From: a virus
IMG/VR virus record: IMGVR_UViG_3300024981_000245
DNA length: 64,000 nt
Direction: 5' to 3' (one strand)
Part shown: positions 1 to 64,000 of the stretch, in pieces
Numbering within the stretch: the stretch's first letter is position 1
Layout of the letters: every line of letters begins with the position of its first letter
Notes under the pieces: generated by a model
Told to the model about the DNA's origin: nothing
The model's input: the letters and a program-made list of their open reading frames with translations, nothing else
Database searches by the model: none
Made by a program: the position numbers and the translations under genes

Positions 1-1532
1 TTGTAGACCTCTTCCCAGAAGAGCTTGCTGATCTCAGTCACCGGCTTCGTCGCGCGGGACTTGCCGACCTTCGAGCCGCCGACAACGACACCGTAGAAGT
101 TCAGGATGATGTCGGCACCGTCAACCATCGGGATGATCGCTCGGTGTGAGAAGCACAGGCTGAGGATCACCCAGCGGTTCAGGCGGTAGATCTGCTCCGA
201 GATCACGTCACGGTTTGCCTTGCGCATGACATCCATGAACTCGTCGCCCCACCAGCTCAGATTGACGACACGCGCCGCCTCCGCATCGGTCAGCAGCTTG
301 ATGCTGCGCGTCGGGAGAAGGTCGGGAACGGCTTGGACGGGAGCAGCGGGCTCCACATCGGCGAGGTACGCGCCCTCTTCGAGCACGGGGCTTCCTGCCA
401 CCTCGAGAGCGAGCTTCCACACCGCGTCGAGCGCCTCGCCGTCCGACTGCGTTGAGCGGATCCCGTTCGCGTGCTTGGCCGCCGGCGAATGCCAGGCGAG
501 CGTAGCCGCCTCAAGCGCAGTCAGCGAGGAATCGTAGGCGAGCGTCATGATGCGCCCGAGGCGGTCACGCAGCGCGGGCGCCGTAGTGACGGCAGGCAAC
601 GTCGTCCAGATGTCGATGAAGCCCGGCGTCGTCACACGGGTTGCGATCGAGACCTGATCCTGGGCGAGGATGTCGATGGGTTTGTCGGGGAAGTCTCCGA
701 ACTTGCGGATCGCTCCAGCCAGGCCCGCGTCCCAGTCGTCGCGGTAGACGGGGGTGTCGTACTCGCCGCGAAGCCACTCGCGCTTCAGGATCTCCAGAGC
801 CTCAACCGCCCCCGTTTCGCCATTCGCCGCGAGCGCGACAATCGACGCCTGGAACGAGATCAACTCGCTGTGCCCGAAGTCGCTATCGCGCGGGATGGAG
901 TTGACCACATCTGCCATCGACCACGACGGCGAGCCTTCCGGCGCGCGTTGTAACCATTCACCCACCGTGCCCGAATAGGGGCTTTCAGTGGGCTCGGCCG
1001 CCGGCGTCAGTAGCCATGCGGGCGGCTCGCCGAATGCATCGCGAGTTGCCGGAATCTCGTTGCCCCACCAGATGAAGTAGGAGGATCCACCCCGGCGGTC
1101 GACATCCTCGAGCTTGAGCCCATCGGGGGTTACGTGCCCCTTCGTTCCCGACAGGCGAACATCGCTAGGTGCCGCGTAGACATAGTGGTCACCGCCACGA
1201 TTGGTCTGATAGTGCGCGGTTTCGGGCAGGTCGTCCAGACCGTTCTCAATGAGCGTGTTCCAGCCGTCGTGCCCATCGCCCATATCAATGTCTGCTGTCA
1301 CCAAGCCAGAGCGGCCCGCATTGACGCCCACGAGCGCATCAGGCCAGCGCGACCACCACTGCTCGATCTGTCGCGCATCCGTTGTCGCTTCGAGGTGGCC
1401 TGAGCGCGTGTACGGCGTCTTCATCTCGAAGATGCGACCATCGGCACGCTCGGGCTTTTCCCGGACAGGGAAGACAGCGACGCCGATAGCCGCAAGGGCC
1501 TTGGCTTTCATCTTCGGCGTCAAGCCTTTCAC
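1..1532 (-). CDS. 5' part of primase-polymerase/helicase (full copy 58703-61219)
   Basis: Identical to 59688-61219. Confidence 0.9.
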   Translation of the reverse strand, partial: MKGLTPKMKAKALAAIGVAVFPVREKPERADGRIFEMKTPYTRSGHLEATTDARQIEQWWSRWPDALVGVNAGRSGLVTADIDMGDGHDGWNTLIENGLDDLPETAHYQTNRGGDHYVYAAPSDVRLSGTKGHVTPDGLKLEDVDRRGGSSYFIWWGNEIPATRDAFGEPPAWLLTPAAEPTESPYSGTVGEWLQRAPEGSPSWSMADVVNSIPRDSDFGHSELISFQASIVALAANGETGAVEALEILKREWLRGEYDTPVYRDDWDAGLAGAIRKFGDFPDKPIDILAQDQVSIATRVTTPGFIDIWTTLPAVTTAPALRDRLGRIMTLAYDSSLTALEAATLAWHSPAAKHANGIRSTQSDGEALDAVWKLALEVAGSPVLEEGAYLADVEPAAPVQAVPDLLPTRSIKLLTDAEAARVVNLSWWGDEFMDVMRKANRDVISEQIYRLNRWVILSLCFSHRAIIPMVDGADIILNFYGVVVGGSKVGKSRATKPVTEISKLFWEEVY

Positions 1533-1541
1533 CCTTTCCGA

Positions 1542-1553
1542 TTAGTGGACTGA
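1542..1553. promoter_or_regulatory. Operator-like motif, variant TTAGTGGACTGA
   Basis: 11/12 match, directly upstream of the prim-pol SD. Confidence 0.7.
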
Positions 1554-1562
1554 TTGGATTTG

Positions 1563-1635
1563 CTGGCTAGGCAGGACTCGAACCTGCGACCTTGGAGTTA
1601 ACGGCCCCCCGCTCTGCCATCTGAGCTACTAGCCA
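1563..1635 (-). tRNA. tRNA-Asn(GTT) (duplicate at 61250-61322)
   Basis: Hand-folded cloverleaf: acceptor TGGCTAG/CTAGCCA, D stem GCTC/GAGC, anticodon GTT, T arm GCAGG-TTCGAGT-CCTGC, discriminator G; no encoded CCA; G27-A43 mismatch. Confidence 0.9.
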
Positions 1636-1669
1636 TTGTGCGCGTTGACCAGTCGCGCCCCTGGTCGGG

Positions 1670-2290
1670 TCAGAAGCCCTTGCCGGCGCCGACGGCCGCC
1701 TGCTGGAGGCGGAGCTGCGCGATCGCCACGGGATCAGCCCCGTCCACGACGGTGGCGATCTTGGCGTCGTCCAGGCCGAGAGCGATGAGCTGTGCGGCCT
1801 GTGCCTTCTGCGCATCGTTCAGCGCGGCGGGGAAGGCGTCGGGAGCCTTGGCCTCTGCGCCGCCGCCGAGCAGGGCGTCGACGGGCGAGCCCTTGACGAT
1901 CTCGTACTTGAAGAGCTTCGGCGCGAAGCCCTTCTGCGGCTTGGGTCCGTCACCGATGTACGTCGCCGTGAAGGTGTCGCCGACCGCCGGCGCGCCCTTG
2001 GCGAGACGGCTTGCCTCGCGCAGTGCCTTGATCTTCTCGCCCCACGCGTTGATGTAGATAGCGCGCACGCCATCGTCATCCTCGTCGAGGCGCTCGGTCG
2101 TCTGGATGTTGATGACGGCCTGCTTCTTCGGGTTGCCATCGTCCCAGAACTCGGGCTTGCCAGTGTCGAAGTTGGTCGCCTGACGGGTCTCCGCGCTCGT
2201 CACGATGCCCGTGTACGAGTCGCCGATCTTCTCGAACTTGGCCGTCTTGCCGCCGCCCGCGAGGAGGGCGTCGAGGGTGTCATTGCTCAT
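1670..2290 (-). CDS. ssb: Single-stranded DNA-binding protein (phage OB-fold type)
   Basis: KFEKIGDSYTG...FWDDGNPK pattern; next to exonuclease; start reassigned to ATG 2290. Confidence 0.7.
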   Translation of the reverse strand: MSNDTLDALLAGGGKTAKFEKIGDSYTGIVTSAETRQATNFDTGKPEFWDDGNPKKQAVINIQTTERLDEDDDGVRAIYINAWGEKIKALREASRLAKGAPAVGDTFTATYIGDGPKPQKGFAPKLFKYEIVKGSPVDALLGGGAEAKAPDAFPAALNDAQKAQAAQLIALGLDDAKIATVVDGADPVAIAQLRLQQAAVGAGKGF

Positions 2291-2331
2291 TTCTGATCTC
2301 CTTGATCTCTCGTTCTTCCTTGGTTCACCCT

Positions 2332-3054
2332 CTAGACGCCGAGCAGCGCTTCGAGGGAGTCTGTGTTCCCGGCCGTTTCGGACCAGTCGGGATACTTCTT
2401 GCAGTTGAAGCAATCGGGGTCACGCGGCAAGCCGCTGATCCAGTCGTCGCGCTCTTCGATTGTCGAGAAGGCGCGGATGTCGGCGACGATGCTCTCGGCG
2501 CGGTCAAGCGCTTCAAGCGCAATAAGGGGCTGGAAATCCTCTTCCCACCAGTAGCCCTGGCGAAGCGTCATGGCGTTGCGGGGCATGTACCAAACGGCAA
2601 CGCGATGCACCTCACGGCCAGCGCGGAGATGCCCCAATCCGTAGCTGTGCCCCTGGGTGCGGTACTGCGGGCTCGGGCCACGCTTAGCTTTGCGCAGGGT
2701 CGTGGCGCCGACGATCTTGAAATCGACCGATGTCCCGGTGGGGATGTGGAAGAGGTCTGCCGTTCCGGGAAGATCACGACCCGCAAGCTTGCCAACGGAA
2801 ACGCGAGTCTCCGTAAGCCAGTCGGGCAGGGGCTCGAAGACGCGCTCGAGCTGCGCGTGCATGGCGGTGCCAATGTACGGCAGCCACGCCGCCTCGGGCT
2901 GCTGTTCCCATCCAGCCAATTTCGCCGCGACACAATGCAGGCACGCAGATCCGATCTCTGAGGGACCTATGTGCTCCTGGAGGTTTCGCGGCTGCTGCAT
3001 CATGGCCTGCTCGACAATGTCGATGGCGAGATCGTAGACGGGATACTTGCTCAC
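2332..3054 (-). CDS. Cas4-like PD-(D/E)xK exonuclease
   Basis: IGPSEIGSACLHC, GTADL, VDFK, Q..SY, C-terminal CFNCKKY. Confidence 0.8.
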   Translation of the reverse strand: MSKYPVYDLAIDIVEQAMMQQPRNLQEHIGPSEIGSACLHCVAAKLAGWEQQPEAAWLPYIGTAMHAQLERVFEPLPDWLTETRVSVGKLAGRDLPGTADLFHIPTGTSVDFKIVGATTLRKAKRGPSPQYRTQGHSYGLGHLRAGREVHRVAVWYMPRNAMTLRQGYWWEEDFQPLIALEALDRAESIVADIRAFSTIEERDDWISGLPRDPDCFNCKKYPDWSETAGNTDSLEALLGV

Positions 3055-3287
3055 GGGTTCCGAGCCTCTCGGGCTCGTGCTCGGCGCAACTGCTCTGGTG
3101 TTGCATGGCCGCCCTTGATGCACCGCTCATCGAATGCGCGCTCTTCGTAGGCGGTGCGAACCATGTAGTCAATCTCTTCTGGAATGAAGCCGTGTGCAAG
3201 CATGCGAGCGCCAATGCCGAGGGCTCGCACCGCATCGTCAGGGCGTAGACCGAGCTGCTCGGCGACTTGTTCGAGTTTGACGGTCAT
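3051..3287 (-). CDS. Hypothetical protein
   Basis: Coupled ORF MTVKLEQ... Confidence 0.6.
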   Translation of the reverse strand: MTVKLEQVAEQLGLRPDDAVRALGIGARMLAHGFIPEEIDYMVRTAYEERAFDERCIKGGHATPEQLRRARAREARNP

Positions 3288-3463
3288 CCTGGCTGCTCTC
3301 CTGAGATGCAAAGCGGGTTGATGCAGTCCCACCACGAAAGCGTTGTGGTCGCCGGGACCATGAGGGCGCGGCACGCGGGGCAAAGAACGCCGTACTCGAG
3401 GGCCTCTTCGAGGAGGGTATCCCGGCCGATCGGCGCGATCGAGAGCGGAGCATTGATGGTCAT
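3284..3463 (-). CDS. Small zinc-finger protein (59 aa)
   Basis: Hand-translated MTINAPL...CPAC...CINPLC; coupled at both ends. Confidence 0.55.
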   Translation of the reverse strand: MTINAPLSIAPIGRDTLLEEALEYGVLCPACRALMVPATTTLSWWDCINPLCISGEQPG

Positions 3464-3744
3464 GGCTTCAGCTCCCCCTTCTCGTGATCCCAGTAGCAGC
3501 CGGGTTCGCGGTATTTGTTCAGCTCAGGGTCATCCGGCCATGTGCACAGCGGGCCCGGCTCGTGCTTGACAAGGTCCGGTCGGCAATCCTCGACCCAGTG
3601 CCGCTTGCCGTTGAACTCGTAGTCGTCATGCGTCAAGTCCTGCCCACAGAAGTGGCAGCGGTGATCGGCGTAGTTGCAGCGGTCACAGATCTCGTAGTAC
3701 GGCAGGCCGGAATCCGGCTCGATGTCGCCTGAACGGATGGGCAT
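3460..3744 (-). CDS. Cys/His-rich hypothetical protein
   Basis: CDRC, CHFC motifs. Confidence 0.6.
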   Translation of the reverse strand: MPIRSGDIEPDSGLPYYEICDRCNYADHRCHFCGQDLTHDDYEFNGKRHWVEDCRPDLVKHEPGPLCTWPDDPELNKYREPGCYWDHEKGELKP

Positions 3745-4082
3745 CAAGACACCTTCACGCTCGGGCTTGTCTCGACTTCATACTTCTTCAGCTCAATCGG
3801 CGAGAAGTGCTCCCGAACTGCGGGGACGTTGATGACCGGCTTGAAAAGATGAGGGTACTGCGTGACCGGAAAGCGCTCCTCGAGGCGCTTGGTGTCCAGG
3901 CGGCGCGACGTGGAGATGCTGACTGTCCAGTCGCCAGCCTCCGTCTTGCCCATTGGGGTGTTCTCGATGATCTGCGCGATGAGGGCTGCTTCCTCGGACT
4001 TGAGATCCTCGATGCGACCCCGGACGGTCGCGAGCCGTGCTGCGGCTTCTGCCCTGTTGAACGTTGTGGTGGCAGTGGTCAT
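3744..4082 (-). CDS. Hypothetical protein with coiled-coil N-terminus
   Basis: Strong SD, phage-like codon usage. Confidence 0.7.
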   Translation of the reverse strand: MTTATTTFNRAEAAARLATVRGRIEDLKSEEAALIAQIIENTPMGKTEAGDWTVSISTSRRLDTKRLEERFPVTQYPHLFKPVINVPAVREHFSPIELKKYEVETSPSVKVS

Positions 4083-4136
4083 TGCCTTCTCCTCTCCTTG
4101 GCTCCCTGGTTGGTGGTGGTTACCACCGTACCAGGA

Positions 4137-4148
4137 TTAGTGGACTAA
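4137..4148. promoter_or_regulatory. Operator TTAGTGGACTAA
   Basis: Exact; just upstream of a TACGGT -10 on the minus strand. Confidence 0.85.
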
Positions 4149-4324
4149 TTCTGTAGTTGGGGTGCGGTGCACGAAGCACCCCAAGATGTAGTGGTCGAAG
4201 ACGGGGACACCGCTGTCCCCTACGCCCTCCTTCTGCGCTTGTACCCCATCTGCGTGCTCCTCCTTACGATTAGTGGGCAGTTCTGACGCGTCTAACTCTA
4301 CGCATTCAGGCCACTTAGTGCAAG

Positions 4325-4336
4325 TTAGTCCACTAA
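4325..4336. promoter_or_regulatory. Operator TTAGTCCACTAA
   Basis: Exact, intergenic downstream of whiB. Confidence 0.85.
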
Positions 4337-4343
4337 TTTCTTC

Positions 4344-4631
4344 CTATGAATCATGCGGGCCCTGAGCCTGACGGCCCGCCACCCACACTCCCCCACCCCA
4401 CACTCCCCACTGCACGCGCCTCTTGCGGGCGTGCTCGGCGCACAGCAGAAGCAGCGGACACGGCTCACACAGCGCCGCAGCCGTCTCCGCATCAGGCAGC
4501 GGATAGTCGTAGTCGGCGTAGTACTTCGCCTTGTCGGCGCAGTACGGCTGCGGGAAGCGCTCCGGCTGCGAGTGAGCGAACTCCAGCGCCAGCTCGAAGT
4601 CTGTCTGTGCGGCCTTCTTACCCTTGCCCAT
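4344..4631 (-). CDS. whiB: WhiB-family transcription factor
   Basis: Four-Cys pattern C..CEPCPLLLLC and GVWGG motif. Confidence 0.9.
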   Translation of the reverse strand: MGKGKKAAQTDFELALEFAHSQPERFPQPYCADKAKYYADYDYPLPDAETAAALCEPCPLLLLCAEHARKRRVQWGVWGGGVWVAGRQAQGPHDS

Positions 4632-5138
4632 CTAGACCTTCTCCTTCTTCGGGTGAAACTGCCTGTGCAGCTCGAGCAACTCGGGGCTTCGGCGAATGGC
4701 GCTCCATGTGCGCTTCCACTCGAGCACGGCGTCTGCTGGCCGGTGAGCGTTGACGTCGAAGCGCTCGCGCAGATGGATGCCGCTACGCCCAATGTCCTCA
4801 GCGATGAAGGAGATCGGCATCCCCTCCTCAACCAGGGCGTAAATGCGCTCCAGCTCTTGCGGCGTGTACGGCTTCGCAACACGCGTGCGCATGTTCTCGA
4901 AAGCGCGGTCGACGGTCTTCTCGTTGACGCCAAGGTGCTCCGCAACTTGCTTGCGCGTCATCCCGCCGGCCACCAGCGAAAGAACATGGCGATCGCGAAT
5001 AGCCCGGCGGATGCTGGCAGCGTGGTTGCCGCCCGGAGGGAAGCGAATACCTCTTGCCTTCAGCTCAGCGGCGATATCCGCCTCGGCGAGACCGCCATCG
5101 TAGAGCGCGAGGATCAGTTCTCGGACTTGAAGATCCAC
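4632..5138 (-). CDS. Helix-turn-helix DNA-binding protein
   Basis: GMTRKQVAEHLGVNEKTV plus a second HTH-like segment. Confidence 0.7.
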   Translation of the reverse strand: MDLQVRELILALYDGGLAEADIAAELKARGIRFPPGGNHAASIRRAIRDRHVLSLVAGGMTRKQVAEHLGVNEKTVDRAFENMRTRVAKPYTPQELERIYALVEEGMPISFIAEDIGRSGIHLRERFDVNAHRPADAVLEWKRTWSAIRRSPELLELHRQFHPKKEKV

Positions 5139-5341
5139 GTTGCCTCCTCTTCTTCAACCGGGGTGATCGGCGTACACAGCGAAGCCACCCAGGAGGCACG
5201 CTGCCCGTCTGTCGTCTCGATGATGACGGTCGGCGTATCGGCATATGCGATCACACGGCCAGTCATGAAGACACCGCTCCCCTGTGCGAAGCGAGCTTCA
5301 ACCGGCTGGGCATCTTGTACCCACTTCCTGTAGTCGGTCAC
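5114..5341 (-). CDS. Hypothetical protein
   Basis: Coupled ORF. Confidence 0.55.
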   Translation of the reverse strand: MTDYRKWVQDAQPVEARFAQGSGVFMTGRVIAYADTPTVIIETTDGQRASWVASLCTPITPVEEEEATWIFKSEN

Positions 5342-5940
5342 TTCTCTTGCTCCCGCCCTTCCGAATAGTGATCGGGGCAGAATGAGCCCTCGTGTTTGCT
5401 GGACGGATCACCGCACCCTCGGCAGTACCCCTCCAGACGGTCTGACCTGAGCGGAACGTAAGTGCCCGCTATGTCAGTGGTCATCAACCGTTCCGCCGCA
5501 CGCTGACCGTAGGCGACGAGGCAAGACGGCGCGCCACTGTTCGCAGCGGCGCGCGTGCCGTCAGCCTTATGGAAGTAGAGCCGCCCATGAAGGAACAGCA
5601 CGCCCGTGGCCTTCTCCCAGACTTGCTTGACGAACCCTGCCGTCTCGGTCCGTGCGAAGATCAGTGCAATGCCGTCTCCGTGTGTAGCGAGCTTGTCGAG
5701 CCAGGTCCACGCTGCGAAGCTGTACGGCGGATTGAGCCAGACATGCCCATCCCACTCGGCCGCGAGGCCGTCCTCGGGAAGCTCTATGTGGCGGCTCGCT
5801 GTCGGCCATGGGCGCGGTGACGGTGCAGCGCACGGATCGAGATCGAAAGGTCCAAGCTTCTCGATTAGATCCGGTGGCGTCAGCCACGTCGTCGTCTCCG
5901 CACGAGCGGATTGGTGAGATCCCATCGCCCTTCCGCTCAT
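5338..5940 (-). CDS. Phage DNA N6-adenine methyltransferase (Dam-type)
   Basis: WLTP, FDLDPCA and catalytic WLNPPY motifs. Confidence 0.85.
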   Translation of the reverse strand: MSGRAMGSHQSARAETTTWLTPPDLIEKLGPFDLDPCAAPSPRPWPTASRHIELPEDGLAAEWDGHVWLNPPYSFAAWTWLDKLATHGDGIALIFARTETAGFVKQVWEKATGVLFLHGRLYFHKADGTRAAANSGAPSCLVAYGQRAAERLMTTDIAGTYVPLRSDRLEGYCRGCGDPSSKHEGSFCPDHYSEGREQEK

Positions 5941-6116
5941 CACTCGCTCCTGCCTTTTGTGTGGTTGGTCATCATCCATGAGGCTCCGGCTTGGAACGCG
6001 CCACGGAGCATCGCACGAATCTCGGCACGAGTGAAGGTGAGCCCGAAGTCGTCGTCGGGACGGTCCGGGTAACGACGCTCCGACTCAGCCTTCGCCACGG
6101 TGAACGGGTCAGGCAT
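5940..6116 (-). CDS. Hypothetical protein
   Basis: Coupled ORF MPDPFTV... Confidence 0.55.
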   Translation of the reverse strand: MPDPFTVAKAESERRYPDRPDDDFGLTFTRAEIRAMLRGAFQAGASWMMTNHTKGRSE

Positions 6117-6489
6117 CAGCAGCCTCCCGGTTCGCGAGTTCGAGCAGCACCTCGGCGTGGCACGGCCGGTCGAGGGGGCAGAAGCACATGAGGTTCTTCC
6201 CGCGCAGTCGGGCAATCTCGGCGCGGGTCGGGATGAACGGACAGTTCGGCTCCGACACCCATGTGCGGCCCTCAACTGCGTCCCGGTACAGCTCGACGGC
6301 ATGTGCGCGATCCCGGACGATCACGCTCTGGCGCTTCGAGTGGTCGACAATTACGTTCGTCGCATCGTTCACGATTGCGCGGTCGCCGATACGGAATGGG
6401 TTGCCGTAGCGGCTAGGCCGCGCGACGCTCACGGTGTTCTCCGGTTTCCGCCAACCCCTCGTACGGCGTTGCTGGATGCGTTCAGGCAT
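6109..6489 (-). CDS. DUF4326-like protein
   Basis: RIQ.RRT.GWRKP, RPSRYGNPF, LRGKNLMCFCP...CHAEVL. Confidence 0.8.
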   Translation of the reverse strand: MPERIQQRRTRGWRKPENTVSVARPSRYGNPFRIGDRAIVNDATNVIVDHSKRQSVIVRDRAHAVELYRDAVEGRTWVSEPNCPFIPTRAEIARLRGKNLMCFCPLDRPCHAEVLLELANREAADA

Positions 6490-6727
6490 TGTTGTTCTCC
6501 TGCTCCTTGCGGTACGGGTTGTCGGCATGCGCGGCCCGCTTCATCTCGCCGCCGAGCACCGCCTCGAGATGGTCGACGCAGGCCGCCCATGCGCGTTCAG
6601 CGACCAGACGGTCATGCTCAGCCATCCAACGATCGAAGATCTCGCCCCTTTCACTCTGAGCGCTGTCGATGAACATGCACAAGTACATGCGCCGGATGTC
6701 CTCTGTCGTCGGTTCGTGGTAGCTCAC
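6482..6727 (-). CDS. Hypothetical protein
   Basis: FDRWMAEHDR...AW motif common in actinophages. Confidence 0.6.
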   Translation of the reverse strand: MSYHEPTTEDIRRMYLCMFIDSAQSERGEIFDRWMAEHDRLVAERAWAACVDHLEAVLGGEMKRAAHADNPYRKEQENNNA

Positions 6728-7368
6728 GCTTCTCCCTCCCGTACCTGACGAGCACGCTCACGAAGCCAGCGGCGGACTGAGTACGTTGAGGTGTGCCCAC
6801 TCGACTCTGTCCCGAGGGCCTCACGGGCCTCGTGCGCCAGCGACTCGATCAGTGCCGCGTCATGGTTGCGCACCCACTCCCGGTAGAACGCCTGCGTGGC
6901 CTCGTCGCCGTCCACGTCCGCGAGATACACGGTCAACATGGCAAGACGCGCCTGACCGACATGGACGAGCTTCAACCGTTCGACTTCAGCAGCGAGGGCG
7001 TCGCGTTCCCGCTCGAGGTCAGCAACCTCAGACTTGCGCCCCCGCACGTGTTCCTCCGCGACCTCCAGCCGGGCCAGGAGAGCGAGCACGGTCGGCGGAT
7101 CGAACGTGGCGATGTGGGTGGCGTCGGCGGGGTCGAAGACATCGCCTCCGTGGTCGTCCCACGTCAGGCACTTGCTTGGGGTTGTCACGCTCGCCTGTGG
7201 AACCTGCGTCCCGTCTTTGTCCCAAATGACTCCCTCGACCGCATTCCACGGTCCCGGCGTTGCGGCTTCTGCGATTCCCCGCAGTACGGACAGATCAAGA
7301 TCAACCACGTCGCGCTCCCTCCATGCCTCGTGCATCTCATTGGTCGTAGGCGTGCAGTCAGAAGTCAT
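6724..7368 (-). CDS. Ead/Ea22-like protein
   Basis: AEAATPGPW...ATHIATFDPPTVLALL. Confidence 0.6.
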   Translation of the reverse strand: MTSDCTPTTNEMHEAWRERDVVDLDLSVLRGIAEAATPGPWNAVEGVIWDKDGTQVPQASVTTPSKCLTWDDHGGDVFDPADATHIATFDPPTVLALLARLEVAEEHVRGRKSEVADLERERDALAAEVERLKLVHVGQARLAMLTVYLADVDGDEATQAFYREWVRNHDAALIESLAHEAREALGTESSGHTSTYSVRRWLRERARQVREGEA

Positions 7369-8131
7369 CGTCAGCCTCCATGTAGGGGTTGAGTGGCGTC
7401 TCCAGGGCGCCGTCCAAGTAGCCGAATCGCTCGCTGGCGTCCCAGCCTTCTCGCCACGCCTGCGCCTTCACCTCACGGAGAGCGTCAGCGGGGGCGGCCG
7501 ACAGAGCCTTCATGACTGGCTCCTTGTGGTGGCTGTAGCCCGTCACTTGCCCGGCTATCTGCGCCTTCTCGATCACGGCGGCGAGATTGTCGCGTTCCCG
7601 CTCAGCCTCGGCAACCCGGGCATCAGCGATATCGGCTTCCTGCTCCATCTCGCGGCGATACTCCGACACCAGGTGAAGGGTGATGCCGACCGGATCGGTG
7701 ATTGGGGGTTGATCCCGGACCAGGACCGTGAGCGGTCCGAAGTAGTCGCGAGCGGTCCGCGCCCCATCGGTGTCCTCACCGATAGCTGCGACCACGCGGA
7801 AGAGACCTTCCTCCGCTGCGGCGAGGCGTTCCTGGAGTTCATCGCGCTCGGCGACGACGGAGTTGTACGAGTCGCGGCGCATCCACTCGACCCGCCCCGC
7901 CCGATGTGCGCCACCGTGCCCGTGCGGCAGCTCGCATTTCGGCGGCATCGGCGCGCACTCGCCCTCAGGGACGGGCAGCGTCATGCCCTCGTCCCAGCAT
8001 GACCCCTGCTCGTCGCGTTCCTTCACGAGCGCTTCGATAGCGTCAGCGAGCGCGTTGATCAGCGGCCCCTTGCTCACCCCGTGGCGCGGCCACACCCGAG
8101 CATCCGCGATCAGATCCGCGTAATTGTTCAT
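7358..8131 (-). CDS. Hypothetical coiled-coil protein
   Basis: Strong SD, 257 aa. Confidence 0.7.
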   Translation of the reverse strand: MNNYADLIADARVWPRHGVSKGPLINALADAIEALVKERDEQGSCWDEGMTLPVPEGECAPMPPKCELPHGHGGAHRAGRVEWMRRDSYNSVVAERDELQERLAAAEEGLFRVVAAIGEDTDGARTARDYFGPLTVLVRDQPPITDPVGITLHLVSEYRREMEQEADIADARVAEAERERDNLAAVIEKAQIAGQVTGYSHHKEPVMKALSAAPADALREVKAQAWREGWDASERFGYLDGALETPLNPYMEADDDF

Positions 8132-8161
8132 GACTCTCCCTCCTTCTTGAATCGTATCCGT

Positions 8162-8173
8162 TTAGTCCACTAA
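8162..8173. promoter_or_regulatory. Operator TTAGTCCACTAA
   Basis: Exact, intergenic upstream of 8131. Confidence 0.85.
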
Positions 8174-8183
8174 TCCGCTACCA

Positions 8184-9719
8184 TCACGCCGCACGAAGAA
8201 CGTGCGATCCGATAGAGCGGTGCAACGCGTACGCCTTTGCGACCAGGGCGCTCAGGATCTCCGTGTCCAGGGATCCGCGCATCATCAAGCGCACATGCTG
8301 GAAGTCGCCGTACTCCTTCGTCATACCATTTCGGAACACGCGCCCGAGGGCTTGCTCCTCGAGCTTCGGGTCGCCGTCCGGCAGGCTCAGCCACACGATC
8401 TTCGACGAACGCAACTGCATGAAGTCCAGGCCCGTGCCACCAGCCTGAACGGTGAGCACGATGTACTTCACCTCGCCGCTCAGGTAGGCCTGCTTGATTC
8501 GGTCAGCCTCCTTCGCGCTCATCCCGCCCACCCACGCCTCGCAGCGGTAGCCGGCGGCCGTCATGCGCTCGGCGGTCAGCTTCGCGAACTTGCGGCTGTC
8601 CGTCATCAGGATCACCGGCTGCCCGCCCCAGGCATCCAGAATCCCGCGCAGTGCACTCAGCTTCGCGCTCGGCGCGTCGACGGCGAAATCGACATCACCC
8701 TTCTCATTCAGTGACAGAGCGGCAAGGGCAACCTGGCGAAGGCGCACACGCAGCACCGCGGGAATGTCGGCGACGAGCGGCTCACGCTCCCCCGACCAGC
8801 CGTCCACCCAGGACAGCAGCTCCGCTTTCAGCTCGGCGTACTGGCGCGCCTGCTCAGGCGTCGGGTCGACCAGCACCTCGATCGCCTTCGGGGCCTGCTC
8901 GGCATTCTCGCCACGCATGTACAGCGGAAGGCTCCGAGCGAATGCACCGGGCTCGCGCTCGATGTGATTCATCATCGCTTTACCGCCCACGTAGACGGGC
9001 TTGCCTTGACCGTTGAGCTTCGGAGTCTTCACGAAGAACTGCTCGAGCCATGTCCAGTACGCAGGCACCAGATCTGGCCACAGCCAGCGCGGCGTTGCCC
9101 AGCCGTGCTCGGCGAAGTCGTTGCCCGACCATGTTGCGCTCAGTGCGATCTTCCAGTCGGACTTGATCTGAAGGATGGACTTGCGCATCTCGCTGTTGCG
9201 GTTCGCTGTCCCGTGACTCTCATCGTGGATGATCGCGTCCAGCGGGCCGTGCTTCTCGCTCATCTTGCGGAAGATTCCCAGGCGCACCGTCTCACGCTGC
9301 ACCTTGTCGGTCGGCAAGCCCGTCTTCTTGTCGATGGCCATGAGCGGGTTGCCCTGGCTGTCCTGCTTGTCGCGGTATTCGACGTCCTGGCGGTGCAGCC
9401 AGTTCATCGTCGCAGCGTAGTGGCCGGGCTTGCCGGCGAGGAAGTCCTCGAACGCTGATTTTCCATCCTTCGTGGTCTTCATCATGCGCAGATTGATCTT
9501 GCCGTCAGACTGCGCAGCAAGGCGCTCGTGCCACTGGCTGAAGGTCTTGTCGATGATGATGTAGAGCACGCGCTCCCATCCCGCCCGGTGCACCACCTCT
9601 GAGGTGATAAGCGTTTTTCCAAACCCGGTCTGCGACCCGATCAGGGCCGCATGCGTGGGTTCGGCGAGGATGCGCAGGATGGCGTGCTCCTGCTCGGGGC
9701 GGGGTGTGAGCTTCGTCAT
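8184..9719 (-). CDS. Superfamily 2 (SNF2/DEAD-like) DNA helicase
   Basis: QTGFGKT, IIHDESH, LSATWSG, QAGGTGLD, QALGRVFR; true start ATG 9719. Confidence 0.88.
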   Translation of the reverse strand: MTKLTPRPEQEHAILRILAEPTHAALIGSQTGFGKTLITSEVVHRAGWERVLYIIIDKTFSQWHERLAAQSDGKINLRMMKTTKDGKSAFEDFLAGKPGHYAATMNWLHRQDVEYRDKQDSQGNPLMAIDKKTGLPTDKVQRETVRLGIFRKMSEKHGPLDAIIHDESHGTANRNSEMRKSILQIKSDWKIALSATWSGNDFAEHGWATPRWLWPDLVPAYWTWLEQFFVKTPKLNGQGKPVYVGGKAMMNHIEREPGAFARSLPLYMRGENAEQAPKAIEVLVDPTPEQARQYAELKAELLSWVDGWSGEREPLVADIPAVLRVRLRQVALAALSLNEKGDVDFAVDAPSAKLSALRGILDAWGGQPVILMTDSRKFAKLTAERMTAAGYRCEAWVGGMSAKEADRIKQAYLSGEVKYIVLTVQAGGTGLDFMQLRSSKIVWLSLPDGDPKLEEQALGRVFRNGMTKEYGDFQHVRLMMRGSLDTEILSALVAKAYALHRSIGSHVLRAA

Positions 9720-10291
9720 GCGGCCTTCTTTGTCTCCACGTATTCCAGCGCCCGCTTCTCCCAGACGCCATCCTTCGCCAGGACCACCTTGACCACCGGC
9801 TGCATCCAGGCCTCGTCGCCACCCACCGGGAGCAGCTTGGCGCCGGAGACTGTGAAGTCCCAGGCGCCTGCCTCGGCGGAGCCTGTGATCTGCTGGTACT
9901 CGGCCATGTCCTCGTCCGTCAGGCTCACGGTAAGAACGTCGCCGTTCAGCGTGAAGCGGGAGTCCGTTCCATCGGGAGTGTTCGCGATGGTCGGCGTGAC
10001 CGGCGCATCTTCGAGGTAGGCGAGCCCGTCCTCGATGGCGCTCTTCACGGTGGCCACCGCCGACGTGCGCATGCCGATGCCTGCCTCGGAGGATCCGCCG
10101 ATGCGGCGCAGCGGAACCTTGAGCGTCGCCGCCTTCGCTGCGGCCTTGTTGCGCTCGATCTCGAACGTGCGCAGGTACTCGGCCTTCGCGCGGCGCGCGC
10201 GCTCGTCCGCCTCGGGGATCGCCTGCAAGAGGCGTGTCTGAGCCGCGGTGACGTGATCGAGTGCGATCTGCTGTTCTTCGTTGAGGTTCAT
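9716..10291 (-). CDS. Hypothetical protein
   Basis: SD plus ATG 10291. Confidence 0.7.
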   Translation of the reverse strand: MNLNEEQQIALDHVTAAQTRLLQAIPEADERARRAKAEYLRTFEIERNKAAAKAATLKVPLRRIGGSSEAGIGMRTSAVATVKSAIEDGLAYLEDAPVTPTIANTPDGTDSRFTLNGDVLTVSLTDEDMAEYQQITGSAEAGAWDFTVSGAKLLPVGGDEAWMQPVVKVVLAKDGVWEKRALEYVETKKAA

Positions 10292-10431
10292 ACCTTCTCT
10301 CCTTCTTGCTCTCGTTCGGCTGCGCCGTGAGCCTTGGCATAGTGATCTGCCCACATGATGGACGCCGCGACGCCGTTCCACTGGTAGAAGCCATGACCAC
10401 AGTCGGGGCAGTAGACGACAGTGATGCTCAC
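10288..10431 (-). CDS. Small CxxC protein (47 aa)
   Basis: Hand-translated; coupled at both ends. Confidence 0.5.
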   Translation of the reverse strand: MSITVVYCPDCGHGFYQWNGVAASIMWADHYAKAHGAAEREQEGEKV

Positions 10432-10862
10432 GACAGATCACCCGAACCGTGTTCCGACGCAGTGAACGCCTCCGCCGCTTCCCACACCTGCTCAGACGGG
10501 ATTCCGCGAGCGTCGAGGTAGTCGAACATCAGCTCGTGCAGCAGACCGCCGTCCTCGGTGAAGTGCCAGAGTCGGCGTGCGACGTCGTTCGCCTGCTCGC
10601 GCGACACCTCCTGGATCGCGACGAGCGCTGCCGTGACCTGCGCCTCAGCGATCATCGCTGTCATGGCGTCGAGGTAGCGGCGCATCGCGTCCTGGTACTC
10701 CGGATCGTCCTTCGACATCCGGAAGACGCGCGCTGAGAGCGGTCGCGTCTCAGCGGACCACCCCATCGCGAGGCGCGCACCGTGCACGATCAGCGCATCG
10801 GCCGTCGCATCCTCCTCACGCTCCGGCCACGCCGTCAGCTTCAGCAGATCGTCCTTCTCCAT
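10428..10862 (-). CDS. Hypothetical protein
   Basis: ORF with SD. Confidence 0.7.
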   Translation of the reverse strand: MEKDDLLKLTAWPEREEDATADALIVHGARLAMGWSAETRPLSARVFRMSKDDPEYQDAMRRYLDAMTAMIAEAQVTAALVAIQEVSREQANDVARRLWHFTEDGGLLHELMFDYLDARGIPSEQVWEAAEAFTASEHGSGDLS

Positions 10863-10893
10863 CACAGGCTCCTACCGTTCGTGTTGTTCTCGG

Positions 10894-11223
10894 TCATCGC
10901 TGGATGATCGTGATCGGGAAAGCGTTCGGAGTCTCGGATGTGACGCCGCTCCACGACATCCACCAGCCGTCCTGGTCGCCGTCGCCGCGGTCGATGTGCA
11001 CGGCCCAGAGGTGCTGCACGTCGCTCTCTTGGTGCTTCTCCGCCTCTCCGCCGACGCACAGCACGTCGTACTCGTGCACTGTCTTGGTGAACGCTGCGGG
11101 GTCTTGGTGGCCGTGCGCCATGATCAGGGCGTCCTCTGACTCCACGAAGGGGAAGACGCGATCGGCATCCCATCGCATGTCGAAGTCGGAAGCGGTGAGC
11201 GGGGGCAGCGTCTTGGTGGTCAT
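10894..11223 (-). CDS. Hypothetical protein
   Basis: SD GGAGG. Confidence 0.7.
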   Translation of the reverse strand: MTTKTLPPLTASDFDMRWDADRVFPFVESEDALIMAHGHQDPAAFTKTVHEYDVLCVGGEAEKHQESDVQHLWAVHIDRGDGDQDGWWMSWSGVTSETPNAFPITIIQR

Positions 11224-11263
11224 GATTCCTCCTGGGTACGGTTCGTGTGGTTGGGTGTCTGGT

Positions 11264-11545
11264 TCATGCCGCCACCGCCATGCCGGCGAGGCGGTCGTAG
11301 AGGGTGTCCTCGGAGTCGATCTCCAGCAGATCCAGCACGCCGAAAGGGCGGTGCATCAGGTCGTGCCAGGCGGCCTCTGATGCGCGGATGGATTCAGCCG
11401 GCGCGAAGAAGCCGGACAGCTCTGCCTCGTGCTCGACGGCGCCTTGCAGCGCCTGGTCGATCTGGGCATCCGTGCGGAAGATACCCACCCCAAAGAGGTC
11501 ATCGTGGATCTCGTCGATGATGTACTGCGGATTGATGGTGCTCAC
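11264..11545 (-). CDS. Hypothetical protein
   Basis: Coupled ORF. Confidence 0.65.
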   Translation of the reverse strand: MSTINPQYIIDEIHDDLFGVGIFRTDAQIDQALQGAVEHEAELSGFFAPAESIRASEAAWHDLMHRPFGVLDLLEIDSEDTLYDRLAGMAVAA

Positions 11546-11841
11546 TTCCCCACCTCCGCGCTCGTGCCGATTGCATCAGCTAGCATGCGCAACAGCTCCG
11601 CGACGTGGACGGCGTACTCCGGCGACTCGGACTCGAACGCACGGGCGATCAGCGCCGCCTGGAGGCTGGACTCGAGCTTGCCGCCCCAGGAGCGGAACTC
11701 CTGCGTCATGCCGATCAGGAAGTCGGTCTGATCCGTGGAGCTGGCTCCGCCGAACGTGCGGCCCAGGTCGTTCCAGTCGATCTCGATGGACACGACCGCC
11801 TGGCCGATGGGCGTTTCGGCGGTCTGAGTGATGGTTGTCAT
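11542..11841 (-). CDS. Hypothetical protein
   Basis: Coupled ORF. Confidence 0.65.
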   Translation of the reverse strand: MTTITQTAETPIGQAVVSIEIDWNDLGRTFGGASSTDQTDFLIGMTQEFRSWGGKLESSLQAALIARAFESESPEYAVHVAELLRMLADAIGTSAEVGK

Positions 11842-12035
11842 GCGATAGCTCCTTCGATTGTCAGTTCCAGGTAGCCGAACTCAAGTCCGGCACAGATGAG
11901 GTGGTCGTACATCTTGACGAGGTGCGCGGGGGCGTCGGGGCTGATGTACAGATCCCCGCCCGCTGTCTCCTGTGTATAGGGCTCCAGCGCCGCCTCGTAG
12001 CGGGTGAGAGCGTCGTTCCAGTCGGACTTTTTCAC
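11838..12035 (-). CDS. Hypothetical protein
   Basis: GTG start, coupled. Confidence 0.55.
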   Translation of the reverse strand: MKKSDWNDALTRYEAALEPYTQETAGGDLYISPDAPAHLVKMYDHLICAGLEFGYLELTIEGAIA

Positions 12036-12226
12036 TCGTCCCCCTTCATCCAGAGGAAGAGGCAGAGCGTTGTCACCGTCGTACCCCACGCGATGCCGAG
12101 AATCGTGTTCACGATGTAGCTCGCGTAGTTGAAAGCCAGCATGACGTTGATGATGATCGGGGCGCCGGCGAGGATCAGGACGATGAACAGGGCCAGCGCC
12201 AGATAGCGGACTAATTGAGCGGTCAT
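12032..12226 (-). CDS. Small two-TM membrane protein
   Basis: Two hydrophobic stretches. Confidence 0.65.
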   Translation of the reverse strand: MTAQLVRYLALALFIVLILAGAPIIINVMLAFNYASYIVNTILGIAWGTTVTTLCLFLWMKGDE

Positions 12227-12519
12227 CGCTCACCCACCAAGTCGCGCAACGCTTCAGCGAGACACTCCGCCGTCTCGTGGGGTCCATTCAGCTCATCACG
12301 GTCGTACTGGGCGAGAAGTTCGCGCGCTCCGGCCTCCAGCTCTGCGCGCTGCGCCCGGTCGGCTTCGATGGCAGCGTGCATCAGGTCGAAAATGTCCGCA
12401 GCCGTGTATTCGTCGCGCACATCCAGAACGCGCGACATAGTTGCGTGCGCAGACGCCCCGGCCTCGGGGCCGTAGGTAGCCTGCACGACTTCCGCCGCGA
12501 TCTGCTCGGGCGTCTTCAT
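12223..12519 (-). CDS. Hypothetical protein
   Basis: MKTPEQIAAEVV... Confidence 0.6.
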   Translation of the reverse strand: MKTPEQIAAEVVQATYGPEAGASAHATMSRVLDVRDEYTAADIFDLMHAAIEADRAQRAELEAGARELLAQYDRDELNGPHETAECLAEALRDLVGER

Positions 12520-12527
12520 CTGAGCGG

Positions 12528-12818
12528 TCAATTCATTGCCTCCATTTCCAGGGCGTGCATGATCTGAGAAGGCGCCGGCGTCTGGCTGGCGTGCAACTCG
12601 GGGTTGTGCAGGAGAACCGCCGCCCAGAGCGGGCGTCCATTCTTCGTGACCGCCTCGCGGGCGGCATTGTAGTAGCGGGCGGTGATCGGCCCGTGAAACG
12701 CGCACACGGCCTTGTAGACGTTCGCGCGGTCAGCGTCCGTGAACGCGGGGTGAGCGGCAATCGCGGCGTGCGTGCGTTCGAGAGCGGCATAGGCGAGGGT
12801 GGGGGCCGGCATCGTCAT
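12528..12818 (-). CDS. Hypothetical protein
   Basis: Coupled ORF. Confidence 0.65.
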   Translation of the reverse strand: MTMPAPTLAYAALERTHAAIAAHPAFTDADRANVYKAVCAFHGPITARYYNAAREAVTKNGRPLWAAVLLHNPELHASQTPAPSQIMHALEMEAMN

Positions 12819-13180
12819 GCGTTCACCCGCCGCCGTTGCTCTTCGTCCCGCTCGGCTTGCACGAGATCTTCGAGCACATCCCGCGCGGTGCGATCGGCAC
12901 CGATGCCGAGGATGCTGACCCGGTACAGCTCCGTTTCTGCGTCACTCATGAAGTCCCACTCTGAGCGCAGGTGCTGATACAGATCGAAAGCATCGGCCGC
13001 GCTGAGGGCGTACGGGTTGACGAGTCCGGCCTCGCCCATCCAGTCCCACAACTCACCCAGGAGGTCGAGAAGCGCGCCGGGCTTGTCGGCGTAGGTCTGC
13101 GGGTTCTTGGCTGCGTCCTCCCATGCTGAGTACAGATCAGCGGGGATGTCGGTCTGATGGAACCACTTCGGTGCGCTCAC
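12815..13180 (-). CDS. Hypothetical protein
   Basis: GTG start, coupled. Confidence 0.6.
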   Translation of the reverse strand: MSAPKWFHQTDIPADLYSAWEDAAKNPQTYADKPGALLDLLGELWDWMGEAGLVNPYALSAADAFDLYQHLRSEWDFMSDAETELYRVSILGIGADRTARDVLEDLVQAERDEEQRRRVNA

Positions 13181-13431
13181 TTGACACGCTCCATCCACGT
13201 GATGCGAACGCCGTGTGCGCCGCACGTTTCGCATACCAGATAGCAGGATCGCCGGTGCGCCTGAAAGTCGGCGTTCGCCGTCCAACGGGCGTGCTCGTCG
13301 CACATGAGCTTGATGCACGGGCACGTTGCGTGTACCTCGTAATCGGCGCGCATCTCGCAGTCGGGAGCGTCACACACGGGCGGCCCGGGGGTGAAGTCCA
13401 GGGCGTCAAGGACGGGGGATGCGAGGGTCAT
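13177..13431 (-). CDS. Cys-rich zinc-binding hypothetical protein
   Basis: CDAPDC, CPC..MCDEH, CETC. Confidence 0.6.
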   Translation of the reverse strand: MTLASPVLDALDFTPGPPVCDAPDCEMRADYEVHATCPCIKLMCDEHARWTANADFQAHRRSCYLVCETCGAHGVRITWMERVK

Positions 13432-14015
13432 GCGTAGTCCTCGATCCGCTGAGAGTAGCCGGGGCGCGGGTCGAAATCCACAGCTTCGCCGTGGAAACGG
13501 ATACCCGTGCGAAGCTTCGTGCCTGACCAGACGTAGGGCATCGGGTCCAGCGGCAGCGTGATCGCCACGCTGCGCGGGCGTCCATCCTTGCGCGTGCTCA
13601 TCGCCCCGGCTCCCATCCGCCCCGGCTCCCATCCGCTGCGGCGGGCATCGTGCTCGCACGAGTCGCACATGCTGACCGGCTGCGCGAGCTTGGGCCAGTG
13701 ATTCATCTCGTCCTCTTCGACGTACTCTCCGCACACCGGGCAACGCACCTTCCCGAGGCGGTCGAAGTAGACCCAGGCGTCCTCGCCGTCGATGGTTGCA
13801 ACCTCGTAGTCCAGGTCGTCGTTATCCGGCGAGGGTCCGTCCGCGTCCGCTTCGGTGCCGTTGTCGCACATCCACTGGTCGAAGTCGGGCGTCGGGTAGC
13901 CGTTGTCATCGAAGTAGGTCGGGTCGCTCAGCATCTCCTCGGGAACGTCTGCCGTCCATGTCGAGTGGATGCGGATATTGCGGCTGCGGGTCATCTCGAC
14001 CTTGACGGCGCTCAT
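13428..14015 (-). CDS. Acidic hypothetical protein with zinc ribbon
   Basis: CPVCG...CDSC. Confidence 0.65.
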   Translation of the reverse strand: MSAVKVEMTRSRNIRIHSTWTADVPEEMLSDPTYFDDNGYPTPDFDQWMCDNGTEADADGPSPDNDDLDYEVATIDGEDAWVYFDRLGKVRCPVCGEYVEEDEMNHWPKLAQPVSMCDSCEHDARRSGWEPGRMGAGAMSTRKDGRPRSVAITLPLDPMPYVWSGTKLRTGIRFHGEAVDFDPRPGYSQRIEDYA

Positions 14016-14293
14016 GCTCGCCCCTCCTTAACGGCCCAGCGGCGCAGCTGCGCGCGGCTGGCGGGCGCCGTATTGACAGCCTCGCCAAACGGCGGCCTAC
14101 GGTGGCTGAAGCCTCCCGTAACGACACTGACGGCGTGAAGGATCTCAACGCTCGCATCTGCGTCGCCAGGGATCAGGGTGCGCAGCGGGTCGGATGCTTC
14201 GCCGGCGTTGATCTTCGGAAGAAGCTCAACGGAACGAATCGCGGCGGCGCGCAGGGCGTCGGGGAGCGTGCGGGCTTCGCTGTGCGTGTTCAC
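14012..14293 (-). CDS. Hypothetical protein
   Basis: GTG start, coupled. Confidence 0.55.
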   Translation of the reverse strand: MNTHSEARTLPDALRAAAIRSVELLPKINAGEASDPLRTLIPGDADASVEILHAVSVVTGGFSHRRPPFGEAVNTAPASRAQLRRWAVKEGRA

Positions 14294-14706
14294 AGTTCGC
14301 CTCCCACTTGGAAAGCGGCGCGGCGGGCGAAGTCGAGCGCGGTCTCTGCGTCCAGCTGGGGCGTGTAGTCCTCCGAGAGGATCCATTGCTCGGCGATGCG
14401 CTCGGTAAGCGCGCCCTCGTCCGGTCGCCACACCTTCACGACGTAGAGAACGTCAATAGAGCCGTCGGAATGCTCGTTCTCCATGCGCTCGGCCCAGTAG
14501 ACGGCGGAGCTAAACGGCGCCTCCCACGGCATCCCTACGAGGCGCGAATGAAACGACTCCATCTCACGGCGGCCGAACTGGTGACCAGAGAAGCCGGCGC
14601 GCTCCTCGGCGGCGCTCAGGCTGTCGATGAGGCACTGCCACTGGGTTGCACGGCGGGCCTGTGCGAGCGTGCGCAGCTCGGCGGGGTTGCGGCGAGTGGT
14701 GTTCAT
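14290..14706 (-). CDS. Hypothetical protein
   Basis: ATG 14706, coupled. Confidence 0.6.
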   Translation of the reverse strand: MNTTRRNPAELRTLAQARRATQWQCLIDSLSAAEERAGFSGHQFGRREMESFHSRLVGMPWEAPFSSAVYWAERMENEHSDGSIDVLYVVKVWRPDEGALTERIAEQWILSEDYTPQLDAETALDFARRAAFQVGGEL

Positions 14707-14825
14707 CGCGCACGCCCCGATGCGCTCACGCGGACAGATCCGAGCTTGACGGCGCGAGCCTGACGGGTGGCAATGGTCCTTGCCTTGCCGGCGGTGCCGG
14801 CCTTTCGAGTTGTGTAGCGAGCCAC
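14703..14825 (-). CDS. 40-aa highly basic peptide
   Basis: GGAGG SD plus GTG; MARYTTRKAGTAGKARTIATRQARAVKLGSVRVSASGRAR; coupled to the next gene. Confidence 0.6.
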   Translation of the reverse strand: MARYTTRKAGTAGKARTIATRQARAVKLGSVRVSASGRAR

Positions 14826-14831
14826 GGCGGC

Positions 14832-15546
14832 CTCCTGGGTTGTGGGTGTGGTGGTTGAAGTTGTGGACGGTTATGCGGCGCGCTTCACGGGCTGCGCGAG
14901 GATCACGAGCCGATCCCCCACGGTGCCGAGCACGGGGCCGGGGAACCGGGAGTGTGCGGGCGCGGGAGTGAGCTGGAATCGCATAGGGAGATCCTTCGCC
15001 TTCGCGACGCGGGCGAGCGGCGCGGCGGACTTGGCGAGCTTGGCCAGCATGGCGGCACCGAGCGAGAACGGCTCGGCGTCGATCGTCGCGTCGGAGACCT
15101 CGGGAATGAGCCGGTCGACGGGCGGGAAGTTGCCCGTGAGGGCCACGAAGGTGCGCGACTCGACCGCGACGCCGCCGCGCGTTAGGGTGACCGTGTTGTC
15201 GGTGATCGTGAGCGTTTCTTCCACGTAGCGGACCGGCTTGAGCTTGCTCGCCCATGCGGCCACGTCGGCGGGGATGACCACGGACCAGTCAGGCTCAGCC
15301 GGGCCGCTCTCGCCGTGGCGCTCGACCGACTCGGCATAGGTGGTGTGCTCGAAGCGGGCGACGCTGTACCGGTCGGTGGCCGTGAGGTAGCGGTGGCCCA
15401 CCCGGACGCCTGTGATGATGGTCATCACCTTGTCGGCGGATGCGTGGACGGTGACCGCGGCGAAGCCGGCGACAAGCTCAGGCGTGAGGGGAAGAGTGAC
15501 GGACATGTGATGTCTCCTGGTGTTGTGGGTGTGGTTGAAGTTGTGG
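14832..15546. repeat. ~35-bp direct repeat (14832-14866 and 15514-15546) containing the SD, flanking the clamp-like gene
   Basis: ctcctgg(g/tg)ttgtgggtgtgg(tgg)ttgaagttgtgg. Confidence 0.85.
14871..15506 (-). CDS. DNA polymerase III beta-clamp-like protein (short, 211 aa)
   Basis: LTATDRYSVA and GNFPPVDRLIP resemble DnaN ATDRYRL and G.FP...LIP motifs. Confidence 0.6.
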   Translation of the reverse strand: MSVTLPLTPELVAGFAAVTVHASADKVMTIITGVRVGHRYLTATDRYSVARFEHTTYAESVERHGESGPAEPDWSVVIPADVAAWASKLKPVRYVEETLTITDNTVTLTRGGVAVESRTFVALTGNFPPVDRLIPEVSDATIDAEPFSLGAAMLAKLAKSAAPLARVAKAKDLPMRFQLTPAPAHSRFPGPVLGTVGDRLVILAQPVKRAA

Positions 15547-15554
15547 CGTCCCGT

Positions 15555-15599
15555 TTAGTGGACTAATCCGATTCTAGCGAAGGTGATTGCCGGTGTCTA
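15555..15599 (-). promoter_or_regulatory. Leftward sigma-A-type promoter with operator at the start site
   Basis: -35 TAGACA (15594-15599), 17 nt, -10 TAGAAT (15571-15576), exact operator 15555-15566; variant TTATTGGACTAA at 15604-15615. Confidence 0.8.
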
Positions 15600-15619
15600 C
15601 AGATTATTGGACTAAATCT

Positions 15620-16060
15620 GTTGGATTCAGGAAACTCTCAGGAATGAGTTTGAGGGTGGTCTACGAATCGGGGCCACTCTACACATTCGGACCGCGTTTC
15701 CGAGTATGCAATTGTTTTGTGCCTGTCGAGGGCGAAAAAGTTGTGAAAGTAGACCCCCGCGTGATAATCGGGTAAGCACAAAGCTGATTTGTGTTTGGAC
15801 CATATGTGTTGTTGTCTGGGAGTTTGCTGAGAGCGCGAGGCCTTGAAAACACTGGAGTCTTGTTTTTGAAGCTTAAGAGACCATAAGTAAGAATGTGATT
15901 CATATATATATGGTAATAGGATAAGTACGTTCTAAAATGGAGTGTCAAAAACTTCTCGAAATGTGGGTTTCAACCCATCGTTGAGCCGCTTGGATTCGGT
16001 CGTCGGCTGGTTGACGTCGATGGTTCGATGTGTTAAGGTTCGCGATTCACGCTAGCCGGT
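15620..16060. other. AT-rich non-coding island (candidate replication origin)
   Basis: 39/120 G+C counted over 15841-15960; palindrome CATATATATATG at 15901-15912; no credible ORF. Confidence 0.55.
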
Positions 16061-16156
16061 GATCGTTAGTTTTGAACGCTTCACCTGTTCCGCCTCGCGA
16101 CGATGCCGCGGCACGACGCACGCGCGTGATAGTGCACAAGTCTTGCTTTGTCAACT

Positions 16157-16171
16157 TTTGCCCACTAAAAT
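16157..16171 (+). promoter_or_regulatory. Operator variant TTTGCCCACTAA fused to -10 TAAAAT; leaderless promoter
   Basis: -10 is 6 nt before ATG 16178. Confidence 0.65.
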
Positions 16172-16177
16172 CAGAGC

Positions 16178-16399
16178 ATGGAACCTACTCGTAAGCGCGC
16201 AGCCAATCGACTCTCTTACCTCGCCAGTCAGGCCGAGCCCACACTGGATCGGCTCAGAGAAAGGATTGACGATCTGAGCGCCTTGACGCCGATGCCGCTG
16301 CACTCGGTCGCCCGGCTGCGTGCAGCTGTCGATGAGCTTTCCGAAGCCTTGACGGCCTTGCCGCCCGCATCGGTGCTTGCCGGTGCGAAGGTCGCTTAG
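16178..16399 (+). CDS. Hypothetical protein (leaderless)
   Basis: ORF with promoter. Confidence 0.6.
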   Translation: MEPTRKRAANRLSYLASQAEPTLDRLRERIDDLSALTPMPLHSVARLRAAVDELSEALTALPPASVLAGAKVA

Positions 16400-16623
16400 T
16401 GCGAAGCCGCCACCGTCAGAACGATCGCCGCCCACCCGGCCAGCATCCCCGCGACGCCGATTGCCGCGAGCGTTGCAGCTCGAGCCAGGGCGCGAAGGGC
16501 GAGAAATGCTCGCGTGCGGCCCTGTGAGCGCGCGTGCCGCGCTATCTCGGCGTCGGAGTATGCGAGCCAGGCTTGCAGTGTGCGGGCCGCTGTAGCGTCG
16601 CCGGCGAGAGTGTCGGGATGCAT
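16396..16623 (-). CDS. Small membrane protein
   Basis: C-terminal hydrophobic helix. Confidence 0.5.
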   Translation of the reverse strand: MHPDTLAGDATAARTLQAWLAYSDAEIARHARSQGRTRAFLALRALARAATLAAIGVAGMLAGWAAIVLTVAASH

Positions 16624-16625
16624 GG

Positions 16626-16904
16626 TTACTCGCAGTCGCACGTGAGGCCGGCGGCATCAACGGCAGCCGCGATGTCTTCGGACTCGACACCCCAGCGCCA
16701 AGCCATGAGGCGGTGTGCCTCGTCATAGGCGATCTCAGCGTCACAGAAACCGCTGTAGCGGTTGGCGCTAGTCTCGGCGATGGTGGCGCCGTCTTCATCG
16801 AACGCGATCCCGTAGGACTCAGCAGTGGAGGTGCCGCGCGTGATGAAGACGCGAGCGTCGATCTGTCCGATGCGGGACGGGATTGCGAGTTGGATAGTTA
16901 CCAT
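16626..16904 (-). CDS. Hypothetical protein
   Basis: SD GGGAG. Confidence 0.65.
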   Translation of the reverse strand: MVTIQLAIPSRIGQIDARVFITRGTSTAESYGIAFDEDGATIAETSANRYSGFCDAEIAYDEAHRLMAWRWGVESEDIAAAVDAAGLTCDCE

Positions 16905-16916
16905 GATGGTGTCTCC

Positions 16917-17042
16917 CTAGTTGCGTGCCGACATGGCGGCGATGATGGATGCGGCGTGCGAGTAGCCAACCGGGCGGTCCCAGTCAAGGTGTGCGCCCGC
17001 GTTCGGGCGGGGCGGCATGAGCGGCGGCAGTGTGGCGCTCAT
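16917..17042 (-). CDS. Small hypothetical protein
   Basis: 41 aa; weak support. Confidence 0.4.
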   Translation of the reverse strand: MSATLPPLMPPRPNAGAHLDWDRPVGYSHAASIIAAMSARN

Positions 17043-17143
17043 GGCGGGTAGACCCTGGAGGCGAGCGTCAGGCATTAACGGCCCCGTGATACTGGATCGC
17101 GGCGCTAAGGATCTTGGCACCATTCCAGTCGATCTCGGTAACA

Positions 17144-17326
17144 TTACGGGCGCACACTCCCCGGGGCGAACAAGTCCAGTAGAACGCGAGCGTTAGTGCT
17201 CAATCGTTCCGGGTATGTCGTGCAGTTCGAGCAGACCCCCCCGTGGTAGGTGTCCCCATCCCACAGCCCTACAGCGTGGGAGGATGCCATGCCCACGGCG
17301 CTGTGACAGTTGATGCACTTTTCCAT
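17144..17326 (-). CDS. Small zinc-finger protein
   Basis: CINC...CSNC; SD AAGG. Confidence 0.5.
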   Translation of the reverse strand: MEKCINCHSAVGMASSHAVGLWDGDTYHGGVCSNCTTYPERLSTNARVLLDLFAPGSVRP

Positions 17327-17366
17327 TGTTCTAACCTTTCGTCGGGTGTACCACTGAGGGCGAGCG

Positions 17367-17699
17367 TCAGGAGGCGCTCGGGGCAGTGAACGTGCGCACG
17401 ACATACGGCGAGCGCTCATCCGCGGCATAGCGCCGGCTAGCGTCGGCATCGGCCATGCTTTCGCGGCTGTAGGTGGCGATAGCCTGGTCCAGGCTGTAAC
17501 GTCCATCCCCGCGCCACGGGACAATGGCGAACGTAACGCGCACCTCGTGCAGCTCCCCGTGACACTTGGGGCAAGCCACGAGGCCATGCCAGCGCCGCGT
17601 GTCCGACTTGACGAGGTAGCGCGGCCCGTGCGGGCATGTACCCGCGTAAACGTGACGATATGCGATGCCATACTGCGCGCCATGCTTGATATCTGCCAT
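17367..17699 (-). CDS. Hypothetical protein with CxxC
   Basis: SD AAGGGA; CPKC. Confidence 0.65.
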   Translation of the reverse strand: MADIKHGAQYGIAYRHVYAGTCPHGPRYLVKSDTRRWHGLVACPKCHGELHEVRVTFAIVPWRGDGRYSLDQAIATYSRESMADADASRRYAADERSPYVVRTFTAPSAS

Positions 17700-17726
17700 T
17701 ATCGTATTCCCTTGTTTCTGGGTTGA

Positions 17727-17738
17727 TTAGCGCGCTAA
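17727..17738. promoter_or_regulatory. Fully palindromic operator variant TTAGCGCGCTAA
   Basis: TTAG-N4-CTAA upstream of 17699. Confidence 0.6.
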
Positions 17739-17810
17739 TCGGCGCGCAGTGCCCTAGCGCGCCATGACGCGCGGTGCCCGCCTATGCGGGCCGCTAGGGC
17801 AGTGAAACCG

Positions 17811-17855
17811 CTACGGTGTCAGGGTGAACGGGATAGCGAGGATGAGGTTGAGCAT
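17811..17855 (-). CDS. Possible 14-aa hydrophobic micropeptide MLNLILAIPFTLTP
   Basis: TGATG coupling to the upstream gene. Confidence 0.3.
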   Translation of the reverse strand: MLNLILAIPFTLTP

Positions 17856-18013
17856 CAGCGGCGCTCCCCGTGCTGCGGGCAATCAACGTTCGGCCCGTCA
17901 CTGATACCAGCGATTACCGGCGTGCAGATGCACTTGCACTTGCACTGGGGGCAGGGCTCCCATCCCACGACGATATGGATCATGCCGAGCCCGTGGCAAA
18001 GTGCGCACGTCAC
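17855..18013 (-). CDS. 52-aa Cys-rich zinc-finger protein
   Basis: CALCHGLG...CPQCKCKCIC...CPQH; coupled at both ends. Confidence 0.5.
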   Translation of the reverse strand: MTCALCHGLGMIHIVVGWEPCPQCKCKCICTPVIAGISDGPNVDCPQHGERR

Positions 18014-18270
18014 AGCGTCACCGGCTCATAAGCGTGGGCGGAAGACTCGCCGGCCTGGCAGTAGGCGCAGTCGTCGGGATGCTCCAGGGCTTCGATGGCT
18101 TCCAGCCATGCGGGGAATGTGCGGGCAACGATACGCCCCCGGATGGTGCCACGCTGCGCGCCGGCGAGCTTGTCGAATGAGCCGATGCGCTCACCCGTGG
18201 CAACATCGACGGCGATGACGTCATGGGGCCGCTCGATGACTTCAACAGTGCGGAGGGTTTCGGTTTTCAT
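18010..18270 (-). CDS. Hypothetical protein (leaderless)
   Basis: -10 TAGAAT 6 nt before ATG. Confidence 0.7.
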   Translation of the reverse strand: MKTETLRTVEVIERPHDVIAVDVATGERIGSFDKLAGAQRGTIRGRIVARTFPAWLEAIEALEHPDDCAYCQAGESSAHAYEPVTL

Positions 18271-18276
18271 GTTCCG

Positions 18277-18322
18277 ATTCTACCCGATTAGTGGACTAAA
18301 TGCGTAGAGATTAGTGGACTAA
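18277..18322 (-). promoter_or_regulatory. Leftward promoter with two tandem exact operators (18288-18299, 18311-18322)
   Basis: Seen directly; operators are 23 bp apart. Confidence 0.85.
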
Positions 18323-18504
18323 ATGTGTAACGGATAGGTAACGGTGGGACGCGTACAGGGAGGGGCGTGGGCTGCGTGGCCGGCGCCCAACGCGGGGTGG
18401 TTTGAGGTGGCGGGGAAAGGTTCAGGATTTTAGGTGTTACCGGGACGTGGCATGGGGGCGCGGGCAGGACCCGTACATTTTTTACTCTGGCCAGGGATTT
18501 TCAT

Positions 18505-18675
18505 GGGGCTACAACCCACAAATCACCACATTTTTCACCCACCCAGCCAGCGCCCAGGGGCTACAACCCACGCCAGCAGAGCCGCAAACATCCCCACCAG
18601 CACCGCGAGGTCGAAGGGCCCGCTCCCCCGCGATTTTTCTTCAGCCCCGCACGCATCACCGGGGGCTATCACCCA
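18505..18675. repeat. GGGGCTACAACCCAC direct repeats (18505, 18557; degenerate third copy at 18662)
   Basis: Seen directly in a non-coding, strand-skewed region. Confidence 0.75.
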
Positions 18676-19076
18676 TCGCTGCACAGCGCGATGACGTCGC
18701 TCGTTGCCAACTGGAGGCGAGCCATCGCCGCATCAGCCTTCGCACTCGAGCCACCGGCCGCGATGCCCGCCATGTCCCGCGCGATGATCTGGAGCCCGTC
18801 GACCATCCGCGTCACACCATCGCGCAGCTCGGGGTTCACGAGCGCGTCGCGCTTGGTCCGCAAGTCGGCATTCATCTCATTCAACCGATCGCTCATCACC
18901 GTAGCCGCCTCGACGCTGTTGAGCGTCACGGCGTCCAAGCTCGTGGCGATCTTGCCCGCAGCGTCGTTGATCGTGCGGCACTCCTCGGCCAGCGTCGGCG
19001 TGCTGCTGGCGCACCCGGAAAGCGCCAGGGCGCCCACGATCGCGAGGGCAGGCAGAAGGGAGCGAGGTGTGGCCAT
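18669..19076 (-). CDS. Lipoprotein (leaderless)
   Basis: Signal peptide with lipobox LSGC; -10 TAGCAT 7 nt before ATG 19076. Confidence 0.75.
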   Translation of the reverse strand: MATPRSLLPALAIVGALALSGCASSTPTLAEECRTINDAAGKIATSLDAVTLNSVEAATVMSDRLNEMNADLRTKRDALVNPELRDGVTRMVDGLQIIARDMAGIAAGGSSAKADAAMARLQLATSDVIALCSDG

Positions 19077-19246
19077 GGCCCCGATGCTAGCGCTCCCCCA
19101 CTCGTAGAAACACCCTCGACCACCCGTAGACTGAAAGGGCGGCGGAGATCCTCCTTTCCTCCCACGCAACGGGTAGTGGTCCCAGGGGCCCCCTGTGAGC
19201 CTCGCTCCAGGGGGCCTTCCACATGATTAAGGTCGCTCTGATACAA

Positions 19247-19306
19247 TTAGTGGGCTAAATCCCACATAGCGTGGTACGCTGATCTCGGGCCGATTTAGTC
19301 CACTAA
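19247..19306 (+). promoter_or_regulatory. Rightward promoter bracketed by two operators (19247-19258 TTAGTGGGCTAA; 19295-19306 exact)
   Basis: Extended -10 TGG-TACGCT at 19275-19280 lies between them. Confidence 0.8.
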
Positions 19307-19349
19307 TCTCGCGGAACACCACGCCGCGGGCGACAGAAGGAGGAAGAGC

Positions 19350-19967
19350 ATGGGCTATTGGAGAGACCGAGCCGAGTCGCTCGGCGAGTCGCTAACGATG
19401 GAGCATGAGTACAGTCGCGGCCTGCTCAAGGCGATCGACCAGGCAAGCAGGCGCCATGAAGCGGAGCTGGCAGCGCAGGCGGAGAGCCTCAAGGCCGGCT
19501 TCATCGAGGAGACGCGCCGCTCCAACGCCGCCACCGCCGAGCGCACGCGCCAGGAGACGCTGGAGACCGTTCTGAAGGCACTGGATTTGCCGGGCTACCG
19601 CGCGAATGGTGGCATGTTCCACCCATTCGATGCTTCCAAGACGCGTATCAACTACCCCACCGACCGCTTCTGGGCAGACCTCACGACTACTCTCGAGGTT
19701 CGTGCCGAACGCAAGGCGGCCGACGAGCGCGCCGCCACAGAGGCGAAGATCGCGGACCTCGGCAAGCAGGCCGGCATTAAACCCGAAGAGAGCACGGACT
19801 TCGGGAAGTACGTCGCGCACCTCCTCAGCGATCCCAATGGGCCGAGCGTGGTTAGCTTGCTCCTGGATGAGTCAATCAGTAAATCCTACGGCGAGGCGCA
19901 GCTACTCGGAGATCCTCGAGTAGAGCAGGGCAAGTCTCCCAAGCCCAAGAAGGGCGGCAAGAAGTGA
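19350..19967 (+). CDS. Hypothetical protein
   Basis: SD AAGGAGG. Confidence 0.75.
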   Translation: MGYWRDRAESLGESLTMEHEYSRGLLKAIDQASRRHEAELAAQAESLKAGFIEETRRSNAATAERTRQETLETVLKALDLPGYRANGGMFHPFDASKTRINYPTDRFWADLTTTLEVRAERKAADERAATEAKIADLGKQAGIKPEESTDFGKYVAHLLSDPNGPSVVSLLLDESISKSYGEAQLLGDPRVEQGKSPKPKKGGKK

Positions 19968-20149
19968 CCACCGTCGCCATCATCGCCGCCTGGGTGTACA
20001 TCGCCCTCACTGTCATCGTCCTGCTCGCTTTGCCGTTTTCGATCGGCAAGCCCCGTGAACCCCGCACCGCCGGCGACTATGTCGCAACTTTCATCATCAG
20101 CTTGGCCCTCATTGGCATCCTCGTGATCCTCATGGGAGGCCAGCGATGA
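19964..20149 (+). CDS. Small two-TM membrane protein
   Basis: Hydrophobic, coupled. Confidence 0.7.
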   Translation: MTTVAIIAAWVYIALTVIVLLALPFSIGKPREPRTAGDYVATFIISLALIGILVILMGGQR

Positions 20150-20373
20150 GCAAGATCTACACCAACGGCCAGCACGGATCCCACGACTTCGACGAGCGCG
20201 ACCCATCCAGCGTCCTCCAGGCTCTCCTCTCCGAGGCCGAGGACCGCGTGAAGACCAAGCAGCGCGCCTTCGAGAACGCGGAGAACGCCGTCATCGCAGC
20301 TCAGATCGAGCTACAGGCGGCCATCGCCATCCGTGACCGCTACGACGTTGCACTTCTGGCGGGGAGCAAGTGA
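20146..20373 (+). CDS. Hypothetical protein
   Basis: Coupled ORF. Confidence 0.65.
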   Translation: MSKIYTNGQHGSHDFDERDPSSVLQALLSEAEDRVKTKQRAFENAENAVIAAQIELQAAIAIRDRYDVALLAGSK

Positions 20374-20726
20374 CTCGGCCGACCGCATCCGTGACGCTGG
20401 AGGGCCCCGAGAACCTCATCCGACACATCGAGAAGCTCCAGGAAGTCATCACGAAGCGCAACGAGCAGATCGCGCGCCAGCAGGCAGAGATCCAGCGCCT
20501 CGAAGACGGCGAGCCGAGCCAGGAGGGTCTGAAGGAGGCATACCGCAAGGGCTACAAGGCCGCATGGAAGGAGGCCCAGGACGCATTGTATGGCGTTCAG
20601 CAGGGCATCAACTCCTTTACGCGCGATCGCTACCAGGCGGTTCTCAACGTCGACGCTTCGCAGCGGCTCGACGAGGAGATTCGGCCCGACAAGGATCCCA
20701 ACGGCGGGACGAGGGAGGTCCGATGA
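20370..20726 (+). CDS. Coiled-coil hypothetical protein
   Basis: Coupled ORF. Confidence 0.65.
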   Translation: MTRPTASVTLEGPENLIRHIEKLQEVITKRNEQIARQQAEIQRLEDGEPSQEGLKEAYRKGYKAAWKEAQDALYGVQQGINSFTRDRYQAVLNVDASQRLDEEIRPDKDPNGGTREVR

Positions 20727-20974
20727 CTCCCCACGATGTCTACGGCGACAACGGCGAGATCATCGCCGAAGTGGACGAGCCCGAAACGGGCCCCCTGGAT
20801 CACGTCTCCGCGCTTGCTCGCCGCGTCGGTGAGCGCCTGCGCGCGGAATGGCCTGGTCCCCGCACCACGGCGCACGGCGAGTTCCACATCTACCCGGCCG
20901 TGCGCCCCGGCGGCGGCACTGACCTGCTCATCCAGATGGCGGAGCGGATCATCGCAGAGGAGGAGGCCAAGTGA
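20723..20974 (+). CDS. Hypothetical protein
   Basis: SD GGAGG, coupled. Confidence 0.6.
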   Translation: MTPHDVYGDNGEIIAEVDEPETGPLDHVSALARRVGERLRAEWPGPRTTAHGEFHIYPAVRPGGGTDLLIQMAERIIAEEEAK

Positions 20975-21063
20975 TCTACGTCATCCTCTTTGCGCTGGTC
21001 GCCGGTGCGCTCCTCGCCATCTACAACGGGCCAACCAAGCCGAAAGGACCGAGATCATCATGA
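20971..21063 (+). CDS. 30-aa membrane peptide
   Basis: Hand-translated MIYVILFALVAGALLAIY...; coupled at both ends. Confidence 0.5.
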   Translation: MIYVILFALVAGALLAIYNGPTKPKGPRSS

Positions 21064-21374
21064 CAAAGCCATGGATGGGAGTGACCCCGCCGCCGCACGG
21101 CCAGGGCTACTATCCCTGGGAAGGTTGGCCTGCGGCTTACCAGCCAATCACGGTCGGAAACCCCGATGTTATCCGCGGTCGCGTGGTGGAGCCCGATGTC
21201 TTCAACGTCCCGCAGAACTTCGGCCAGAAGTTAATCCGGGACGAACTGGATCGCCTCCAGAATCTCATCACCGAAGCTGTTGAACATAGTGCGACCGAGC
21301 ATCTCATCGAGGCGCTGCGAGCCAAGGGCTACACCGTGACGCCGCCCACCACTACCGAAGGAACCGAATTATGA
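21060..21374 (+). CDS. Hypothetical protein
   Basis: Coupled ORF. Confidence 0.6.
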   Translation: MTKPWMGVTPPPHGQGYYPWEGWPAAYQPITVGNPDVIRGRVVEPDVFNVPQNFGQKLIRDELDRLQNLITEAVEHSATEHLIEALRAKGYTVTPPTTTEGTEL

Positions 21375-21613
21375 CCGACATCAAGCTAAGCGTACGCAAG
21401 ACCGTGAAGGTGAACATCGACGCCACTCACGAGAGCGAGGACGGCTACAAGATCAAGGCGCGCAGCATGGCTAGGGGCATCAAGCTCGAGATCAAGAGCC
21501 CCACGTCCTACTACGCGGACACCATCACCATTCCGGAAGGCCTTATCGAACCGCTCGGTGATGTTTTCGACGCTGTTCGTAAGGCTCGCGCCGAACAGGA
21601 GGCGGATCAGTGA
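21371..21613 (+). CDS. Hypothetical protein
   Basis: Coupled ORF. Confidence 0.65.
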   Translation: MTDIKLSVRKTVKVNIDATHESEDGYKIKARSMARGIKLEIKSPTSYYADTITIPEGLIEPLGDVFDAVRKARAEQEADQ

Positions 21614-22110
21614 CCGCCATTACTGAAGAGAAGATCGACGCACTCCGGGCACTCCAGAAGCAGATCGGCGATGCGAACGGAGCGAAGGGGTTCCACGAAG
21701 AGGGACAGGAAGTCCGCGGCATGCTTCCGGTTTTCATTTCGACAGCTGGGAAATGGGGCACGCTTTCGACCTTCATGTCGAAGCTCTTCCGATTGCATCC
21801 GGCTATCGAGCGCAACTACTGGACGTCCCGCCTTGCGCTCATCACGACTGAAGTCGCCGAGGCCATCGAAGAACTTCGGCACGGTCGATCCGTCGACGAG
21901 ACGCACTACCCCTCGGCGCCGCTCGGCGGGAATGCCATCCATGAGACGGGCGCGCCCGCCAAGCCCGAAGGTGTCCCCTCCGAGCTTGCCGACATCGTGA
22001 TCCGCGCGTTCGATTTCGCGTATGAGGCGAACATCGATCTGGCATCCATGATCAACGAGAAGCTCGCATACAACGCAACGCGTGCGCACAAGCACGGGAA
22101 GGAGTTCTGA
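21610..22110 (+). CDS. MazG-like nucleotide pyrophosphohydrolase
   Basis: LALITTEVAEAIEELR...PEGVPSELADIVIR. Confidence 0.8.
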   Translation: MTAITEEKIDALRALQKQIGDANGAKGFHEEGQEVRGMLPVFISTAGKWGTLSTFMSKLFRLHPAIERNYWTSRLALITTEVAEAIEELRHGRSVDETHYPSAPLGGNAIHETGAPAKPEGVPSELADIVIRAFDFAYEANIDLASMINEKLAYNATRAHKHGKEF

Positions 22111-22340
22111 TGACCAACATCGACCTGGACGCCGTCGACACGGATGTCATGCTCACCTTCTCCCCCGACCCGAGCCGCGAGGGGTACGCCGTCATCGAGT
22201 ACGACGACGAGCACGGGGACACCCGCCTCGGCTCCTTCAAGATCCGCGACCTGCTGATCATCCTGCATGCCACCGCCGACTCCAGCTACCAGCCCGAGCA
22301 GACGCGCTCGAAGCCGCCGATCTGGATGAGGGAGAACTGA
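22110..22340 (+). CDS. Hypothetical protein
   Basis: Coupled ORF. Confidence 0.6.
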   Translation: MTNIDLDAVDTDVMLTFSPDPSREGYAVIEYDDEHGDTRLGSFKIRDLLIILHATADSSYQPEQTRSKPPIWMREN

Positions 22341-22342
22341 TC

Positions 22343-22537
22343 GTGTACACGAACATGACCCTCAAGGACGGGGAGCGCGTCCCGTTCGCCAGCTACCGCT
22401 GCAAGGCGACGGCGAAGGAGGTGCGCAAGATCGGCGACTCGACGTACACGCACCGTTGCCGACTGCACATCGACCACGATGGCGAGCACTCCTGCATCTG
22501 CGGGCGCCACTGGGAGCCCCTGAAGGCGGCATCGTGA
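22343..22537 (+). CDS. Small Cys/His protein
   Basis: C...HRCRLHIDHDGEHSCICG. Confidence 0.55.
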   Translation: MYTNMTLKDGERVPFASYRCKATAKEVRKIGDSTYTHRCRLHIDHDGEHSCICGRHWEPLKAAS

Positions 22538-22740
22538 GCGCCGACGTCCGCGCCCTCATCCAGGCGCACCGCGACATGATCCGCGGCCACGAGGAGATCA
22601 TCGCCCGCCTCGAGGCGCTGGACGCCCCAAAGGCTGAGCAGGCGGCCCCCGTTCACATCGCGGAGCCCCACCCATATCGAGGCCGCGTGCTGCGCGAGCC
22701 GGATACCGATGCGCCGATCCTGGCGCAGGAAGGCAACTGA
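22534..22740 (+). CDS. Hypothetical protein
   Basis: Coupled ORF. Confidence 0.55.
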   Translation: MSADVRALIQAHRDMIRGHEEIIARLEALDAPKAEQAAPVHIAEPHPYRGRVLREPDTDAPILAQEGN

Positions 22741-22742
22741 CC

Positions 22743-22940
22743 ATGCGCAAGATCCAAGCCACCGGCTTCGAGCACGTTCACGCTGAGGACAGGCCGACGC
22801 TCTTCGTCAGCCACGGCCGCGGCAACAGTGGCCAGCCCGAGGTGCATCTGCACTTCTTCGACAGCGCGCTCGAGCAGGAAGTCCAGGGATGGTTTCCGGT
22901 CTCCGAGCTGCTCGCGGCGATCAAGGAGGGCGGCGAGTGA
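22743..22940 (+). CDS. Hypothetical protein
   Basis: SD, coupled. Confidence 0.6.
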   Translation: MRKIQATGFEHVHAEDRPTLFVSHGRGNSGQPEVHLHFFDSALEQEVQGWFPVSELLAAIKEGGE

Positions 22941-23227
22941 GCCTGGAAGCCACCGTGTATACGAAGACCGGCACCTATTGCGGTCAGTGCGTCACCACAA
23001 TCCGCGCGCTGGAGAAGGCTGAAATCCCCTTTGAGGAAGTACCCGGTATCGACCTGCCGGAGAATGCCAATCTGCTCCAGATGTTCAAAGACCGCGGGCT
23101 CACCTCCGCGCCGATCGTCTTCGTGAAGATCTGGGACACCGACAAGTCGTACGACATGTACGCCTGGGCGGGATTCCGCCCGGACAAGATCGCCTGGCTT
23201 AGTGGACTAATCAAGGAGGCAGCGTGA
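22937..23227 (+). CDS. nrdH: NrdH-like glutaredoxin
   Basis: TVYTK...YCGQC, SAPIV, WAGFRPDKI. Confidence 0.85.
   Translation: MSLEATVYTKTGTYCGQCVTTIRALEKAEIPFEEVPGIDLPENANLLQMFKDRGLTSAPIVFVKIWDTDKSYDMYAWAGFRPDKIAWLSGLIKEAA
23199..23210. promoter_or_regulatory. Exact operator embedded in the nrdH 3' end
   Basis: Encodes L-S-G-L; just before the next SD. Confidence 0.75.
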
Positions 23228-23442
23228 GCGCGCTCACCGAGTATCAGGGGCTCACGGTCGGCCAGCACGTCACGGTCGGCGAGTTCAACCCGCGGAAGGT
23301 CTCCTGGCAGATCGTCTCATTCCAGCGCGCGACCGAGTCGCTCGTTTACGCGAGCATCGTGTCTGGCCTCGCCGGCCGCCACCAACTCGTGCCCGCAAAC
23401 CGTCTATGCGCGTGGGCACCTGAAATCAAGGAGAAGAAGTGA
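23224..23442 (+). CDS. Hypothetical protein
   Basis: Coupled ORF. Confidence 0.6.
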   Translation: MSALTEYQGLTVGQHVTVGEFNPRKVSWQIVSFQRATESLVYASIVSGLAGRHQLVPANRLCAWAPEIKEKK

Positions 23443-23594
23443 CCGAGAAGTCAGCACCGGTCGGCGTAGTCAAGATGGATGACCGCGGCCGGATCAACAT
23501 CAAGAAGCACCTCATCGGCGAAGCCCCGCTGTCCTGGGTGGTCTACCGCTCCCCCGACGGTCAGCATCTCACACTCGAGGCGGTGACCCAGTGA
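23439..23594 (+). CDS. AbrB/MraZ-like small protein (tentative)
   Basis: VVKMDDRGRINI resembles the swapped-hairpin D.rGRi motif. Confidence 0.4.
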   Translation: MTEKSAPVGVVKMDDRGRINIKKHLIGEAPLSWVVYRSPDGQHLTLEAVTQ

Positions 23595-23740
23595 GCCTAG
23601 CGCGCGGCGCGTTCATGCTCTACGACGGCCTTCTGCGCGTCGAGGTCGTTCGGGAGCTGGGCGACGGCATGGCGATCGTGAAGATTGGCGCTGACAGTCG
23701 CGTCGTCGACGTGAACCGGTTGACGGAGGTGGAGGGGTGA
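23591..23740 (+). CDS. Small hypothetical protein
   Basis: Coupled ORF. Confidence 0.5.
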   Translation: MSLARGAFMLYDGLLRVEVVRELGDGMAIVKIGADSRVVDVNRLTEVEG

Positions 23741-23982
23741 ATGACGAAAGTGTCAACCACCCCTCCCACTACACGTCTGATCCCAGTGGTATCGAGTGCA
23801 TCCAGATCACTCGGCATCGCAACTTCAATGTCGGCAACGCCATCAAATACCTCTGGAGAGCTGGCCTGAAGGTAGAGGGAGACCGCACGCTCGTCGAGAA
23901 GCAGTGCGAAGACCTGGAGAAGGCGATCTGGTACATCCAAGACGAGGTCGCCCGCCTCCGCTCCTCCTCACTCCAGCACTAG
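23737..23982 (+). CDS. DUF3310 (SaV-like) protein
   Basis: VNHPSHYT, GIECI, FNVGNAIKYLWRAGLK. Confidence 0.85.
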   Translation: MNDESVNHPSHYTSDPSGIECIQITRHRNFNVGNAIKYLWRAGLKVEGDRTLVEKQCEDLEKAIWYIQDEVARLRSSSLQH

Positions 23983-24150
23983 CCCAGATTCCAGGAGCAC
24001 CGCCCCCAGGGCCCTCTCTACGGCCCGGATGAAGATGCCCCTGTCGAAGGCGAAGCAGTGGTCTCCGGCTTCCAGAACGATGAAGTCGGGGCCACTGCTC
24101 AGCTCTACGCAGCGACCGCCGTCGAACTCCCTGATTGTGGTGGTGCTCAT
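23968..24150 (-). CDS. 60-aa protein under a LexA box (candidate antirepressor)
   Basis: SD GGGGAG; own promoter with SOS box. Confidence 0.7.
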   Translation of the reverse strand: MSTTTIREFDGGRCVELSSGPDFIVLEAGDHCFAFDRGIFIRAVERALGAVLLESGLVLE

Positions 24151-24167
24151 TTCTTCTCCCCAGAGTA

Positions 24168-24183
24168 TCGAACATCTGTTCGA
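24168..24183. promoter_or_regulatory. LexA (SOS) box TCGAACATCTGTTCGA
   Basis: Perfect match to actinobacterial TCGAAC-N4-GTTCGA; 3 nt downstream of the -10. Confidence 0.88.
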
Positions 24184-24186
24184 CAG

Positions 24187-24215
24187 AATCTATGCCACGT
24201 CACCGACATTGCCAA
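24187..24215 (-). promoter_or_regulatory. Sigma-A-type promoter of the 60-aa gene
   Basis: -35 TTGGCA (24210-24215), 17 nt, -10 TAGATT (24187-24192). Confidence 0.75.
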
Positions 24216-24348
24216 CCCTGTGACTGTTCGCAGCCGATGCGTACCAGGCGAAGCTAGATGGAGCCGACCCCACGGTCAAGCGGGGGCCACGGAACGACCA
24301 CAGCAGATATGTATCGCTAGCCTCTCTAGCCCTTCGAGGCAGGACGTG

Positions 24349-24372
24349 TACACTACACATTCAGTCCACTAA
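24349..24372 (+). promoter_or_regulatory. Promoter of the DGQHR gene with operator variant at the start site
   Basis: -10 TACACT (24349-24354); TCAGTCCACTAA (24361-24372). Confidence 0.7.
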
Positions 24373-24391
24373 TTCGTTCCAGGGAGCAAAA

Positions 24392-25795
24392 ATGGCCCAG
24401 ACCAAGGCCGCACCACGCCAAGCCGCCCCCACTGGCTACAGCACCGACACCCAGTTCTTCGCGTCTCGCTACCGCCAGGGTGGTCGAACCGTCTACTCGG
24501 TGGCCCTCACGCCCGACCAGATCATCAACAACATCCCGCGACCGAACCCCGAGCAGGCAAACCCCGGCAACCGCGCGATCCGGCCGGCGCACGCACAGGG
24601 CTTTGCGGACTACTACCTCCAGCATGACAACTGGATCATCCCCGGGCTCATCCTGCGCGCCCCGGACATCTTCGACTTCACCTCGGATCAGTCGGTCGTC
24701 ACCGGAGACATTGACTTCGGGATGCTCTCCTACCCCAACCGCAAACGCCTCGAAATCCAGATCCTCGATGGCCAGCACCGTATCCTCGGCTTCCACCTCG
24801 CGATTGAGAAGGTCGGCGAGTTGCTCGCCAAGGCGAAGGACCACCGAGCCCGGGCGCTGAAGACCGACCACAAGAACTCGCGTCTCGTGAAGGACGCCGA
24901 GGCCGAGGTAGAACGCCTCGAGCGCAAACTCGACCGCTTCCACCAGGAGCGCGTTTCTGTCGAGATCCAGGTCATCGACGACATCGCCTCATTCCGCCAG
25001 GCATTCTTCGACATTGCAGACAACGCGCTCGGTATCTCGGCATCCGTCAAGGCGCGCTTCGATAAGCGCAAGGTCGTCAACCGCGCCTTCGCGATCGTCG
25101 CTGAGCACCCCCTGCTCGTCGGCCGCGTCGACCCCGAGAACGACCGCCTCGGGCGCACGGGGCCGTACCTGCTGTCCGCACGCCATGTCGTTGAGATCAT
25201 TCGCGTCTCCAATGTAGGTATCGAAGGTCGTATCGGCGTCAAGCAGGAGAAGACGCTGAACGAGATCGAGGTGGCGAAGAAGGCTATGGCGTTCTTCGAT
25301 GCCGCTCTCAAGGCCTTCCCGCAGCTTCAGGCGATACAGGATGGCACGCTGACGCCGGATCGCCTGCGCCAGATCTCCATGCTCGGCTCGCCCCTGTTCC
25401 TGCGCATCCTCGCCGGCGCATACTACGAGTTGCGCGACCCGGTAAAGCATGCCTGGAGCGACGCGCAGGTCATCGAGTACTTTGAGGCAATCGGAAAGCA
25501 CCTCGCCGTCCCGCTGCACGCCAACACGATCTGGTTGAAGCACACGCCCGAGGACACCTTCAATGTGGGCGGATACGGCCCCAACGGTCGGCGCCAAGAC
25601 ATCATGAACCTCTCGCACGCGATGTGGGATTGGGCCCTGGATCACGCCGACTTCGTCTGGGCCGATCCCGAGCCTGCGCCGAAGCCCGAGCCGACCAAGG
25701 ATGAGCTGGAGATCGACTACAGCGACCTCGGCGACGAGGCCCTGGCTGAGCGCCTGAAGGCAGAAGACCTCGCATCGGGGATCAGCAAGAAGTAG
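24392..25795 (+). CDS. Orphan DndB/DGQHR-family (ParB-like fold) protein
   Basis: ILDGQHR, N-terminal GNR, RQAFFDI...S.SVKARFD. Confidence 0.85.
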   Translation: MAQTKAAPRQAAPTGYSTDTQFFASRYRQGGRTVYSVALTPDQIINNIPRPNPEQANPGNRAIRPAHAQGFADYYLQHDNWIIPGLILRAPDIFDFTSDQSVVTGDIDFGMLSYPNRKRLEIQILDGQHRILGFHLAIEKVGELLAKAKDHRARALKTDHKNSRLVKDAEAEVERLERKLDRFHQERVSVEIQVIDDIASFRQAFFDIADNALGISASVKARFDKRKVVNRAFAIVAEHPLLVGRVDPENDRLGRTGPYLLSARHVVEIIRVSNVGIEGRIGVKQEKTLNEIEVAKKAMAFFDAALKAFPQLQAIQDGTLTPDRLRQISMLGSPLFLRILAGAYYELRDPVKHAWSDAQVIEYFEAIGKHLAVPLHANTIWLKHTPEDTFNVGGYGPNGRRQDIMNLSHAMWDWALDHADFVWADPEPAPKPEPTKDELEIDYSDLGDEALAERLKAEDLASGISKK

Positions 25796-25810
25796 GGGAC
25801 ACGAATGGAA

Positions 25811-25845
25811 AGAACCCCGCCCGGAGCGATCACGGGCGGGGTTCT
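25811..25845. terminator. Intrinsic terminator after the DGQHR gene
   Basis: AGAACCCCGCCCG/CGGGCGGGGTTCT stem with T-rich tail. Confidence 0.8.
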
Positions 25846-25895
25846 TCTCGTGCAGACTCGGCTTACCTCCGCCAGTTTAGATCACAGAATCAGGA

Positions 25896-25918
25896 TTAGT
25901 CCACTAATCGGCTAGAAT
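25896..25918 (+). promoter_or_regulatory. Operator plus -10 TAGAAT; leaderless terS promoter
   Basis: Exact operator 25896-25907; -10 is 6 nt before ATG. Confidence 0.85.
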
Positions 25919-25924
25919 CGATCC

Positions 25925-26431
25925 ATGTCCGAGGATATGGAACTGAGCGAGTTCGATGAGAAGATCCTCGGGATGGCTGACTACATGAGCCCCGAGCAAA
26001 TCAGCAAGAAGCTCGGTGGCGCCGTTTCCGCAGCCAAGATCCGCCTCCAGCTTCAGCGCCTGCTCGAAGACGTCGACTGGATCACCGAGGCGCAGCGCGA
26101 GAACCTCCTCTTCCGCCGCATGCACATGATTCTCGCCAAGCTCGAGAGAATCCCCGGCTCTCAATGGGATCTCGACAACCTGAAGGTGCAGCTCGCGACC
26201 CTGAAGGAACTGGGCAACCGCTTCGACAAGCGCCGGCAGGCCAACGAGGTCGACCTCGAGCGCTACGACCGGAATGTCGCTCTTGAGATGGCCCGCGTCT
26301 ACGACATCGCCCTGTCCTATGTGAAGGGTGCCCTCCGTTCCGAGGTCGACGCCGAAAGATGGGATGAGGTCGCCCGAGCAGCGCTCGAGCATGCTCAGGG
26401 TGAGCTGATGAAGAAGGCGATCGAGGCCTAA
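25925..26431 (+). CDS. terS: Probable terminase small subunit
   Basis: N-terminal HTH-like helical protein upstream of terL. Confidence 0.55.
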   Translation: MSEDMELSEFDEKILGMADYMSPEQISKKLGGAVSAAKIRLQLQRLLEDVDWITEAQRENLLFRRMHMILAKLERIPGSQWDLDNLKVQLATLKELGNRFDKRRQANEVDLERYDRNVALEMARVYDIALSYVKGALRSEVDAERWDEVARAALEHAQGELMKKAIEA

Positions 26432-26452
26432 ATTAACTTGGCATGTGCAGCA

Positions 26453-26467
26453 TTAGTGGACTAAAAT
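26453..26467 (+). promoter_or_regulatory. Operator fused to -10 TAAAAT; leaderless promoter
   Basis: Exact operator 26453-26464; 7 nt to ATG 26475. Confidence 0.85.
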
Positions 26468-26474
26468 ACCTGTT

Positions 26475-27191
26475 ATGACAGTCTGTGGGTTTGCTGGCTG
26501 CGGTCTTCCCGTAACGTACCGCGGATACTGTCGCACGCATTACGGGCAGTGGAGAGCCGGCGAGCAACTGCGCCCATTTACCCCTCGCGTGCGGAGCGCG
26601 ACACTACGCCTCTGTTCGGTGGATGGCTGCTCTCGGCGCCATCAGGCCAAGGGCTATTGCGACGCTCACTACCAGCAGCTCAGGGCCGGGAAGCCGATTG
26701 GCCCGATACGCAGGTATGGCGAGCTGGGCAAGCCATGCCCGGCGAAAGAGTGCGGTCGTCCAATAGCCGTTGGCGGTCTCTGCTGGACCCACTACGAGCA
26801 GGCGAGGACGGGTAAAAAGCTGACGGAGATTGCTCGGCGGGAGAAACAGTCTGGCAAGTGCCTAGTTCCCACATGCGACAAGCCGGCGAAATCGAGAAGC
26901 GTATGCGGGAACCATACAAGGCTTAGGACCAACTTCAACCTCACCGACGATCAGATAGTCTCCATCTTCTCTGATCCACATTGCGAGATTTGCGGAACTA
27001 GGAATCCAGGCAAGAGATACTTCCATATGGACCATGACCATTCCTGCTGTCCGGTAGCCGGTATGTCGTGCGGAAAGTGCGTGCGCGGCCTTCTCTGCGG
27101 AGCTTGTAACCGCGGCCTGGGCTCTTTGTCAGACGATATCGAGAAGCTGCAATCAGCGATCGAATACCTGGAGAAGTACCGTGCTGCTTAG
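26475..27191 (+). CDS. Endonuclease VII-family HNH endonuclease with four N-terminal Zn repeats
   Basis: CEICG...HMDHDH...VRGLLCGACNRGLG; four C-x4-C...C..H repeats. Confidence 0.88.
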   Translation: MTVCGFAGCGLPVTYRGYCRTHYGQWRAGEQLRPFTPRVRSATLRLCSVDGCSRRHQAKGYCDAHYQQLRAGKPIGPIRRYGELGKPCPAKECGRPIAVGGLCWTHYEQARTGKKLTEIARREKQSGKCLVPTCDKPAKSRSVCGNHTRLRTNFNLTDDQIVSIFSDPHCEICGTRNPGKRYFHMDHDHSCCPVAGMSCGKCVRGLLCGACNRGLGSLSDDIEKLQSAIEYLEKYRAA

Positions 27192-28893
27192 TCCCCGGGT
27201 CTTCGACATGGCGATGGACGAGATCGCCGCGCGCTCCCGCAAGCGCATCTATCAGCACGACTATCTCGCCTGGGCGAGTGACATTCTGGGCCGTCGCTAC
27301 TACGAGAAGATGGCCGAGATCATGGTCGAGTGCGCAACACCGTCGACCAGCAAGATCCGTAACGCGATCAAGAGTGCAAACGGCTGTGGCAAGTCCTTCA
27401 CTGTCTCCGATCTCGTTACGTGGTGGGTTACCGCCTTCCCGCCGGAGGAATCGCTTGCCCTTGTCTCGGCCAACGGTAGGCAGCAGATCCAGACTGTCAT
27501 TTTCAAATACCTCAAGGATGCTTGGGGTTATATGGCAACCGAGCACAAGGCTGGGCGTCAGGGAGCGCCGACTGGATGGATCTCAGAGACGCTCGAGTGG
27601 AACTACATGAAGCCGGATGGCTCGGGTAAAGAGGCCTTGGTCATCGGCAAGCGCCCAGCAGATCAAGACATCGTCTCGAGCTTCCAGGGAACACGTAAGC
27701 GCCGCACCTTCGTGGGTCTCGATGAGATGGGCGGTCTCCCTGACGACCTACTCACGGCCGCTGAGGCCGTCGCCACGGGGCGCGATTCACGCATTGTCGG
27801 CATTGGAAACCCCGACCGCCGCGGGACCATGTTCTTCAACCTCTTTACCACTGACCAGGGCGCCGACTGGAATCTCCACACTATCTCCGCCTACGACCTG
27901 CCAACAATGACCGGTGAACACGTCTACGACGATCCCGATATCGAGGCGAAAATGCTCGATGGGCTCCAGAGTCGGCTCTGGATTGCTCACAAAGAGCGCG
28001 CTTGGATGTCTGGCGGAGAGATTGTTCCAGATGAGATGTTCCCCGCCGATCCGCAGTTCAATCGTCGCATCGGCGGGACGCCGAACGGCCGCTTCAAGGC
28101 AAAGGTGCTCGGCGAGTTCCCCGGCGATGCCGACAACACTTTCTTCAGCGAAGATCACATCAACAAGGCGATCGCGACGGAGATTGAGCCAAATGAAACC
28201 CTGCGCCCCGTTCTTGGATGTGATATCGCGACGACGGGCGAGGACGAGTCCGTCGTCTACGTGAATCGCGGCGGGCATCTTCGCCTCTTCGACAAGACCA
28301 TCTCCTACATGGATGGCAGGGAGCAGCGCGAGACTTCCGGCGTCTGGAGCAAGGAGGACACCCTCACCGCAGCCCGGCGCATCCACGCGATCGCGAAGTA
28401 CACCAACGCTAGCGAAGTTCGCATCGATGGTAATGCTGTCGGCTCTGGCGTGGCGACTGACCTCATGCGACTGGAGGAGTTCGCTGACAAGGACTACGAG
28501 GTCGTCCGCGTCGTCGGCTCATACTCGTCGAGTGACATCGCGCGCTGGAGGATCTGGCGTGACGAGATCCACGACTACTTCGCGGACCAGATGCGCGACG
28601 GTCTCCTGGACATCGATCCCGAGGACACCCAGCTCCGTGACGAGCTGATGCTCATCACGTACACGCTCGTGAGCGGCGCCATCAAGATCGACAAGAAGAG
28701 CGACATGAAGACAGTGCTCGGCGGCTCCCCCGACCGAGCCGACGCCGCCATGTACGCAGTCATCGACACGGACGCCATGCTTGAGCGCGAGCGCAGCGGC
28801 ATCCCAGACGGCGCGAAGGTCGCCGGCGACCCCAGCGACTTCATCGAGGAGATCGATGAGGCGCTCTATGACGACGGAATGCCGGACTGGTAG
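27181..28893 (+). CDS. terL: Terminase large subunit
   Basis: Walker A SANGCGKS, Walker B LDEMGG, IGNP, nuclease LGCDIA...SPDRADA. Confidence 0.95.
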   Translation: MLLSPRVFDMAMDEIAARSRKRIYQHDYLAWASDILGRRYYEKMAEIMVECATPSTSKIRNAIKSANGCGKSFTVSDLVTWWVTAFPPEESLALVSANGRQQIQTVIFKYLKDAWGYMATEHKAGRQGAPTGWISETLEWNYMKPDGSGKEALVIGKRPADQDIVSSFQGTRKRRTFVGLDEMGGLPDDLLTAAEAVATGRDSRIVGIGNPDRRGTMFFNLFTTDQGADWNLHTISAYDLPTMTGEHVYDDPDIEAKMLDGLQSRLWIAHKERAWMSGGEIVPDEMFPADPQFNRRIGGTPNGRFKAKVLGEFPGDADNTFFSEDHINKAIATEIEPNETLRPVLGCDIATTGEDESVVYVNRGGHLRLFDKTISYMDGREQRETSGVWSKEDTLTAARRIHAIAKYTNASEVRIDGNAVGSGVATDLMRLEEFADKDYEVVRVVGSYSSSDIARWRIWRDEIHDYFADQMRDGLLDIDPEDTQLRDELMLITYTLVSGAIKIDKKSDMKTVLGGSPDRADAAMYAVIDTDAMLERERSGIPDGAKVAGDPSDFIEEIDEALYDDGMPDW

Positions 28894-28900
28894 ACCGGGA

Positions 28901-28925
28901 TTAGCCCACTAATTCACCCTAAAAT
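28901..28925 (+). promoter_or_regulatory. Operator TTAGCCCACTAA plus -10 TAAAAT; leaderless portal promoter
   Basis: 7 nt to ATG 28933. Confidence 0.8.
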
Positions 28926-28932
28926 GGTGGGT

Positions 28933-30486
28933 ATGGACACCGTCGAACTGTCGCCCGATGCCGCTCTGAGCCGGGCGCAGGCGGTCATTGAGGTGATCCA
29001 CGAGAACGGCGAGTTGCGCGAGGCAATGTCCGCAGCGATGCGGGCACTGAAGGTCGAAGACGAGAACTGGACCAGCGCTTTCAGTGGCGACGGTTATGAG
29101 GGGCCGAGTCTGGAAGACATCCAGCGCGGTGCCGAGGAGATCCGCATGGCGATGGTCAAGTCGCCGATCATCGACCGGGGGGCGCAACTGCGCCACTCAT
29201 ACACATGGTCGAAGGGCGTCAAGCTTCCGAAGACGAAGCCTGCCGACTATGGCAACCGACGCGGCCCGAAGAGTCGTCTTGACAGAGCGCATGAAGCATT
29301 CCTGGATGACATCAACCAGCGCAACATCTTCAGCGACGTGGCTCACGAGGAGATGGAGCGCGCGCTCTACTCCGACGGTAACTTCTTCCTCCTCGGAGAC
29401 ATCGCATCTCGAACGCTCCGTCGTGTGCCGCTGAAGGAGATTGCCGGCTTCATCTCTAACCCCGACCACAACGACGAGGTATGGGCGTGGAAGCGGACGT
29501 GGAACTCGGTAGATGCCGATGGCAACAGCGCGACCAAGAGTGCCTGGTACTTCACCACCGACTGCCCCACCCCGCGAAAGAACCGACCGAAGAAGATCCG
29601 AGGCGTAGACGTCGACGAGTCGAAGGAGTTCCTGGTGCACTCCGTGAACCGCCAGGTTGGCTGGCCGCTCGGCATCCCCGACGCCATCGCGATCATCGCG
29701 TGGGCAAAGCTGTACAGCGAGTTCATGAAGTACGGCTACATCATGAACCGCGCCCTCGCCTCGATCGCCTTCAAGAGCGACCCGAAGACGAAGACGCAGG
29801 GCGAGAAGCAGGCGCTCCGCCTCGCGAGCGCAACGGGTGCAGGCCAGACCGCCATCGGCGCCAACGTCACTCCCCTCAACTCGGCCGGCAAGGGCTACGA
29901 CTTCGACGCGGGGCGCCCGATCGCGGCCATGGTAGCGACCGGCGTCCAGGTATCGATCGTGCACCTCTTGTCGGACCCGGGCGCCGCCGGATCCAGCTAC
30001 TCAGCCGCGGAGAGCCTCGATCTGCCGACGCGACGCGCTATTGCTGCGCGGCAAAAGTCTTGGTCGCTCTTCCTCGAGCGCGTGCTCCGCTGGATTGGCA
30101 TCGATGAGCCTGTTGTCACGTTCCCGCCGCTCGTCGACCCCGACTTCTACCGAGAGATGCAGTCCATCATCCTCGGCTGGAACTCCGGCACACTGCACGT
30201 CTCCGAGGTGCGCATGCGCCTGATTGAACTGCTCGATATCGTCACGGACGAAACCGATGCCCCCGAGGGTGTCATGCTTCCTAACAACGAGAAGTCGTGG
30301 CGGCGCGGCGATATCGATCCCAAGGATGGTCCCGCCGGTTCGACTTCATCCACGGCGTCCCCCGATCAAGGGCGTGGCAATGGCGCCGGCAACGCGCCGA
30401 CGGCGCATAGCCTCTCGATGTCGGGGTTCAACGATCCGCAAATCAGCGAGAAGTTGGAACAGATCCTCGAACTGCTGAACCGATGA
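28933..30486 (+). CDS. Portal protein
   Basis: Position after terL, ~517 aa, DGNFF and GWPLGIPD motifs. Confidence 0.85.
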   Translation: MDTVELSPDAALSRAQAVIEVIHENGELREAMSAAMRALKVEDENWTSAFSGDGYEGPSLEDIQRGAEEIRMAMVKSPIIDRGAQLRHSYTWSKGVKLPKTKPADYGNRRGPKSRLDRAHEAFLDDINQRNIFSDVAHEEMERALYSDGNFFLLGDIASRTLRRVPLKEIAGFISNPDHNDEVWAWKRTWNSVDADGNSATKSAWYFTTDCPTPRKNRPKKIRGVDVDESKEFLVHSVNRQVGWPLGIPDAIAIIAWAKLYSEFMKYGYIMNRALASIAFKSDPKTKTQGEKQALRLASATGAGQTAIGANVTPLNSAGKGYDFDAGRPIAAMVATGVQVSIVHLLSDPGAAGSSYSAAESLDLPTRRAIAARQKSWSLFLERVLRWIGIDEPVVTFPPLVDPDFYREMQSIILGWNSGTLHVSEVRMRLIELLDIVTDETDAPEGVMLPNNEKSWRRGDIDPKDGPAGSTSSTASPDQGRGNGAGNAPTAHSLSMSGFNDPQISEKLEQILELLNR

Positions 30487-30490
30487 TCAC

Positions 30491-30534
30491 TCGTTTTAGT
30501 GGACTAATTCGCCCCTACCATTGAAAGTATGACG
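30491..30534 (+). promoter_or_regulatory. Operator plus -10 TACCAT leaderless promoter; 42/44 identical to 37621-37664
   Basis: Direct comparison. Confidence 0.88.
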
Positions 30535-31455
30535 AAGCGCCTGCTCCACGAGTCCGGCGGTGCGCTGTCCGCTTCTGAGGGCAAGTGGTCGGCGACTCTC
30601 ATCACCCCAGGGACTGGATCCAGTGGGGTGTATGCCGCTGAGATGCTCGCCGAGTATGCCCCCCGCGCCTTCAAGAAGGGCATGAAGCTCTGGTGGGGTC
30701 ACCCTAAGGACGATGAAGGCCCTGGCGCACGTGATGCCCGCGACCAGTGGGGCGTCCTTGACGAGGATGCCTCCGTGAACGCCGCCGGTGAGGTTGAGGG
30801 AAAGATCCGCCTCCTCCCCCACTGGAAGGACGTCGTTGAGTCGCTCGGTGACCAAGCCTCTCTGTCCATCTATGCGATGGGTGAATCAGACAAGGACGGG
30901 AATATCACCGCGCTTCTTGAGAGCGAGGTGAACAGCGTCGACATCGTCGCATACCCCGGTCGAGCTGGATCCGGGCTGAAAGCAAAGCTTGAGGCCGCGC
31001 GTGCGGCCTCTGAAACACCTGGCGTCACCTCGGCGTCTCAGGAGAAAGAAGACGGAATGGACAAGGTTCTGGAGGCCCTCGCTGGCTTCGAGACTCGTTT
31101 CAACGCCTTCGTGAACGAGTCCAAGGTCGCCACGGCCGCGGAGGCTCAGGCCAAGGTTGACGCCGAGGCACTCGCCAACGCGGGCAAGACGGCCGTCGAG
31201 AAGTTCCGCGCTTCGATGAAGCTTATCGAAGCGGCAGAACTGCTCGAGCCGATCGCGGAGTCGCTCGCAGAGCGCGCCGCCGACGGTGAGGACATCACGG
31301 AGGCATCGATCGCCAAGGCCAAGGAGCAGTCGGAGCGGATGCTTGAGTCCGCCAAGACCCAGCTCGGCGGCTTCCACGAGGAGGCGGCAGACCGCTTCCG
31401 AGTTCACGAGACCGGCAGCGACGCTGACTTCAGCATCGCAGGATGGGGTGCCTGA
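30529..31455 (+). CDS. Capsid maturation protease / scaffold fusion
   Basis: WWGHP, SLSIYAMG, SVDIVAYPGRAG; coiled-coil C-terminus. Confidence 0.8.
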   Translation: MTKRLLHESGGALSASEGKWSATLITPGTGSSGVYAAEMLAEYAPRAFKKGMKLWWGHPKDDEGPGARDARDQWGVLDEDASVNAAGEVEGKIRLLPHWKDVVESLGDQASLSIYAMGESDKDGNITALLESEVNSVDIVAYPGRAGSGLKAKLEAARAASETPGVTSASQEKEDGMDKVLEALAGFETRFNAFVNESKVATAAEAQAKVDAEALANAGKTAVEKFRASMKLIEAAELLEPIAESLAERAADGEDITEASIAKAKEQSERMLESAKTQLGGFHEEAADRFRVHETGSDADFSIAGWGA

Positions 31456-31874
31456 TGGCCAAGAACGCGGTTTTCCCGTACAGCGAGCTGCTGACCGAGA
31501 TCTGGCCCGTGCCGAACACCACGGCGCCCGGAACTCCCCTGCTCAGCACGACCAATCAGCCCGGCGTCGCACTCGTCGGCGCCAACGGCTACGTCCAGTC
31601 GCAGGCCGTCGGCCCGTACACGATCTCTGGCATCCCCTCGGGCGGCCAGAGCCTGAAGGACGGCACCGTCTCGGTGGCAACTGATGGCACCTGGGAGTTC
31701 ACCGTCGCCGGTGCTTCCAACTCGATCGTGCAGAACACCCTGGTGTACATCACCTCGGCCGGCGCCGTCACCCTGACCGCGACGGGCAACACGCCCTTCG
31801 GCAAGGTCAACTACCCGCGGGATTACGTCTACAAGACCGGAATCCTGCCCGTCAAGATCGGAGTGTTCGTCTGA
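31455..31874 (+). CDS. Head decoration protein
   Basis: MAKNAVF..., between scaffold and capsid. Confidence 0.7.
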   Translation: MAKNAVFPYSELLTEIWPVPNTTAPGTPLLSTTNQPGVALVGANGYVQSQAVGPYTISGIPSGGQSLKDGTVSVATDGTWEFTVAGASNSIVQNTLVYITSAGAVTLTATGNTPFGKVNYPRDYVYKTGILPVKIGVFV

Positions 31875-32965
31875 TGACCGAGTACAAGGACAAGTTCACT
31901 CTCGACGGGAAGCTGACCCCGCAGCGTGGAGTGACCAAGGCCAAGGTCGCCGAGGCCAAGACCCTCATGCAGCGCGCTCTCGCCGGTGACTATGTCGCCG
32001 ACGCGGAACTGCGACGCAAGGTCACCGCCGAGGCATACTCCTCGAGCGACCTGGCGCCCGCTGTGGCGTACCTCGTCTCGCTCCAGGTGATCCCGCAGCT
32101 CGACAAGCCGGAGTACAGCGTTTCGGACCTGGCCTCGACGCGAGTCGTGCCGGACTTCCGCCCCGCGGTGCTTTACTCGCTGTACGGCGATTTGACCGGC
32201 CCGGGCCTGGACGCCAACGGCGCCCCGGTTCACGTCCCCGAGGGTACGAACTACCCGACGGTGACGGTCGCCGGCGTCGAGTCGTTCTACTCGAAGCTCC
32301 AGAAGCGCGGTGTGCGGTTCGACTTCACCTGGGAGGCCCAGGTGAACGACACGGTCGGCTTCTTCTCCGACCTGCCGCGAGAGATCGCCACCCTCGCCCA
32401 CGAGGCCGAGTACACCGAGGTTCTGGACGCCATCCTCTCCTCGACGATCGGACTCGCTGGCGGCACGCTGCCCAACGGCACTGTCGTGCCCGCTAACTCG
32501 AAGATCACGCCGGATGCCCTGTGGCAGGCGAAGATCGAGCTGGCGAACCGCACGATCAACGGCCGCAAGGTCGGCTCGCTGTCGGGCTACAACGTGCTCG
32601 TGCCCGTCGGTACGCGCGACTTCATCATGTACCTGCTCAACCAGCAGATGATCTCGTTCGACAAGAACTCGATCCGCTACACGGGTGACTCGTACTACCA
32701 GGGCGCACTCGGCAACATCACCATCGTCGAGTCGCCTCGCGTGACCGGCACCAACTGGGTCATGCTCCCGAAGCCAGGCGCCACCCGCCGCCCGTCGATC
32801 GAGCTGCTCAAGCTGCGCGGCTACGAGACCGCGGAGCTGCGAGTGCGCCAGGAGGGTGGCGATGCCTCCTTCGACACCGACACGAAGGCTTTCCGCCTGC
32901 GTCACGTCGTCGGTGGTGCGAACTGGGACGAGAAGTACGTCGTCAAGTCCACCGGCGCTGCGTAA
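31874..32965 (+). CDS. Major capsid protein
   Basis: 363 aa, strongly biased codons, followed by a terminator. Confidence 0.85.
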   Translation: MTEYKDKFTLDGKLTPQRGVTKAKVAEAKTLMQRALAGDYVADAELRRKVTAEAYSSSDLAPAVAYLVSLQVIPQLDKPEYSVSDLASTRVVPDFRPAVLYSLYGDLTGPGLDANGAPVHVPEGTNYPTVTVAGVESFYSKLQKRGVRFDFTWEAQVNDTVGFFSDLPREIATLAHEAEYTEVLDAILSSTIGLAGGTLPNGTVVPANSKITPDALWQAKIELANRTINGRKVGSLSGYNVLVPVGTRDFIMYLLNQQMISFDKNSIRYTGDSYYQGALGNITIVESPRVTGTNWVMLPKPGATRRPSIELLKLRGYETAELRVRQEGGDASFDTDTKAFRLRHVVGGANWDEKYVVKSTGAA

Positions 32966-32977
32966 ACAACGCGCCAC

Positions 32978-33008
32978 AGAGGGCCGTCCCCACAAGGGGC
33001 GGCCCTCT
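32978..33008. terminator. Hairpin after the capsid gene
   Basis: AGAGGGCCG..CCC/GGG..CGGCCCTCT. Confidence 0.7.
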
Positions 33009-33032
33009 CGCCGTTCCCGCTGGCCGCAAGGA

Positions 33033-33047
33033 TTAGTCCACTAAACT
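33033..33047 (+). promoter_or_regulatory. Operator fused to -10 TAAACT; leaderless promoter
   Basis: Exact operator 33033-33044; 6 nt to ATG. Confidence 0.85.
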
Positions 33048-33053
33048 GAGGTC

Positions 33054-33563
33054 ATGGCCAACGCAGGAGTCTTCCCCCCGGACGTCACGTCGAACGTCGG
33101 ACTTCTGCGCATTCTGATCAACGACACCGCTGGCGTCCCCCTGAGCCCGCCGGTGTCCGGTCAGGCCGACTACCCGCTCTGGTCCGACAACTCGCTCCTG
33201 GGGGCGCTCATCGTCGCTGGTGACGTTGTTTACCGCGCTGCCGGCGACCTCTACTCGGCGCTCGCGGCCGAGTACGCGCAGGATGAAGAGTCGATCAAGA
33301 CCGACGACCTCGCAGTTGACCGTAAGGGGAAGGCTGCCACCTTCCTGAAGATCGCGCAGTCCTTTTACGCGCGAGCGGACTCCGATGCCGCGACTACGGA
33401 CAGCGACTACTTCGACCTCGCGCCGATGGGCACGAGCGCCTATTCGCAGGCCGTGGAAGCGGGCGTGTGGCCCGAGCTGTGGTGCGAACAGCCCTGGGCA
33501 CCGCTGGAACCCTACGAGCCCGTCACGCCTCCCCCGCCGGCGCCCAGCGGGTACGGCTACTAA
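33054..33563 (+). CDS. Head-to-tail adaptor
   Basis: VGLLRILINDT..., IKTDDL.VD; position. Confidence 0.7.
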   Translation: MANAGVFPPDVTSNVGLLRILINDTAGVPLSPPVSGQADYPLWSDNSLLGALIVAGDVVYRAAGDLYSALAAEYAQDEESIKTDDLAVDRKGKAATFLKIAQSFYARADSDAATTDSDYFDLAPMGTSAYSQAVEAGVWPELWCEQPWAPLEPYEPVTPPPPAPSGYGY

Positions 33564-33856
33564 TGACCGCACGCGCAGAGATCGTGGGACTCAAGGGCGA
33601 TAACCTTCGCTTCGATTGCCCCGGATGTCGCGAGCCGCACATCGTCGTGGTGCCACCGCACCCGAATGCTTGGGACTGGAATGGCGATGTCCAGAGTCCG
33701 ACTCTGAGCCCGTCTATTCTTGTTCAGGGCGGTGAGAACGATGTCAGATGCCACTCTTTTGTTCGCGGTGGAGTGATCGAGTTCTTGCTGGATTGCAGTC
33801 ATGATCTTGCAGGCCAATCCGTCCAGTTGCCAGGCGCCGGAGCATACGGCTACTGA
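33563..33856 (+). CDS. DUF6527-like Cys/His protein
   Basis: CPGC...H, WNGD..SPTLSPSILV, CHSFV..G.IEFL.DCSH.LAGQ. Confidence 0.7.
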   Translation: MTARAEIVGLKGDNLRFDCPGCREPHIVVVPPHPNAWDWNGDVQSPTLSPSILVQGGENDVRCHSFVRGGVIEFLLDCSHDLAGQSVQLPGAGAYGY

Positions 33857-33883
33857 GTCGTTTCGCTACACGGCTGCTACACG

Positions 33884-33911
33884 GAAGGCTCCCGGTTGCT
33901 CGGGAGCCTTC
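33884..33911. terminator. Hairpin beside attP
   Basis: GAAGGCTCCCG/CGGGAGCCTTC perfect 11-bp stem. Confidence 0.75.
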
Positions 33912-33945
33912 TTGCCGATGGCCGAAGATCCGCGTGATTCCGGGC

Positions 33946-34012
33946 TGGTAGCGGGAGCGGGGCTTGAACCCGCGACCTCACGATTATGAGTCGTGCGCTC
34001 TCACCAACTGAG
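33946..34012 (-). pseudogene. 5'-truncated tRNA with CAT anticodon (Met/Ile2 type), attP common core
   Basis: CTCAGTTGGTGAGAGC...CTCATAA...GGTTCAAG...CCA; 5' acceptor strand absent. Confidence 0.85.
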
Positions 34013-34143
34013 AAAAGGGGGCAAACTGGCTTGTTGCGAACTGTGCGCGAGGTCGCATGTTGCGCGTCTTTTCGCGGTTTTGGCGTTCGAGCGGGGTGCG
34101 GTTAGTGGCATCTTGTGGAGGGGTGCGGCTACACATTCGCTAC

Positions 34144-35148
34144 TCACTCGAGCGCCTTGAGCACGTCGCCGAAGTCCAGATCTCCGTGGTGCGCGTAGCG
34201 CTCGGTGACCGCGATCGATGAGTGGCCCAGGAGCAGCGAGACCTTTGAGATGGCCATCCCCGACTGGAGCAACCAGGAGGCGTAGGAGTGGCGAAGGTCG
34301 TGCACTCGACCACCGGTGTCGAGCGGCGCCCAGACGGTCTTTCGCCACAGTGAGAGCTGCACGGGGAAGATTCGGTCCCGAGCGTTCTCGGCGAATGGAT
34401 CCAGTCGCTCCGCCACCCACGCGGGGACGGGAACGTCCCGGATGGCTCGAGACTTCGGGTACGGGCGCATCTGCTTCGTGCGCGTGTCCCACACCTCCGC
34501 TACTCGAATGATCCGACGTACAGGGTTGTAACGGTGTGGCATAAGCCCCACGGCCTCCCCCCACCGCAGGCCAGTGCCAGCGAGCAGGGAGATGAGCGCC
34601 TTGTCCCGCTCAGCTTCGGTGTTGTCGACGAAGCGGTCGACCTGAGCGCGGGTGAAGTACCGAACGATGTCCTTCTCGCCATTCGGCAGCTTAAGCCGGT
34701 AGGCGGGGTTAGTGGACAGAATCTCCGCATCCACGGCCGCCGACAGGGAGGCGGCGAAGATGCTGACGATTCGGTAGACGCTCGACTCCGAGAGACCCGA
34801 CGCGCCAAGCTCGGCGGCCCATGCCTTCACTTCGTAGCGAGTGATGTTGGCGAGCGGCACCTTCTCCCACTTCTTGCGGATGTGGTTGTTGACCTGTGAC
34901 ATGTCCCGGCGCAGTGTCCCCGGGGCCACATTGCGCTTCGGCCACCACTCGTCGAGCCAGTCTCCCCACGCGCGGCCGCCCGCCTTCGGGTCGCGCCATC
35001 CCGGCTTGTTCGCCGCCTCCTCGGCATCGATCGCCTTCGCAAGCGCCTGTTCCCAGTACGGGTAGGTTCCTGCTGAGCGAGTCTTGCCGTCGGGCCCGCG
35101 GTAGAGCCCGCGGTACTTGCCGCTGGGCGACTTCTGATACCAAGCCAT
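34144..35148 (-). CDS. int: Tyrosine integrase (leaderless)
   Basis: TGLRWGE, HDLRHSYASW, LLGHS...TERY; adjacent attP; -10 TACTCT 6 nt before ATG. Confidence 0.95.
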   Translation of the reverse strand: MAWYQKSPSGKYRGLYRGPDGKTRSAGTYPYWEQALAKAIDAEEAANKPGWRDPKAGGRAWGDWLDEWWPKRNVAPGTLRRDMSQVNNHIRKKWEKVPLANITRYEVKAWAAELGASGLSESSVYRIVSIFAASLSAAVDAEILSTNPAYRLKLPNGEKDIVRYFTRAQVDRFVDNTEAERDKALISLLAGTGLRWGEAVGLMPHRYNPVRRIIRVAEVWDTRTKQMRPYPKSRAIRDVPVPAWVAERLDPFAENARDRIFPVQLSLWRKTVWAPLDTGGRVHDLRHSYASWLLQSGMAISKVSLLLGHSSIAVTERYAHHGDLDFGDVLKALE

Positions 35149-35182
35149 TGCGAAAGAGTAGCAAACTGGGCATCTGTCGGCG

Positions 35183-35203
35183 TATAGTGAATTAGTCCAC
35201 TAA
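35183..35203 (+). promoter_or_regulatory. xis promoter: -10 TATAGT with exact operator at the start site
   Basis: Operator 35192-35203. Confidence 0.8.
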
Positions 35204-35219
35204 TCCAGGAGGAGGAACT

Positions 35220-35408
35220 GTGATCTTGAAGATGTCGGAGATGGAGAGAAGGTCCGGCCTTTCGCGGTACACGCTCATGCGTGCGCTGAAAGCTGGCAAG
35301 CTCCACGGCATGCACACCGGCGTCAACGGCACATGGCGTGTCCGTGAGGAGTGCTTCGAGAACTGGCTCGAGGGCGAGCGGTGCGCCCATCAGGCGGTGG
35401 CGGCATGA
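35220..35408 (+). CDS. xis: Excisionase (MerR-like HTH)
   Basis: 62 aa, divergent from int, GLSRYTL...GKLHG...WRV. Confidence 0.75.
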   Translation: MILKMSEMERRSGLSRYTLMRALKAGKLHGMHTGVNGTWRVREECFENWLEGERCAHQAVAA

Positions 35409-35644
35409 GCAAGACGACCGCTCAACTGACCGATCCATGTCCCCACTGCGGCGGAGACGCGTTCGAGCACTGCCTGGCGACCCCAAGTTGCACGGGACCC
35501 CAGCCGAGTGGACCGCCGCGCGGGTGGCATCCGTTCGGGACTCACGCAGGCGTTCCAGGGCTGATGGAGTTCTCCGAGGCGCTGGACGATGCCGGCATGC
35601 CGATGTGGGAACGATTGGCACTCCGAGCGGGGGCCTCGGAGTGA
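35405..35644 (+). CDS. Hypothetical protein with CxxC
   Basis: Coupled; CPHC. Confidence 0.55.
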   Translation: MSKTTAQLTDPCPHCGGDAFEHCLATPSCTGPQPSGPPRGWHPFGTHAGVPGLMEFSEALDDAGMPMWERLALRAGASE

Positions 35645-36039
35645 GCGCTCTGAGCCCGCGTCAGATGTTCCTGCTCGATGAGGCGTGCAAGCCGATCGCG
35701 GAAGCGTTCGAGCCGCCGTACCTCGTCGGAACAGCCGTCACCCGCCAGGAGTACCGCGATGTCGACGTGCGGCTAATCCTCGCCGACGAGCGCTACGGGC
35801 GTCTGCGCAAGGCGGTCGGCAAGCGTGGCCTCGCGCTCCTGGGGCTCGCGATCGGTGAGTACCTCGCGGCCCGGACCGGGCTGCCGATCGACTTCCAGAT
35901 CCAGCAGCAGACAGCCGCGAACCATCACCACCCGGGCGGTATGCGGAACCCGCTGGGTCTGCGTCACCTCGGCAACTACGGCGGCGATGCGCCACTTCTC
36001 AAGGTGACCAGTTCGGAAGGACGGGAGCAAGGTGCCTAG
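35641..36039 (+). CDS. Minimal nucleotidyltransferase (pol-beta superfamily)
   Basis: YLVGTA....YRDVDVRLIL, G[ST]-x-DxD motif, IDFQIQ. Confidence 0.7.
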   Translation: MSALSPRQMFLLDEACKPIAEAFEPPYLVGTAVTRQEYRDVDVRLILADERYGRLRKAVGKRGLALLGLAIGEYLAARTGLPIDFQIQQQTAANHHHPGGMRNPLGLRHLGNYGGDAPLLKVTSSEGREQGA

Positions 36040-36271
36040 GATCCGCACCACTCGCCAGGCGCGCGCGCTCCGCCCGATCGCTGCTGAGCGTGCGCGGCAG
36101 TCGCACTTCCACGCGGGAGATCGTGCCCTCCACCGCGGCATAACGTGGGGCGAGGTTGACATCCTTCTGATCGTGCCACGCAAGCCTTACAACAGTGCGA
36201 TCTTCCGCGGGCGCAGCGCAGCGTTCATCGGCAGCCTGGCTGACGTCCACCCCGTAGCCCCCATCGATTAG
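36032..36271 (+). CDS. Hypothetical protein
   Basis: Coupled ORF. Confidence 0.5.
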   Translation: MPRIRTTRQARALRPIAAERARQSHFHAGDRALHRGITWGEVDILLIVPRKPYNSAIFRGRSAAFIGSLADVHPVAPID

Positions 36272-36282
36272 CCCACTAAACT
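36268..36282 (+). promoter_or_regulatory. Operator TTAGCCCACTAA fused to -10 TAAACT; leaderless promoter
   Basis: 6 nt to ATG 36289. Confidence 0.82.
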
Positions 36283-36288
36283 GGCATC

Positions 36289-36729
36289 ATGCCCATGAAG
36301 CCTATCCAAAAGGACTGGGCGGCCTCGATCTTCCAGGTCGCCCAGGAGTTCATGGACGGCGAGCTGTGCGTCATCAAGCCGGGGACGCCCGGAACCTACG
36401 ACCCGGTGACAGATGAAGTCACGGGCGGAACGCCGGATCAGGTGATCATTGACTGGCGAGCCGCTCGCGCACAGCACATCCGCATGCCGCTCGAGACTAA
36501 CGACAGCAACGGCTGGACGGCGCGCCGGCGCTTCCGCTTCCAGATGGAGTTGCGCGAGAATGACCCCGCTATCACGCAGGGTCTCGTCGTGCGCTACCGC
36601 GGCGGCAAGGATCCCGCGCTTTCCGCGCTCAGCTATCAGGTCATCTCCGCCGTCAACTCCTCGCACGCCCCGCTTCGCACCATCGAGACGATGACCGAGC
36701 AGAAGCCCGTCACCGAGGATGCACCGTGA
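36289..36729 (+). CDS. Head closure / head-to-tail stopper
   Basis: PGTYDPVTDEV motif; position. Confidence 0.65.
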   Translation: MPMKPIQKDWAASIFQVAQEFMDGELCVIKPGTPGTYDPVTDEVTGGTPDQVIIDWRAARAQHIRMPLETNDSNGWTARRRFRFQMELRENDPAITQGLVVRYRGGKDPALSALSYQVISAVNSSHAPLRTIETMTEQKPVTEDAP

Positions 36730-37160
36730 TCGGTATCCAGTGGCAGGGCTTCGACATCAAGGATCTCGAGCACGAGATCCACGCCATCATCGACCAGATC
36801 GAAGTCGACGCACGCCAGGTTCTCGACGACATTGCGCGTGAAGTGGTCGACGAGATGTACTCGATCCTCATCGCCGCGCGCACGGCAACCGGTGACCTCC
36901 GCGAAGCCGCTGGTCAGGGTATCGCAGGCCGTGTCGACACCGGCTCTATGGCTCGGGACATCAAGGCCGCCTTGGAATCCGACATCGATGGCGCCGTGGT
37001 ACTCACCTGGGGCTGGGTGAATAACGTTGAACCGTATTATCTGGCGCAGGAGTACGGAACCACCAAGATCCGCGCGATGTCCGCTCTCCAGCAGTCCTAC
37101 GTCAAGGGGCGCGAGCGCCTCCGTGAGCGTCTGCAAGCGATGGGTCTGGAGGTTCACTGA
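36726..37160 (+). CDS. Neck / tail completion protein (HK97 gp10-like)
   Basis: RVDTGSM...YYLAQEYGT..IRAM. Confidence 0.7.
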   Translation: MIGIQWQGFDIKDLEHEIHAIIDQIEVDARQVLDDIAREVVDEMYSILIAARTATGDLREAAGQGIAGRVDTGSMARDIKAALESDIDGAVVLTWGWVNNVEPYYLAQEYGTTKIRAMSALQQSYVKGRERLRERLQAMGLEVH

Positions 37161-37609
37161 TGGCTGCGAACGGACTCGCAGAACGGCGCGCAACGCTGGC
37201 GCGCGTGAAGACGCTGGTCGGTGGTCGCGTGTGGGAGTCGGCTCTGCCCGATGACCAGACAGTCCCCATCGGCCCGGACGGCAAGGTCAAGCCGTACATC
37301 GTCCTCGACTTCGGCGCCCCGGTGCGCGTGATGAGCGATCGCATGCTTGCTAACCCCGAGAAGGGCCAGCCCCACACACTCCCCCTCAACGCCGCGTGTA
37401 TCGCGGGTGATGCCGACTCTGCTGCGGCTGTTGCGGCAGCCCTGTTCGACCTGCTCGTCGACTGGGCACCCAGCGCAACTGCCGACCCGTTCGAGGCCAA
37501 GGGGGGCTACGGAACGAATCGCCCCGCGACGGGCAAGACCCCATCGCAGTTCATCGCCGGGATTTTTCTTGAATCCACAGTTAACGTCGACTGGGTAGCA
37601 CCCGCTTAA
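37160..37609 (+). CDS. Tail terminator
   Basis: Position; KPYIVLDFG. Confidence 0.65.
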   Translation: MAANGLAERRATLARVKTLVGGRVWESALPDDQTVPIGPDGKVKPYIVLDFGAPVRVMSDRMLANPEKGQPHTLPLNAACIAGDADSAAAVAAALFDLLVDWAPSATADPFEAKGGYGTNRPATGKTPSQFIAGIFLESTVNVDWVAPA

Positions 37610-37620
37610 GCCTTCCCGCT

Positions 37621-37664
37621 TCGTTTTAGTGGACTAATTCGCCTCTACCATTGAAGGTATGACG
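37621..37664 (+). promoter_or_regulatory. Operator plus -10 TACCAT leaderless promoter (second copy)
   Basis: Exact operator 37626-37637; 7 nt to ATG. Confidence 0.88.
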
Positions 37665-37856
37665 GACCTGAAGAGCTATCGCCACAAGCGAACTGGCCTG
37701 CTTCAGCAGTTGAGCCCCCGCGTCGCCGACTTCGTTCCCGAACTCGAGGAAGTCGCGCCTGACGCGAAGCCCCTCGCCTACACGCCCATCCCCAAGGAGG
37801 CCGTCGCGCAGGTCGCCTCCCAGACCCGCAAGGCCGCGAAGGCTGAGGAGAAGTAG
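37659..37856 (+). CDS. Small structural-module protein
   Basis: Leaderless ORF before the tail-tube genes. Confidence 0.65.
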   Translation: MTDLKSYRHKRTGLLQQLSPRVADFVPELEEVAPDAKPLAYTPIPKEAVAQVASQTRKAAKAEEK

Positions 37857-37858
37857 AC

Positions 37859-38440
37859 ATGGTCGACAAAATCATCAACGAAACCGACACGGTGGTTTTG
37901 ATCGGCGCCTACGAGGTGCTCGGCTCTCCCAAGGCGGTTCTGCCCACGGGCCTCGTCGACTGGGATGCGCTGACCGCGGCGAACATCAACTACTACGCCG
38001 CCGTCACCACGCCCGCTCACGCCAACGCAGGCGCCGGCGGCAACGTGACGTGCGCGATCGCTGCGGACAGCTTTACGCTGAACATGACGGACTCTACCGA
38101 AGAGGAAGACAAGACTCTCTGCGACCCGGGTAACTCCGTCGATCTCGGCGAGCTGAACTTCGACGCTGAGATCTCTGGGTACCGCGACGCGAACCCCGCG
38201 GCCACCGACAGTGTCTTCAACCTCTGGAAGAACCTGACGTTCAAGGCGGATGTTCCCTACATCATCGTCCACCGCGTCGGCTATGACTCCTCGACTGCCT
38301 TCGCCGTGGGCCAGGAGATCTACACGTACTACGTGCACACCGATCACCCGCAGAACGTTCACGCGGACGGCAAGAAGCAGAAGATCATGCAGTCCTTCAT
38401 CAAGAAGGCCGCGCTCGGCCCCCGTAACCTGGCCGCGTAA
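37859..38440 (+). CDS. Major tail (tube) protein 1
   Basis: VTCAI...EDKTLCD...G..NFDAEI; biased codons. Confidence 0.75.
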   Translation: MVDKIINETDTVVLIGAYEVLGSPKAVLPTGLVDWDALTAANINYYAAVTTPAHANAGAGGNVTCAIAADSFTLNMTDSTEEEDKTLCDPGNSVDLGELNFDAEISGYRDANPAATDSVFNLWKNLTFKADVPYIIVHRVGYDSSTAFAVGQEIYTYYVHTDHPQNVHADGKKQKIMQSFIKKAALGPRNLAA

Positions 38441-38451
38441 GGAGCTAGACG

Positions 38452-39201
38452 ATGCCCGCTACGAAAATCTCGTCCAATAAGAACACTGGACTCTTCATCG
38501 GAGTGAAGTCCGCTGTCGCTGACGTCTACAAGCCCACGAAGGCCGAACTCGACACGCTGACCAATGCCTCCGACGACACCAAGTGGGACGGCTACGACTT
38601 CAAGATCGACTCGTCCGACACCGACGAGGACCGCGTTCTCACCGACTCGTCGACGACCTCGACGCGCGGCTACGAGAACTTCGGCGGTAGCATCTCGTTC
38701 TTCCCGCCATTGCCGACGGACCTCACGTCCAAGGCACGCGTCGTTCGCCAGCTCGTGAGCACACCGCACACTGAGCTGGTCCTCGCCCAGCGCGACGGCT
38801 ACCCCGCCTCTACTGCGTGGGCCGCCGGCCAGGTGTTCAACGACTACCACGTCATCACCGACGCCAACAACGAGCAGCGCGGCAACAAGAACCGCTACTA
38901 CTCGATCAACTTCCGCCAAAAGGGCGGCGTCGGCGTCAACCGCATCGTCCCTTCTGCCGTTGCGACGGCCGTGACGATCGCCGGCGGATCCACGGTCACC
39001 GTCGGCGCGTCGATTCAGCTCAAGGCTACCTACGAAGGCAACGACATCACCGTCGGCGCCAACTGGGTCTCGAGCGACGAGACTAAGGCTGTCGTAACGC
39101 CGCACGGCCGCGTGATCGGCATCGCGGCGGGACCGGTGAACATCAGCGCCACCTACCCCGGCTCCGCCGCGGGCACGCCCAAGTCCATCACTGTCAGCTA
39201 A
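38452..39201 (+). CDS. Major tail (tube) protein 2 with C-terminal Ig-like domain
   Basis: PT.AEL, DEDRVLTD...GYENFGGSI; WVSSDETKAVV Ig motif. Confidence 0.75.
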   Translation: MPATKISSNKNTGLFIGVKSAVADVYKPTKAELDTLTNASDDTKWDGYDFKIDSSDTDEDRVLTDSSTTSTRGYENFGGSISFFPPLPTDLTSKARVVRQLVSTPHTELVLAQRDGYPASTAWAAGQVFNDYHVITDANNEQRGNKNRYYSINFRQKGGVGVNRIVPSAVATAVTIAGGSTVTVGASIQLKATYEGNDITVGANWVSSDETKAVVTPHGRVIGIAAGPVNISATYPGSAAGTPKSITVS

Positions 39202-39212
39202 GGGGTTTCAGG

Positions 39213-39560
39213 ATGCCGACACTTAACCTGCCGGCTCGCGGCGAAATCCCCTGGGACGGCAAGATCAATGCCGCTCTTGAAACCCTGAGCGACGCCGTCG
39301 ACGCGGCTATCCCTTCCACGCAGAAGGGTGCTGCGTCCGGCGTTGCCCCGCTGGATTCAGACTCCAGGGTGCCGGATGCGAACCTGCCGACGCGACTGGG
39401 GGCTGCTGAACTATCCGCCGCCTTTGTGGCAGTGCGCACCTCGGATGGTCACACCCTCCCGCCGTCCACGATCGTCGTGATCACGCTCGATAGGACGCTC
39501 GCGCAGGTGACCGCCGTACCCGCCGCCGAAATCGCTGACATCACGTTCGAGGAGGTCTGA
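39213..39560 (+). CDS. Minor tail / fibre-like protein
   Basis: KGAASGVAPLDSDSRVPDANLP fibre motif. Confidence 0.5.
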   Translation: MPTLNLPARGEIPWDGKINAALETLSDAVDAAIPSTQKGAASGVAPLDSDSRVPDANLPTRLGAAELSAAFVAVRTSDGHTLPPSTIVVITLDRTLAQVTAVPAAEIADITFEEV

Positions 39561-39563
39561 GCA

Positions 39564-41054
39564 ATGGGCTACATGACTGACTACCGCGGGTCCGGCTATC
39601 GTCTCGACGAGTTCATCCCTGAGCGCGATATGGGTGGTGTGCTCGCGCACTTCGACCCCGACGATGTTCCCGGGTCGAACGGAGCGAGCATCTCAACATG
39701 GGCGGCTCGCTGGGGCGGAGTCACCTTCAATCTCACCCCGGCGGCAAAGCCTACGGTCCTCGCAGCCGCGATCACCGATGCTGAGGGTCGGCCTCACAAG
39801 ATGGTGCGCTGCGCGACGTCCTCCTACCTGCGCAACGTCACGTCGATCAACGACACGGCTCCGTCCGGCGGGCATCCTCAGCCGCTGAGTTTCGTCTTCG
39901 TCATCCGGATCACGGCGTCCGCGGCGACGGCTTCCAACCATCTGGTTTTCGGCGCGTCTGGAGCGAACCTCCAACTCGCGCAGCAGGGCCAGGCCCTCTA
40001 CGTCAACGCCGGAACGGCGGGGAACGTCCAGGGGCCGGAACTCACCGACGGAGCCGTGCACGTCGTGGTCGCGACGATGACGACTGCTGGATGGCGGATC
40101 TACGTCGACGGCTATCTCGTCGGATCGACGTCGGGAACTCAGCAACAGGGCAGCGGCGTGCTCGGAAACCTCTTCATCGGCTCGGGCCTCGGAGTTGCTC
40201 TGCCCGCCGGAGTCACATTCGACTACGGCGACCTCATCGTTTCGACCTCGCCCATCACGCCGGCTCGAGTCGCCGCCGTCACGGCAGCGCTCGCGAAGAA
40301 GTGGGGGATTGCAACCACTGGGGCGCAACGCAACGGCGTCGACTTCGTGGATACCGTTGACTCGGCGGGCCAGCCCGTCCGTTACTGGATGCCTCCCGGA
40401 ACCGGGGCTGCTCCACTCCTCATCTGGTCGCACCCGTACACGCAGACGGAGCAGATCGCACATGGCGTCAATGTCTACCCGTGGGTGCACGCGGCTGTGC
40501 AGGAGGGGTGGATGGTCGCGGCATCTCGCATGCACGACGCGAACTGGGGTAACGACCAGGCGCAGACAGATATCGCGAATCTGCACACGCTGATCAACGG
40601 GATCCGTCCTGTCTCCAAGACGCTGCTCGTCGGTGGCTCCATGGGTGGTCTGGCGTCGATGATCGCGGCAGCCCGTGGCACCGTCCCGAACATCGCGGGT
40701 GTCGCAGTGAGTGACGCGGTGCTGGACCTCGTCTGGGCTTACACCGGCAACTCCGGAGGCTATACGTCCGCGATCAACGCTGCGTACGGCATCTCTGCCG
40801 TCGGCGGCATTCCGGCGGCGAACGATCCGATGCAGATCTCGGCATCAGCATTCGGTGGTCGGCGCTACCGCTTCTACGCGTCGAGTTCTGACGCGAGTGT
40901 CGCGAAGTCGGCCAACGTCGATGCGTTCCGGACGAAGATCGGATCGGTTGCCGCCGAAGCGGGGCTGGTGACGCACAACACGAGCGGGCATCTGAATGCG
41001 GGAGCCTTCCCTCCCGCAGATCTTGTCGCGTTCGCGAAGCGGTGCGGACTCTAG
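39564..41054 (+). CDS. LamG/ConA-like lectin domain plus alpha/beta-hydrolase (esterase)
   Basis: HVVVATM...IYVDG; GGSMGG nucleophile elbow; C-terminal D and H. Confidence 0.7.
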   Translation: MGYMTDYRGSGYRLDEFIPERDMGGVLAHFDPDDVPGSNGASISTWAARWGGVTFNLTPAAKPTVLAAAITDAEGRPHKMVRCATSSYLRNVTSINDTAPSGGHPQPLSFVFVIRITASAATASNHLVFGASGANLQLAQQGQALYVNAGTAGNVQGPELTDGAVHVVVATMTTAGWRIYVDGYLVGSTSGTQQQGSGVLGNLFIGSGLGVALPAGVTFDYGDLIVSTSPITPARVAAVTAALAKKWGIATTGAQRNGVDFVDTVDSAGQPVRYWMPPGTGAAPLLIWSHPYTQTEQIAHGVNVYPWVHAAVQEGWMVAASRMHDANWGNDQAQTDIANLHTLINGIRPVSKTLLVGGSMGGLASMIAAARGTVPNIAGVAVSDAVLDLVWAYTGNSGGYTSAINAAYGISAVGGIPAANDPMQISASAFGGRRYRFYASSSDASVAKSANVDAFRTKIGSVAAEAGLVTHNTSGHLNAGAFPPADLVAFAKRCGL

Positions 41055-42334
41055 CTACCGGCCATCGTCGGCACCATCGTCGTTGATGCGGCGATGCTCG
41101 CGCTCTCCAGTTTCCGAAGGCTGGACAGGGAGAGCGCGAGCATCGGCCATGCCACCCAGGAGATGTAGGAGAACGAGTAGAAGTTGGTGGGAGACTCAAG
41201 CCAGCCGAGAACAACGAAAGTAACGGGCCAGGGCGTCAGCGCCCAATATCCAAGACGGCCCAGTCGCCAGGAGTGGCGGAGCATGACGAGCCACAGGACG
41301 ACGAGGGCAGCTAGCCCGACGCCTCCCGCCAGTAGCAAGGTGTTCACGGCCATATTGTGACCGTGGTAAGCGAGCGCGCCAAAGTTGGATTGGCTTTCGG
41401 ATATTCGGTAGTAGACGTCAACGCCGAAGCCGAGGATCGGACTTCCGTGCGCGAACTCAAGGGACCGCGACCAGATGTATCCGCGCCCGGAATAGGCAGC
41501 AGGATCGTTGTTGAGAAGCACGATGAGGAACGTGATTGGAACCACAGCAACGTAGATGCCAATCAGAAGGACTCTGGCGAGGAAGTCGGCGCGATGCGTC
41601 AACACGTACCAGATTCCGGCGACCAGGAGTCCGAGAATTCCAGCTGTGAGGCCGGTACGTGATCCGGTCCAGAGCAGTCCGAAGAGGACGATGACCACGC
41701 TGATTGCGCGTGACCTCGGCTTCTCCAGGAGAAGTACCGTGGGGAGTCCGAGAGCTAGTGTCTGTCCGAGATTGTTCGGGTGGTAGGTCGGCCCGACAAG
41801 GAGAGTGTCGCCGATAAACGCCTTGGCATCCGGTACGCCGGCTTGGCTCATCAAGGCGACTGACGGCAGAAGAATGCCCATGGCTATCGAGACGACAGCA
41901 ATGACGACGGTGAGGCGTCCGATAAGTCGGATGAGCCGAATCGGATCGTCGTAGCTTGCGATCAGGACGCCGATCAGTGCGTAGATGATCACCGCTACGC
42001 CGACGGTGTGGGACGCAATGTAGCTCGACACTGTAACGGCAGCGCAGGGAGCTAGATAGAGCCAGAGCCACCGGGGGAACCTCAACGTCCTTCGAAGCGC
42101 ATCATGAACAAACGCGGCCGCCGTGGTGACCACGACGAGTGCTTGCAGGATGGCTTGCGAGGTTGCGCTGAGAGAGGTCTGAGCGAAGGTCTCGCCGAGC
42201 TGCGCTACTGGCCTGCTACCGAGGGTGACCTGAAGCAAAGACGGGATGAACGCGTAGCCGAAGGCGAAGATGATCGCCGCTCCCGCGATACTGCGGTATG
42301 CCGCGCGGGGCTTAGACCTCGTCATCACGTGCAC
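41051..42334 (-). CDS. O-antigen ligase / Wzy-like polysaccharide polymerase
   Basis: About 10-12 TM helices; HPNNLG, TGSRTG, YSGR.YIW, PILGFG, HGHN. Confidence 0.85.
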   Translation of the reverse strand: MHVMTRSKPRAAYRSIAGAAIIFAFGYAFIPSLLQVTLGSRPVAQLGETFAQTSLSATSQAILQALVVVTTAAAFVHDALRRTLRFPRWLWLYLAPCAAVTVSSYIASHTVGVAVIIYALIGVLIASYDDPIRLIRLIGRLTVVIAVVSIAMGILLPSVALMSQAGVPDAKAFIGDTLLVGPTYHPNNLGQTLALGLPTVLLLEKPRSRAISVVIVLFGLLWTGSRTGLTAGILGLLVAGIWYVLTHRADFLARVLLIGIYVAVVPITFLIVLLNNDPAAYSGRGYIWSRSLEFAHGSPILGFGVDVYYRISESQSNFGALAYHGHNMAVNTLLLAGGVGLAALVVLWLVMLRHSWRLGRLGYWALTPWPVTFVVLGWLESPTNFYSFSYISWVAWPMLALSLSSLRKLESASIAASTTMVPTMAGS

Positions 42335-42518
42335 TCTTGTTCGTTCTGAACTGAGAGAGACGCTCTACCAACGCCGCTCCGATCGCAACCAGAACGAATA
42401 CGAGCATGGCGCACATCGCGACTGTCGTGATGACCGTTCCGGGGCCTGCAAGGAGCGTCACTAAGATCGCAGCAGCCACGACGACCAGCGAGGCTCGCAT
42501 CAGAGTGTCCGGCTGCAT
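42312..42518 (-). CDS. Small two-TM membrane protein
   Basis: Hydrophobic 68 aa. Confidence 0.5.
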   Translation of the reverse strand: MQPDTLMRASLVVVAAAILVTLLAGPGTVITTVAMCAMLVFVLVAIGAALVERLSQFRTNKSARDDEV

Positions 42519-42626
42519 AGACGAATCATGTCATGCGCACGTTGCGTGCGTGTGACGGGGCCCCTTGAGCGCTGGGCGATCGCGGTGACTTCCACGGGGT
42601 GCGCCAGCTAAACGCTGTAGTCGCGG

Positions 42627-43367
42627 TCAGATCCCGAGAGCCTGAATGGCGCTGACCAGGCGGGTTGCGAGGTAGTCGTAGCCCGCCTGGTTCGGGTGGT
42701 ACTTGTCGTCTTGGAGAAGGCCGTCTGCGGCCATCGTGCTCATCCACGACTCGCCAAGGGGGTCAATCGTCATCGCCCCAAGATCACGTGCGGATTCAAG
42801 GATGATGGTGTTCATCTCTTCGACGTCGCTGGTCACGTCCGGGTACGGCCAGTAGATCCCGACGACGACGACCTTGGCGTCCGGTGCCGCGGTCTTCGCA
42901 TTCCCGATCGTCTCTCGCACGGCTGCGCGGAATGCCCCGGGATTCTGCGGGTAGAGCTTCACGTCGTTGAGTCCGCCGGAGATCATCACCACGGAACTCT
43001 TCGCTGGCACACCGCTCGAGCGGCCCGGATATGGCGCCCTGGCGCCGCCTCCACCGTCAGCAAGGTAGCCGGTTCCCGATTGACCCATCGCGAACATCTG
43101 CCAGTTCATGGCCTTCGAGACCTGCGCCGGAATCGTGTTCGCGGTTGCGCCATAGCCTTCGATGTACGAGTCCCCAAGGAACGCAGCGCGAGGAAGCTGC
43201 GTTTGGGTCGGCATGGGTTTGGGCGTGAAATCAGCGACGTTGGGCGCGGCCGGGCCGGATCGAAGAGCGGCCACCGTCAACGCGATCGCGAGGATCGCGA
43301 GAACTGCGACACCAGCGATCGACCAAGGCAGCGCTGGACTGCGCTTCGAGCGACGTCGTTTCCCCAT
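42627..43367 (-). CDS. Membrane-anchored SGNH/GDSL hydrolase (leaderless)
   Basis: FLGDSY, GTGY, GGLND, DKYHPNQAGY; N-terminal TM; -10 TAACCT 6 nt before ATG. Confidence 0.88.
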   Translation of the reverse strand: MGKRRRSKRSPALPWSIAGVAVLAILAIALTVAALRSGPAAPNVADFTPKPMPTQTQLPRAAFLGDSYIEGYGATANTIPAQVSKAMNWQMFAMGQSGTGYLADGGGGARAPYPGRSSGVPAKSSVVMISGGLNDVKLYPQNPGAFRAAVRETIGNAKTAAPDAKVVVVGIYWPYPDVTSDVEEMNTIILESARDLGAMTIDPLGESWMSTMAADGLLQDDKYHPNQAGYDYLATRLVSAIQALGI

Positions 43368-43434
43368 GCCGCCAGGTTAGCGGGTCCATACTGTCGCTCG
43401 AACCTGACCACTGCTCCATCGATAGTTCAGCATC

Positions 43435-43485
43435 ACGACACAGCCCCCGGCTGGCCCTCACGGGCCGGTCGGGGGCTTTCGTCGT
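43435..43485. terminator. Long GC-rich hairpin
   Basis: AGCCCCC...GGCCC-TCAC-GGGCC...GGGGGCT-TTC. Confidence 0.6.
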
Positions 43486-43601
43486 GCGCGAACACCGGCC
43501 GCTGTGTCCGAGGGGCGTCGTAGGCTGGGAGGCTCCCAAAGACGGGAGCGGCCCGAACCGGTGTTGGAGCACCGGCCGGGCCTTGGCAACATCCAGGATG
43601 A

Positions 43602-44522
43602 GTGGAGATCGCCGTGAGCGACACTACCGCGCCAACGCGCACCCAACCCAGCCCCCTCGCCGAGATCGCCCGCACAGGGTTTCTCGACCGGTACACCGCC
43701 GGCACCCGCCGCCTCTACGAACTCGACCTGCGGCTGTTCTTCGCATGGTGCGCGGAGCAGCAGCTCGACCCGCTCGACGCACGCCGACCGCACCTCGAAG
43801 CATTCGGCCGCCACCTGACCATTGAGCGGGGCAACAGTCCCCGCTCGGCGTGCCGGCGCTTGCAGACGATCCGATCCTTCTACCGTCTCGCCGTCGTCGA
43901 CGAACTCATCGACCGTGACCCGACGATGCTTATGCGCATGCCCAGGTGGCACGTCGACCGGTCCACCATCGCCTACCTCACCCCAGCGCAAGTCGGGCAA
44001 CTGCTCCATGCGGCAGAGACCATGTCGCCGGCGCACCACGCGCTGATCGCGTTGATGGCGATGCTCGGCCTCCGAGTGTCCGAAGCGTGCGCCGTGCAGA
44101 TCGAAGACCTCACCGAAGATACGCTCGGCTACGTCGTCCTCACCGCGACCCGCAAGGGCGGGAAGACGTCACGGATGCCGATACCCGTCCCACTGCTCCG
44201 CATCCTCCGCCGCGCGATCGGTGACCGCACGACCGGGCCGGTGATCCTCACCCGTACGGGCCGCCAGCAGAACCGCCGCGGCGCGTACGACTGGTTCAAA
44301 CGCGCCGCCACGCGCGCAGGACTCCCCGACAACGTGCACCCGCACACGCTCCGCCATGCCGCGATCAGCGCGCTCGTCAACGCCGGCGTACCCATGCATG
44401 AGGCGCAAGAGTTCGCCGACCACTCCGACATCCGCACCACCGCGCACTACTACCACCGACCCCTCACCCTCGACCAGCACGGAGCGCACGTCACCGCGAG
44501 ACTCTTCGCCGCCGCAGCCTAG
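43602..44522 (+). CDS. Second tyrosine recombinase (XerC/D-like)
   Basis: SAM-like N-terminus; LGLRVSE, RKGGK, HTLRH, ADHSDIRTTAHY: all catalytic residues present. Confidence 0.92.
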   Translation: MEIAVSDTTAPTRTQPSPLAEIARTGFLDRYTAGTRRLYELDLRLFFAWCAEQQLDPLDARRPHLEAFGRHLTIERGNSPRSACRRLQTIRSFYRLAVVDELIDRDPTMLMRMPRWHVDRSTIAYLTPAQVGQLLHAAETMSPAHHALIALMAMLGLRVSEACAVQIEDLTEDTLGYVVLTATRKGGKTSRMPIPVPLLRILRRAIGDRTTGPVILTRTGRQQNRRGAYDWFKRAATRAGLPDNVHPHTLRHAAISALVNAGVPMHEAQEFADHSDIRTTAHYYHRPLTLDQHGAHVTARLFAAAA

Positions 44523-44580
44523 GGAGGCACCCGGATCGAGTTGCGCCGCACTCCTGATGGGCCGCCGCACGTTTGCAGAT

Positions 44581-44595
44581 TTAGTCCACTAAACT
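44581..44595 (+). promoter_or_regulatory. Exact operator fused to -10 TAAACT
   Basis: Upstream of the tail chaperone. Confidence 0.85.
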
Positions 44596-44628
44596 GGATC
44601 CTGACCACTTAAAGAAGGAGGCTCCGCC

Positions 44629-45345
44629 GTGGGCAAGAAGAACGACCAGATCGAGATCGAAGAGATCGTTGATGAAGCGCGTAGCAACATGAACCTGCGC
44701 GAACGCCTGCTTGGTATCACTCGCCGAGAGAAGACGATCAATGTCTACACGGACGAGGAGACGGGCGAAGCGCTCGGCGGCGCTGAGGATCTGCTGATCC
44801 CGGGGACCACCTTCAAGTCCGGCGACAAGCGTCGCTGGGGAGTTCTCGGAGAGCTGGATCTCCTGAACGAGCGCGCTGAGCGGCTCGCCATGCAGATCGA
44901 GAACGGCGAGATCACCGAGGATGACGCCGCGCCCGAGATCGAGAAGATCGAAGCGCGCATGCCCGAGCTTCGCACCGAGGCGAGGAAGCTTCTCGCCAAG
45001 CTCAACAAGACGTCATTCGCGTTCACGCTGCGCGCGGTCCCCGAACTGATCATCAAGGATGCGCGCCGGCAGGCGAAGCACAACCTCGAGATCAAGGGAA
45101 AGGTGCCCGAAGGGCGCCTGGATGAGTTCAACGAGGAGCTGTACAACGTCCTCATCGCGTCGGCCGTCACTTCCTGGGTCGACAACGAGACGGGAAGCAC
45201 GCACCACTCGCTGAGCGTCGAGGACACCCGCACGTTCCGAGAGCTTCTCCCCCGCAGCGAGTTCCCGAAGCTCGTCGAAGCGTTCGATGAGCTGTCGGCG
45301 CAGGCGCACATTGCGCGCTCGGCCACCGACGACGTGGATTTTTGA
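44629..45345 (+). CDS. Tail assembly chaperone (short form)
   Basis: Position before tape measure; ends in a slippery site. Confidence 0.8.
   Translation: MGKKNDQIEIEEIVDEARSNMNLRERLLGITRREKTINVYTDEETGEALGGAEDLLIPGTTFKSGDKRRWGVLGELDLLNERAERLAMQIENGEITEDDAAPEIEKIEARMPELRTEARKLLAKLNKTSFAFTLRAVPELIIKDARRQAKHNLEIKGKVPEGRLDEFNEELYNVLIASAVTSWVDNETGSTHHSLSVEDTRTFRELLPRSEFPKLVEAFDELSAQAHIARSATDDVDF
45336..45342 (+). other. Probable -1 frameshift site G GAT TTT
   Basis: -1 frame continues into ORF 45342-45779, which lacks an SD. Confidence 0.7.
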
Positions 45346-45779
45346 CGTCGTACCTTTGGTCGAATGCCGGGTCGGTTTTTGTCGAGGCCATCGAGGCAGC
45401 GATCCGGGCAGGGGTACGCCCAACAACGATGATCCTCGGCGAGGACAATCGCAAGCCCTACTCGCAGATGGATGTGCTCATTTCGCTCGCCTACGAGCGC
45501 TATAAGAACGAGACGTGCCCCGAGCACGGCGGACCCATCTGGCTATGTCGGAACGCTGATCCCACCCTCCAGGTCAAAGTCGTCGATACGCCGGCGTGCT
45601 ACGCGACCCAGGAGGTGCGGCTCTATGAGGAAAAGCACAAGGATGACGACGAGAAGGTCTCAGTTAAGGCTGAGTTCTACTCACGCATCGACCTGCCGTT
45701 GCATAAGTACCGTGACCGTTACTACGCCGATCTGATGGCCCCCGATGAGGAAGACGAGCCCGCGGACGCCGCAGATTAG
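45342..45779 (+). CDS. Tail assembly chaperone C-terminal extension (frameshift product)
   Basis: -1 frame relative to 44629. Confidence 0.75.
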   Translation: MTSYLWSNAGSVFVEAIEAAIRAGVRPTTMILGEDNRKPYSQMDVLISLAYERYKNETCPEHGGPIWLCRNADPTLQVKVVDTPACYATQEVRLYEEKHKDDDEKVSVKAEFYSRIDLPLHKYRDRYYADLMAPDEEDEPADAAD

Positions 45780-45790
45780 TCCACTAAACT
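45776..45790 (+). promoter_or_regulatory. Exact operator fused to -10 TAAACT (tape measure promoter)
   Basis: Operator 45776-45787 contains the chaperone stop codon. Confidence 0.85.
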
Positions 45791-45824
45791 GATAGGACGA
45801 ACGGCATAGACGGAGACGGGCGCA

Positions 45825-48800
45825 ATGGCTGAACTCGATGCGGTAGCCCGCCTCAGGTTCATCGCCGACGGCGCCAAGCAAGTCGAAGACGCGATCGCGC
45901 GCGTGCGCGATGAGGGGATCGCTCTCGACAAGAGCTTCGACCGGCTCGAGCGCGACATGTCGCGCCTGTCGTCGACAGCGTCCAAGCTCTCCACGGATGT
46001 CGGCTCAGCGGGCTCCGCCGCCCGCCAGTCCTCGCAAGACGCCACTCGTGCGGCTACGGGGTGGGACGCGTACTCCAAGAGCCTCCTCGCCGCCCAGAAG
46101 GCGCAGCGCGACGCTTCGCAGCGCTCGGTGATGAGCCAGTTCGGTGCCAGCGCGATTCCCGCGAAGTCCGCCGAGAACATGACGATCGGCGAGCGGCGGG
46201 CCACGCTTGCCGCCTATGAAGCGCAGACCGTTTCGGTCATCGGCAAGCTTCGCCAGATGGAGGCGGCCGAGCAGGCGGTGAACAAGGCTGTCGCTGAGCG
46301 CTACGCCGCGGCGAAAAGCCAGTCTGCACGCAGTTCGATCTCCTCCGGTGTCAGCGGGTTCTTCGACAACGCGGGCAACGTGTCCAACATCACGGGTGCA
46401 CAGAAGTGGCTCGCCGATTACGACGCGCAGGTCAACGCCCTCGCCTCGAAGTCCTCCCCCAGGCTCCGCTATGCCCTCTACGACGTAGCGTCCACTGCTG
46501 GCGTGCTGTCGACGGCGATCACGTCCGCTGGCGCGGCAGTCGGAGTGCTCGCCGCTCAGCAGGAGTCGGCGTTCACCAATGTGCAGCGCACGCTCGACGG
46601 CGGAACGACCGAGTCCGTCGCACGCCTGCGCAAGGAACTCGTCGGGCTCACACGTGAGATCCCCCAGTCGTTCGCCAACATCGCAGAGATCGCGACCCTG
46701 GGTAACCAGCTCGGCATCCAGGCGCAGGACATCGGCCGGTTCACGGAGACGGTCGCGAAGTTCTCCGCCGTTACCGGCATCTCCGCTGAGGCCAGTGCCC
46801 AGGCATTCGGCTCGCTCGGTCAGATCCTCGGCGTCGGCGCCAGCCAGTACGAGAACCTCGGCTCCTCGATCGCGTATGTCGCGCGTACGAGCGTGGCCAC
46901 TGATGCCGAGATCCTCTCGCTCACCAGGGAGATCGGCCAGCAGGCAACGTCCGCAGGCTTCGCCGCCGATCAGGTTGTCGGCCTTGCGGGCGCGCTCGCG
47001 TCGCTGCGAGTGCCGCCTGAGCGTGCGCGCGGCGCCCTGACCACCTACTTCCAGACGCTCAACCAGCTCGTGGCAGAAGGCGGCGACAAGCTCGACCTGT
47101 TCGCCTCCCTCGTCGGCCGCACGTCACAACAGCTCACTGCCGATGTCGTCGGCGGTCGTGGCGCGCAGGTCTTCAAGGATTTTGCGGTATCACTCAGCCA
47201 GCTCAACACGGTCGACGCCACGCGTGCTCTCGATGAGCTGGGGCTTTCGCAGCTTCGCGTAGCTGACACCTTCACCCGCGTCGCCGCCAACCTCGAGGTC
47301 TACGATCAGGCCCTTGCGGGCGCCTCGCAGTCCTTCCGCGATGGTAAGGAACTCGGACGCCAGTATGCGATGGTCGTGGATGACATCGCGAGCCGCTGGC
47401 AGATCTTCATCAACGCCGTCCAGGAGGCGGGAGCCGCCGTCGGCGCTGTCCTCGGCCCAGCGATCGTCACTGTGCTCGATCTCCTGGCCAAGGTTGCCCA
47501 GGGCTTCGCGTCCTTCGTCAACACCCCACTCGGCCAGGGTCTTGTCACTCTGTCCGCAACCATCGGTGGCATCACTGCTGCCCTGGCGGGCATCGTCACG
47601 GTCAGCGCTCTCGCTGTCGGGTCTCTCGCAGCCGTTAGGACGGCCGCCGTCGAGCTGGGCATCGTCTCCGCCGGAACGACAACGGGACTGAGCGGCCTGG
47701 TCGGAGCGCTCCTCGGACTCCAGACCGCAACCGGCGGTGCAGCGATCGCGTTCAAGGTGCTCAAGGGTGCCATGATCGCCACGGGCATCGGCGCTGTGGT
47801 CGTTCTGCTCGGCACGCTCATCCAGATGGCTGGCGGTGTCGGCCCCGCGATCATCGATGTCGTCAACTTCCTCGAGCTGATGTACAACTCGGTCGGCAAG
47901 TTCGCGACCCCGTTCCGCAACCTCTTCGGCGTCATCGGTGGGCTCGCCGCCATGTTCGACCGCTTCTCGGGCAGCGCGCTCACCGCCGCACAGATCGTCG
48001 ATCTCGTCGGAAAGGTCATCTACAACTCCATTGTCCAGACCGGTCAGGATGTCGTCGGTGCCGCCCAGGGATTCGTCAACTGGGGTCGCGCCGTCATATC
48101 GGTGGTCACCGCCGTTGCCCGCCAGCTCCTCGGCCCCCTGTCCGGCATCGTGGGCATGTTCCAGCAGGCTGGGCAGCTCATCGGGGCAATCCTCAAGCCC
48201 ATCGGCGACGCGCTCAGCGTCTTTGGATCGGGTTTCACCGACGGGCTCGCAGCCTTCGACGGCGCGGTCGGATCCGGGTTCGACCAGATTCGTAACTTCG
48301 CCGCCAGCCTGCCGAGCACCGATGACGCTCTTTCCTCGCTCGGCGACACGGCGGCCCTGACTGCTGACAACCTCAATGGCGGAACGGGGAGCCTCGGCGA
48401 CGCTGCGGATGGCGCGGCGGCGAAGGTGCGTACGCTCACCGACTACGCGAACGACCTCAGCGGCGTCATGTCGCGCGCGTTCGATCTGCGCTTCGGCAAC
48501 CAGCAGGCCCTCGACACCATTACGGGCTCCTGGTCCAAGATCGCGTCGACAATCGCCGACGCTCGCGAGGAGATGGCTGGCTACGTCACCGACTTGCAGG
48601 GCATGGCTGCCGACCGCGCGATCAAGCAGTACTGGCTCTCGGTCGCCGAGAACTACGGCGATGCCCTGCGCGCGCAGCAACTGCGCGCGGACCTGGCAGA
48701 CCTGGACAAGAAGCAGGCCGACACCCAGAAGAAGCTTGCAACCGCGCAGGACAAGACCACGAAGACCCTCGACGGCAACAGTGACGCAGCGATCGCCAAC

Positions 48801-49601
48801 CGCGCAGAGATCCTCGGCCTGGTCACCAACTACCAGGACTACATCAAGACGCTCGCTGAGAACGGCATGGAGCAGGCGGACCTTCAGGCGACGGCTGCGC
48901 GACTGAAGCAGGAGTTCATCCAGCAGGCCGTCCAGATGGGCTACAACCGCACAGAAGTCGACCGCTACGCAGCGGCCTTCGACAGCCTCGGAACCATCAT
49001 CCGCAACGTTCCGCGCAACATCACCGTCACCGCAAACACCGACCCCGCGTACCAGGCCCTCAACGAGTTTCTCGCCAAGGCGAATGAGGCAACGGCCAGC
49101 GCGACGATCGGCGGCATCGGCGGCGGGTTCGACGCGGGCTACGCGGCCGGCAAGACGGTCGGCGAGGGCGTCAAGCGCGGTGTCGGCGACTACTTCAACG
49201 ACAACCCGCTTGCATTCCGCATCCTTACCCAGGGCCAGCCTGTCTACAACGTGCCCGGCACTAACCTGAAACTGTTCAAGTCGGGTGGATACACGGGTAA
49301 CCTGCCGGAGAACCAGGCTGCGGGCATCACGCACGGTCGTGAGTACGTCATGTCGGCGCCAGCCGTTCGCAACGCCGGTGGCCCGAACGCGATGAACACG
49401 ATCCACAACCTGCTGAAGTCGGGCAAGGGCTTCATGCCGAGCGGACTCGCCGCCGTCGGGGGGATGGTCGAGCTGTCCCCCGTCGACCGGGCGCTGCTCG
49501 CTGAGATCGCCGACCGTGTCGGGCTGACGATCTCGAACCAGACATTGCAGGCGACCGTGAATGGCGCCAACGGCGCTGCGGTCTCAAGGAGGGCCGGCTG
49601 A
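45825..49601 (+). CDS. Tape measure protein
   Basis: 1258 aa, Ala/Gly-rich; FKSGGYTG...AGITHGREYV near the C-terminus. Confidence 0.95.
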   Translation: MAELDAVARLRFIADGAKQVEDAIARVRDEGIALDKSFDRLERDMSRLSSTASKLSTDVGSAGSAARQSSQDATRAATGWDAYSKSLLAAQKAQRDASQRSVMSQFGASAIPAKSAENMTIGERRATLAAYEAQTVSVIGKLRQMEAAEQAVNKAVAERYAAAKSQSARSSISSGVSGFFDNAGNVSNITGAQKWLADYDAQVNALASKSSPRLRYALYDVASTAGVLSTAITSAGAAVGVLAAQQESAFTNVQRTLDGGTTESVARLRKELVGLTREIPQSFANIAEIATLGNQLGIQAQDIGRFTETVAKFSAVTGISAEASAQAFGSLGQILGVGASQYENLGSSIAYVARTSVATDAEILSLTREIGQQATSAGFAADQVVGLAGALASLRVPPERARGALTTYFQTLNQLVAEGGDKLDLFASLVGRTSQQLTADVVGGRGAQVFKDFAVSLSQLNTVDATRALDELGLSQLRVADTFTRVAANLEVYDQALAGASQSFRDGKELGRQYAMVVDDIASRWQIFINAVQEAGAAVGAVLGPAIVTVLDLLAKVAQGFASFVNTPLGQGLVTLSATIGGITAALAGIVTVSALAVGSLAAVRTAAVELGIVSAGTTTGLSGLVGALLGLQTATGGAAIAFKVLKGAMIATGIGAVVVLLGTLIQMAGGVGPAIIDVVNFLELMYNSVGKFATPFRNLFGVIGGLAAMFDRFSGSALTAAQIVDLVGKVIYNSIVQTGQDVVGAAQGFVNWGRAVISVVTAVARQLLGPLSGIVGMFQQAGQLIGAILKPIGDALSVFGSGFTDGLAAFDGAVGSGFDQIRNFAASLPSTDDALSSLGDTAALTADNLNGGTGSLGDAADGAAAKVRTLTDYANDLSGVMSRAFDLRFGNQQALDTITGSWSKIASTIADAREEMAGYVTDLQGMAADRAIKQYWLSVAENYGDALRAQQLRADLADLDKKQADTQKKLATAQDKTTKTLDGNSDAAIANRAEILGLVTNYQDYIKTLAENGMEQADLQATAARLKQEFIQQAVQMGYNRTEVDRYAAAFDSLGTIIRNVPRNITVTANTDPAYQALNEFLAKANEATASATIGGIGGGFDAGYAAGKTVGEGVKRGVGDYFNDNPLAFRILTQGQPVYNVPGTNLKLFKSGGYTGNLPENQAAGITHGREYVMSAPAVRNAGGPNAMNTIHNLLKSGKGFMPSGLAAVGGMVELSPVDRALLAEIADRVGLTISNQTLQATVNGANGAAVSRRAG

Positions 49602-50548
49602 TGCGGTACATGTACTTCGGCACCAAGCGCAAGATGCGCTGGGTGAAGACAGACGCTCCCGGGCGCGACCAGTCAACCAACGGCTACAGCGACCGCCTCG
49701 ACTACCTCAACGGTGGCGTCGCCACTCGCCGCTCGACCAGTGGGCACCAGGAGTACTCGCTGACGTGGAACGTGATGACACGCGAAGAAGCTCGCGCGAT
49801 CACCGACTATGCGCACGGCATCTACGGCGACGGGTACATCTACTTCGTCGACCCGGCAGCGGCCGACCAGAACATCCTTAACCCGGCATGGTCGGCACCC
49901 GGCATCGGCGCAAAGGATGGCGTCCCGCTGGCCGGGCTGGTGCGACCGAAGAGGATCAACAACCCGGACCTGTCGTGGGACTACCCCGTCAACATGGCTC
50001 GCTACGACCTGACGTCGACGGATCCGCGTCGAACCTTCTACATCCCGATGCCTCCAGACTCCGCCGTGATTATCGGAGCGCACGGCGATGCGGCATCGAC
50101 GCTGGGCATCCAGGTTCAGCCGATGGTCGCTGGCGTCAACGTCGGGCCGCCGGAAGTCATGTCCATCGCGGGTGTGAACACGGACCAGCGCTTCACGCAC
50201 ATCTTCGTCCCCGGCGCTGATCAGGGTGGACTCGAAATCAGCGTCGAGCCGGGGACAGGGTTCGCCACGCTGGCTGGCATCATGGCTCAGGTCGTGCCGA
50301 TCGGGCTGATCCCAAGCCCAGCTCCCGGGCCCGGATATGGCCTGGACGGTTACGGCGTTGGCCCGTACGGCGGGATCATTCCCGGTCCCGCGATCCCGCT
50401 CTTCCTGAATGGCGGCTTCATCCTCGGTCAGGGCACAAGTGGATGCTCCTTCGACGGCATCCCCCGCGCAACGCCCTACCGCCTTGCCGCGCGAACTGAG
50501 CGCGTCGGTCTGACCGTGAAGCTCATCGAAGAGGAGGACTACGCATGA
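49601..50548 (+). CDS. Minor tail protein (distal-tail position)
   Basis: Follows tape measure. Confidence 0.75.
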   Translation: MRYMYFGTKRKMRWVKTDAPGRDQSTNGYSDRLDYLNGGVATRRSTSGHQEYSLTWNVMTREEARAITDYAHGIYGDGYIYFVDPAAADQNILNPAWSAPGIGAKDGVPLAGLVRPKRINNPDLSWDYPVNMARYDLTSTDPRRTFYIPMPPDSAVIIGAHGDAASTLGIQVQPMVAGVNVGPPEVMSIAGVNTDQRFTHIFVPGADQGGLEISVEPGTGFATLAGIMAQVVPIGLIPSPAPGPGYGLDGYGVGPYGGIIPGPAIPLFLNGGFILGQGTSGCSFDGIPRATPYRLAARTERVGLTVKLIEEEDYA

Positions 50549-52128
50549 GCGGCACGGGCGTCGATGTCACGATCGGTGGGCTTCCCGTCTGGAATACGGG
50601 CGCGTACTCGATCACCGAGGACTCCACCCCGACCGCACCAGATGATTCCAGCGGCGGCTACGGACAGATCCAGCTCCCCATCCGGGACAAGGCCGGTGTC
50701 AAGAGCCTCAGCGGCAAAGCGCTCACTCTGGAGGACGGGTCGCAGGGCAAGACGAGCGGCATCGTTCGCGGGCTCAGCGGTGACGGGCTTACCGCCCAGA
50801 TCACCGCGGACTCGCGACTCGGGCTGACCGCCGTCAAGCGCCAGGCTCAACCCTTCGTCGGACTCCTCGGCAATGCGATCCGCTACTACCTCGGACTGTG
50901 CGGGGTGACGAGTGGCATCGTTGTTGACTCTTCGCTCGAGCCCGTCGCGGTGAAGCTCCCCGGATGGAATGCGGTCGTCTACGACCAGCTCAAGAAGCTT
51001 GCGACCGCACGCAAGTTCGAGGTGTCACTGACCTCAAGCAACATCGTCTTCCGCCCCCTGCGCACCCGGACGGCTGAGAACTACCGCGATGCGAAGTCCT
51101 CGTGGGCGCTCGACGAGTCGAACCTAGCTCAGTCCGTAGAGGGCTACTTCTACGACTACGCCTCTGGAACGCAGCTCGCGTACCCGCCCGGCGGGTGGAG
51201 CGAGGACGTCACCGTCTACACCCTGAACGCGGGTGAGACGACCGTAATCAACCTCGACATCGATGCTTCACTTTCCTCGGTAGAGCAGCCGACGTGCGTT
51301 GCGTTCGTGGGCCGCAACGATTCTGGATCCAGCGTCTACGCGGTTGCTGGCAATGACGGGCTACCGATCCAGCCCGCGCAATGGCTTGCCGGTGGCGGAT
51401 CCGTCAAGGTGGAAATCGGAGACGACACCAAGAGCCTCAAGGTCACGATCACCGCCTCCTCCGAGACGCAGTACGCGCCTTACCGCATCGCCGTCTCGGC
51501 TGGTACCAGCGACTACTACTCTTCGCTGCGCATCCGCGGTACCGGCGTGTTCTTCAACAAGCAGAAGATGACCTTGCCCGCATGCCTGGACGCCGACCGG
51601 GCGCCGCAGGAGATCGGCGCCACCGTCGATAACGAGTTCTTCGAGACGCGGGACCAGCTTTATCACGCCCTCCTGCGATCTGCGGCTCGCTACTCCAGCG
51701 CGCGGCACACGATCAGCGTGCAGTCCAAGGGCATCAACCGCAGTGGCGAATCCGGCTCCTACGTCTACCCCACGATCGGCGAACTCAAGGCCCTGTACCC
51801 CGGCGCCACGATCGGCAGTATCCGCCTTCAGCCTGGCCTTGGCGGGACTATCGCACAGTGGAATGAGACGCTCCGCGACCTTGTCGACGGCGACTTCGTA
51901 AACCAGGCATTCGGCAACGTCGCCGGGGCGCGAGTGGTCAGCGACGACTGCGTGCTGCGCATCCGCTCATCGACCCTGGCGCCTGGATCCCTCACCTACA
52001 CCGCAGAACGTGACATCACGATCAAGGACGTCTTCCGCAGCGGTGAGACTATCGGGCAGTGGAATGCACGCTGGGCTGGTAAGACGATCCGAGACGTGAA
52101 GCTGACCCCACTTAGCGGACTAAACTAG
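50545..52128 (+). CDS. Minor tail protein (baseplate hub position)
   Basis: 527 aa, position. Confidence 0.75.
   Translation: MSGTGVDVTIGGLPVWNTGAYSITEDSTPTAPDDSSGGYGQIQLPIRDKAGVKSLSGKALTLEDGSQGKTSGIVRGLSGDGLTAQITADSRLGLTAVKRQAQPFVGLLGNAIRYYLGLCGVTSGIVVDSSLEPVAVKLPGWNAVVYDQLKKLATARKFEVSLTSSNIVFRPLRTRTAENYRDAKSSWALDESNLAQSVEGYFYDYASGTQLAYPPGGWSEDVTVYTLNAGETTVINLDIDASLSSVEQPTCVAFVGRNDSGSSVYAVAGNDGLPIQPAQWLAGGGSVKVEIGDDTKSLKVTITASSETQYAPYRIAVSAGTSDYYSSLRIRGTGVFFNKQKMTLPACLDADRAPQEIGATVDNEFFETRDQLYHALLRSAARYSSARHTISVQSKGINRSGESGSYVYPTIGELKALYPGATIGSIRLQPGLGGTIAQWNETLRDLVDGDFVNQAFGNVAGARVVSDDCVLRIRSSTLAPGSLTYTAERDITIKDVFRSGETIGQWNARWAGKTIRDVKLTPLSGLN
52112..52126 (+). promoter_or_regulatory. Operator TTAGCGGACTAA fused to -10 TAAACT inside a gene end; leaderless
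   Basis: 6 nt to ATG 52133. Confidence 0.8.
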
Positions 52129-52132
52129 GCTC

Positions 52133-52804
52133 ATGCCGAGGATCCCAGATGCCGCCCTCGGTGGGCCCGCAGATCAGCCGTGGAAGCGTTATGTCGACGG
52201 AGGGCTGGAGTCGCTCGAGCTTGCACTAAACCGGCTAGCGTCTGATTCAAGCGCATCGGGCAAGGGTCTGGCTGCCACCGCCGACGGGCTCGCGCGTCAG
52301 ATCTCTGTCCTTGCGCAGCAGACCGCCGATCTTGTTGGTCGAGCTTCCTACCAGAAATCATCTACGGATACGATCTCCTGGTCGAGCAGCGTGACAGGTT
52401 CGAGTCCTTTTGGCCCCGAGCTAACCGTTACGCTCAATGAGTCACGCGTTATTTCTGTGAGCTTCTTTACGAGCGCTGATGCCAGTGCCAGCACCGTTGG
52501 CGCTGGCACGATGAACCTATGGGGATCTACGGGCGTTGCCATCGACGGAGTCGCAGTGAGCGAAGATCTGGGGGCGCGGGGCTACATTCTCGTCTCCGCG
52601 GCTTCAAATGCTGGCGCTTCCGCCAACAACAGGTTCATCATTCCCATCACCGCGCGATTCCTAGTGGTCCTACCGGCAGGAGCGCACACCCTCCGGGGCC
52701 TCGTTTACGGACGCACATCAACGTACTCTGGCACCGGATCCGGATTCGGTTCGATTGATCTCAGAGAGCCAGCTCTGTTTGCAGACGTGCTCCAACTCGC
52801 ATAG
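52133..52804 (+). CDS. Minor tail protein
   Basis: Ser/Gly-rich beta domain. Confidence 0.65.
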   Translation: MPRIPDAALGGPADQPWKRYVDGGLESLELALNRLASDSSASGKGLAATADGLARQISVLAQQTADLVGRASYQKSSTDTISWSSSVTGSSPFGPELTVTLNESRVISVSFFTSADASASTVGAGTMNLWGSTGVAIDGVAVSEDLGARGYILVSAASNAGASANNRFIIPITARFLVVLPAGAHTLRGLVYGRTSTYSGTGSGFGSIDLREPALFADVLQLA

Positions 52805-52823
52805 CCGCATCCATGACTCGGGA

Positions 52824-52848
52824 TTAGTGGACTAATCGCGAATAAACT
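52824..52848 (+). promoter_or_regulatory. Exact operator plus -10 TAAACT; leaderless
   Basis: 6 nt to ATG 52855. Confidence 0.85.
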
Positions 52849-52854
52849 GGAGGC

Positions 52855-53436
52855 ATGCCTACCCCGCTGTATGGACTCCCGCTTTACGGAGACGACGATA
52901 CGGCGGAGCTGGATGTACTCCTCAACGGCCAGTCGACGGCAATCGAGACGGCGCTCTCTACCCAGTTCGTTGACCGAAATGGCATGTCGGTACCCAACTT
53001 CGCCTCCCTCCCCACAGGCGGGAATTGGCAGGGTCGGCTTCTCACGACCCGCGACATGGGCTTCGTGTATGTCTGGGCTGGATCCTGGCTTCAGGTTGGT
53101 GGGGGTTCTTGGCTTACGGCCTCAACCAGCATCTCGGCCGGGTCTGGGGCGATCAATTCTGGGAACGCCGCGCACAAATACAAGTACGTCGAGGGCGCGG
53201 TCGTTGACTCTGTCACGGTGACCATCTCCAATGCTGGAACAGGTGGCGGCGGCCTATCTGTGGAAATGCCATTCACCGTAGCGGGAACCTGGATGGGGGT
53301 GGGCCGCAGCGAGATTGATGGGTCTCAGTTGCAAGTTCGCGTTCAGGGATCGTCCGCAACAGTTTTCAAATACAACAACAACACCCCCATCGCAAATGGA
53401 ACGCTCTTCTTCACTGTAACGTGCGGACTGAGCTGA
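52855..53436 (+). CDS. Minor tail / fibre protein
   Basis: MPTPLYGLP N-terminus; fibre-like GRL...D.G.VYVW. Confidence 0.65.
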   Translation: MPTPLYGLPLYGDDDTAELDVLLNGQSTAIETALSTQFVDRNGMSVPNFASLPTGGNWQGRLLTTRDMGFVYVWAGSWLQVGGGSWLTASTSISAGSGAINSGNAAHKYKYVEGAVVDSVTVTISNAGTGGGGLSVEMPFTVAGTWMGVGRSEIDGSQLQVRVQGSSATVFKYNNNTPIANGTLFFTVTCGLS

Positions 53437-54176
53437 TGGGTATCGCTGAGGCATACGACCCCGATACCCGGTGGGGTCGCGCGTTCGGTGTGGTGGACCG
53501 GGAGAACTACTCCCCGCCGCTTTATCAGCATCGCGGGCAGGACATCCGCAAGCTCGAGCCTGGCGGCCGGTACTCCGTCGCCACAGACGTTCTCTCCCTG
53601 TCTGTCGGCGTGGTGTCGCATCAGTTCACGGCGAGAGCGACGGGCCGTGAGGTCGTGGTCGACACTGGACGTGGTCGTGGGCGCTACGAGATCCACTGTC
53701 ACAGCGCCTACTTTCCTGGCGTTGGTACGCGGCTCGACGCGGGCAGCACGGTCACCCGCAACGCGACCGCCGGGGAGAGCCCAGGGACCGGCTGGGACGC
53801 CCCACACGATCACTTCGTGATCTCCGACTACCCGGACGCCGCGCACACACCGTCACGGCCCGTCTATGATCCACGACCTTTCATCCTGTCGGCCCTCGCG
53901 GGCGCGGCCGGGGACACGGCAAGACCTTTCACTCCCGAGGAGGACGACATGTACGAGCAGTCAGATCGTGACCGCGACAACGCTATGGCCGCGAAGGTGG
54001 ATGAGATCCGAACGATTCTCTACAACGCGGGCCTCGGCGAAATCCGGGAGAACGCGGCGGCGGCCAAGGAAGGCCGTGACCGGATAACTGAGGTCCGCGA
54101 CATCCTCTACAACGCGGGCCTCGGTGAGATCCGGGAGAATGTTGCGGCGCTCGCCAAGAGAAGCACAGGCGCATGA
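53436..54176 (+). CDS. Endolysin, M23-family peptidase
   Basis: HRGQD and PHDHF zinc motifs; 29-aa tandem repeat at the C-terminus. Confidence 0.75.
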   Translation: MGIAEAYDPDTRWGRAFGVVDRENYSPPLYQHRGQDIRKLEPGGRYSVATDVLSLSVGVVSHQFTARATGREVVVDTGRGRGRYEIHCHSAYFPGVGTRLDAGSTVTRNATAGESPGTGWDAPHDHFVISDYPDAAHTPSRPVYDPRPFILSALAGAAGDTARPFTPEEDDMYEQSDRDRDNAMAAKVDEIRTILYNAGLGEIRENAAAAKEGRDRITEVRDILYNAGLGEIRENVAALAKRSTGA

Positions 54177-54631
54177 TTCGCCGCCTCTGGGCGGCATCCA
54201 TCTGGCATCCAGACGCAATCCCGCTCGATGAATGGAAGTACCGCAACCTCAAGCGCGTACTGCTGCCGATCGTCGACGTGTTCCTGATCTGGTGTGGCAT
54301 CTGGGCGGGTATCCAGGGGATCCCTGCAATCGACGTCTTCTTCGTTGACTGGGTGAGCGACTCCTTCTCGTACCTCTTCGCCGCCGCCGCCGTCCTTGCT
54401 CTCATCGGGGTGGCATTCCCCCGCCTGTGGTGGGTCGAAGCTGGCGCAAATATCGTCCTCAGCGGACTTCTCGCTTCATACCTCGGAGCGCTCATGCTGC
54501 TCACTCTTCCCTCCATCGGCTCTCGCGGCTTTGTATCTGGGCTCGCCGGCGTCGCTCTGGGTGTCGTCATCTGGCGCCTTTCCCTGCTCGGCGGCGAATG
54601 GGCGGAGCGGCGCAGTGAAGGAGATGAGTAA
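54173..54631 (+). CDS. Multi-TM membrane protein (holin-like)
   Basis: About 4 TM helices, follows the lysin. Confidence 0.65.
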   Translation: MIRRLWAASIWHPDAIPLDEWKYRNLKRVLLPIVDVFLIWCGIWAGIQGIPAIDVFFVDWVSDSFSYLFAAAAVLALIGVAFPRLWWVEAGANIVLSGLLASYLGALMLLTLPSIGSRGFVSGLAGVALGVVIWRLSLLGGEWAERRSEGDE

Positions 54632-54963
54632 TGGAGCCGTGGGGCTCAATCATCGTCGGCGGACTCGGCCTCACCGGAGTCATTACATCATCCGCCCTGC
54701 TCTTCTTGCGTGGCCGCGGTGATTCCAAGCAGAAGCTCAACGAGTACATCGACCAGCGCGTCGAGGCTCAGTTGAAGGGCGCGCTTACCGAGCTGGATGG
54801 CGCCAAGACCAAGCTCGGTGCTGCAGCTCGCGTACTGCTTGCGATCTCCCGCCAGACGCCCGCGGGATTCTACCCCCGCCTCAGCCCTGAAGACGTCGCA
54901 ATCCTCGAAGACACGCTCCCGCCGCAGTGGGTGGGAGAGCCGGGCTCTGTGAGCCCCGATTGA
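54631..54963 (+). CDS. Single-TM membrane protein of the lysis region
   Basis: N-terminal TM plus coiled coil. Confidence 0.6.
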   Translation: MEPWGSIIVGGLGLTGVITSSALLFLRGRGDSKQKLNEYIDQRVEAQLKGALTELDGAKTKLGAAARVLLAISRQTPAGFYPRLSPEDVAILEDTLPPQWVGEPGSVSPD

Positions 54964-55007
54964 GTGCCCCCGGGCCTCAACATCACGACCACTACTAAGG
55001 AGATCCG

Positions 55008-56285
55008 ATGCCGAACTCTCGCTCACCCCTTCGCGATGATCCCGCGTTCATCGAGGACTGTCTGAACCTTCGCAAATCCGTCGTGATGGAGAAGTGGGGA
55101 GTCTCCTCGGGCCTTGTCGTCAACGTGAAGCGAGACAATGGCGGCAAGCTCGATATGGCACGGACGAAGGGGGCGCTGCCGGAAGCCGGCGAGTCCGATC
55201 AGATCTCCGATGGGCCGGATGGACGTCGATTCGACTTTGTCCGAAACCGGCCTGTCACACTTGAGGATGCGCGCCGCCTCATCCGCTCGAGCGGCGACGA
55301 CCCCGACCTTTACCACATCTCGATCCGCACGATCGCCTATGGCGGCGACAAATCATCCAACAAGATTTCAGCCTGGCCTAAGCAGGGTCTTGCGCTAGCC
55401 GAGGCTGCGCCTCTCTCTCACCTCTATGCCGAAGCCGCGAAGATGCGGGAGCAGAGCCGCAAGACGGCCGCCCCGGTCGACCCCAGCCGCGCGACAATTG
55501 TCGCGGTCGCTGATCTCCAACTTGGCAAGGTTGGGCGCCGTGGCGGCACGCCGGAGACACTCGCTCGCATTGAGAGCAAGCTCGAGAAGCTGGCAATCGA
55601 CTTCGCTGAGCGCGCGCCCTCGCACATCCTGATCGCGGACCTTGGAGATGGGATCGAGGGTTTCGAGTCGGGCGGCAATCCCATGTTCACCAACGACCTG
55701 AGCTTGCCCGACCAGATCGATGCCTACTCGACCGAGATCTTCAAGTTTGTCCGCCTCGCGAGCGCCTTCGCACCTTCGATCTCCGTCGCCGTCGTCCCCT
55801 CCAACCACTCGGCGTGGAGGCGCGCCAAGCAGACGCTCGGTCGACCCAGCGACGACTTCGGCATCCTCGTGCACAAGCAGGTCAAAAAAGTCGCCGACGC
55901 AGCTGGGATCAACGCATCGTGGCACTCTCCGATCGACTTCGACGAATCCGTGCGCGTTGATGTGCTCGGTGTCCCGATTGGGCTCGTGCATGGCAATCAG
56001 TTCGGTCCCGGACAGGCGGTCTCTTGGTGGGAGAAGCAGGCTTTTGGTTCACAGGCCATCACTCACTGCGATGTTCTCCTGCATGGGCACTACCACTGCT
56101 TCTCGGCGAATACCGCAGGCACAAACCCAGCGACAGGACGCGAACGCATCGGGATCGGCGCGCCGACGCTGGATAACGGATCGGACTGGTTCCGCCAGGT
56201 TTCCGGACGCGACTCTGAGCCGGGACTTCTCATCTTCGATGTCACACCAGATGGCTTCGATCTCGGATCGCTGAAGATCCTGTGA
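55008..56285 (+). CDS. Calcineurin-like metallophosphoesterase
   Basis: ADLQLG, DLGDGIEG, SNH, VHG, HGHYH. Confidence 0.85.
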   Translation: MPNSRSPLRDDPAFIEDCLNLRKSVVMEKWGVSSGLVVNVKRDNGGKLDMARTKGALPEAGESDQISDGPDGRRFDFVRNRPVTLEDARRLIRSSGDDPDLYHISIRTIAYGGDKSSNKISAWPKQGLALAEAAPLSHLYAEAAKMREQSRKTAAPVDPSRATIVAVADLQLGKVGRRGGTPETLARIESKLEKLAIDFAERAPSHILIADLGDGIEGFESGGNPMFTNDLSLPDQIDAYSTEIFKFVRLASAFAPSISVAVVPSNHSAWRRAKQTLGRPSDDFGILVHKQVKKVADAAGINASWHSPIDFDESVRVDVLGVPIGLVHGNQFGPGQAVSWWEKQAFGSQAITHCDVLLHGHYHCFSANTAGTNPATGRERIGIGAPTLDNGSDWFRQVSGRDSEPGLLIFDVTPDGFDLGSLKIL

Positions 56286-56398
56286 AACTCACACTCGGCA
56301 TCGCCATCGGCGCCCTGATCGGTGCGTACCTGGCGCGCAGTCAGTATGTCGCGCTCGCATTCCGCCTACTGACCGAGCCCGTAGCCCCACGCATTTAG
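56282..56398 (+). CDS. 38-aa hydrophobic peptide
   Basis: Hand-translated MKLTLGIAIGALIGAYLA...; coupled. Confidence 0.45.
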   Translation: MKLTLGIAIGALIGAYLARSQYVALAFRLLTEPVAPRI

Positions 56399-56409
56399 CG
56401 GACTAAAAT
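56395..56409 (+). promoter_or_regulatory. Operator TTAGCGGACTAA fused to -10 TAAAAT (holin promoter)
   Basis: Seen directly. Confidence 0.8.
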
Positions 56410-56433
56410 GGGGTGGAGTCGAAAGGATTACCC

Positions 56434-56640
56434 ATGGAAGACGAGATCATCCCCGCGGGCTGGCGCAAACCGCTGTACCGCATCTACGCACTTCTCGGAC
56501 TCGCACTCGGTGCCACGCAGGTCGGGTTCGCGTCGGCGGATGCGGGACAGCCCATCTGGCTGACCGTCTCGCTCGCCGTCTTCGCGTTCGTCGGAACCGG
56601 CTTCGGTTTCGTGGCGCAGCGGAACACGCCGAGCGTCTAG
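56434..56640 (+). CDS. Holin (two TM)
   Basis: IPAGWRKPLYRIYALLG...; typical of actinophage holins. Confidence 0.75.
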   Translation: MEDEIIPAGWRKPLYRIYALLGLALGATQVGFASADAGQPIWLTVSLAVFAFVGTGFGFVAQRNTPSV

Positions 56641-56686
56641 CCCCGTCAGATCCAGGCGAAGGGATGGTGTAGAGCTATCTCGAAGT

Positions 56687-56729
56687 GAGCCCCGGTCGCT
56701 TATGTCTTCGGACTATAAGCCCGGGGCTC
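56687..56729. terminator. Long hairpin with cUUCGg loop at convergent gene ends
   Basis: GAGCCCCGG..GCTTAT-GTC-TTCG-GAC-T-ATAAGC-CCGGGGCTC. Confidence 0.75.
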
Positions 56730-56907
56730 ATGGGCTTTCCGCTGTGAAGCCGATCGGCCACGCGCGCTCATGGCTCGATGCCGACTCGACGACGGCTGAC
56801 TGCTCGGCATCCTCGGGAAGCTCATGCCGATGTTCCTGGCGCCACTGTTGCAGGCGCCGATGGCTCAGCGTCACGAAGAGCGCATTGCAACTACAGCGTT
56901 CGATCAC
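56728..56907 (-). CDS. Small hypothetical protein
   Basis: GTG start, coupled. Confidence 0.5.
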   Translation of the reverse strand: MIERCSCNALFVTLSHRRLQQWRQEHRHELPEDAEQSAVVESASSHERAWPIGFTAESP

Positions 56908-57341
56908 TGCTCCTCCTTCCTGTCCGGCCAGTACCTCTTGATCGTTGGAACATGGCGCCTGACCTTCATCAGCGCCAGCGCGTGCCTCGCGCTGTCTGTC
57001 GCGTGCGGCATCCCGCGAAACGACAGACCCGCGCGCTTCATGAAGACGTCGTCTGCGTGCACCTTCATTGTGTTTGGCTGGCCGATCCAGTGCGGCCAAA
57101 TCACAGACAGCGCGCCCTCGATCCGCAGGGGTGTCACGTCGGGCTTCACCGTGCGGCCGTCCAGGCGGAAAGTCTCCGCAACGACTTCCTCCGGGTGCAT
57201 ACCGGCAGACCAGGCGATGAAGCCGTCGAGGCCACCAGAGATCTGACCCTTGTGGATCAGGGTGAGCGGTGTGATGGCCGTGTACTCCCAGAGCGAGTAA
57301 CCGGTAGTGCCACCCGGATCGAGCGCGAGAAGGGTGGTCAT
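56904..57341 (-). CDS. ruvC: RuvC-like Holliday junction resolvase
   Basis: LLALDPGGTTG, VVAE, HATDSARHAL. Confidence 0.75.
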   Translation of the reverse strand: MTTLLALDPGGTTGYSLWEYTAITPLTLIHKGQISGGLDGFIAWSAGMHPEEVVAETFRLDGRTVKPDVTPLRIEGALSVIWPHWIGQPNTMKVHADDVFMKRAGLSFRGMPHATDSARHALALMKVRRHVPTIKRYWPDRKEEQ

Positions 57342-57979
57342 CCGATCCACTCCCCCCTCTGTTCCGCGACCTTCGCCGCTTTGGCCAACTTCTGTTTCTG
57401 ATCTGCGGGCAGCGGCGCAAAGTCCAGCAGCCATTCCTTGAGCCCGAGCGGGGGCGCGATGCCCTCCTCGATCTCGATTTGATTCGGCTCACGTCCCTTC
57501 GTGAACCCAACGCGGATCTCGCGGCCATCCAGCGGGTCGTAGGTTTCCGCGATCTGGAAGCCGTTCTTGTCATTCCAGGTTGCGAACATCGCCAGGCCGA
57601 TGCGCCCATTCGCATCTCTCTTCACGGCACCGATAGCCGTCACCTCAAGGAAGTAGTCCGGGTAACGGATGGCGCCTGCCTGGTATTGAACCTTGGCGCC
57701 CTCGTCTGATGAGGATGCGTAGCGAACCGGCGGCATATGTACAACGCGCTTCTGTGCGCGCACATCCCACTTGTTCGCAAGCAAACGCTTCACGACCTGC
57801 GCTGGCGTGCTCCGACCCGGGAGCTTCGCGAGCTGCTCGGCGCTCAACTCGTATGCAGGCTCAACGATCTCCGGCTGCTCGATGTCCGCCTCGGCTACCG
57901 GCTCCAGTGACGCACGCTGGGCCTGTTGGTAGTCGTGGAAATAGGTTCGCCAGTCGCGCCCATCCGGGTGCACACTCAT
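57338..57979 (-). CDS. Hypothetical protein
   Basis: Coupled ORF. Confidence 0.7.
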   Translation of the reverse strand: MSVHPDGRDWRTYFHDYQQAQRASLEPVAEADIEQPEIVEPAYELSAEQLAKLPGRSTPAQVVKRLLANKWDVRAQKRVVHMPPVRYASSSDEGAKVQYQAGAIRYPDYFLEVTAIGAVKRDANGRIGLAMFATWNDKNGFQIAETYDPLDGREIRVGFTKGREPNQIEIEEGIAPPLGLKEWLLDFAPLPADQKQKLAKAAKVAEQRGEWIG

Positions 57980-58326
57980 TGGAAACCAACCTTGGGCGTA
58001 TATTCCTCAACGCCTACGAATGTCACATCGCAGCCCAGCCATTGGCCCAGCAGGTCGGCTTCGCTGTGCGTCTTGCCGCCTGCCAGCCAGAACTCGAGAG
58101 CCTTACCCACGCGAGCGGGATCATCCGCACCATCCGGCCGCACGTAGACGTAGTCAGTGAGGTAGTCCGGGTGCTCGCCCATCGCCAGAACGGGCGCCGG
58201 CGAGCCCTGTACGGCGTCCTGCGGCACGACGATCTGATCCGTGGCCAACTGCGCCTTCGCCTCGCGCAGGACGGCCACGCGCTCTTCGGAGGCCGATGGG
58301 TAGACGGGTAGTGGTCGGTACGTCAT
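57976..58326 (-). CDS. Hypothetical protein
   Basis: ATG 58326, coupled. Confidence 0.65.
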   Translation of the reverse strand: MTYRPLPVYPSASEERVAVLREAKAQLATDQIVVPQDAVQGSPAPVLAMGEHPDYLTDYVYVRPDGADDPARVGKALEFWLAGGKTHSEADLLGQWLGCDVTFVGVEEYTPKVGFQ

Positions 58327-58706
58327 GCCGCCTCCTCCTTTGGCTTGCGAGCTGCCCATCTCTTTAGCGTCGTCTCGGGAACATTCGTGAGCCTCGAGGC
58401 AACCGTGGCGGTTGTTCCACCTTCGAGGATCCTGCGCGCAGCGTCCGGTGCCATCTCGCCGCGAGCCCTCGCCTGCGACAAGGCCATCAGATCGGGCAGC
58501 GTCTCTGGGTTGAGCCTGCCGCCGGTGCGGTCGGTCTTCTTCGAGTTCTCGGCCGCTTTCCACCACTGCACGCCGGTGATCGCCGAGATCTGCCTGGCGG
58601 ATAACACGCCCCACTCTGCCAGCGCGATAGCCGCATCGAGGCGGCCCTGCTCGTCCAAGTACTCTCGGCGCTCCCATGTATAGTGCGCCTGCTCGAGTGC
58701 GGTCAT
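58323..58706 (-). CDS. Helix-turn-helix protein
   Basis: LSARQISAITGV and ASRLTNVPETTLKRW. Confidence 0.65.
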   Translation of the reverse strand: MTALEQAHYTWERREYLDEQGRLDAAIALAEWGVLSARQISAITGVQWWKAAENSKKTDRTGGRLNPETLPDLMALSQARARGEMAPDAARRILEGGTTATVASRLTNVPETTLKRWAARKPKEEAA

Positions 58707-61219
58707 TGCCTTCCTCCCCTGATCAACGAAACAACTTGTTGGCCCTGCTGCGACCTGAGATCGAGCAACTCCGCCCTTCCCTGCGCGGTCAGCTCGTCGA
58801 GAATCTGCTTGACGTCTCTCGACCTACCGGCATACTCCGGGTTGCGGTGGATCTCCGTGAGCGGCATCCGTCCACCGTTCTTCTCGATGAGCCTGACGAG
58901 CCTGTTCGCCCGGCGGGCCATCGGCGACTCATCGGTGGCTTCAACGAGCGTCACGATGTTCGAGGCCCATTCCTCTGCCTGTTCCAGCGCGAGGAGATAG
59001 TCATCCATTTGGATGCACCTTCTGTTGTTGGTGATCGCGACAAGCGCAGCGCACTTCAGGATCGTCTCCTGGAGGCGGCCGAATGTCGGATCCAGGCGGT
59101 CCTCGTAAGGGCCGGATGCGGCGATGCGCTCGAGAGTCTCGAGAGTCTCGACGTGCCGATCAGCTACCTCATCGGTCATGTCGATCCAGGCGAACTTCTC
59201 GCCGGGCTCCACATCCAGCGTCGTGCGCAGGGTGGCATTGAATCGGGCCACCCACTGTTGATACCAGGCGGCCAAATCGACTGCGGAGGCGTCGGCGCCC
59301 TTGCGTTTGATGTTCGGGCGCTTCTGCTCACGTGTGAGCTGCTTGCGCTCACCGAATGCCCATACGAAGCGGTTGATGAAGCCCGTCTCCCAGTCCTTCG
59401 GATCGATCGCATCCGTGATCTGGTGCTGGATCCCCGAGAGGATCGCGTTCAACCTGGCCTGGGCGTGCTTGCCGGAGTTGTCCTTCGTCGCGCGCAGTGT
59501 GGCTTTCACGTCGCCGAGGTAGACGTCGGTGATGAACTGAGACATTCCGGCGAACGGGCCCTTGATATCCTTCCAGGCCAGGAGGATCGCATCCGCCTCG
59601 TCCGGGTGGAAGTAGGTGGGCAGGCCGTCGAGCGCGATGAGGGCGTCGGTGAGGCCAGCCTTCGTGGCGTCGCCACCGATGTCGGGGTTGTAGACCTCTT
59701 CCCAGAAGAGCTTGCTGATCTCAGTCACCGGCTTCGTCGCGCGGGACTTGCCGACCTTCGAGCCGCCGACAACGACACCGTAGAAGTTCAGGATGATGTC
59801 GGCACCGTCAACCATCGGGATGATCGCTCGGTGTGAGAAGCACAGGCTGAGGATCACCCAGCGGTTCAGGCGGTAGATCTGCTCCGAGATCACGTCACGG
59901 TTTGCCTTGCGCATGACATCCATGAACTCGTCGCCCCACCAGCTCAGATTGACGACACGCGCCGCCTCCGCATCGGTCAGCAGCTTGATGCTGCGCGTCG
60001 GGAGAAGGTCGGGAACGGCTTGGACGGGAGCAGCGGGCTCCACATCGGCGAGGTACGCGCCCTCTTCGAGCACGGGGCTTCCTGCCACCTCGAGAGCGAG
60101 CTTCCACACCGCGTCGAGCGCCTCGCCGTCCGACTGCGTTGAGCGGATCCCGTTCGCGTGCTTGGCCGCCGGCGAATGCCAGGCGAGCGTAGCCGCCTCA
60201 AGCGCAGTCAGCGAGGAATCGTAGGCGAGCGTCATGATGCGCCCGAGGCGGTCACGCAGCGCGGGCGCCGTAGTGACGGCAGGCAACGTCGTCCAGATGT
60301 CGATGAAGCCCGGCGTCGTCACACGGGTTGCGATCGAGACCTGATCCTGGGCGAGGATGTCGATGGGTTTGTCGGGGAAGTCTCCGAACTTGCGGATCGC
60401 TCCAGCCAGGCCCGCGTCCCAGTCGTCGCGGTAGACGGGGGTGTCGTACTCGCCGCGAAGCCACTCGCGCTTCAGGATCTCCAGAGCCTCAACCGCCCCC
60501 GTTTCGCCATTCGCCGCGAGCGCGACAATCGACGCCTGGAACGAGATCAACTCGCTGTGCCCGAAGTCGCTATCGCGCGGGATGGAGTTGACCACATCTG
60601 CCATCGACCACGACGGCGAGCCTTCCGGCGCGCGTTGTAACCATTCACCCACCGTGCCCGAATAGGGGCTTTCAGTGGGCTCGGCCGCCGGCGTCAGTAG
60701 CCATGCGGGCGGCTCGCCGAATGCATCGCGAGTTGCCGGAATCTCGTTGCCCCACCAGATGAAGTAGGAGGATCCACCCCGGCGGTCGACATCCTCGAGC
60801 TTGAGCCCATCGGGGGTTACGTGCCCCTTCGTTCCCGACAGGCGAACATCGCTAGGTGCCGCGTAGACATAGTGGTCACCGCCACGATTGGTCTGATAGT
60901 GCGCGGTTTCGGGCAGGTCGTCCAGACCGTTCTCAATGAGCGTGTTCCAGCCGTCGTGCCCATCGCCCATATCAATGTCTGCTGTCACCAAGCCAGAGCG
61001 GCCCGCATTGACGCCCACGAGCGCATCAGGCCAGCGCGACCACCACTGCTCGATCTGTCGCGCATCCGTTGTCGCTTCGAGGTGGCCTGAGCGCGTGTAC
61101 GGCGTCTTCATCTCGAAGATGCGACCATCGGCACGCTCGGGCTTTTCCCGGACAGGGAAGACAGCGACGCCGATAGCCGCAAGGGCCTTGGCTTTCATCT
61201 TCGGCGTCAAGCCTTTCAC
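58703..61219 (-). CDS. Bifunctional primase-polymerase fused to an ATPase/helicase domain
   Basis: IEQWWSRWPDALVG...DID, T..GG.HYVY, DRRG..SY; Walker A GGSKVGKS. Confidence 0.88.
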   Translation of the reverse strand: MKGLTPKMKAKALAAIGVAVFPVREKPERADGRIFEMKTPYTRSGHLEATTDARQIEQWWSRWPDALVGVNAGRSGLVTADIDMGDGHDGWNTLIENGLDDLPETAHYQTNRGGDHYVYAAPSDVRLSGTKGHVTPDGLKLEDVDRRGGSSYFIWWGNEIPATRDAFGEPPAWLLTPAAEPTESPYSGTVGEWLQRAPEGSPSWSMADVVNSIPRDSDFGHSELISFQASIVALAANGETGAVEALEILKREWLRGEYDTPVYRDDWDAGLAGAIRKFGDFPDKPIDILAQDQVSIATRVTTPGFIDIWTTLPAVTTAPALRDRLGRIMTLAYDSSLTALEAATLAWHSPAAKHANGIRSTQSDGEALDAVWKLALEVAGSPVLEEGAYLADVEPAAPVQAVPDLLPTRSIKLLTDAEAARVVNLSWWGDEFMDVMRKANRDVISEQIYRLNRWVILSLCFSHRAIIPMVDGADIILNFYGVVVGGSKVGKSRATKPVTEISKLFWEEVYNPDIGGDATKAGLTDALIALDGLPTYFHPDEADAILLAWKDIKGPFAGMSQFITDVYLGDVKATLRATKDNSGKHAQARLNAILSGIQHQITDAIDPKDWETGFINRFVWAFGERKQLTREQKRPNIKRKGADASAVDLAAWYQQWVARFNATLRTTLDVEPGEKFAWIDMTDEVADRHVETLETLERIAASGPYEDRLDPTFGRLQETILKCAALVAITNNRRCIQMDDYLLALEQAEEWASNIVTLVEATDESPMARRANRLVRLIEKNGGRMPLTEIHRNPEYAGRSRDVKQILDELTAQGRAELLDLRSQQGQQVVSLIRGGRQ

Positions 61220-64000
61220 CCTTTCCGATTAGTGGACTGATTGGATTTGCTGGCTAGGCAGGACTCGAACCTGCGACCTTGGAGTTAACGGCCCCCCGCT
61301 CTGCCATCTGAGCTACTAGCCATTGTGCGCGTTGACCAGTCGCGCCCCTGGTCGGGTCAGAAGCCCTTGCCGGCGCCGACGGCCGCCTGCTGGAGGCGGA
61401 GCTGCGCGATCGCCACGGGATCAGCCCCGTCCACGACGGTGGCGATCTTGGCGTCGTCCAGGCCGAGAGCGATGAGCTGTGCGGCCTGTGCCTTCTGCGC
61501 ATCGTTCAGCGCGGCGGGGAAGGCGTCGGGAGCCTTGGCCTCTGCGCCGCCGCCGAGCAGGGCGTCGACGGGCGAGCCCTTGACGATCTCGTACTTGAAG
61601 AGCTTCGGCGCGAAGCCCTTCTGCGGCTTGGGTCCGTCACCGATGTACGTCGCCGTGAAGGTGTCGCCGACCGCCGGCGCGCCCTTGGCGAGACGGCTTG
61701 CCTCGCGCAGTGCCTTGATCTTCTCGCCCCACGCGTTGATGTAGATAGCGCGCACGCCATCGTCATCCTCGTCGAGGCGCTCGGTCGTCTGGATGTTGAT
61801 GACGGCCTGCTTCTTCGGGTTGCCATCGTCCCAGAACTCGGGCTTGCCAGTGTCGAAGTTGGTCGCCTGACGGGTCTCCGCGCTCGTCACGATGCCCGTG
61901 TACGAGTCGCCGATCTTCTCGAACTTGGCCGTCTTGCCGCCGCCCGCGAGGAGGGCGTCGAGGGTGTCATTGCTCATTTCTGATCTCCTTGATCTCTCGT
62001 TCTTCCTTGGTTCACCCTCTAGACGCCGAGCAGCGCTTCGAGGGAGTCTGTGTTCCCGGCCGTTTCGGACCAGTCGGGATACTTCTTGCAGTTGAAGCAA
62101 TCGGGGTCACGCGGCAAGCCGCTGATCCAGTCGTCGCGCTCTTCGATTGTCGAGAAGGCGCGGATGTCGGCGACGATGCTCTCGGCGCGGTCAAGCGCTT
62201 CAAGCGCAATAAGGGGCTGGAAATCCTCTTCCCACCAGTAGCCCTGGCGAAGCGTCATGGCGTTGCGGGGCATGTACCAAACGGCAACGCGATGCACCTC
62301 ACGGCCAGCGCGGAGATGCCCCAATCCGTAGCTGTGCCCCTGGGTGCGGTACTGCGGGCTCGGGCCACGCTTAGCTTTGCGCAGGGTCGTGGCGCCGACG
62401 ATCTTGAAATCGACCGATGTCCCGGTGGGGATGTGGAAGAGGTCTGCCGTTCCGGGAAGATCACGACCCGCAAGCTTGCCAACGGAAACGCGAGTCTCCG
62501 TAAGCCAGTCGGGCAGGGGCTCGAAGACGCGCTCGAGCTGCGCGTGCATGGCGGTGCCAATGTACGGCAGCCACGCCGCCTCGGGCTGCTGTTCCCATCC
62601 AGCCAATTTCGCCGCGACACAATGCAGGCACGCAGATCCGATCTCTGAGGGACCTATGTGCTCCTGGAGGTTTCGCGGCTGCTGCATCATGGCCTGCTCG
62701 ACAATGTCGATGGCGAGATCGTAGACGGGATACTTGCTCACGGGTTCCGAGCCTCTCGGGCTCGTGCTCGGCGCAACTGCTCTGGTGTTGCATGGCCGCC
62801 CTTGATGCACCGCTCATCGAATGCGCGCTCTTCGTAGGCGGTGCGAACCATGTAGTCAATCTCTTCTGGAATGAAGCCGTGTGCAAGCATGCGAGCGCCA
62901 ATGCCGAGGGCTCGCACCGCATCGTCAGGGCGTAGACCGAGCTGCTCGGCGACTTGTTCGAGTTTGACGGTCATCCTGGCTGCTCTCCTGAGATGCAAAG
63001 CGGGTTGATGCAGTCCCACCACGAAAGCGTTGTGGTCGCCGGGACCATGAGGGCGCGGCACGCGGGGCAAAGAACGCCGTACTCGAGGGCCTCTTCGAGG
63101 AGGGTATCCCGGCCGATCGGCGCGATCGAGAGCGGAGCATTGATGGTCATGGCTTCAGCTCCCCCTTCTCGTGATCCCAGTAGCAGCCGGGTTCGCGGTA
63201 TTTGTTCAGCTCAGGGTCATCCGGCCATGTGCACAGCGGGCCCGGCTCGTGCTTGACAAGGTCCGGTCGGCAATCCTCGACCCAGTGCCGCTTGCCGTTG
63301 AACTCGTAGTCGTCATGCGTCAAGTCCTGCCCACAGAAGTGGCAGCGGTGATCGGCGTAGTTGCAGCGGTCACAGATCTCGTAGTACGGCAGGCCGGAAT
63401 CCGGCTCGATGTCGCCTGAACGGATGGGCATCAAGACACCTTCACGCTCGGGCTTGTCTCGACTTCATACTTCTTCAGCTCAATCGGCGAGAAGTGCTCC
63501 CGAACTGCGGGGACGTTGATGACCGGCTTGAAAAGATGAGGGTACTGCGTGACCGGAAAGCGCTCCTCGAGGCGCTTGGTGTCCAGGCGGCGCGACGTGG
63601 AGATGCTGACTGTCCAGTCGCCAGCCTCCGTCTTGCCCATTGGGGTGTTCTCGATGATCTGCGCGATGAGGGCTGCTTCCTCGGACTTGAGATCCTCGAT
63701 GCGACCCCGGACGGTCGCGAGCCGTGCTGCGGCTTCTGCCCTGTTGAACGTTGTGGTGGCAGTGGTCATTGCCTTCTCCTCTCCTTGGCTCCCTGGTTGG
63801 TGGTGGTTACCACCGTACCAGGATTAGTGGACTAATTCTGTAGTTGGGGTGCGGTGCACGAAGCACCCCAAGATGTAGTGGTCGAAGACGGGGACACCGC
63901 TGTCCCCTACGCCCTCCTTCTGCGCTTGTACCCCATCTGCGTGCTCCTCCTTACGATTAGTGGGCAGTTCTGACGCGTCTAACTCTACGCATTCAGGCCA
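59688..64000. repeat. Exact repeat of window bases 1-4313 (wrap-around of a 59,687-bp circular contig)
   Basis: ttgtagacc... at 59688 matches base 1; all ORFs recur at +59687; window ends at the equivalent of 4313. Confidence 0.98.

Follow-up and report, generated by a model that had tools for sequence, protein, structure and literature searches.

A temperate phage of Microbacteriaceae carries a dndB-like gene before terS and a 12-bp palindrome, TTAG(T/C)SS(A/G)CTAA, on about 20 of its promoters, and among its relatives the type of repeated promoter motif follows the clade of the DndB protein. We tentatively propose that a protein of the DndB family acts in trans on these palindromes, specifically as a repressor, a reading that we place slightly below an even chance. 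It is partly supported by the sequence comparisons reported here.

A palindrome array in a temperate phage genome

The window, i.e., the whole 64,000-nt stretch of DNA that was analysed, is the wrapped genome of a 59,687-bp temperate siphophage. Pfam identified the genes for Int (34144-35148) and Xis (35220-35408; HTH_17), and an integrated copy with flanking host DNA exists, in agreement with the temperate lifestyle read earlier from the sequence. The original prediction had also recognised neither dnd partner genes nor a cI/XRE repressor, and our scans agree: no XRE, cI or S24 repressor was detected by Pfam among the ~95 phage products, and no dndC, dndD or dndE was detected among them by size or Pfam. 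Two HTH proteins encoded in the early-left operon were found by Pfam (HTH168 at 4632-5138, strong; HTH127 at 58323-58706, weak), and HTH168 is embedded in the operon, where no gap is left that could hold a separate promoter for it. Other Pfam finds were a WhiB-like protein and two tyrosine recombinases. Further repressor candidates were rejected: a lipoprotein gene occupies the canonical cI position, a conserved 176-aa protein is RuvC-like, and relatives do not have the second tyrosine recombinase (43602-44522). A DpdB-like role in 7-deazaguanine modification was likewise dismissed, with no TGT/DpdA or que genes among the Pfam matches.

Against a chance expectation of 0.04, the window holds 24 copies of TTAG-N4-CTAA, which represent 23 unique sites because the window wraps. 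Nearly all are promoter-proximal, 6-54 nt upstream of a gene start, and overlap the spacer or the -10. Those before leftward genes include TTAGTGGACTAA at 4137-4148 (54 nt before gene 3744-4082), 8162-8173 (30 nt before 7358-8131), 15555-15566 (48 nt before 14871-15506) and the variant TTAGCGCGCTAA at 17727-17738 (27 nt before 17367-17699). The promoter of a leftward 86-aa gene holds two (18288-18299 and 18311-18322), the first in the layout gap 5, TAGAAT, 6 nt, ATG, which is also that of the terS promoter (25896-25907). Sites overlap the -10 of the early-right operon (19295-19306; TAATCT), the Endonuclease_7 gene (26453-26464; TAAAAT) and gene 33054 (33033-33044; TAAACT). Another is located between int and xis (35192-35203), and one lies 13 nt before gene 23224 (23199-23210). 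The remaining promoter sites precede the portal gene (28901-28912), the tape-measure gene 45825 (45776-45787) and genes 30529 (30496-30507), 36289 (36268-36279), 37659 (37626-37637), 44629 (44581-44592), 52133 (52112-52123), 52855 (52824-52835) and 56413 (56395-56406). Two sites are outside promoters, TTAGTCCACTAA right after the stop of the WhiB-like gene (4325-4336) and TTAGTGGGCTAA in the divergent early control region (19247-19258).

The palindrome is essentially absent from 401 Microbacteriaceae genomes and is therefore not a host promoter signal. In this set, one genome (G354) has six sites that look like a dispersed repeat and not a prophage, because they are scattered one per contig, some at contig ends; another (G078) has three sites, and neither DndB nor homology to the phage was found in either genome. 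A TerL match at ≤1e-40 was obtained in only 1 of 301 genomes, and the survey of co-occurrence across the 401 genomes is without power.

The dndB-like cassette and its control region

The dndB-like gene (24392-25795, + strand, ATG start) encodes 467 aa. The protein passes the curated cutoff of the Pfam DndB family PF14072 (E 1.2e-22, 80.9 bits, cutoff 29.1) and scores slightly below that of the TIGR03187 DGQHR model (58.3 versus 58.85 bits). Across 38 homologues, residues D126, Q128, H129 and R130 of the DGQHR motif are invariant, and G127 is retained in at least 90%. By sequence reading, a candidate -10, TACACT, is located upstream of the gene (24349-24354, + strand), followed 6 nt later by TCAGTCCACTAA (24361-24372), a degenerate operator with one mismatch that lies 19 nt ahead of the ATG, with a GGGAG ribosome-binding site in between. 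The gene is followed by an intrinsic-terminator-like structure (25813-25849, + strand), in which a hairpin (about 25813-25843) and a T-rich tail have a fold energy of -36.2 kcal/mol (z -5.0) that none of 200 shuffles equalled. With its own promoter region and terminator, dndB is monocistronic. The gene, the operator variant 6 nt past the -10, the terminator and the palindrome array, all noted in the original prediction, were confirmed. The claim of an own -10 held in part: TACACT is present, but it is a candidate only because a simple sigma-70 consensus scan called no promoter there. A tblastn search of DndB against the INPHARED isolated phages gave no match, as did the DNA of the 20-30 kb region, and a PHROGs search was also negative.

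A 60-aa gene (23968-24150, - strand) is divergent from dndB and is a candidate for an SOS-controlled antirepressor or a cassette partner. Its product had no family match, and its homologues keep the same position in relatives. A promoter scan detected a sigma-70-like promoter for it (TTGGCA-17-TAGATT; 24187-24215, - strand), and the start region of this promoter holds a perfect actinobacterial LexA-type box, TCGAACATCTGTTCGA (24168-24183), the sole match to such a box within the window. Relatives, too, have LexA-like boxes in this intergenic region; in two of them (L041 and L010) such a box is 27-50 nt ahead of dndB itself, which is a weakness of the repressor reading.

The repeated motif follows the DndB clade

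We compared 18 relatives and assigned motif types by eye, with 15 loci typed and three left unassigned. Four promoter/operator motif types were distinguished (the window being type A), each corresponding to one clade on the DndB tree (clade supports 98/97, 98/100, 94/91 and 100/100). The types require three changes on this tree, which is the minimum and was matched by none of 200 shuffles. The trees of TerL and portal scramble the types, with five changes each. The TerL of the window nests among type-B phages (support 98), and its terS and 60-aa gene cluster with type C. The original prediction had suggested a check of DGQHR genes and repeated operators in related phages; in the relatives compared here, operator type co-varies with the DndB clade and not with its terS, TerL and portal neighbours. 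The co-variation could reflect linkage to some other early-region regulator.

A degenerate copy of the own-type palindrome is found in the dndB promoter of the window and three other type-A loci (L001, L006 and L230), one of type C (L009) and two of type D (L032 and L028). Type-B relatives have kept DndB, and their dominant repeated motif is a long conserved leaderless promoter word that is non-palindromic, which counts against the repressor reading.

The non-structural proteins conserved across the lineage are PrimPol, a helicase, a RuvC-like resolvase, the WhiB-like protein and DndB, and judged by sequence DndB is the only candidate regulator conserved lineage-wide. Within the 30 kb that could be compared with the other type-A phage, no other non-structural protein is nearly as well conserved as DndB (64% identity), and the two phages share no control-region protein. 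The cassette is present in all four relatives with TerL identity of at least 57%, and its position before terS is invariant. DndB is missing from the lytic Clavibacter phage CN1A and from two relatives that bear tRNAs or are low in GC, and this coincidence of DndB absence with a lytic-looking lifestyle supports the repressor reading. The most conserved stretch of DndB (residues 201-240) is invariant across motif types, and a search for type-specific, specificity-determining residues in the protein revealed no cluster; both results count against the repressor reading.

We infer the following sequence of events. In a lysogen, DndB would be expressed from its own monocistronic unit and would bind, probably as a dimer, about 22 full sites on nearly every early, late and xis promoter; bound over the spacer or -10, it would block RNA polymerase and so repress these genes. 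Its own synthesis would be limited via the weaker one-mismatch site at the transcription start. Induction would proceed via the divergent 60-aa gene, which the perfect LexA box would keep off until DNA damage and whose product may be an antirepressor, and the nucleotide state of the DGQHR pocket may contribute. In its widest form, the proposal is that a nuclease-less ParB/DUF262-fold DndB NTPase acts as master immunity repressor of a Microbacteriaceae phage lineage, through a 12-bp palindrome on about 20 separate, mostly leaderless promoters, with weakened-site autoregulation, release by the LexA-controlled antirepressor and possibly by nucleotide state, and an operator specificity that split, along with the protein, into four or more types as structural modules were freely exchanged. 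We regard this whole scheme as possible, with the balance leaning somewhat against it.

If DndB is the repressor, phage immunity would gain a new class of protein, a ParB/DUF262-fold nucleotide-binding one, and the lysis-lysogeny decision could be linked to the NTP pool of the cell. The many orphan DndB genes of prophages, plasmids and islands would get a concrete, testable role, and the four co-varying operator types would form a natural series for how the DndB fold reads DNA. Annotation would benefit too, as such prophages would otherwise be scored as repressor-less.

Fold, precedents and competing explanations

The AF2 model of the DndB-like protein (pLDDT 89) begins with an N-domain of the DGQHR/ParB-DUF262 fold, continues through a coiled-coil hairpin into a helical C-domain and ends in an acidic tail. 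In model comparisons the N-domain matched PadC (Z 7.0, 100 residues aligned) and SspE (Z 6.7), and ParB and Noc were among the AFDB structure matches of the protein; the model accordingly predicts a ParB/Srx-type nucleotide-binding fold for this domain. No ParB/KorB HTH was seen in the C-domain model (pLDDT 91.8, residues 186-430), whose only match at Z ≥5 was the helical domain of BrxU (Z 6.0, 160 residues aligned). Searches of PDB sequences with the protein and with a profile gave nothing meaningful, and Foldseek against the PDB returned nothing for either model. The original prediction had invoked the palindrome binding of ParB-fold proteins and looked to structure models for a DNA-binding domain. 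Its ParB-fold part stands, with such an N-domain predicted, but the DNA-reading HTH of ParB/KorB is absent from the model, and because this HTH is missing the ParB palindrome precedent does not transfer directly. As modelled, a C-domain of this kind counts against the repressor reading.

A closer precedent, DndB, already named in the original prediction as the repressor of the dnd operon, is established by experiment. DptB/DndB of Salmonella enterica Cerro 87 is an autorepressor of dndBCDE whose binding sites, TACG-N10-CGTA palindromes, lie in its own promoter (PMC4507180), and a DndB-like protein binds ATP/GTP (10.1101/2025.10.10.680097). DptB and the phage protein share the Pfam family, the DGQHR motif and a palindrome on the own promoter. 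In contrast to DptB, the phage protein occurs without dndCDE, and no DndC (TIGR03183) was found in five host genomes carrying related prophages. It is also ~100 aa longer owing to a coiled-coil insert and the acidic tail, its putative regulon comprises about 20 promoters and not one operon, and its site is built 5-2-5, whereas that of DptB is 4-10-4.

The ParB-fold CTPase KorB silences RK2 via 12 OB sites with the core TTTAGCGGCTAAA (PMC11790492). It resembles the phage protein in its ParB-fold nucleotide-binding type and, as proposed for that protein, acts on numerous promoters of a mobile element by way of a short TTAG..CTAA-type palindrome. Multiple sites across the replicon are common to both (in the phage 23, versus 0.04 expected). 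The dndB promoter of relative L009 even carries TTTAGCGGCTAAT, nearly the KorB core. However, KorB reads DNA by a ParB-type HTH that the phage protein does not have, and it frequently slides along DNA to act from afar; the phage sites, in contrast, are on core promoters. The phage also has neither a KorA-type nor a ParA partner in Pfam scans of its ~95 proteins.

Mycobacteriophage L5 (Cluster A) encodes gp71, a small HTH repressor with about 30 operator/stoperator sites in early and late regions, which are asymmetric and oriented with transcription. Dozens of short sites and one repressor (in our phage a proposed one) in a temperate actinophage are common to both, but the sites described here are palindromic, occur in both orientations and lie on separate leaderless promoters.

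We consider it rather unlikely that another small phage protein or one of the HTH proteins (HTH168 or HTH127) binds the palindromes, with dndB a member of the regulon that forms, together with the small divergent gene, a mobile defence, counter-defence or toxin-antitoxin-like cassette parked before terS. About 50 phage proteins are without family assignment, and HTH168 has strong matches to HTH and sigma-70 region 4 families; yet the type-D prophage G004, with palindromes of the same TTAG..CTAA family, has neither HTH protein, nor was either found in the 30 kb of the other type-A phage. The wider homologues speak for a cassette. Those with 40-46% identity form orphan cassettes at chromosomal sites that resemble defence islands, not in prophages. 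Their neighbours are HsdM, DUF6361, a TIR effector, integrases or housekeeping genes, a small reverse gene is often present upstream, and these homologues count against the repressor reading. Other DndB clusters carry NERD or HEPN nuclease fusions, which point to a conflict-system module. The N-domain and helical middle domain superpose on those of the GmrSD family (BrxU, SspE and DndI), and the phage protein differs from that family in the missing HNH/DUF1524 nuclease, for which no family match was found, the model ending in the helical domain and acidic tail. Because no nuclease domain is present, the protein is not a restriction enzyme. Many unrelated elements in which DndB was not found also have TTAG..CTAA palindromes. 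A paired-palindrome scan of metagenomes yielded mostly TTAGTCGACTAA, a perfect palindrome, in unrelated contigs of low GC, and bears on DndB in neither direction. Against all this, PADLOC recognised no system and matched DndB just in part, a mobile accessory cassette would not be expected to follow the motif type more closely than the adjacent genes, nor does one fixed position in every relative with TerL identity of at least 57% fit it. Were the repressor reading wrong, the conserved pair of dndB and a small LexA-controlled gene would still be an unexplained module.

It is improbable that DndB is an accessory lysogeny factor similar to YopQ or KorB/KorA, an NTP-gated DNA clamp or co-repressor that would aid a separate repressor and be neither sufficient nor strictly required for immunity. 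In SPbeta, SPBRE repeats at many prophage promoters are bound by the recombinase-fold, non-HTH-type master repressor MrpR (YopR), and the ParB_N_Srx protein YopQ is co-transcribed with this repressor in lysogens, its deletion not inducing the prophage; the MrpR authors propose extra factors for specificity. A repeated element at many prophage promoters and a ParB-fold protein are shared with our phage, and YopQ is the closest reviewed structural look-alike of the DndB-like protein (E 3.4e-7), although the similarity is weak (TM 0.33). That YopQ is not the SPbeta repressor counts against the repressor reading. The ParB-fold clamps KorB and BisD work with partner proteins, and the model of the DndB-like protein has no recognisable DNA-reading domain. 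However, YopQ adjoins MrpR transcriptionally, whereas the phage dndB is monocistronic with no conserved MrpR-like partner, no lineage-conserved partner repressor of any kind was found, and the second tyrosine recombinase is 18 kb away in addition to being missing from relatives.

A role of DndB in packaging or late-gene expression is very unlikely. Late activators, as well as nucleases of the HNH and ParB-like kinds, usually occupy the place before terS where DndB is invariantly found, and virion, tail or lysis genes follow 13 of the 23 sites. Yet relatives with 50-54% TerL identity package without DndB, an Endonuclease_7/HNH gene is already located between terS and terL, and dndB is not part of the late operon because it has its own terminator. 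Site position relative to the -10 ranges from -3 to +8 nt and both early arms and xis are covered, which fits occlusion better than activation.

It is hardly credible that the palindromes serve as promoter elements for a sigma or accessory factor of host or phage and that no such repressor exists: the 3' TAA of the palindrome is frequently part of a TAnnnT -10, the type-B relatives have their promoter word instead and the WhiB-like factor is conserved lineage-wide, but the near absence of the motif from the 401 host genomes, its dyad symmetry, its occurrence in both orientations on one strand, the variable spacing to the -10 and the two sites outside promoters argue against it.

Predicted product and signals of dndB

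The gene at 24392-25795 (+) encodes a 467-aa DndB/DGQHR protein (PF14072, E = 1.2e-22) in which the DGQHR motif is conserved and the TIGR03187 score is just below the cutoff. In order, TACACT, 6 nt, TCAGTCCACTAA, 19 nt including GGGAG, and the ATG make up its 5' region, and downstream of the gene are a hairpin (-36.2 kcal/mol, z -5.0) and its T-rich tail. These features confirmed the orphan DndB/DGQHR gene, upstream putative operator variant and terminator of the original prediction. The -10 assigned to the gene was upheld in part, as TACACT is present at the expected place but a consensus promoter scan did not call a dndB promoter. Given the promoter-like signals upstream and the hairpin with its T-rich tail downstream, dndB is plausibly a monocistronic unit.

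The AF2 model of DndB is confident (pLDDT 89): a beta-rich N-domain with the DGQHR is joined by a long hairpin of helices (residues 128-185) to a C-domain that is also helical. The N-domain matched ParB-like PadC at Z 7.0 and SspE, in its DUF262 domain, at Z 6.7. The C-domain, modelled separately (pLDDT 91.8), had a single match, to BrxU, a GmrSD enzyme, over 160 residues of its helical domain (Z 6.0). These matches make DndB a DndB/DUF262-type protein that lacks a nuclease, and DNA binding and NTP binding are documented in this family. The DNA-binding domain looked for did not appear in the form of a ParB/KorB HTH, none being found in the C-domain model by structure comparison. The top reviewed AFDB match of DndB was SPbeta YopQ (E = 3.4e-7), the viral structural look-alikes were GmrSD-N/DUF262 and 'DNA-sulfur modification-associated' proteins, and in the ESM Atlas the domain is also fused to NERD or HEPN.

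Palindromic sites and their co-variation with DndB

TTAG-N4-CTAA occurs at 23 unique places in the window (0.04 expected), 17 of which read TTAGT(GG/CC)ACTAA; as the palindrome is found in both orientations on one strand, it is functionally a 5-2-5 palindrome. Nearly all sites lie 6-54 nt upstream of a start codon. The palindrome either lends its final TAA to a TAnnnT -10 or stops 5-8 nt short of the -10, and many downstream genes are leaderless. Such overlap with the core promoter, in a variable register, fits an operator.

Reading the promoters of 18 relatives gave four regulatory motif types, assigned by eye in a small sample in which three loci stayed untyped. Type A (TTAGTSSACTAA) comprises the window and the loci L001, L006 and L230; type B, with the leaderless promoter word TAGACTCCGCS and a few TAGCTAGCTAA palindromes, L007, L008, L012, L229 and L231; type C (TTAAG-n-CTTAA/ATTAAG), L009, L011 and L235; and type D (TAGC-NN-GCTAA), L028, L031 and L032. 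Each type formed one clade in the DndB tree (supports 98/97, 98/100, 94/91 and 100/100), which required three motif-type changes, the minimum possible and a value that none of 200 shuffles matched. Types A, B and C were each split in the TerL tree, where the window nested with type-B L012 and L229 (support 98), and types A and C were fully scattered in the portal tree. DndB identity to the window was 56-66% for type A and 45-53% for type B; TerL identity was 72-75% for L012 and L229 and only 57% for type-A L230. The window's terS and 60-aa gene grouped with type C, with weaker support.

The palindrome 5' of dndB is a degenerate copy of the phage's own motif type in types A (TCAGTCCACTAA, TTAGTCCACTAC and TTAGTCCACTGT) and D (TTAGCCAGCTAG and CAGCTAGCTAA) and in L009 of type C (TTAGCGGCTAA). 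Judged from sequence, this co-variation is the pattern expected of a regulator paired with its sites; it may instead arise by linkage to an unseen early gene. The one other type-A phage with good coverage had, over 30 kb, no homologue of any of the window's control-region proteins, and its best conserved non-structural protein was DndB (64% identity).

In the five type-B loci, the 13-nt word CCTAGACTCCGCS ends 2-3 nt 5' of the start codon and precedes many late genes, including terS and portal. The word resembles a -10, TAGACT, followed by an invariant discriminator suited to leaderless mRNAs.

Candidate repressors and known systems

Pfam scans of ~95 phage products contained no XRE/cI/S24 protein, in agreement with the earlier failure to recognise a cI/XRE repressor. 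That DndB binds the palindromes and keeps the prophage silent is, tentatively, the best single explanation. DptB/DndB is a palindrome-binding autorepressor (PMC4507180), and KorB is a ParB-fold global silencer (PMC11790492) whose OB core TTTAGCGGCTAAA is strikingly like the sites of this phage lineage; however, KorB reads DNA via an HTH, and DndB is without one. The main rival, somewhat unlikely in our estimate, is that an unseen small repressor binds the sites and dndB is an accessory cassette. In SPbeta, a recombinase-fold repressor acts on repeated SPBRE sites, and the ParB-fold YopQ is co-expressed and dispensable for repression. No description of a DndB-type phage repressor was found in the literature searched; DndB repression, if true, would be a variation on themes already known, namely the DndB repressor and the global silencer of KorB or L5 type.

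A small ORF precedes and overlaps the gene of the strong HTH protein (4632-5138), which lies inside the early-left operon, as does a WhiB-like gene. The gene in the classical cI position (18669-19076, -), which points away from the early-right operon with two operators in between, was rejected as a repressor, since its signal peptide and LSGC lipobox mark a lipoprotein, likely for superinfection exclusion. The conserved 176-aa protein is RuvC-like, and a second tyrosine recombinase was not found in relatives.

The divergent 60-aa gene (23968-24150, -), a proposed SOS-controlled antirepressor, has a TTGGCA-17-TAGATT promoter with a perfect LexA-type box, TCGAACATCTGTTCGA, 3 nt past the -10. The same intergenic region of L009, L011, L041 and L010 contains LexA-like boxes (1-2 mismatches); in the last two the box is nearer dndB than the small gene, a position that makes a simple antirepressor model harder to apply.

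Genome setting and wider distribution

Bases 1-4313 of the window equal 59688-64000, giving a wrapped genome of 59,687 bp (window GC 62-65%) from bioreactor and wastewater metagenomes (DNA runs). The leftward replication arm encodes Prim-Pol/DUF3987, a helicase, an Ead/Ea22-like protein, a Dam-like N6-adenine methyltransferase (5338-5979, -), the HTH protein, the WhiB-like protein and the RuvC-like resolvase, the latter conserved lineage-wide (56904-57434, -; true start probably at residue 32). The rightward arm holds small early genes, then terS, an Endonuclease_7 gene, terL, portal, capsid, tail and lysis genes. The int/xis/attP cassette (window 33857-35408; L002 19465-21404), with a tyrosine integrase and an HTH_17 Xis, sits between head and tail genes. 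Within the tail region, 41051-44522 carries a leftward Wzy_C (O-antigen-ligase-like) gene and a GDSL/SGNH gene, then the second tyrosine recombinase (Phage_integrase, 1.7e-29). A 66-kb wastewater contig holds an integrated copy with host flanks, in which the last head-side gene is followed by host Peptidase_M23 and Inositol_P genes; in four genomes, related prophages are divided likewise, with the tail genes at one end and the head genes at the opposite end. None of the INPHARED isolated phages was similar to the window at the DNA level, the closest TerL was that of Clavibacter phage CN1A (50% identity), and named homologues came from Microbacterium, Agromyces, Leifsonia and Frigoribacterium.

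All Microbacteriaceae relatives identified by their DndB share the order small reverse gene, dndB, terS, terL, portal. A further set of relatives was taken via TerL, a choice not biased by DndB: the cassette was present in 4/4 with 57-72% TerL identity and absent from 3/3 with 51-54%, and lytic CN1A has a tRNA and terminators at its position. Therefore, dndB is not needed for packaging and goes with prophage-type members. DndC was absent from five host genomes carrying related prophages. Beyond the phage lineage, DndB homologues with 40-46% identity occur as orphans whose neighbours are HsdM, a TIR effector, DUF6361, integrases or housekeeping genes. In other Actinomycetota, orphan dndB homologues at L030 11374-12642, L014 11354-12928 and L025 13159-14715 directly adjoin genes for a TIR protein of CAP12/Pycsar type, a type I HsdM and a DUF6361 protein, a defence-island-like setting.

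In the window, two direct copies of GGGGCTACAACCCAC lie ~53 nt apart (18503-18575) inside the 346 non-coding nucleotides that separate the promoter of the 86-aa gene from the lipoprotein gene. One Microbacteriaceae genome (G354) has TTAGCCGGCTAA in six scattered copies, one each on contigs C1, C3, C5, C9, C10 and C13 and at least two at contig ends, which looks like a dispersed repeat such as an insertion-sequence end, not a prophage. Unrelated low-GC metagenome contigs (L183, L133, L143, L201 and L205), which gave no match in a DndB profile search, carry many TTAG(T/C)CG(A/G)CTAA palindromes directly 5' of genes; the TTAG..CTAA palindrome is a widespread regulatory word. The 13.7-kb L183, a phi29-like podophage with a Phi29-type capsid, connector, Gp16 and protein-primed polymerase, has 22 of them.
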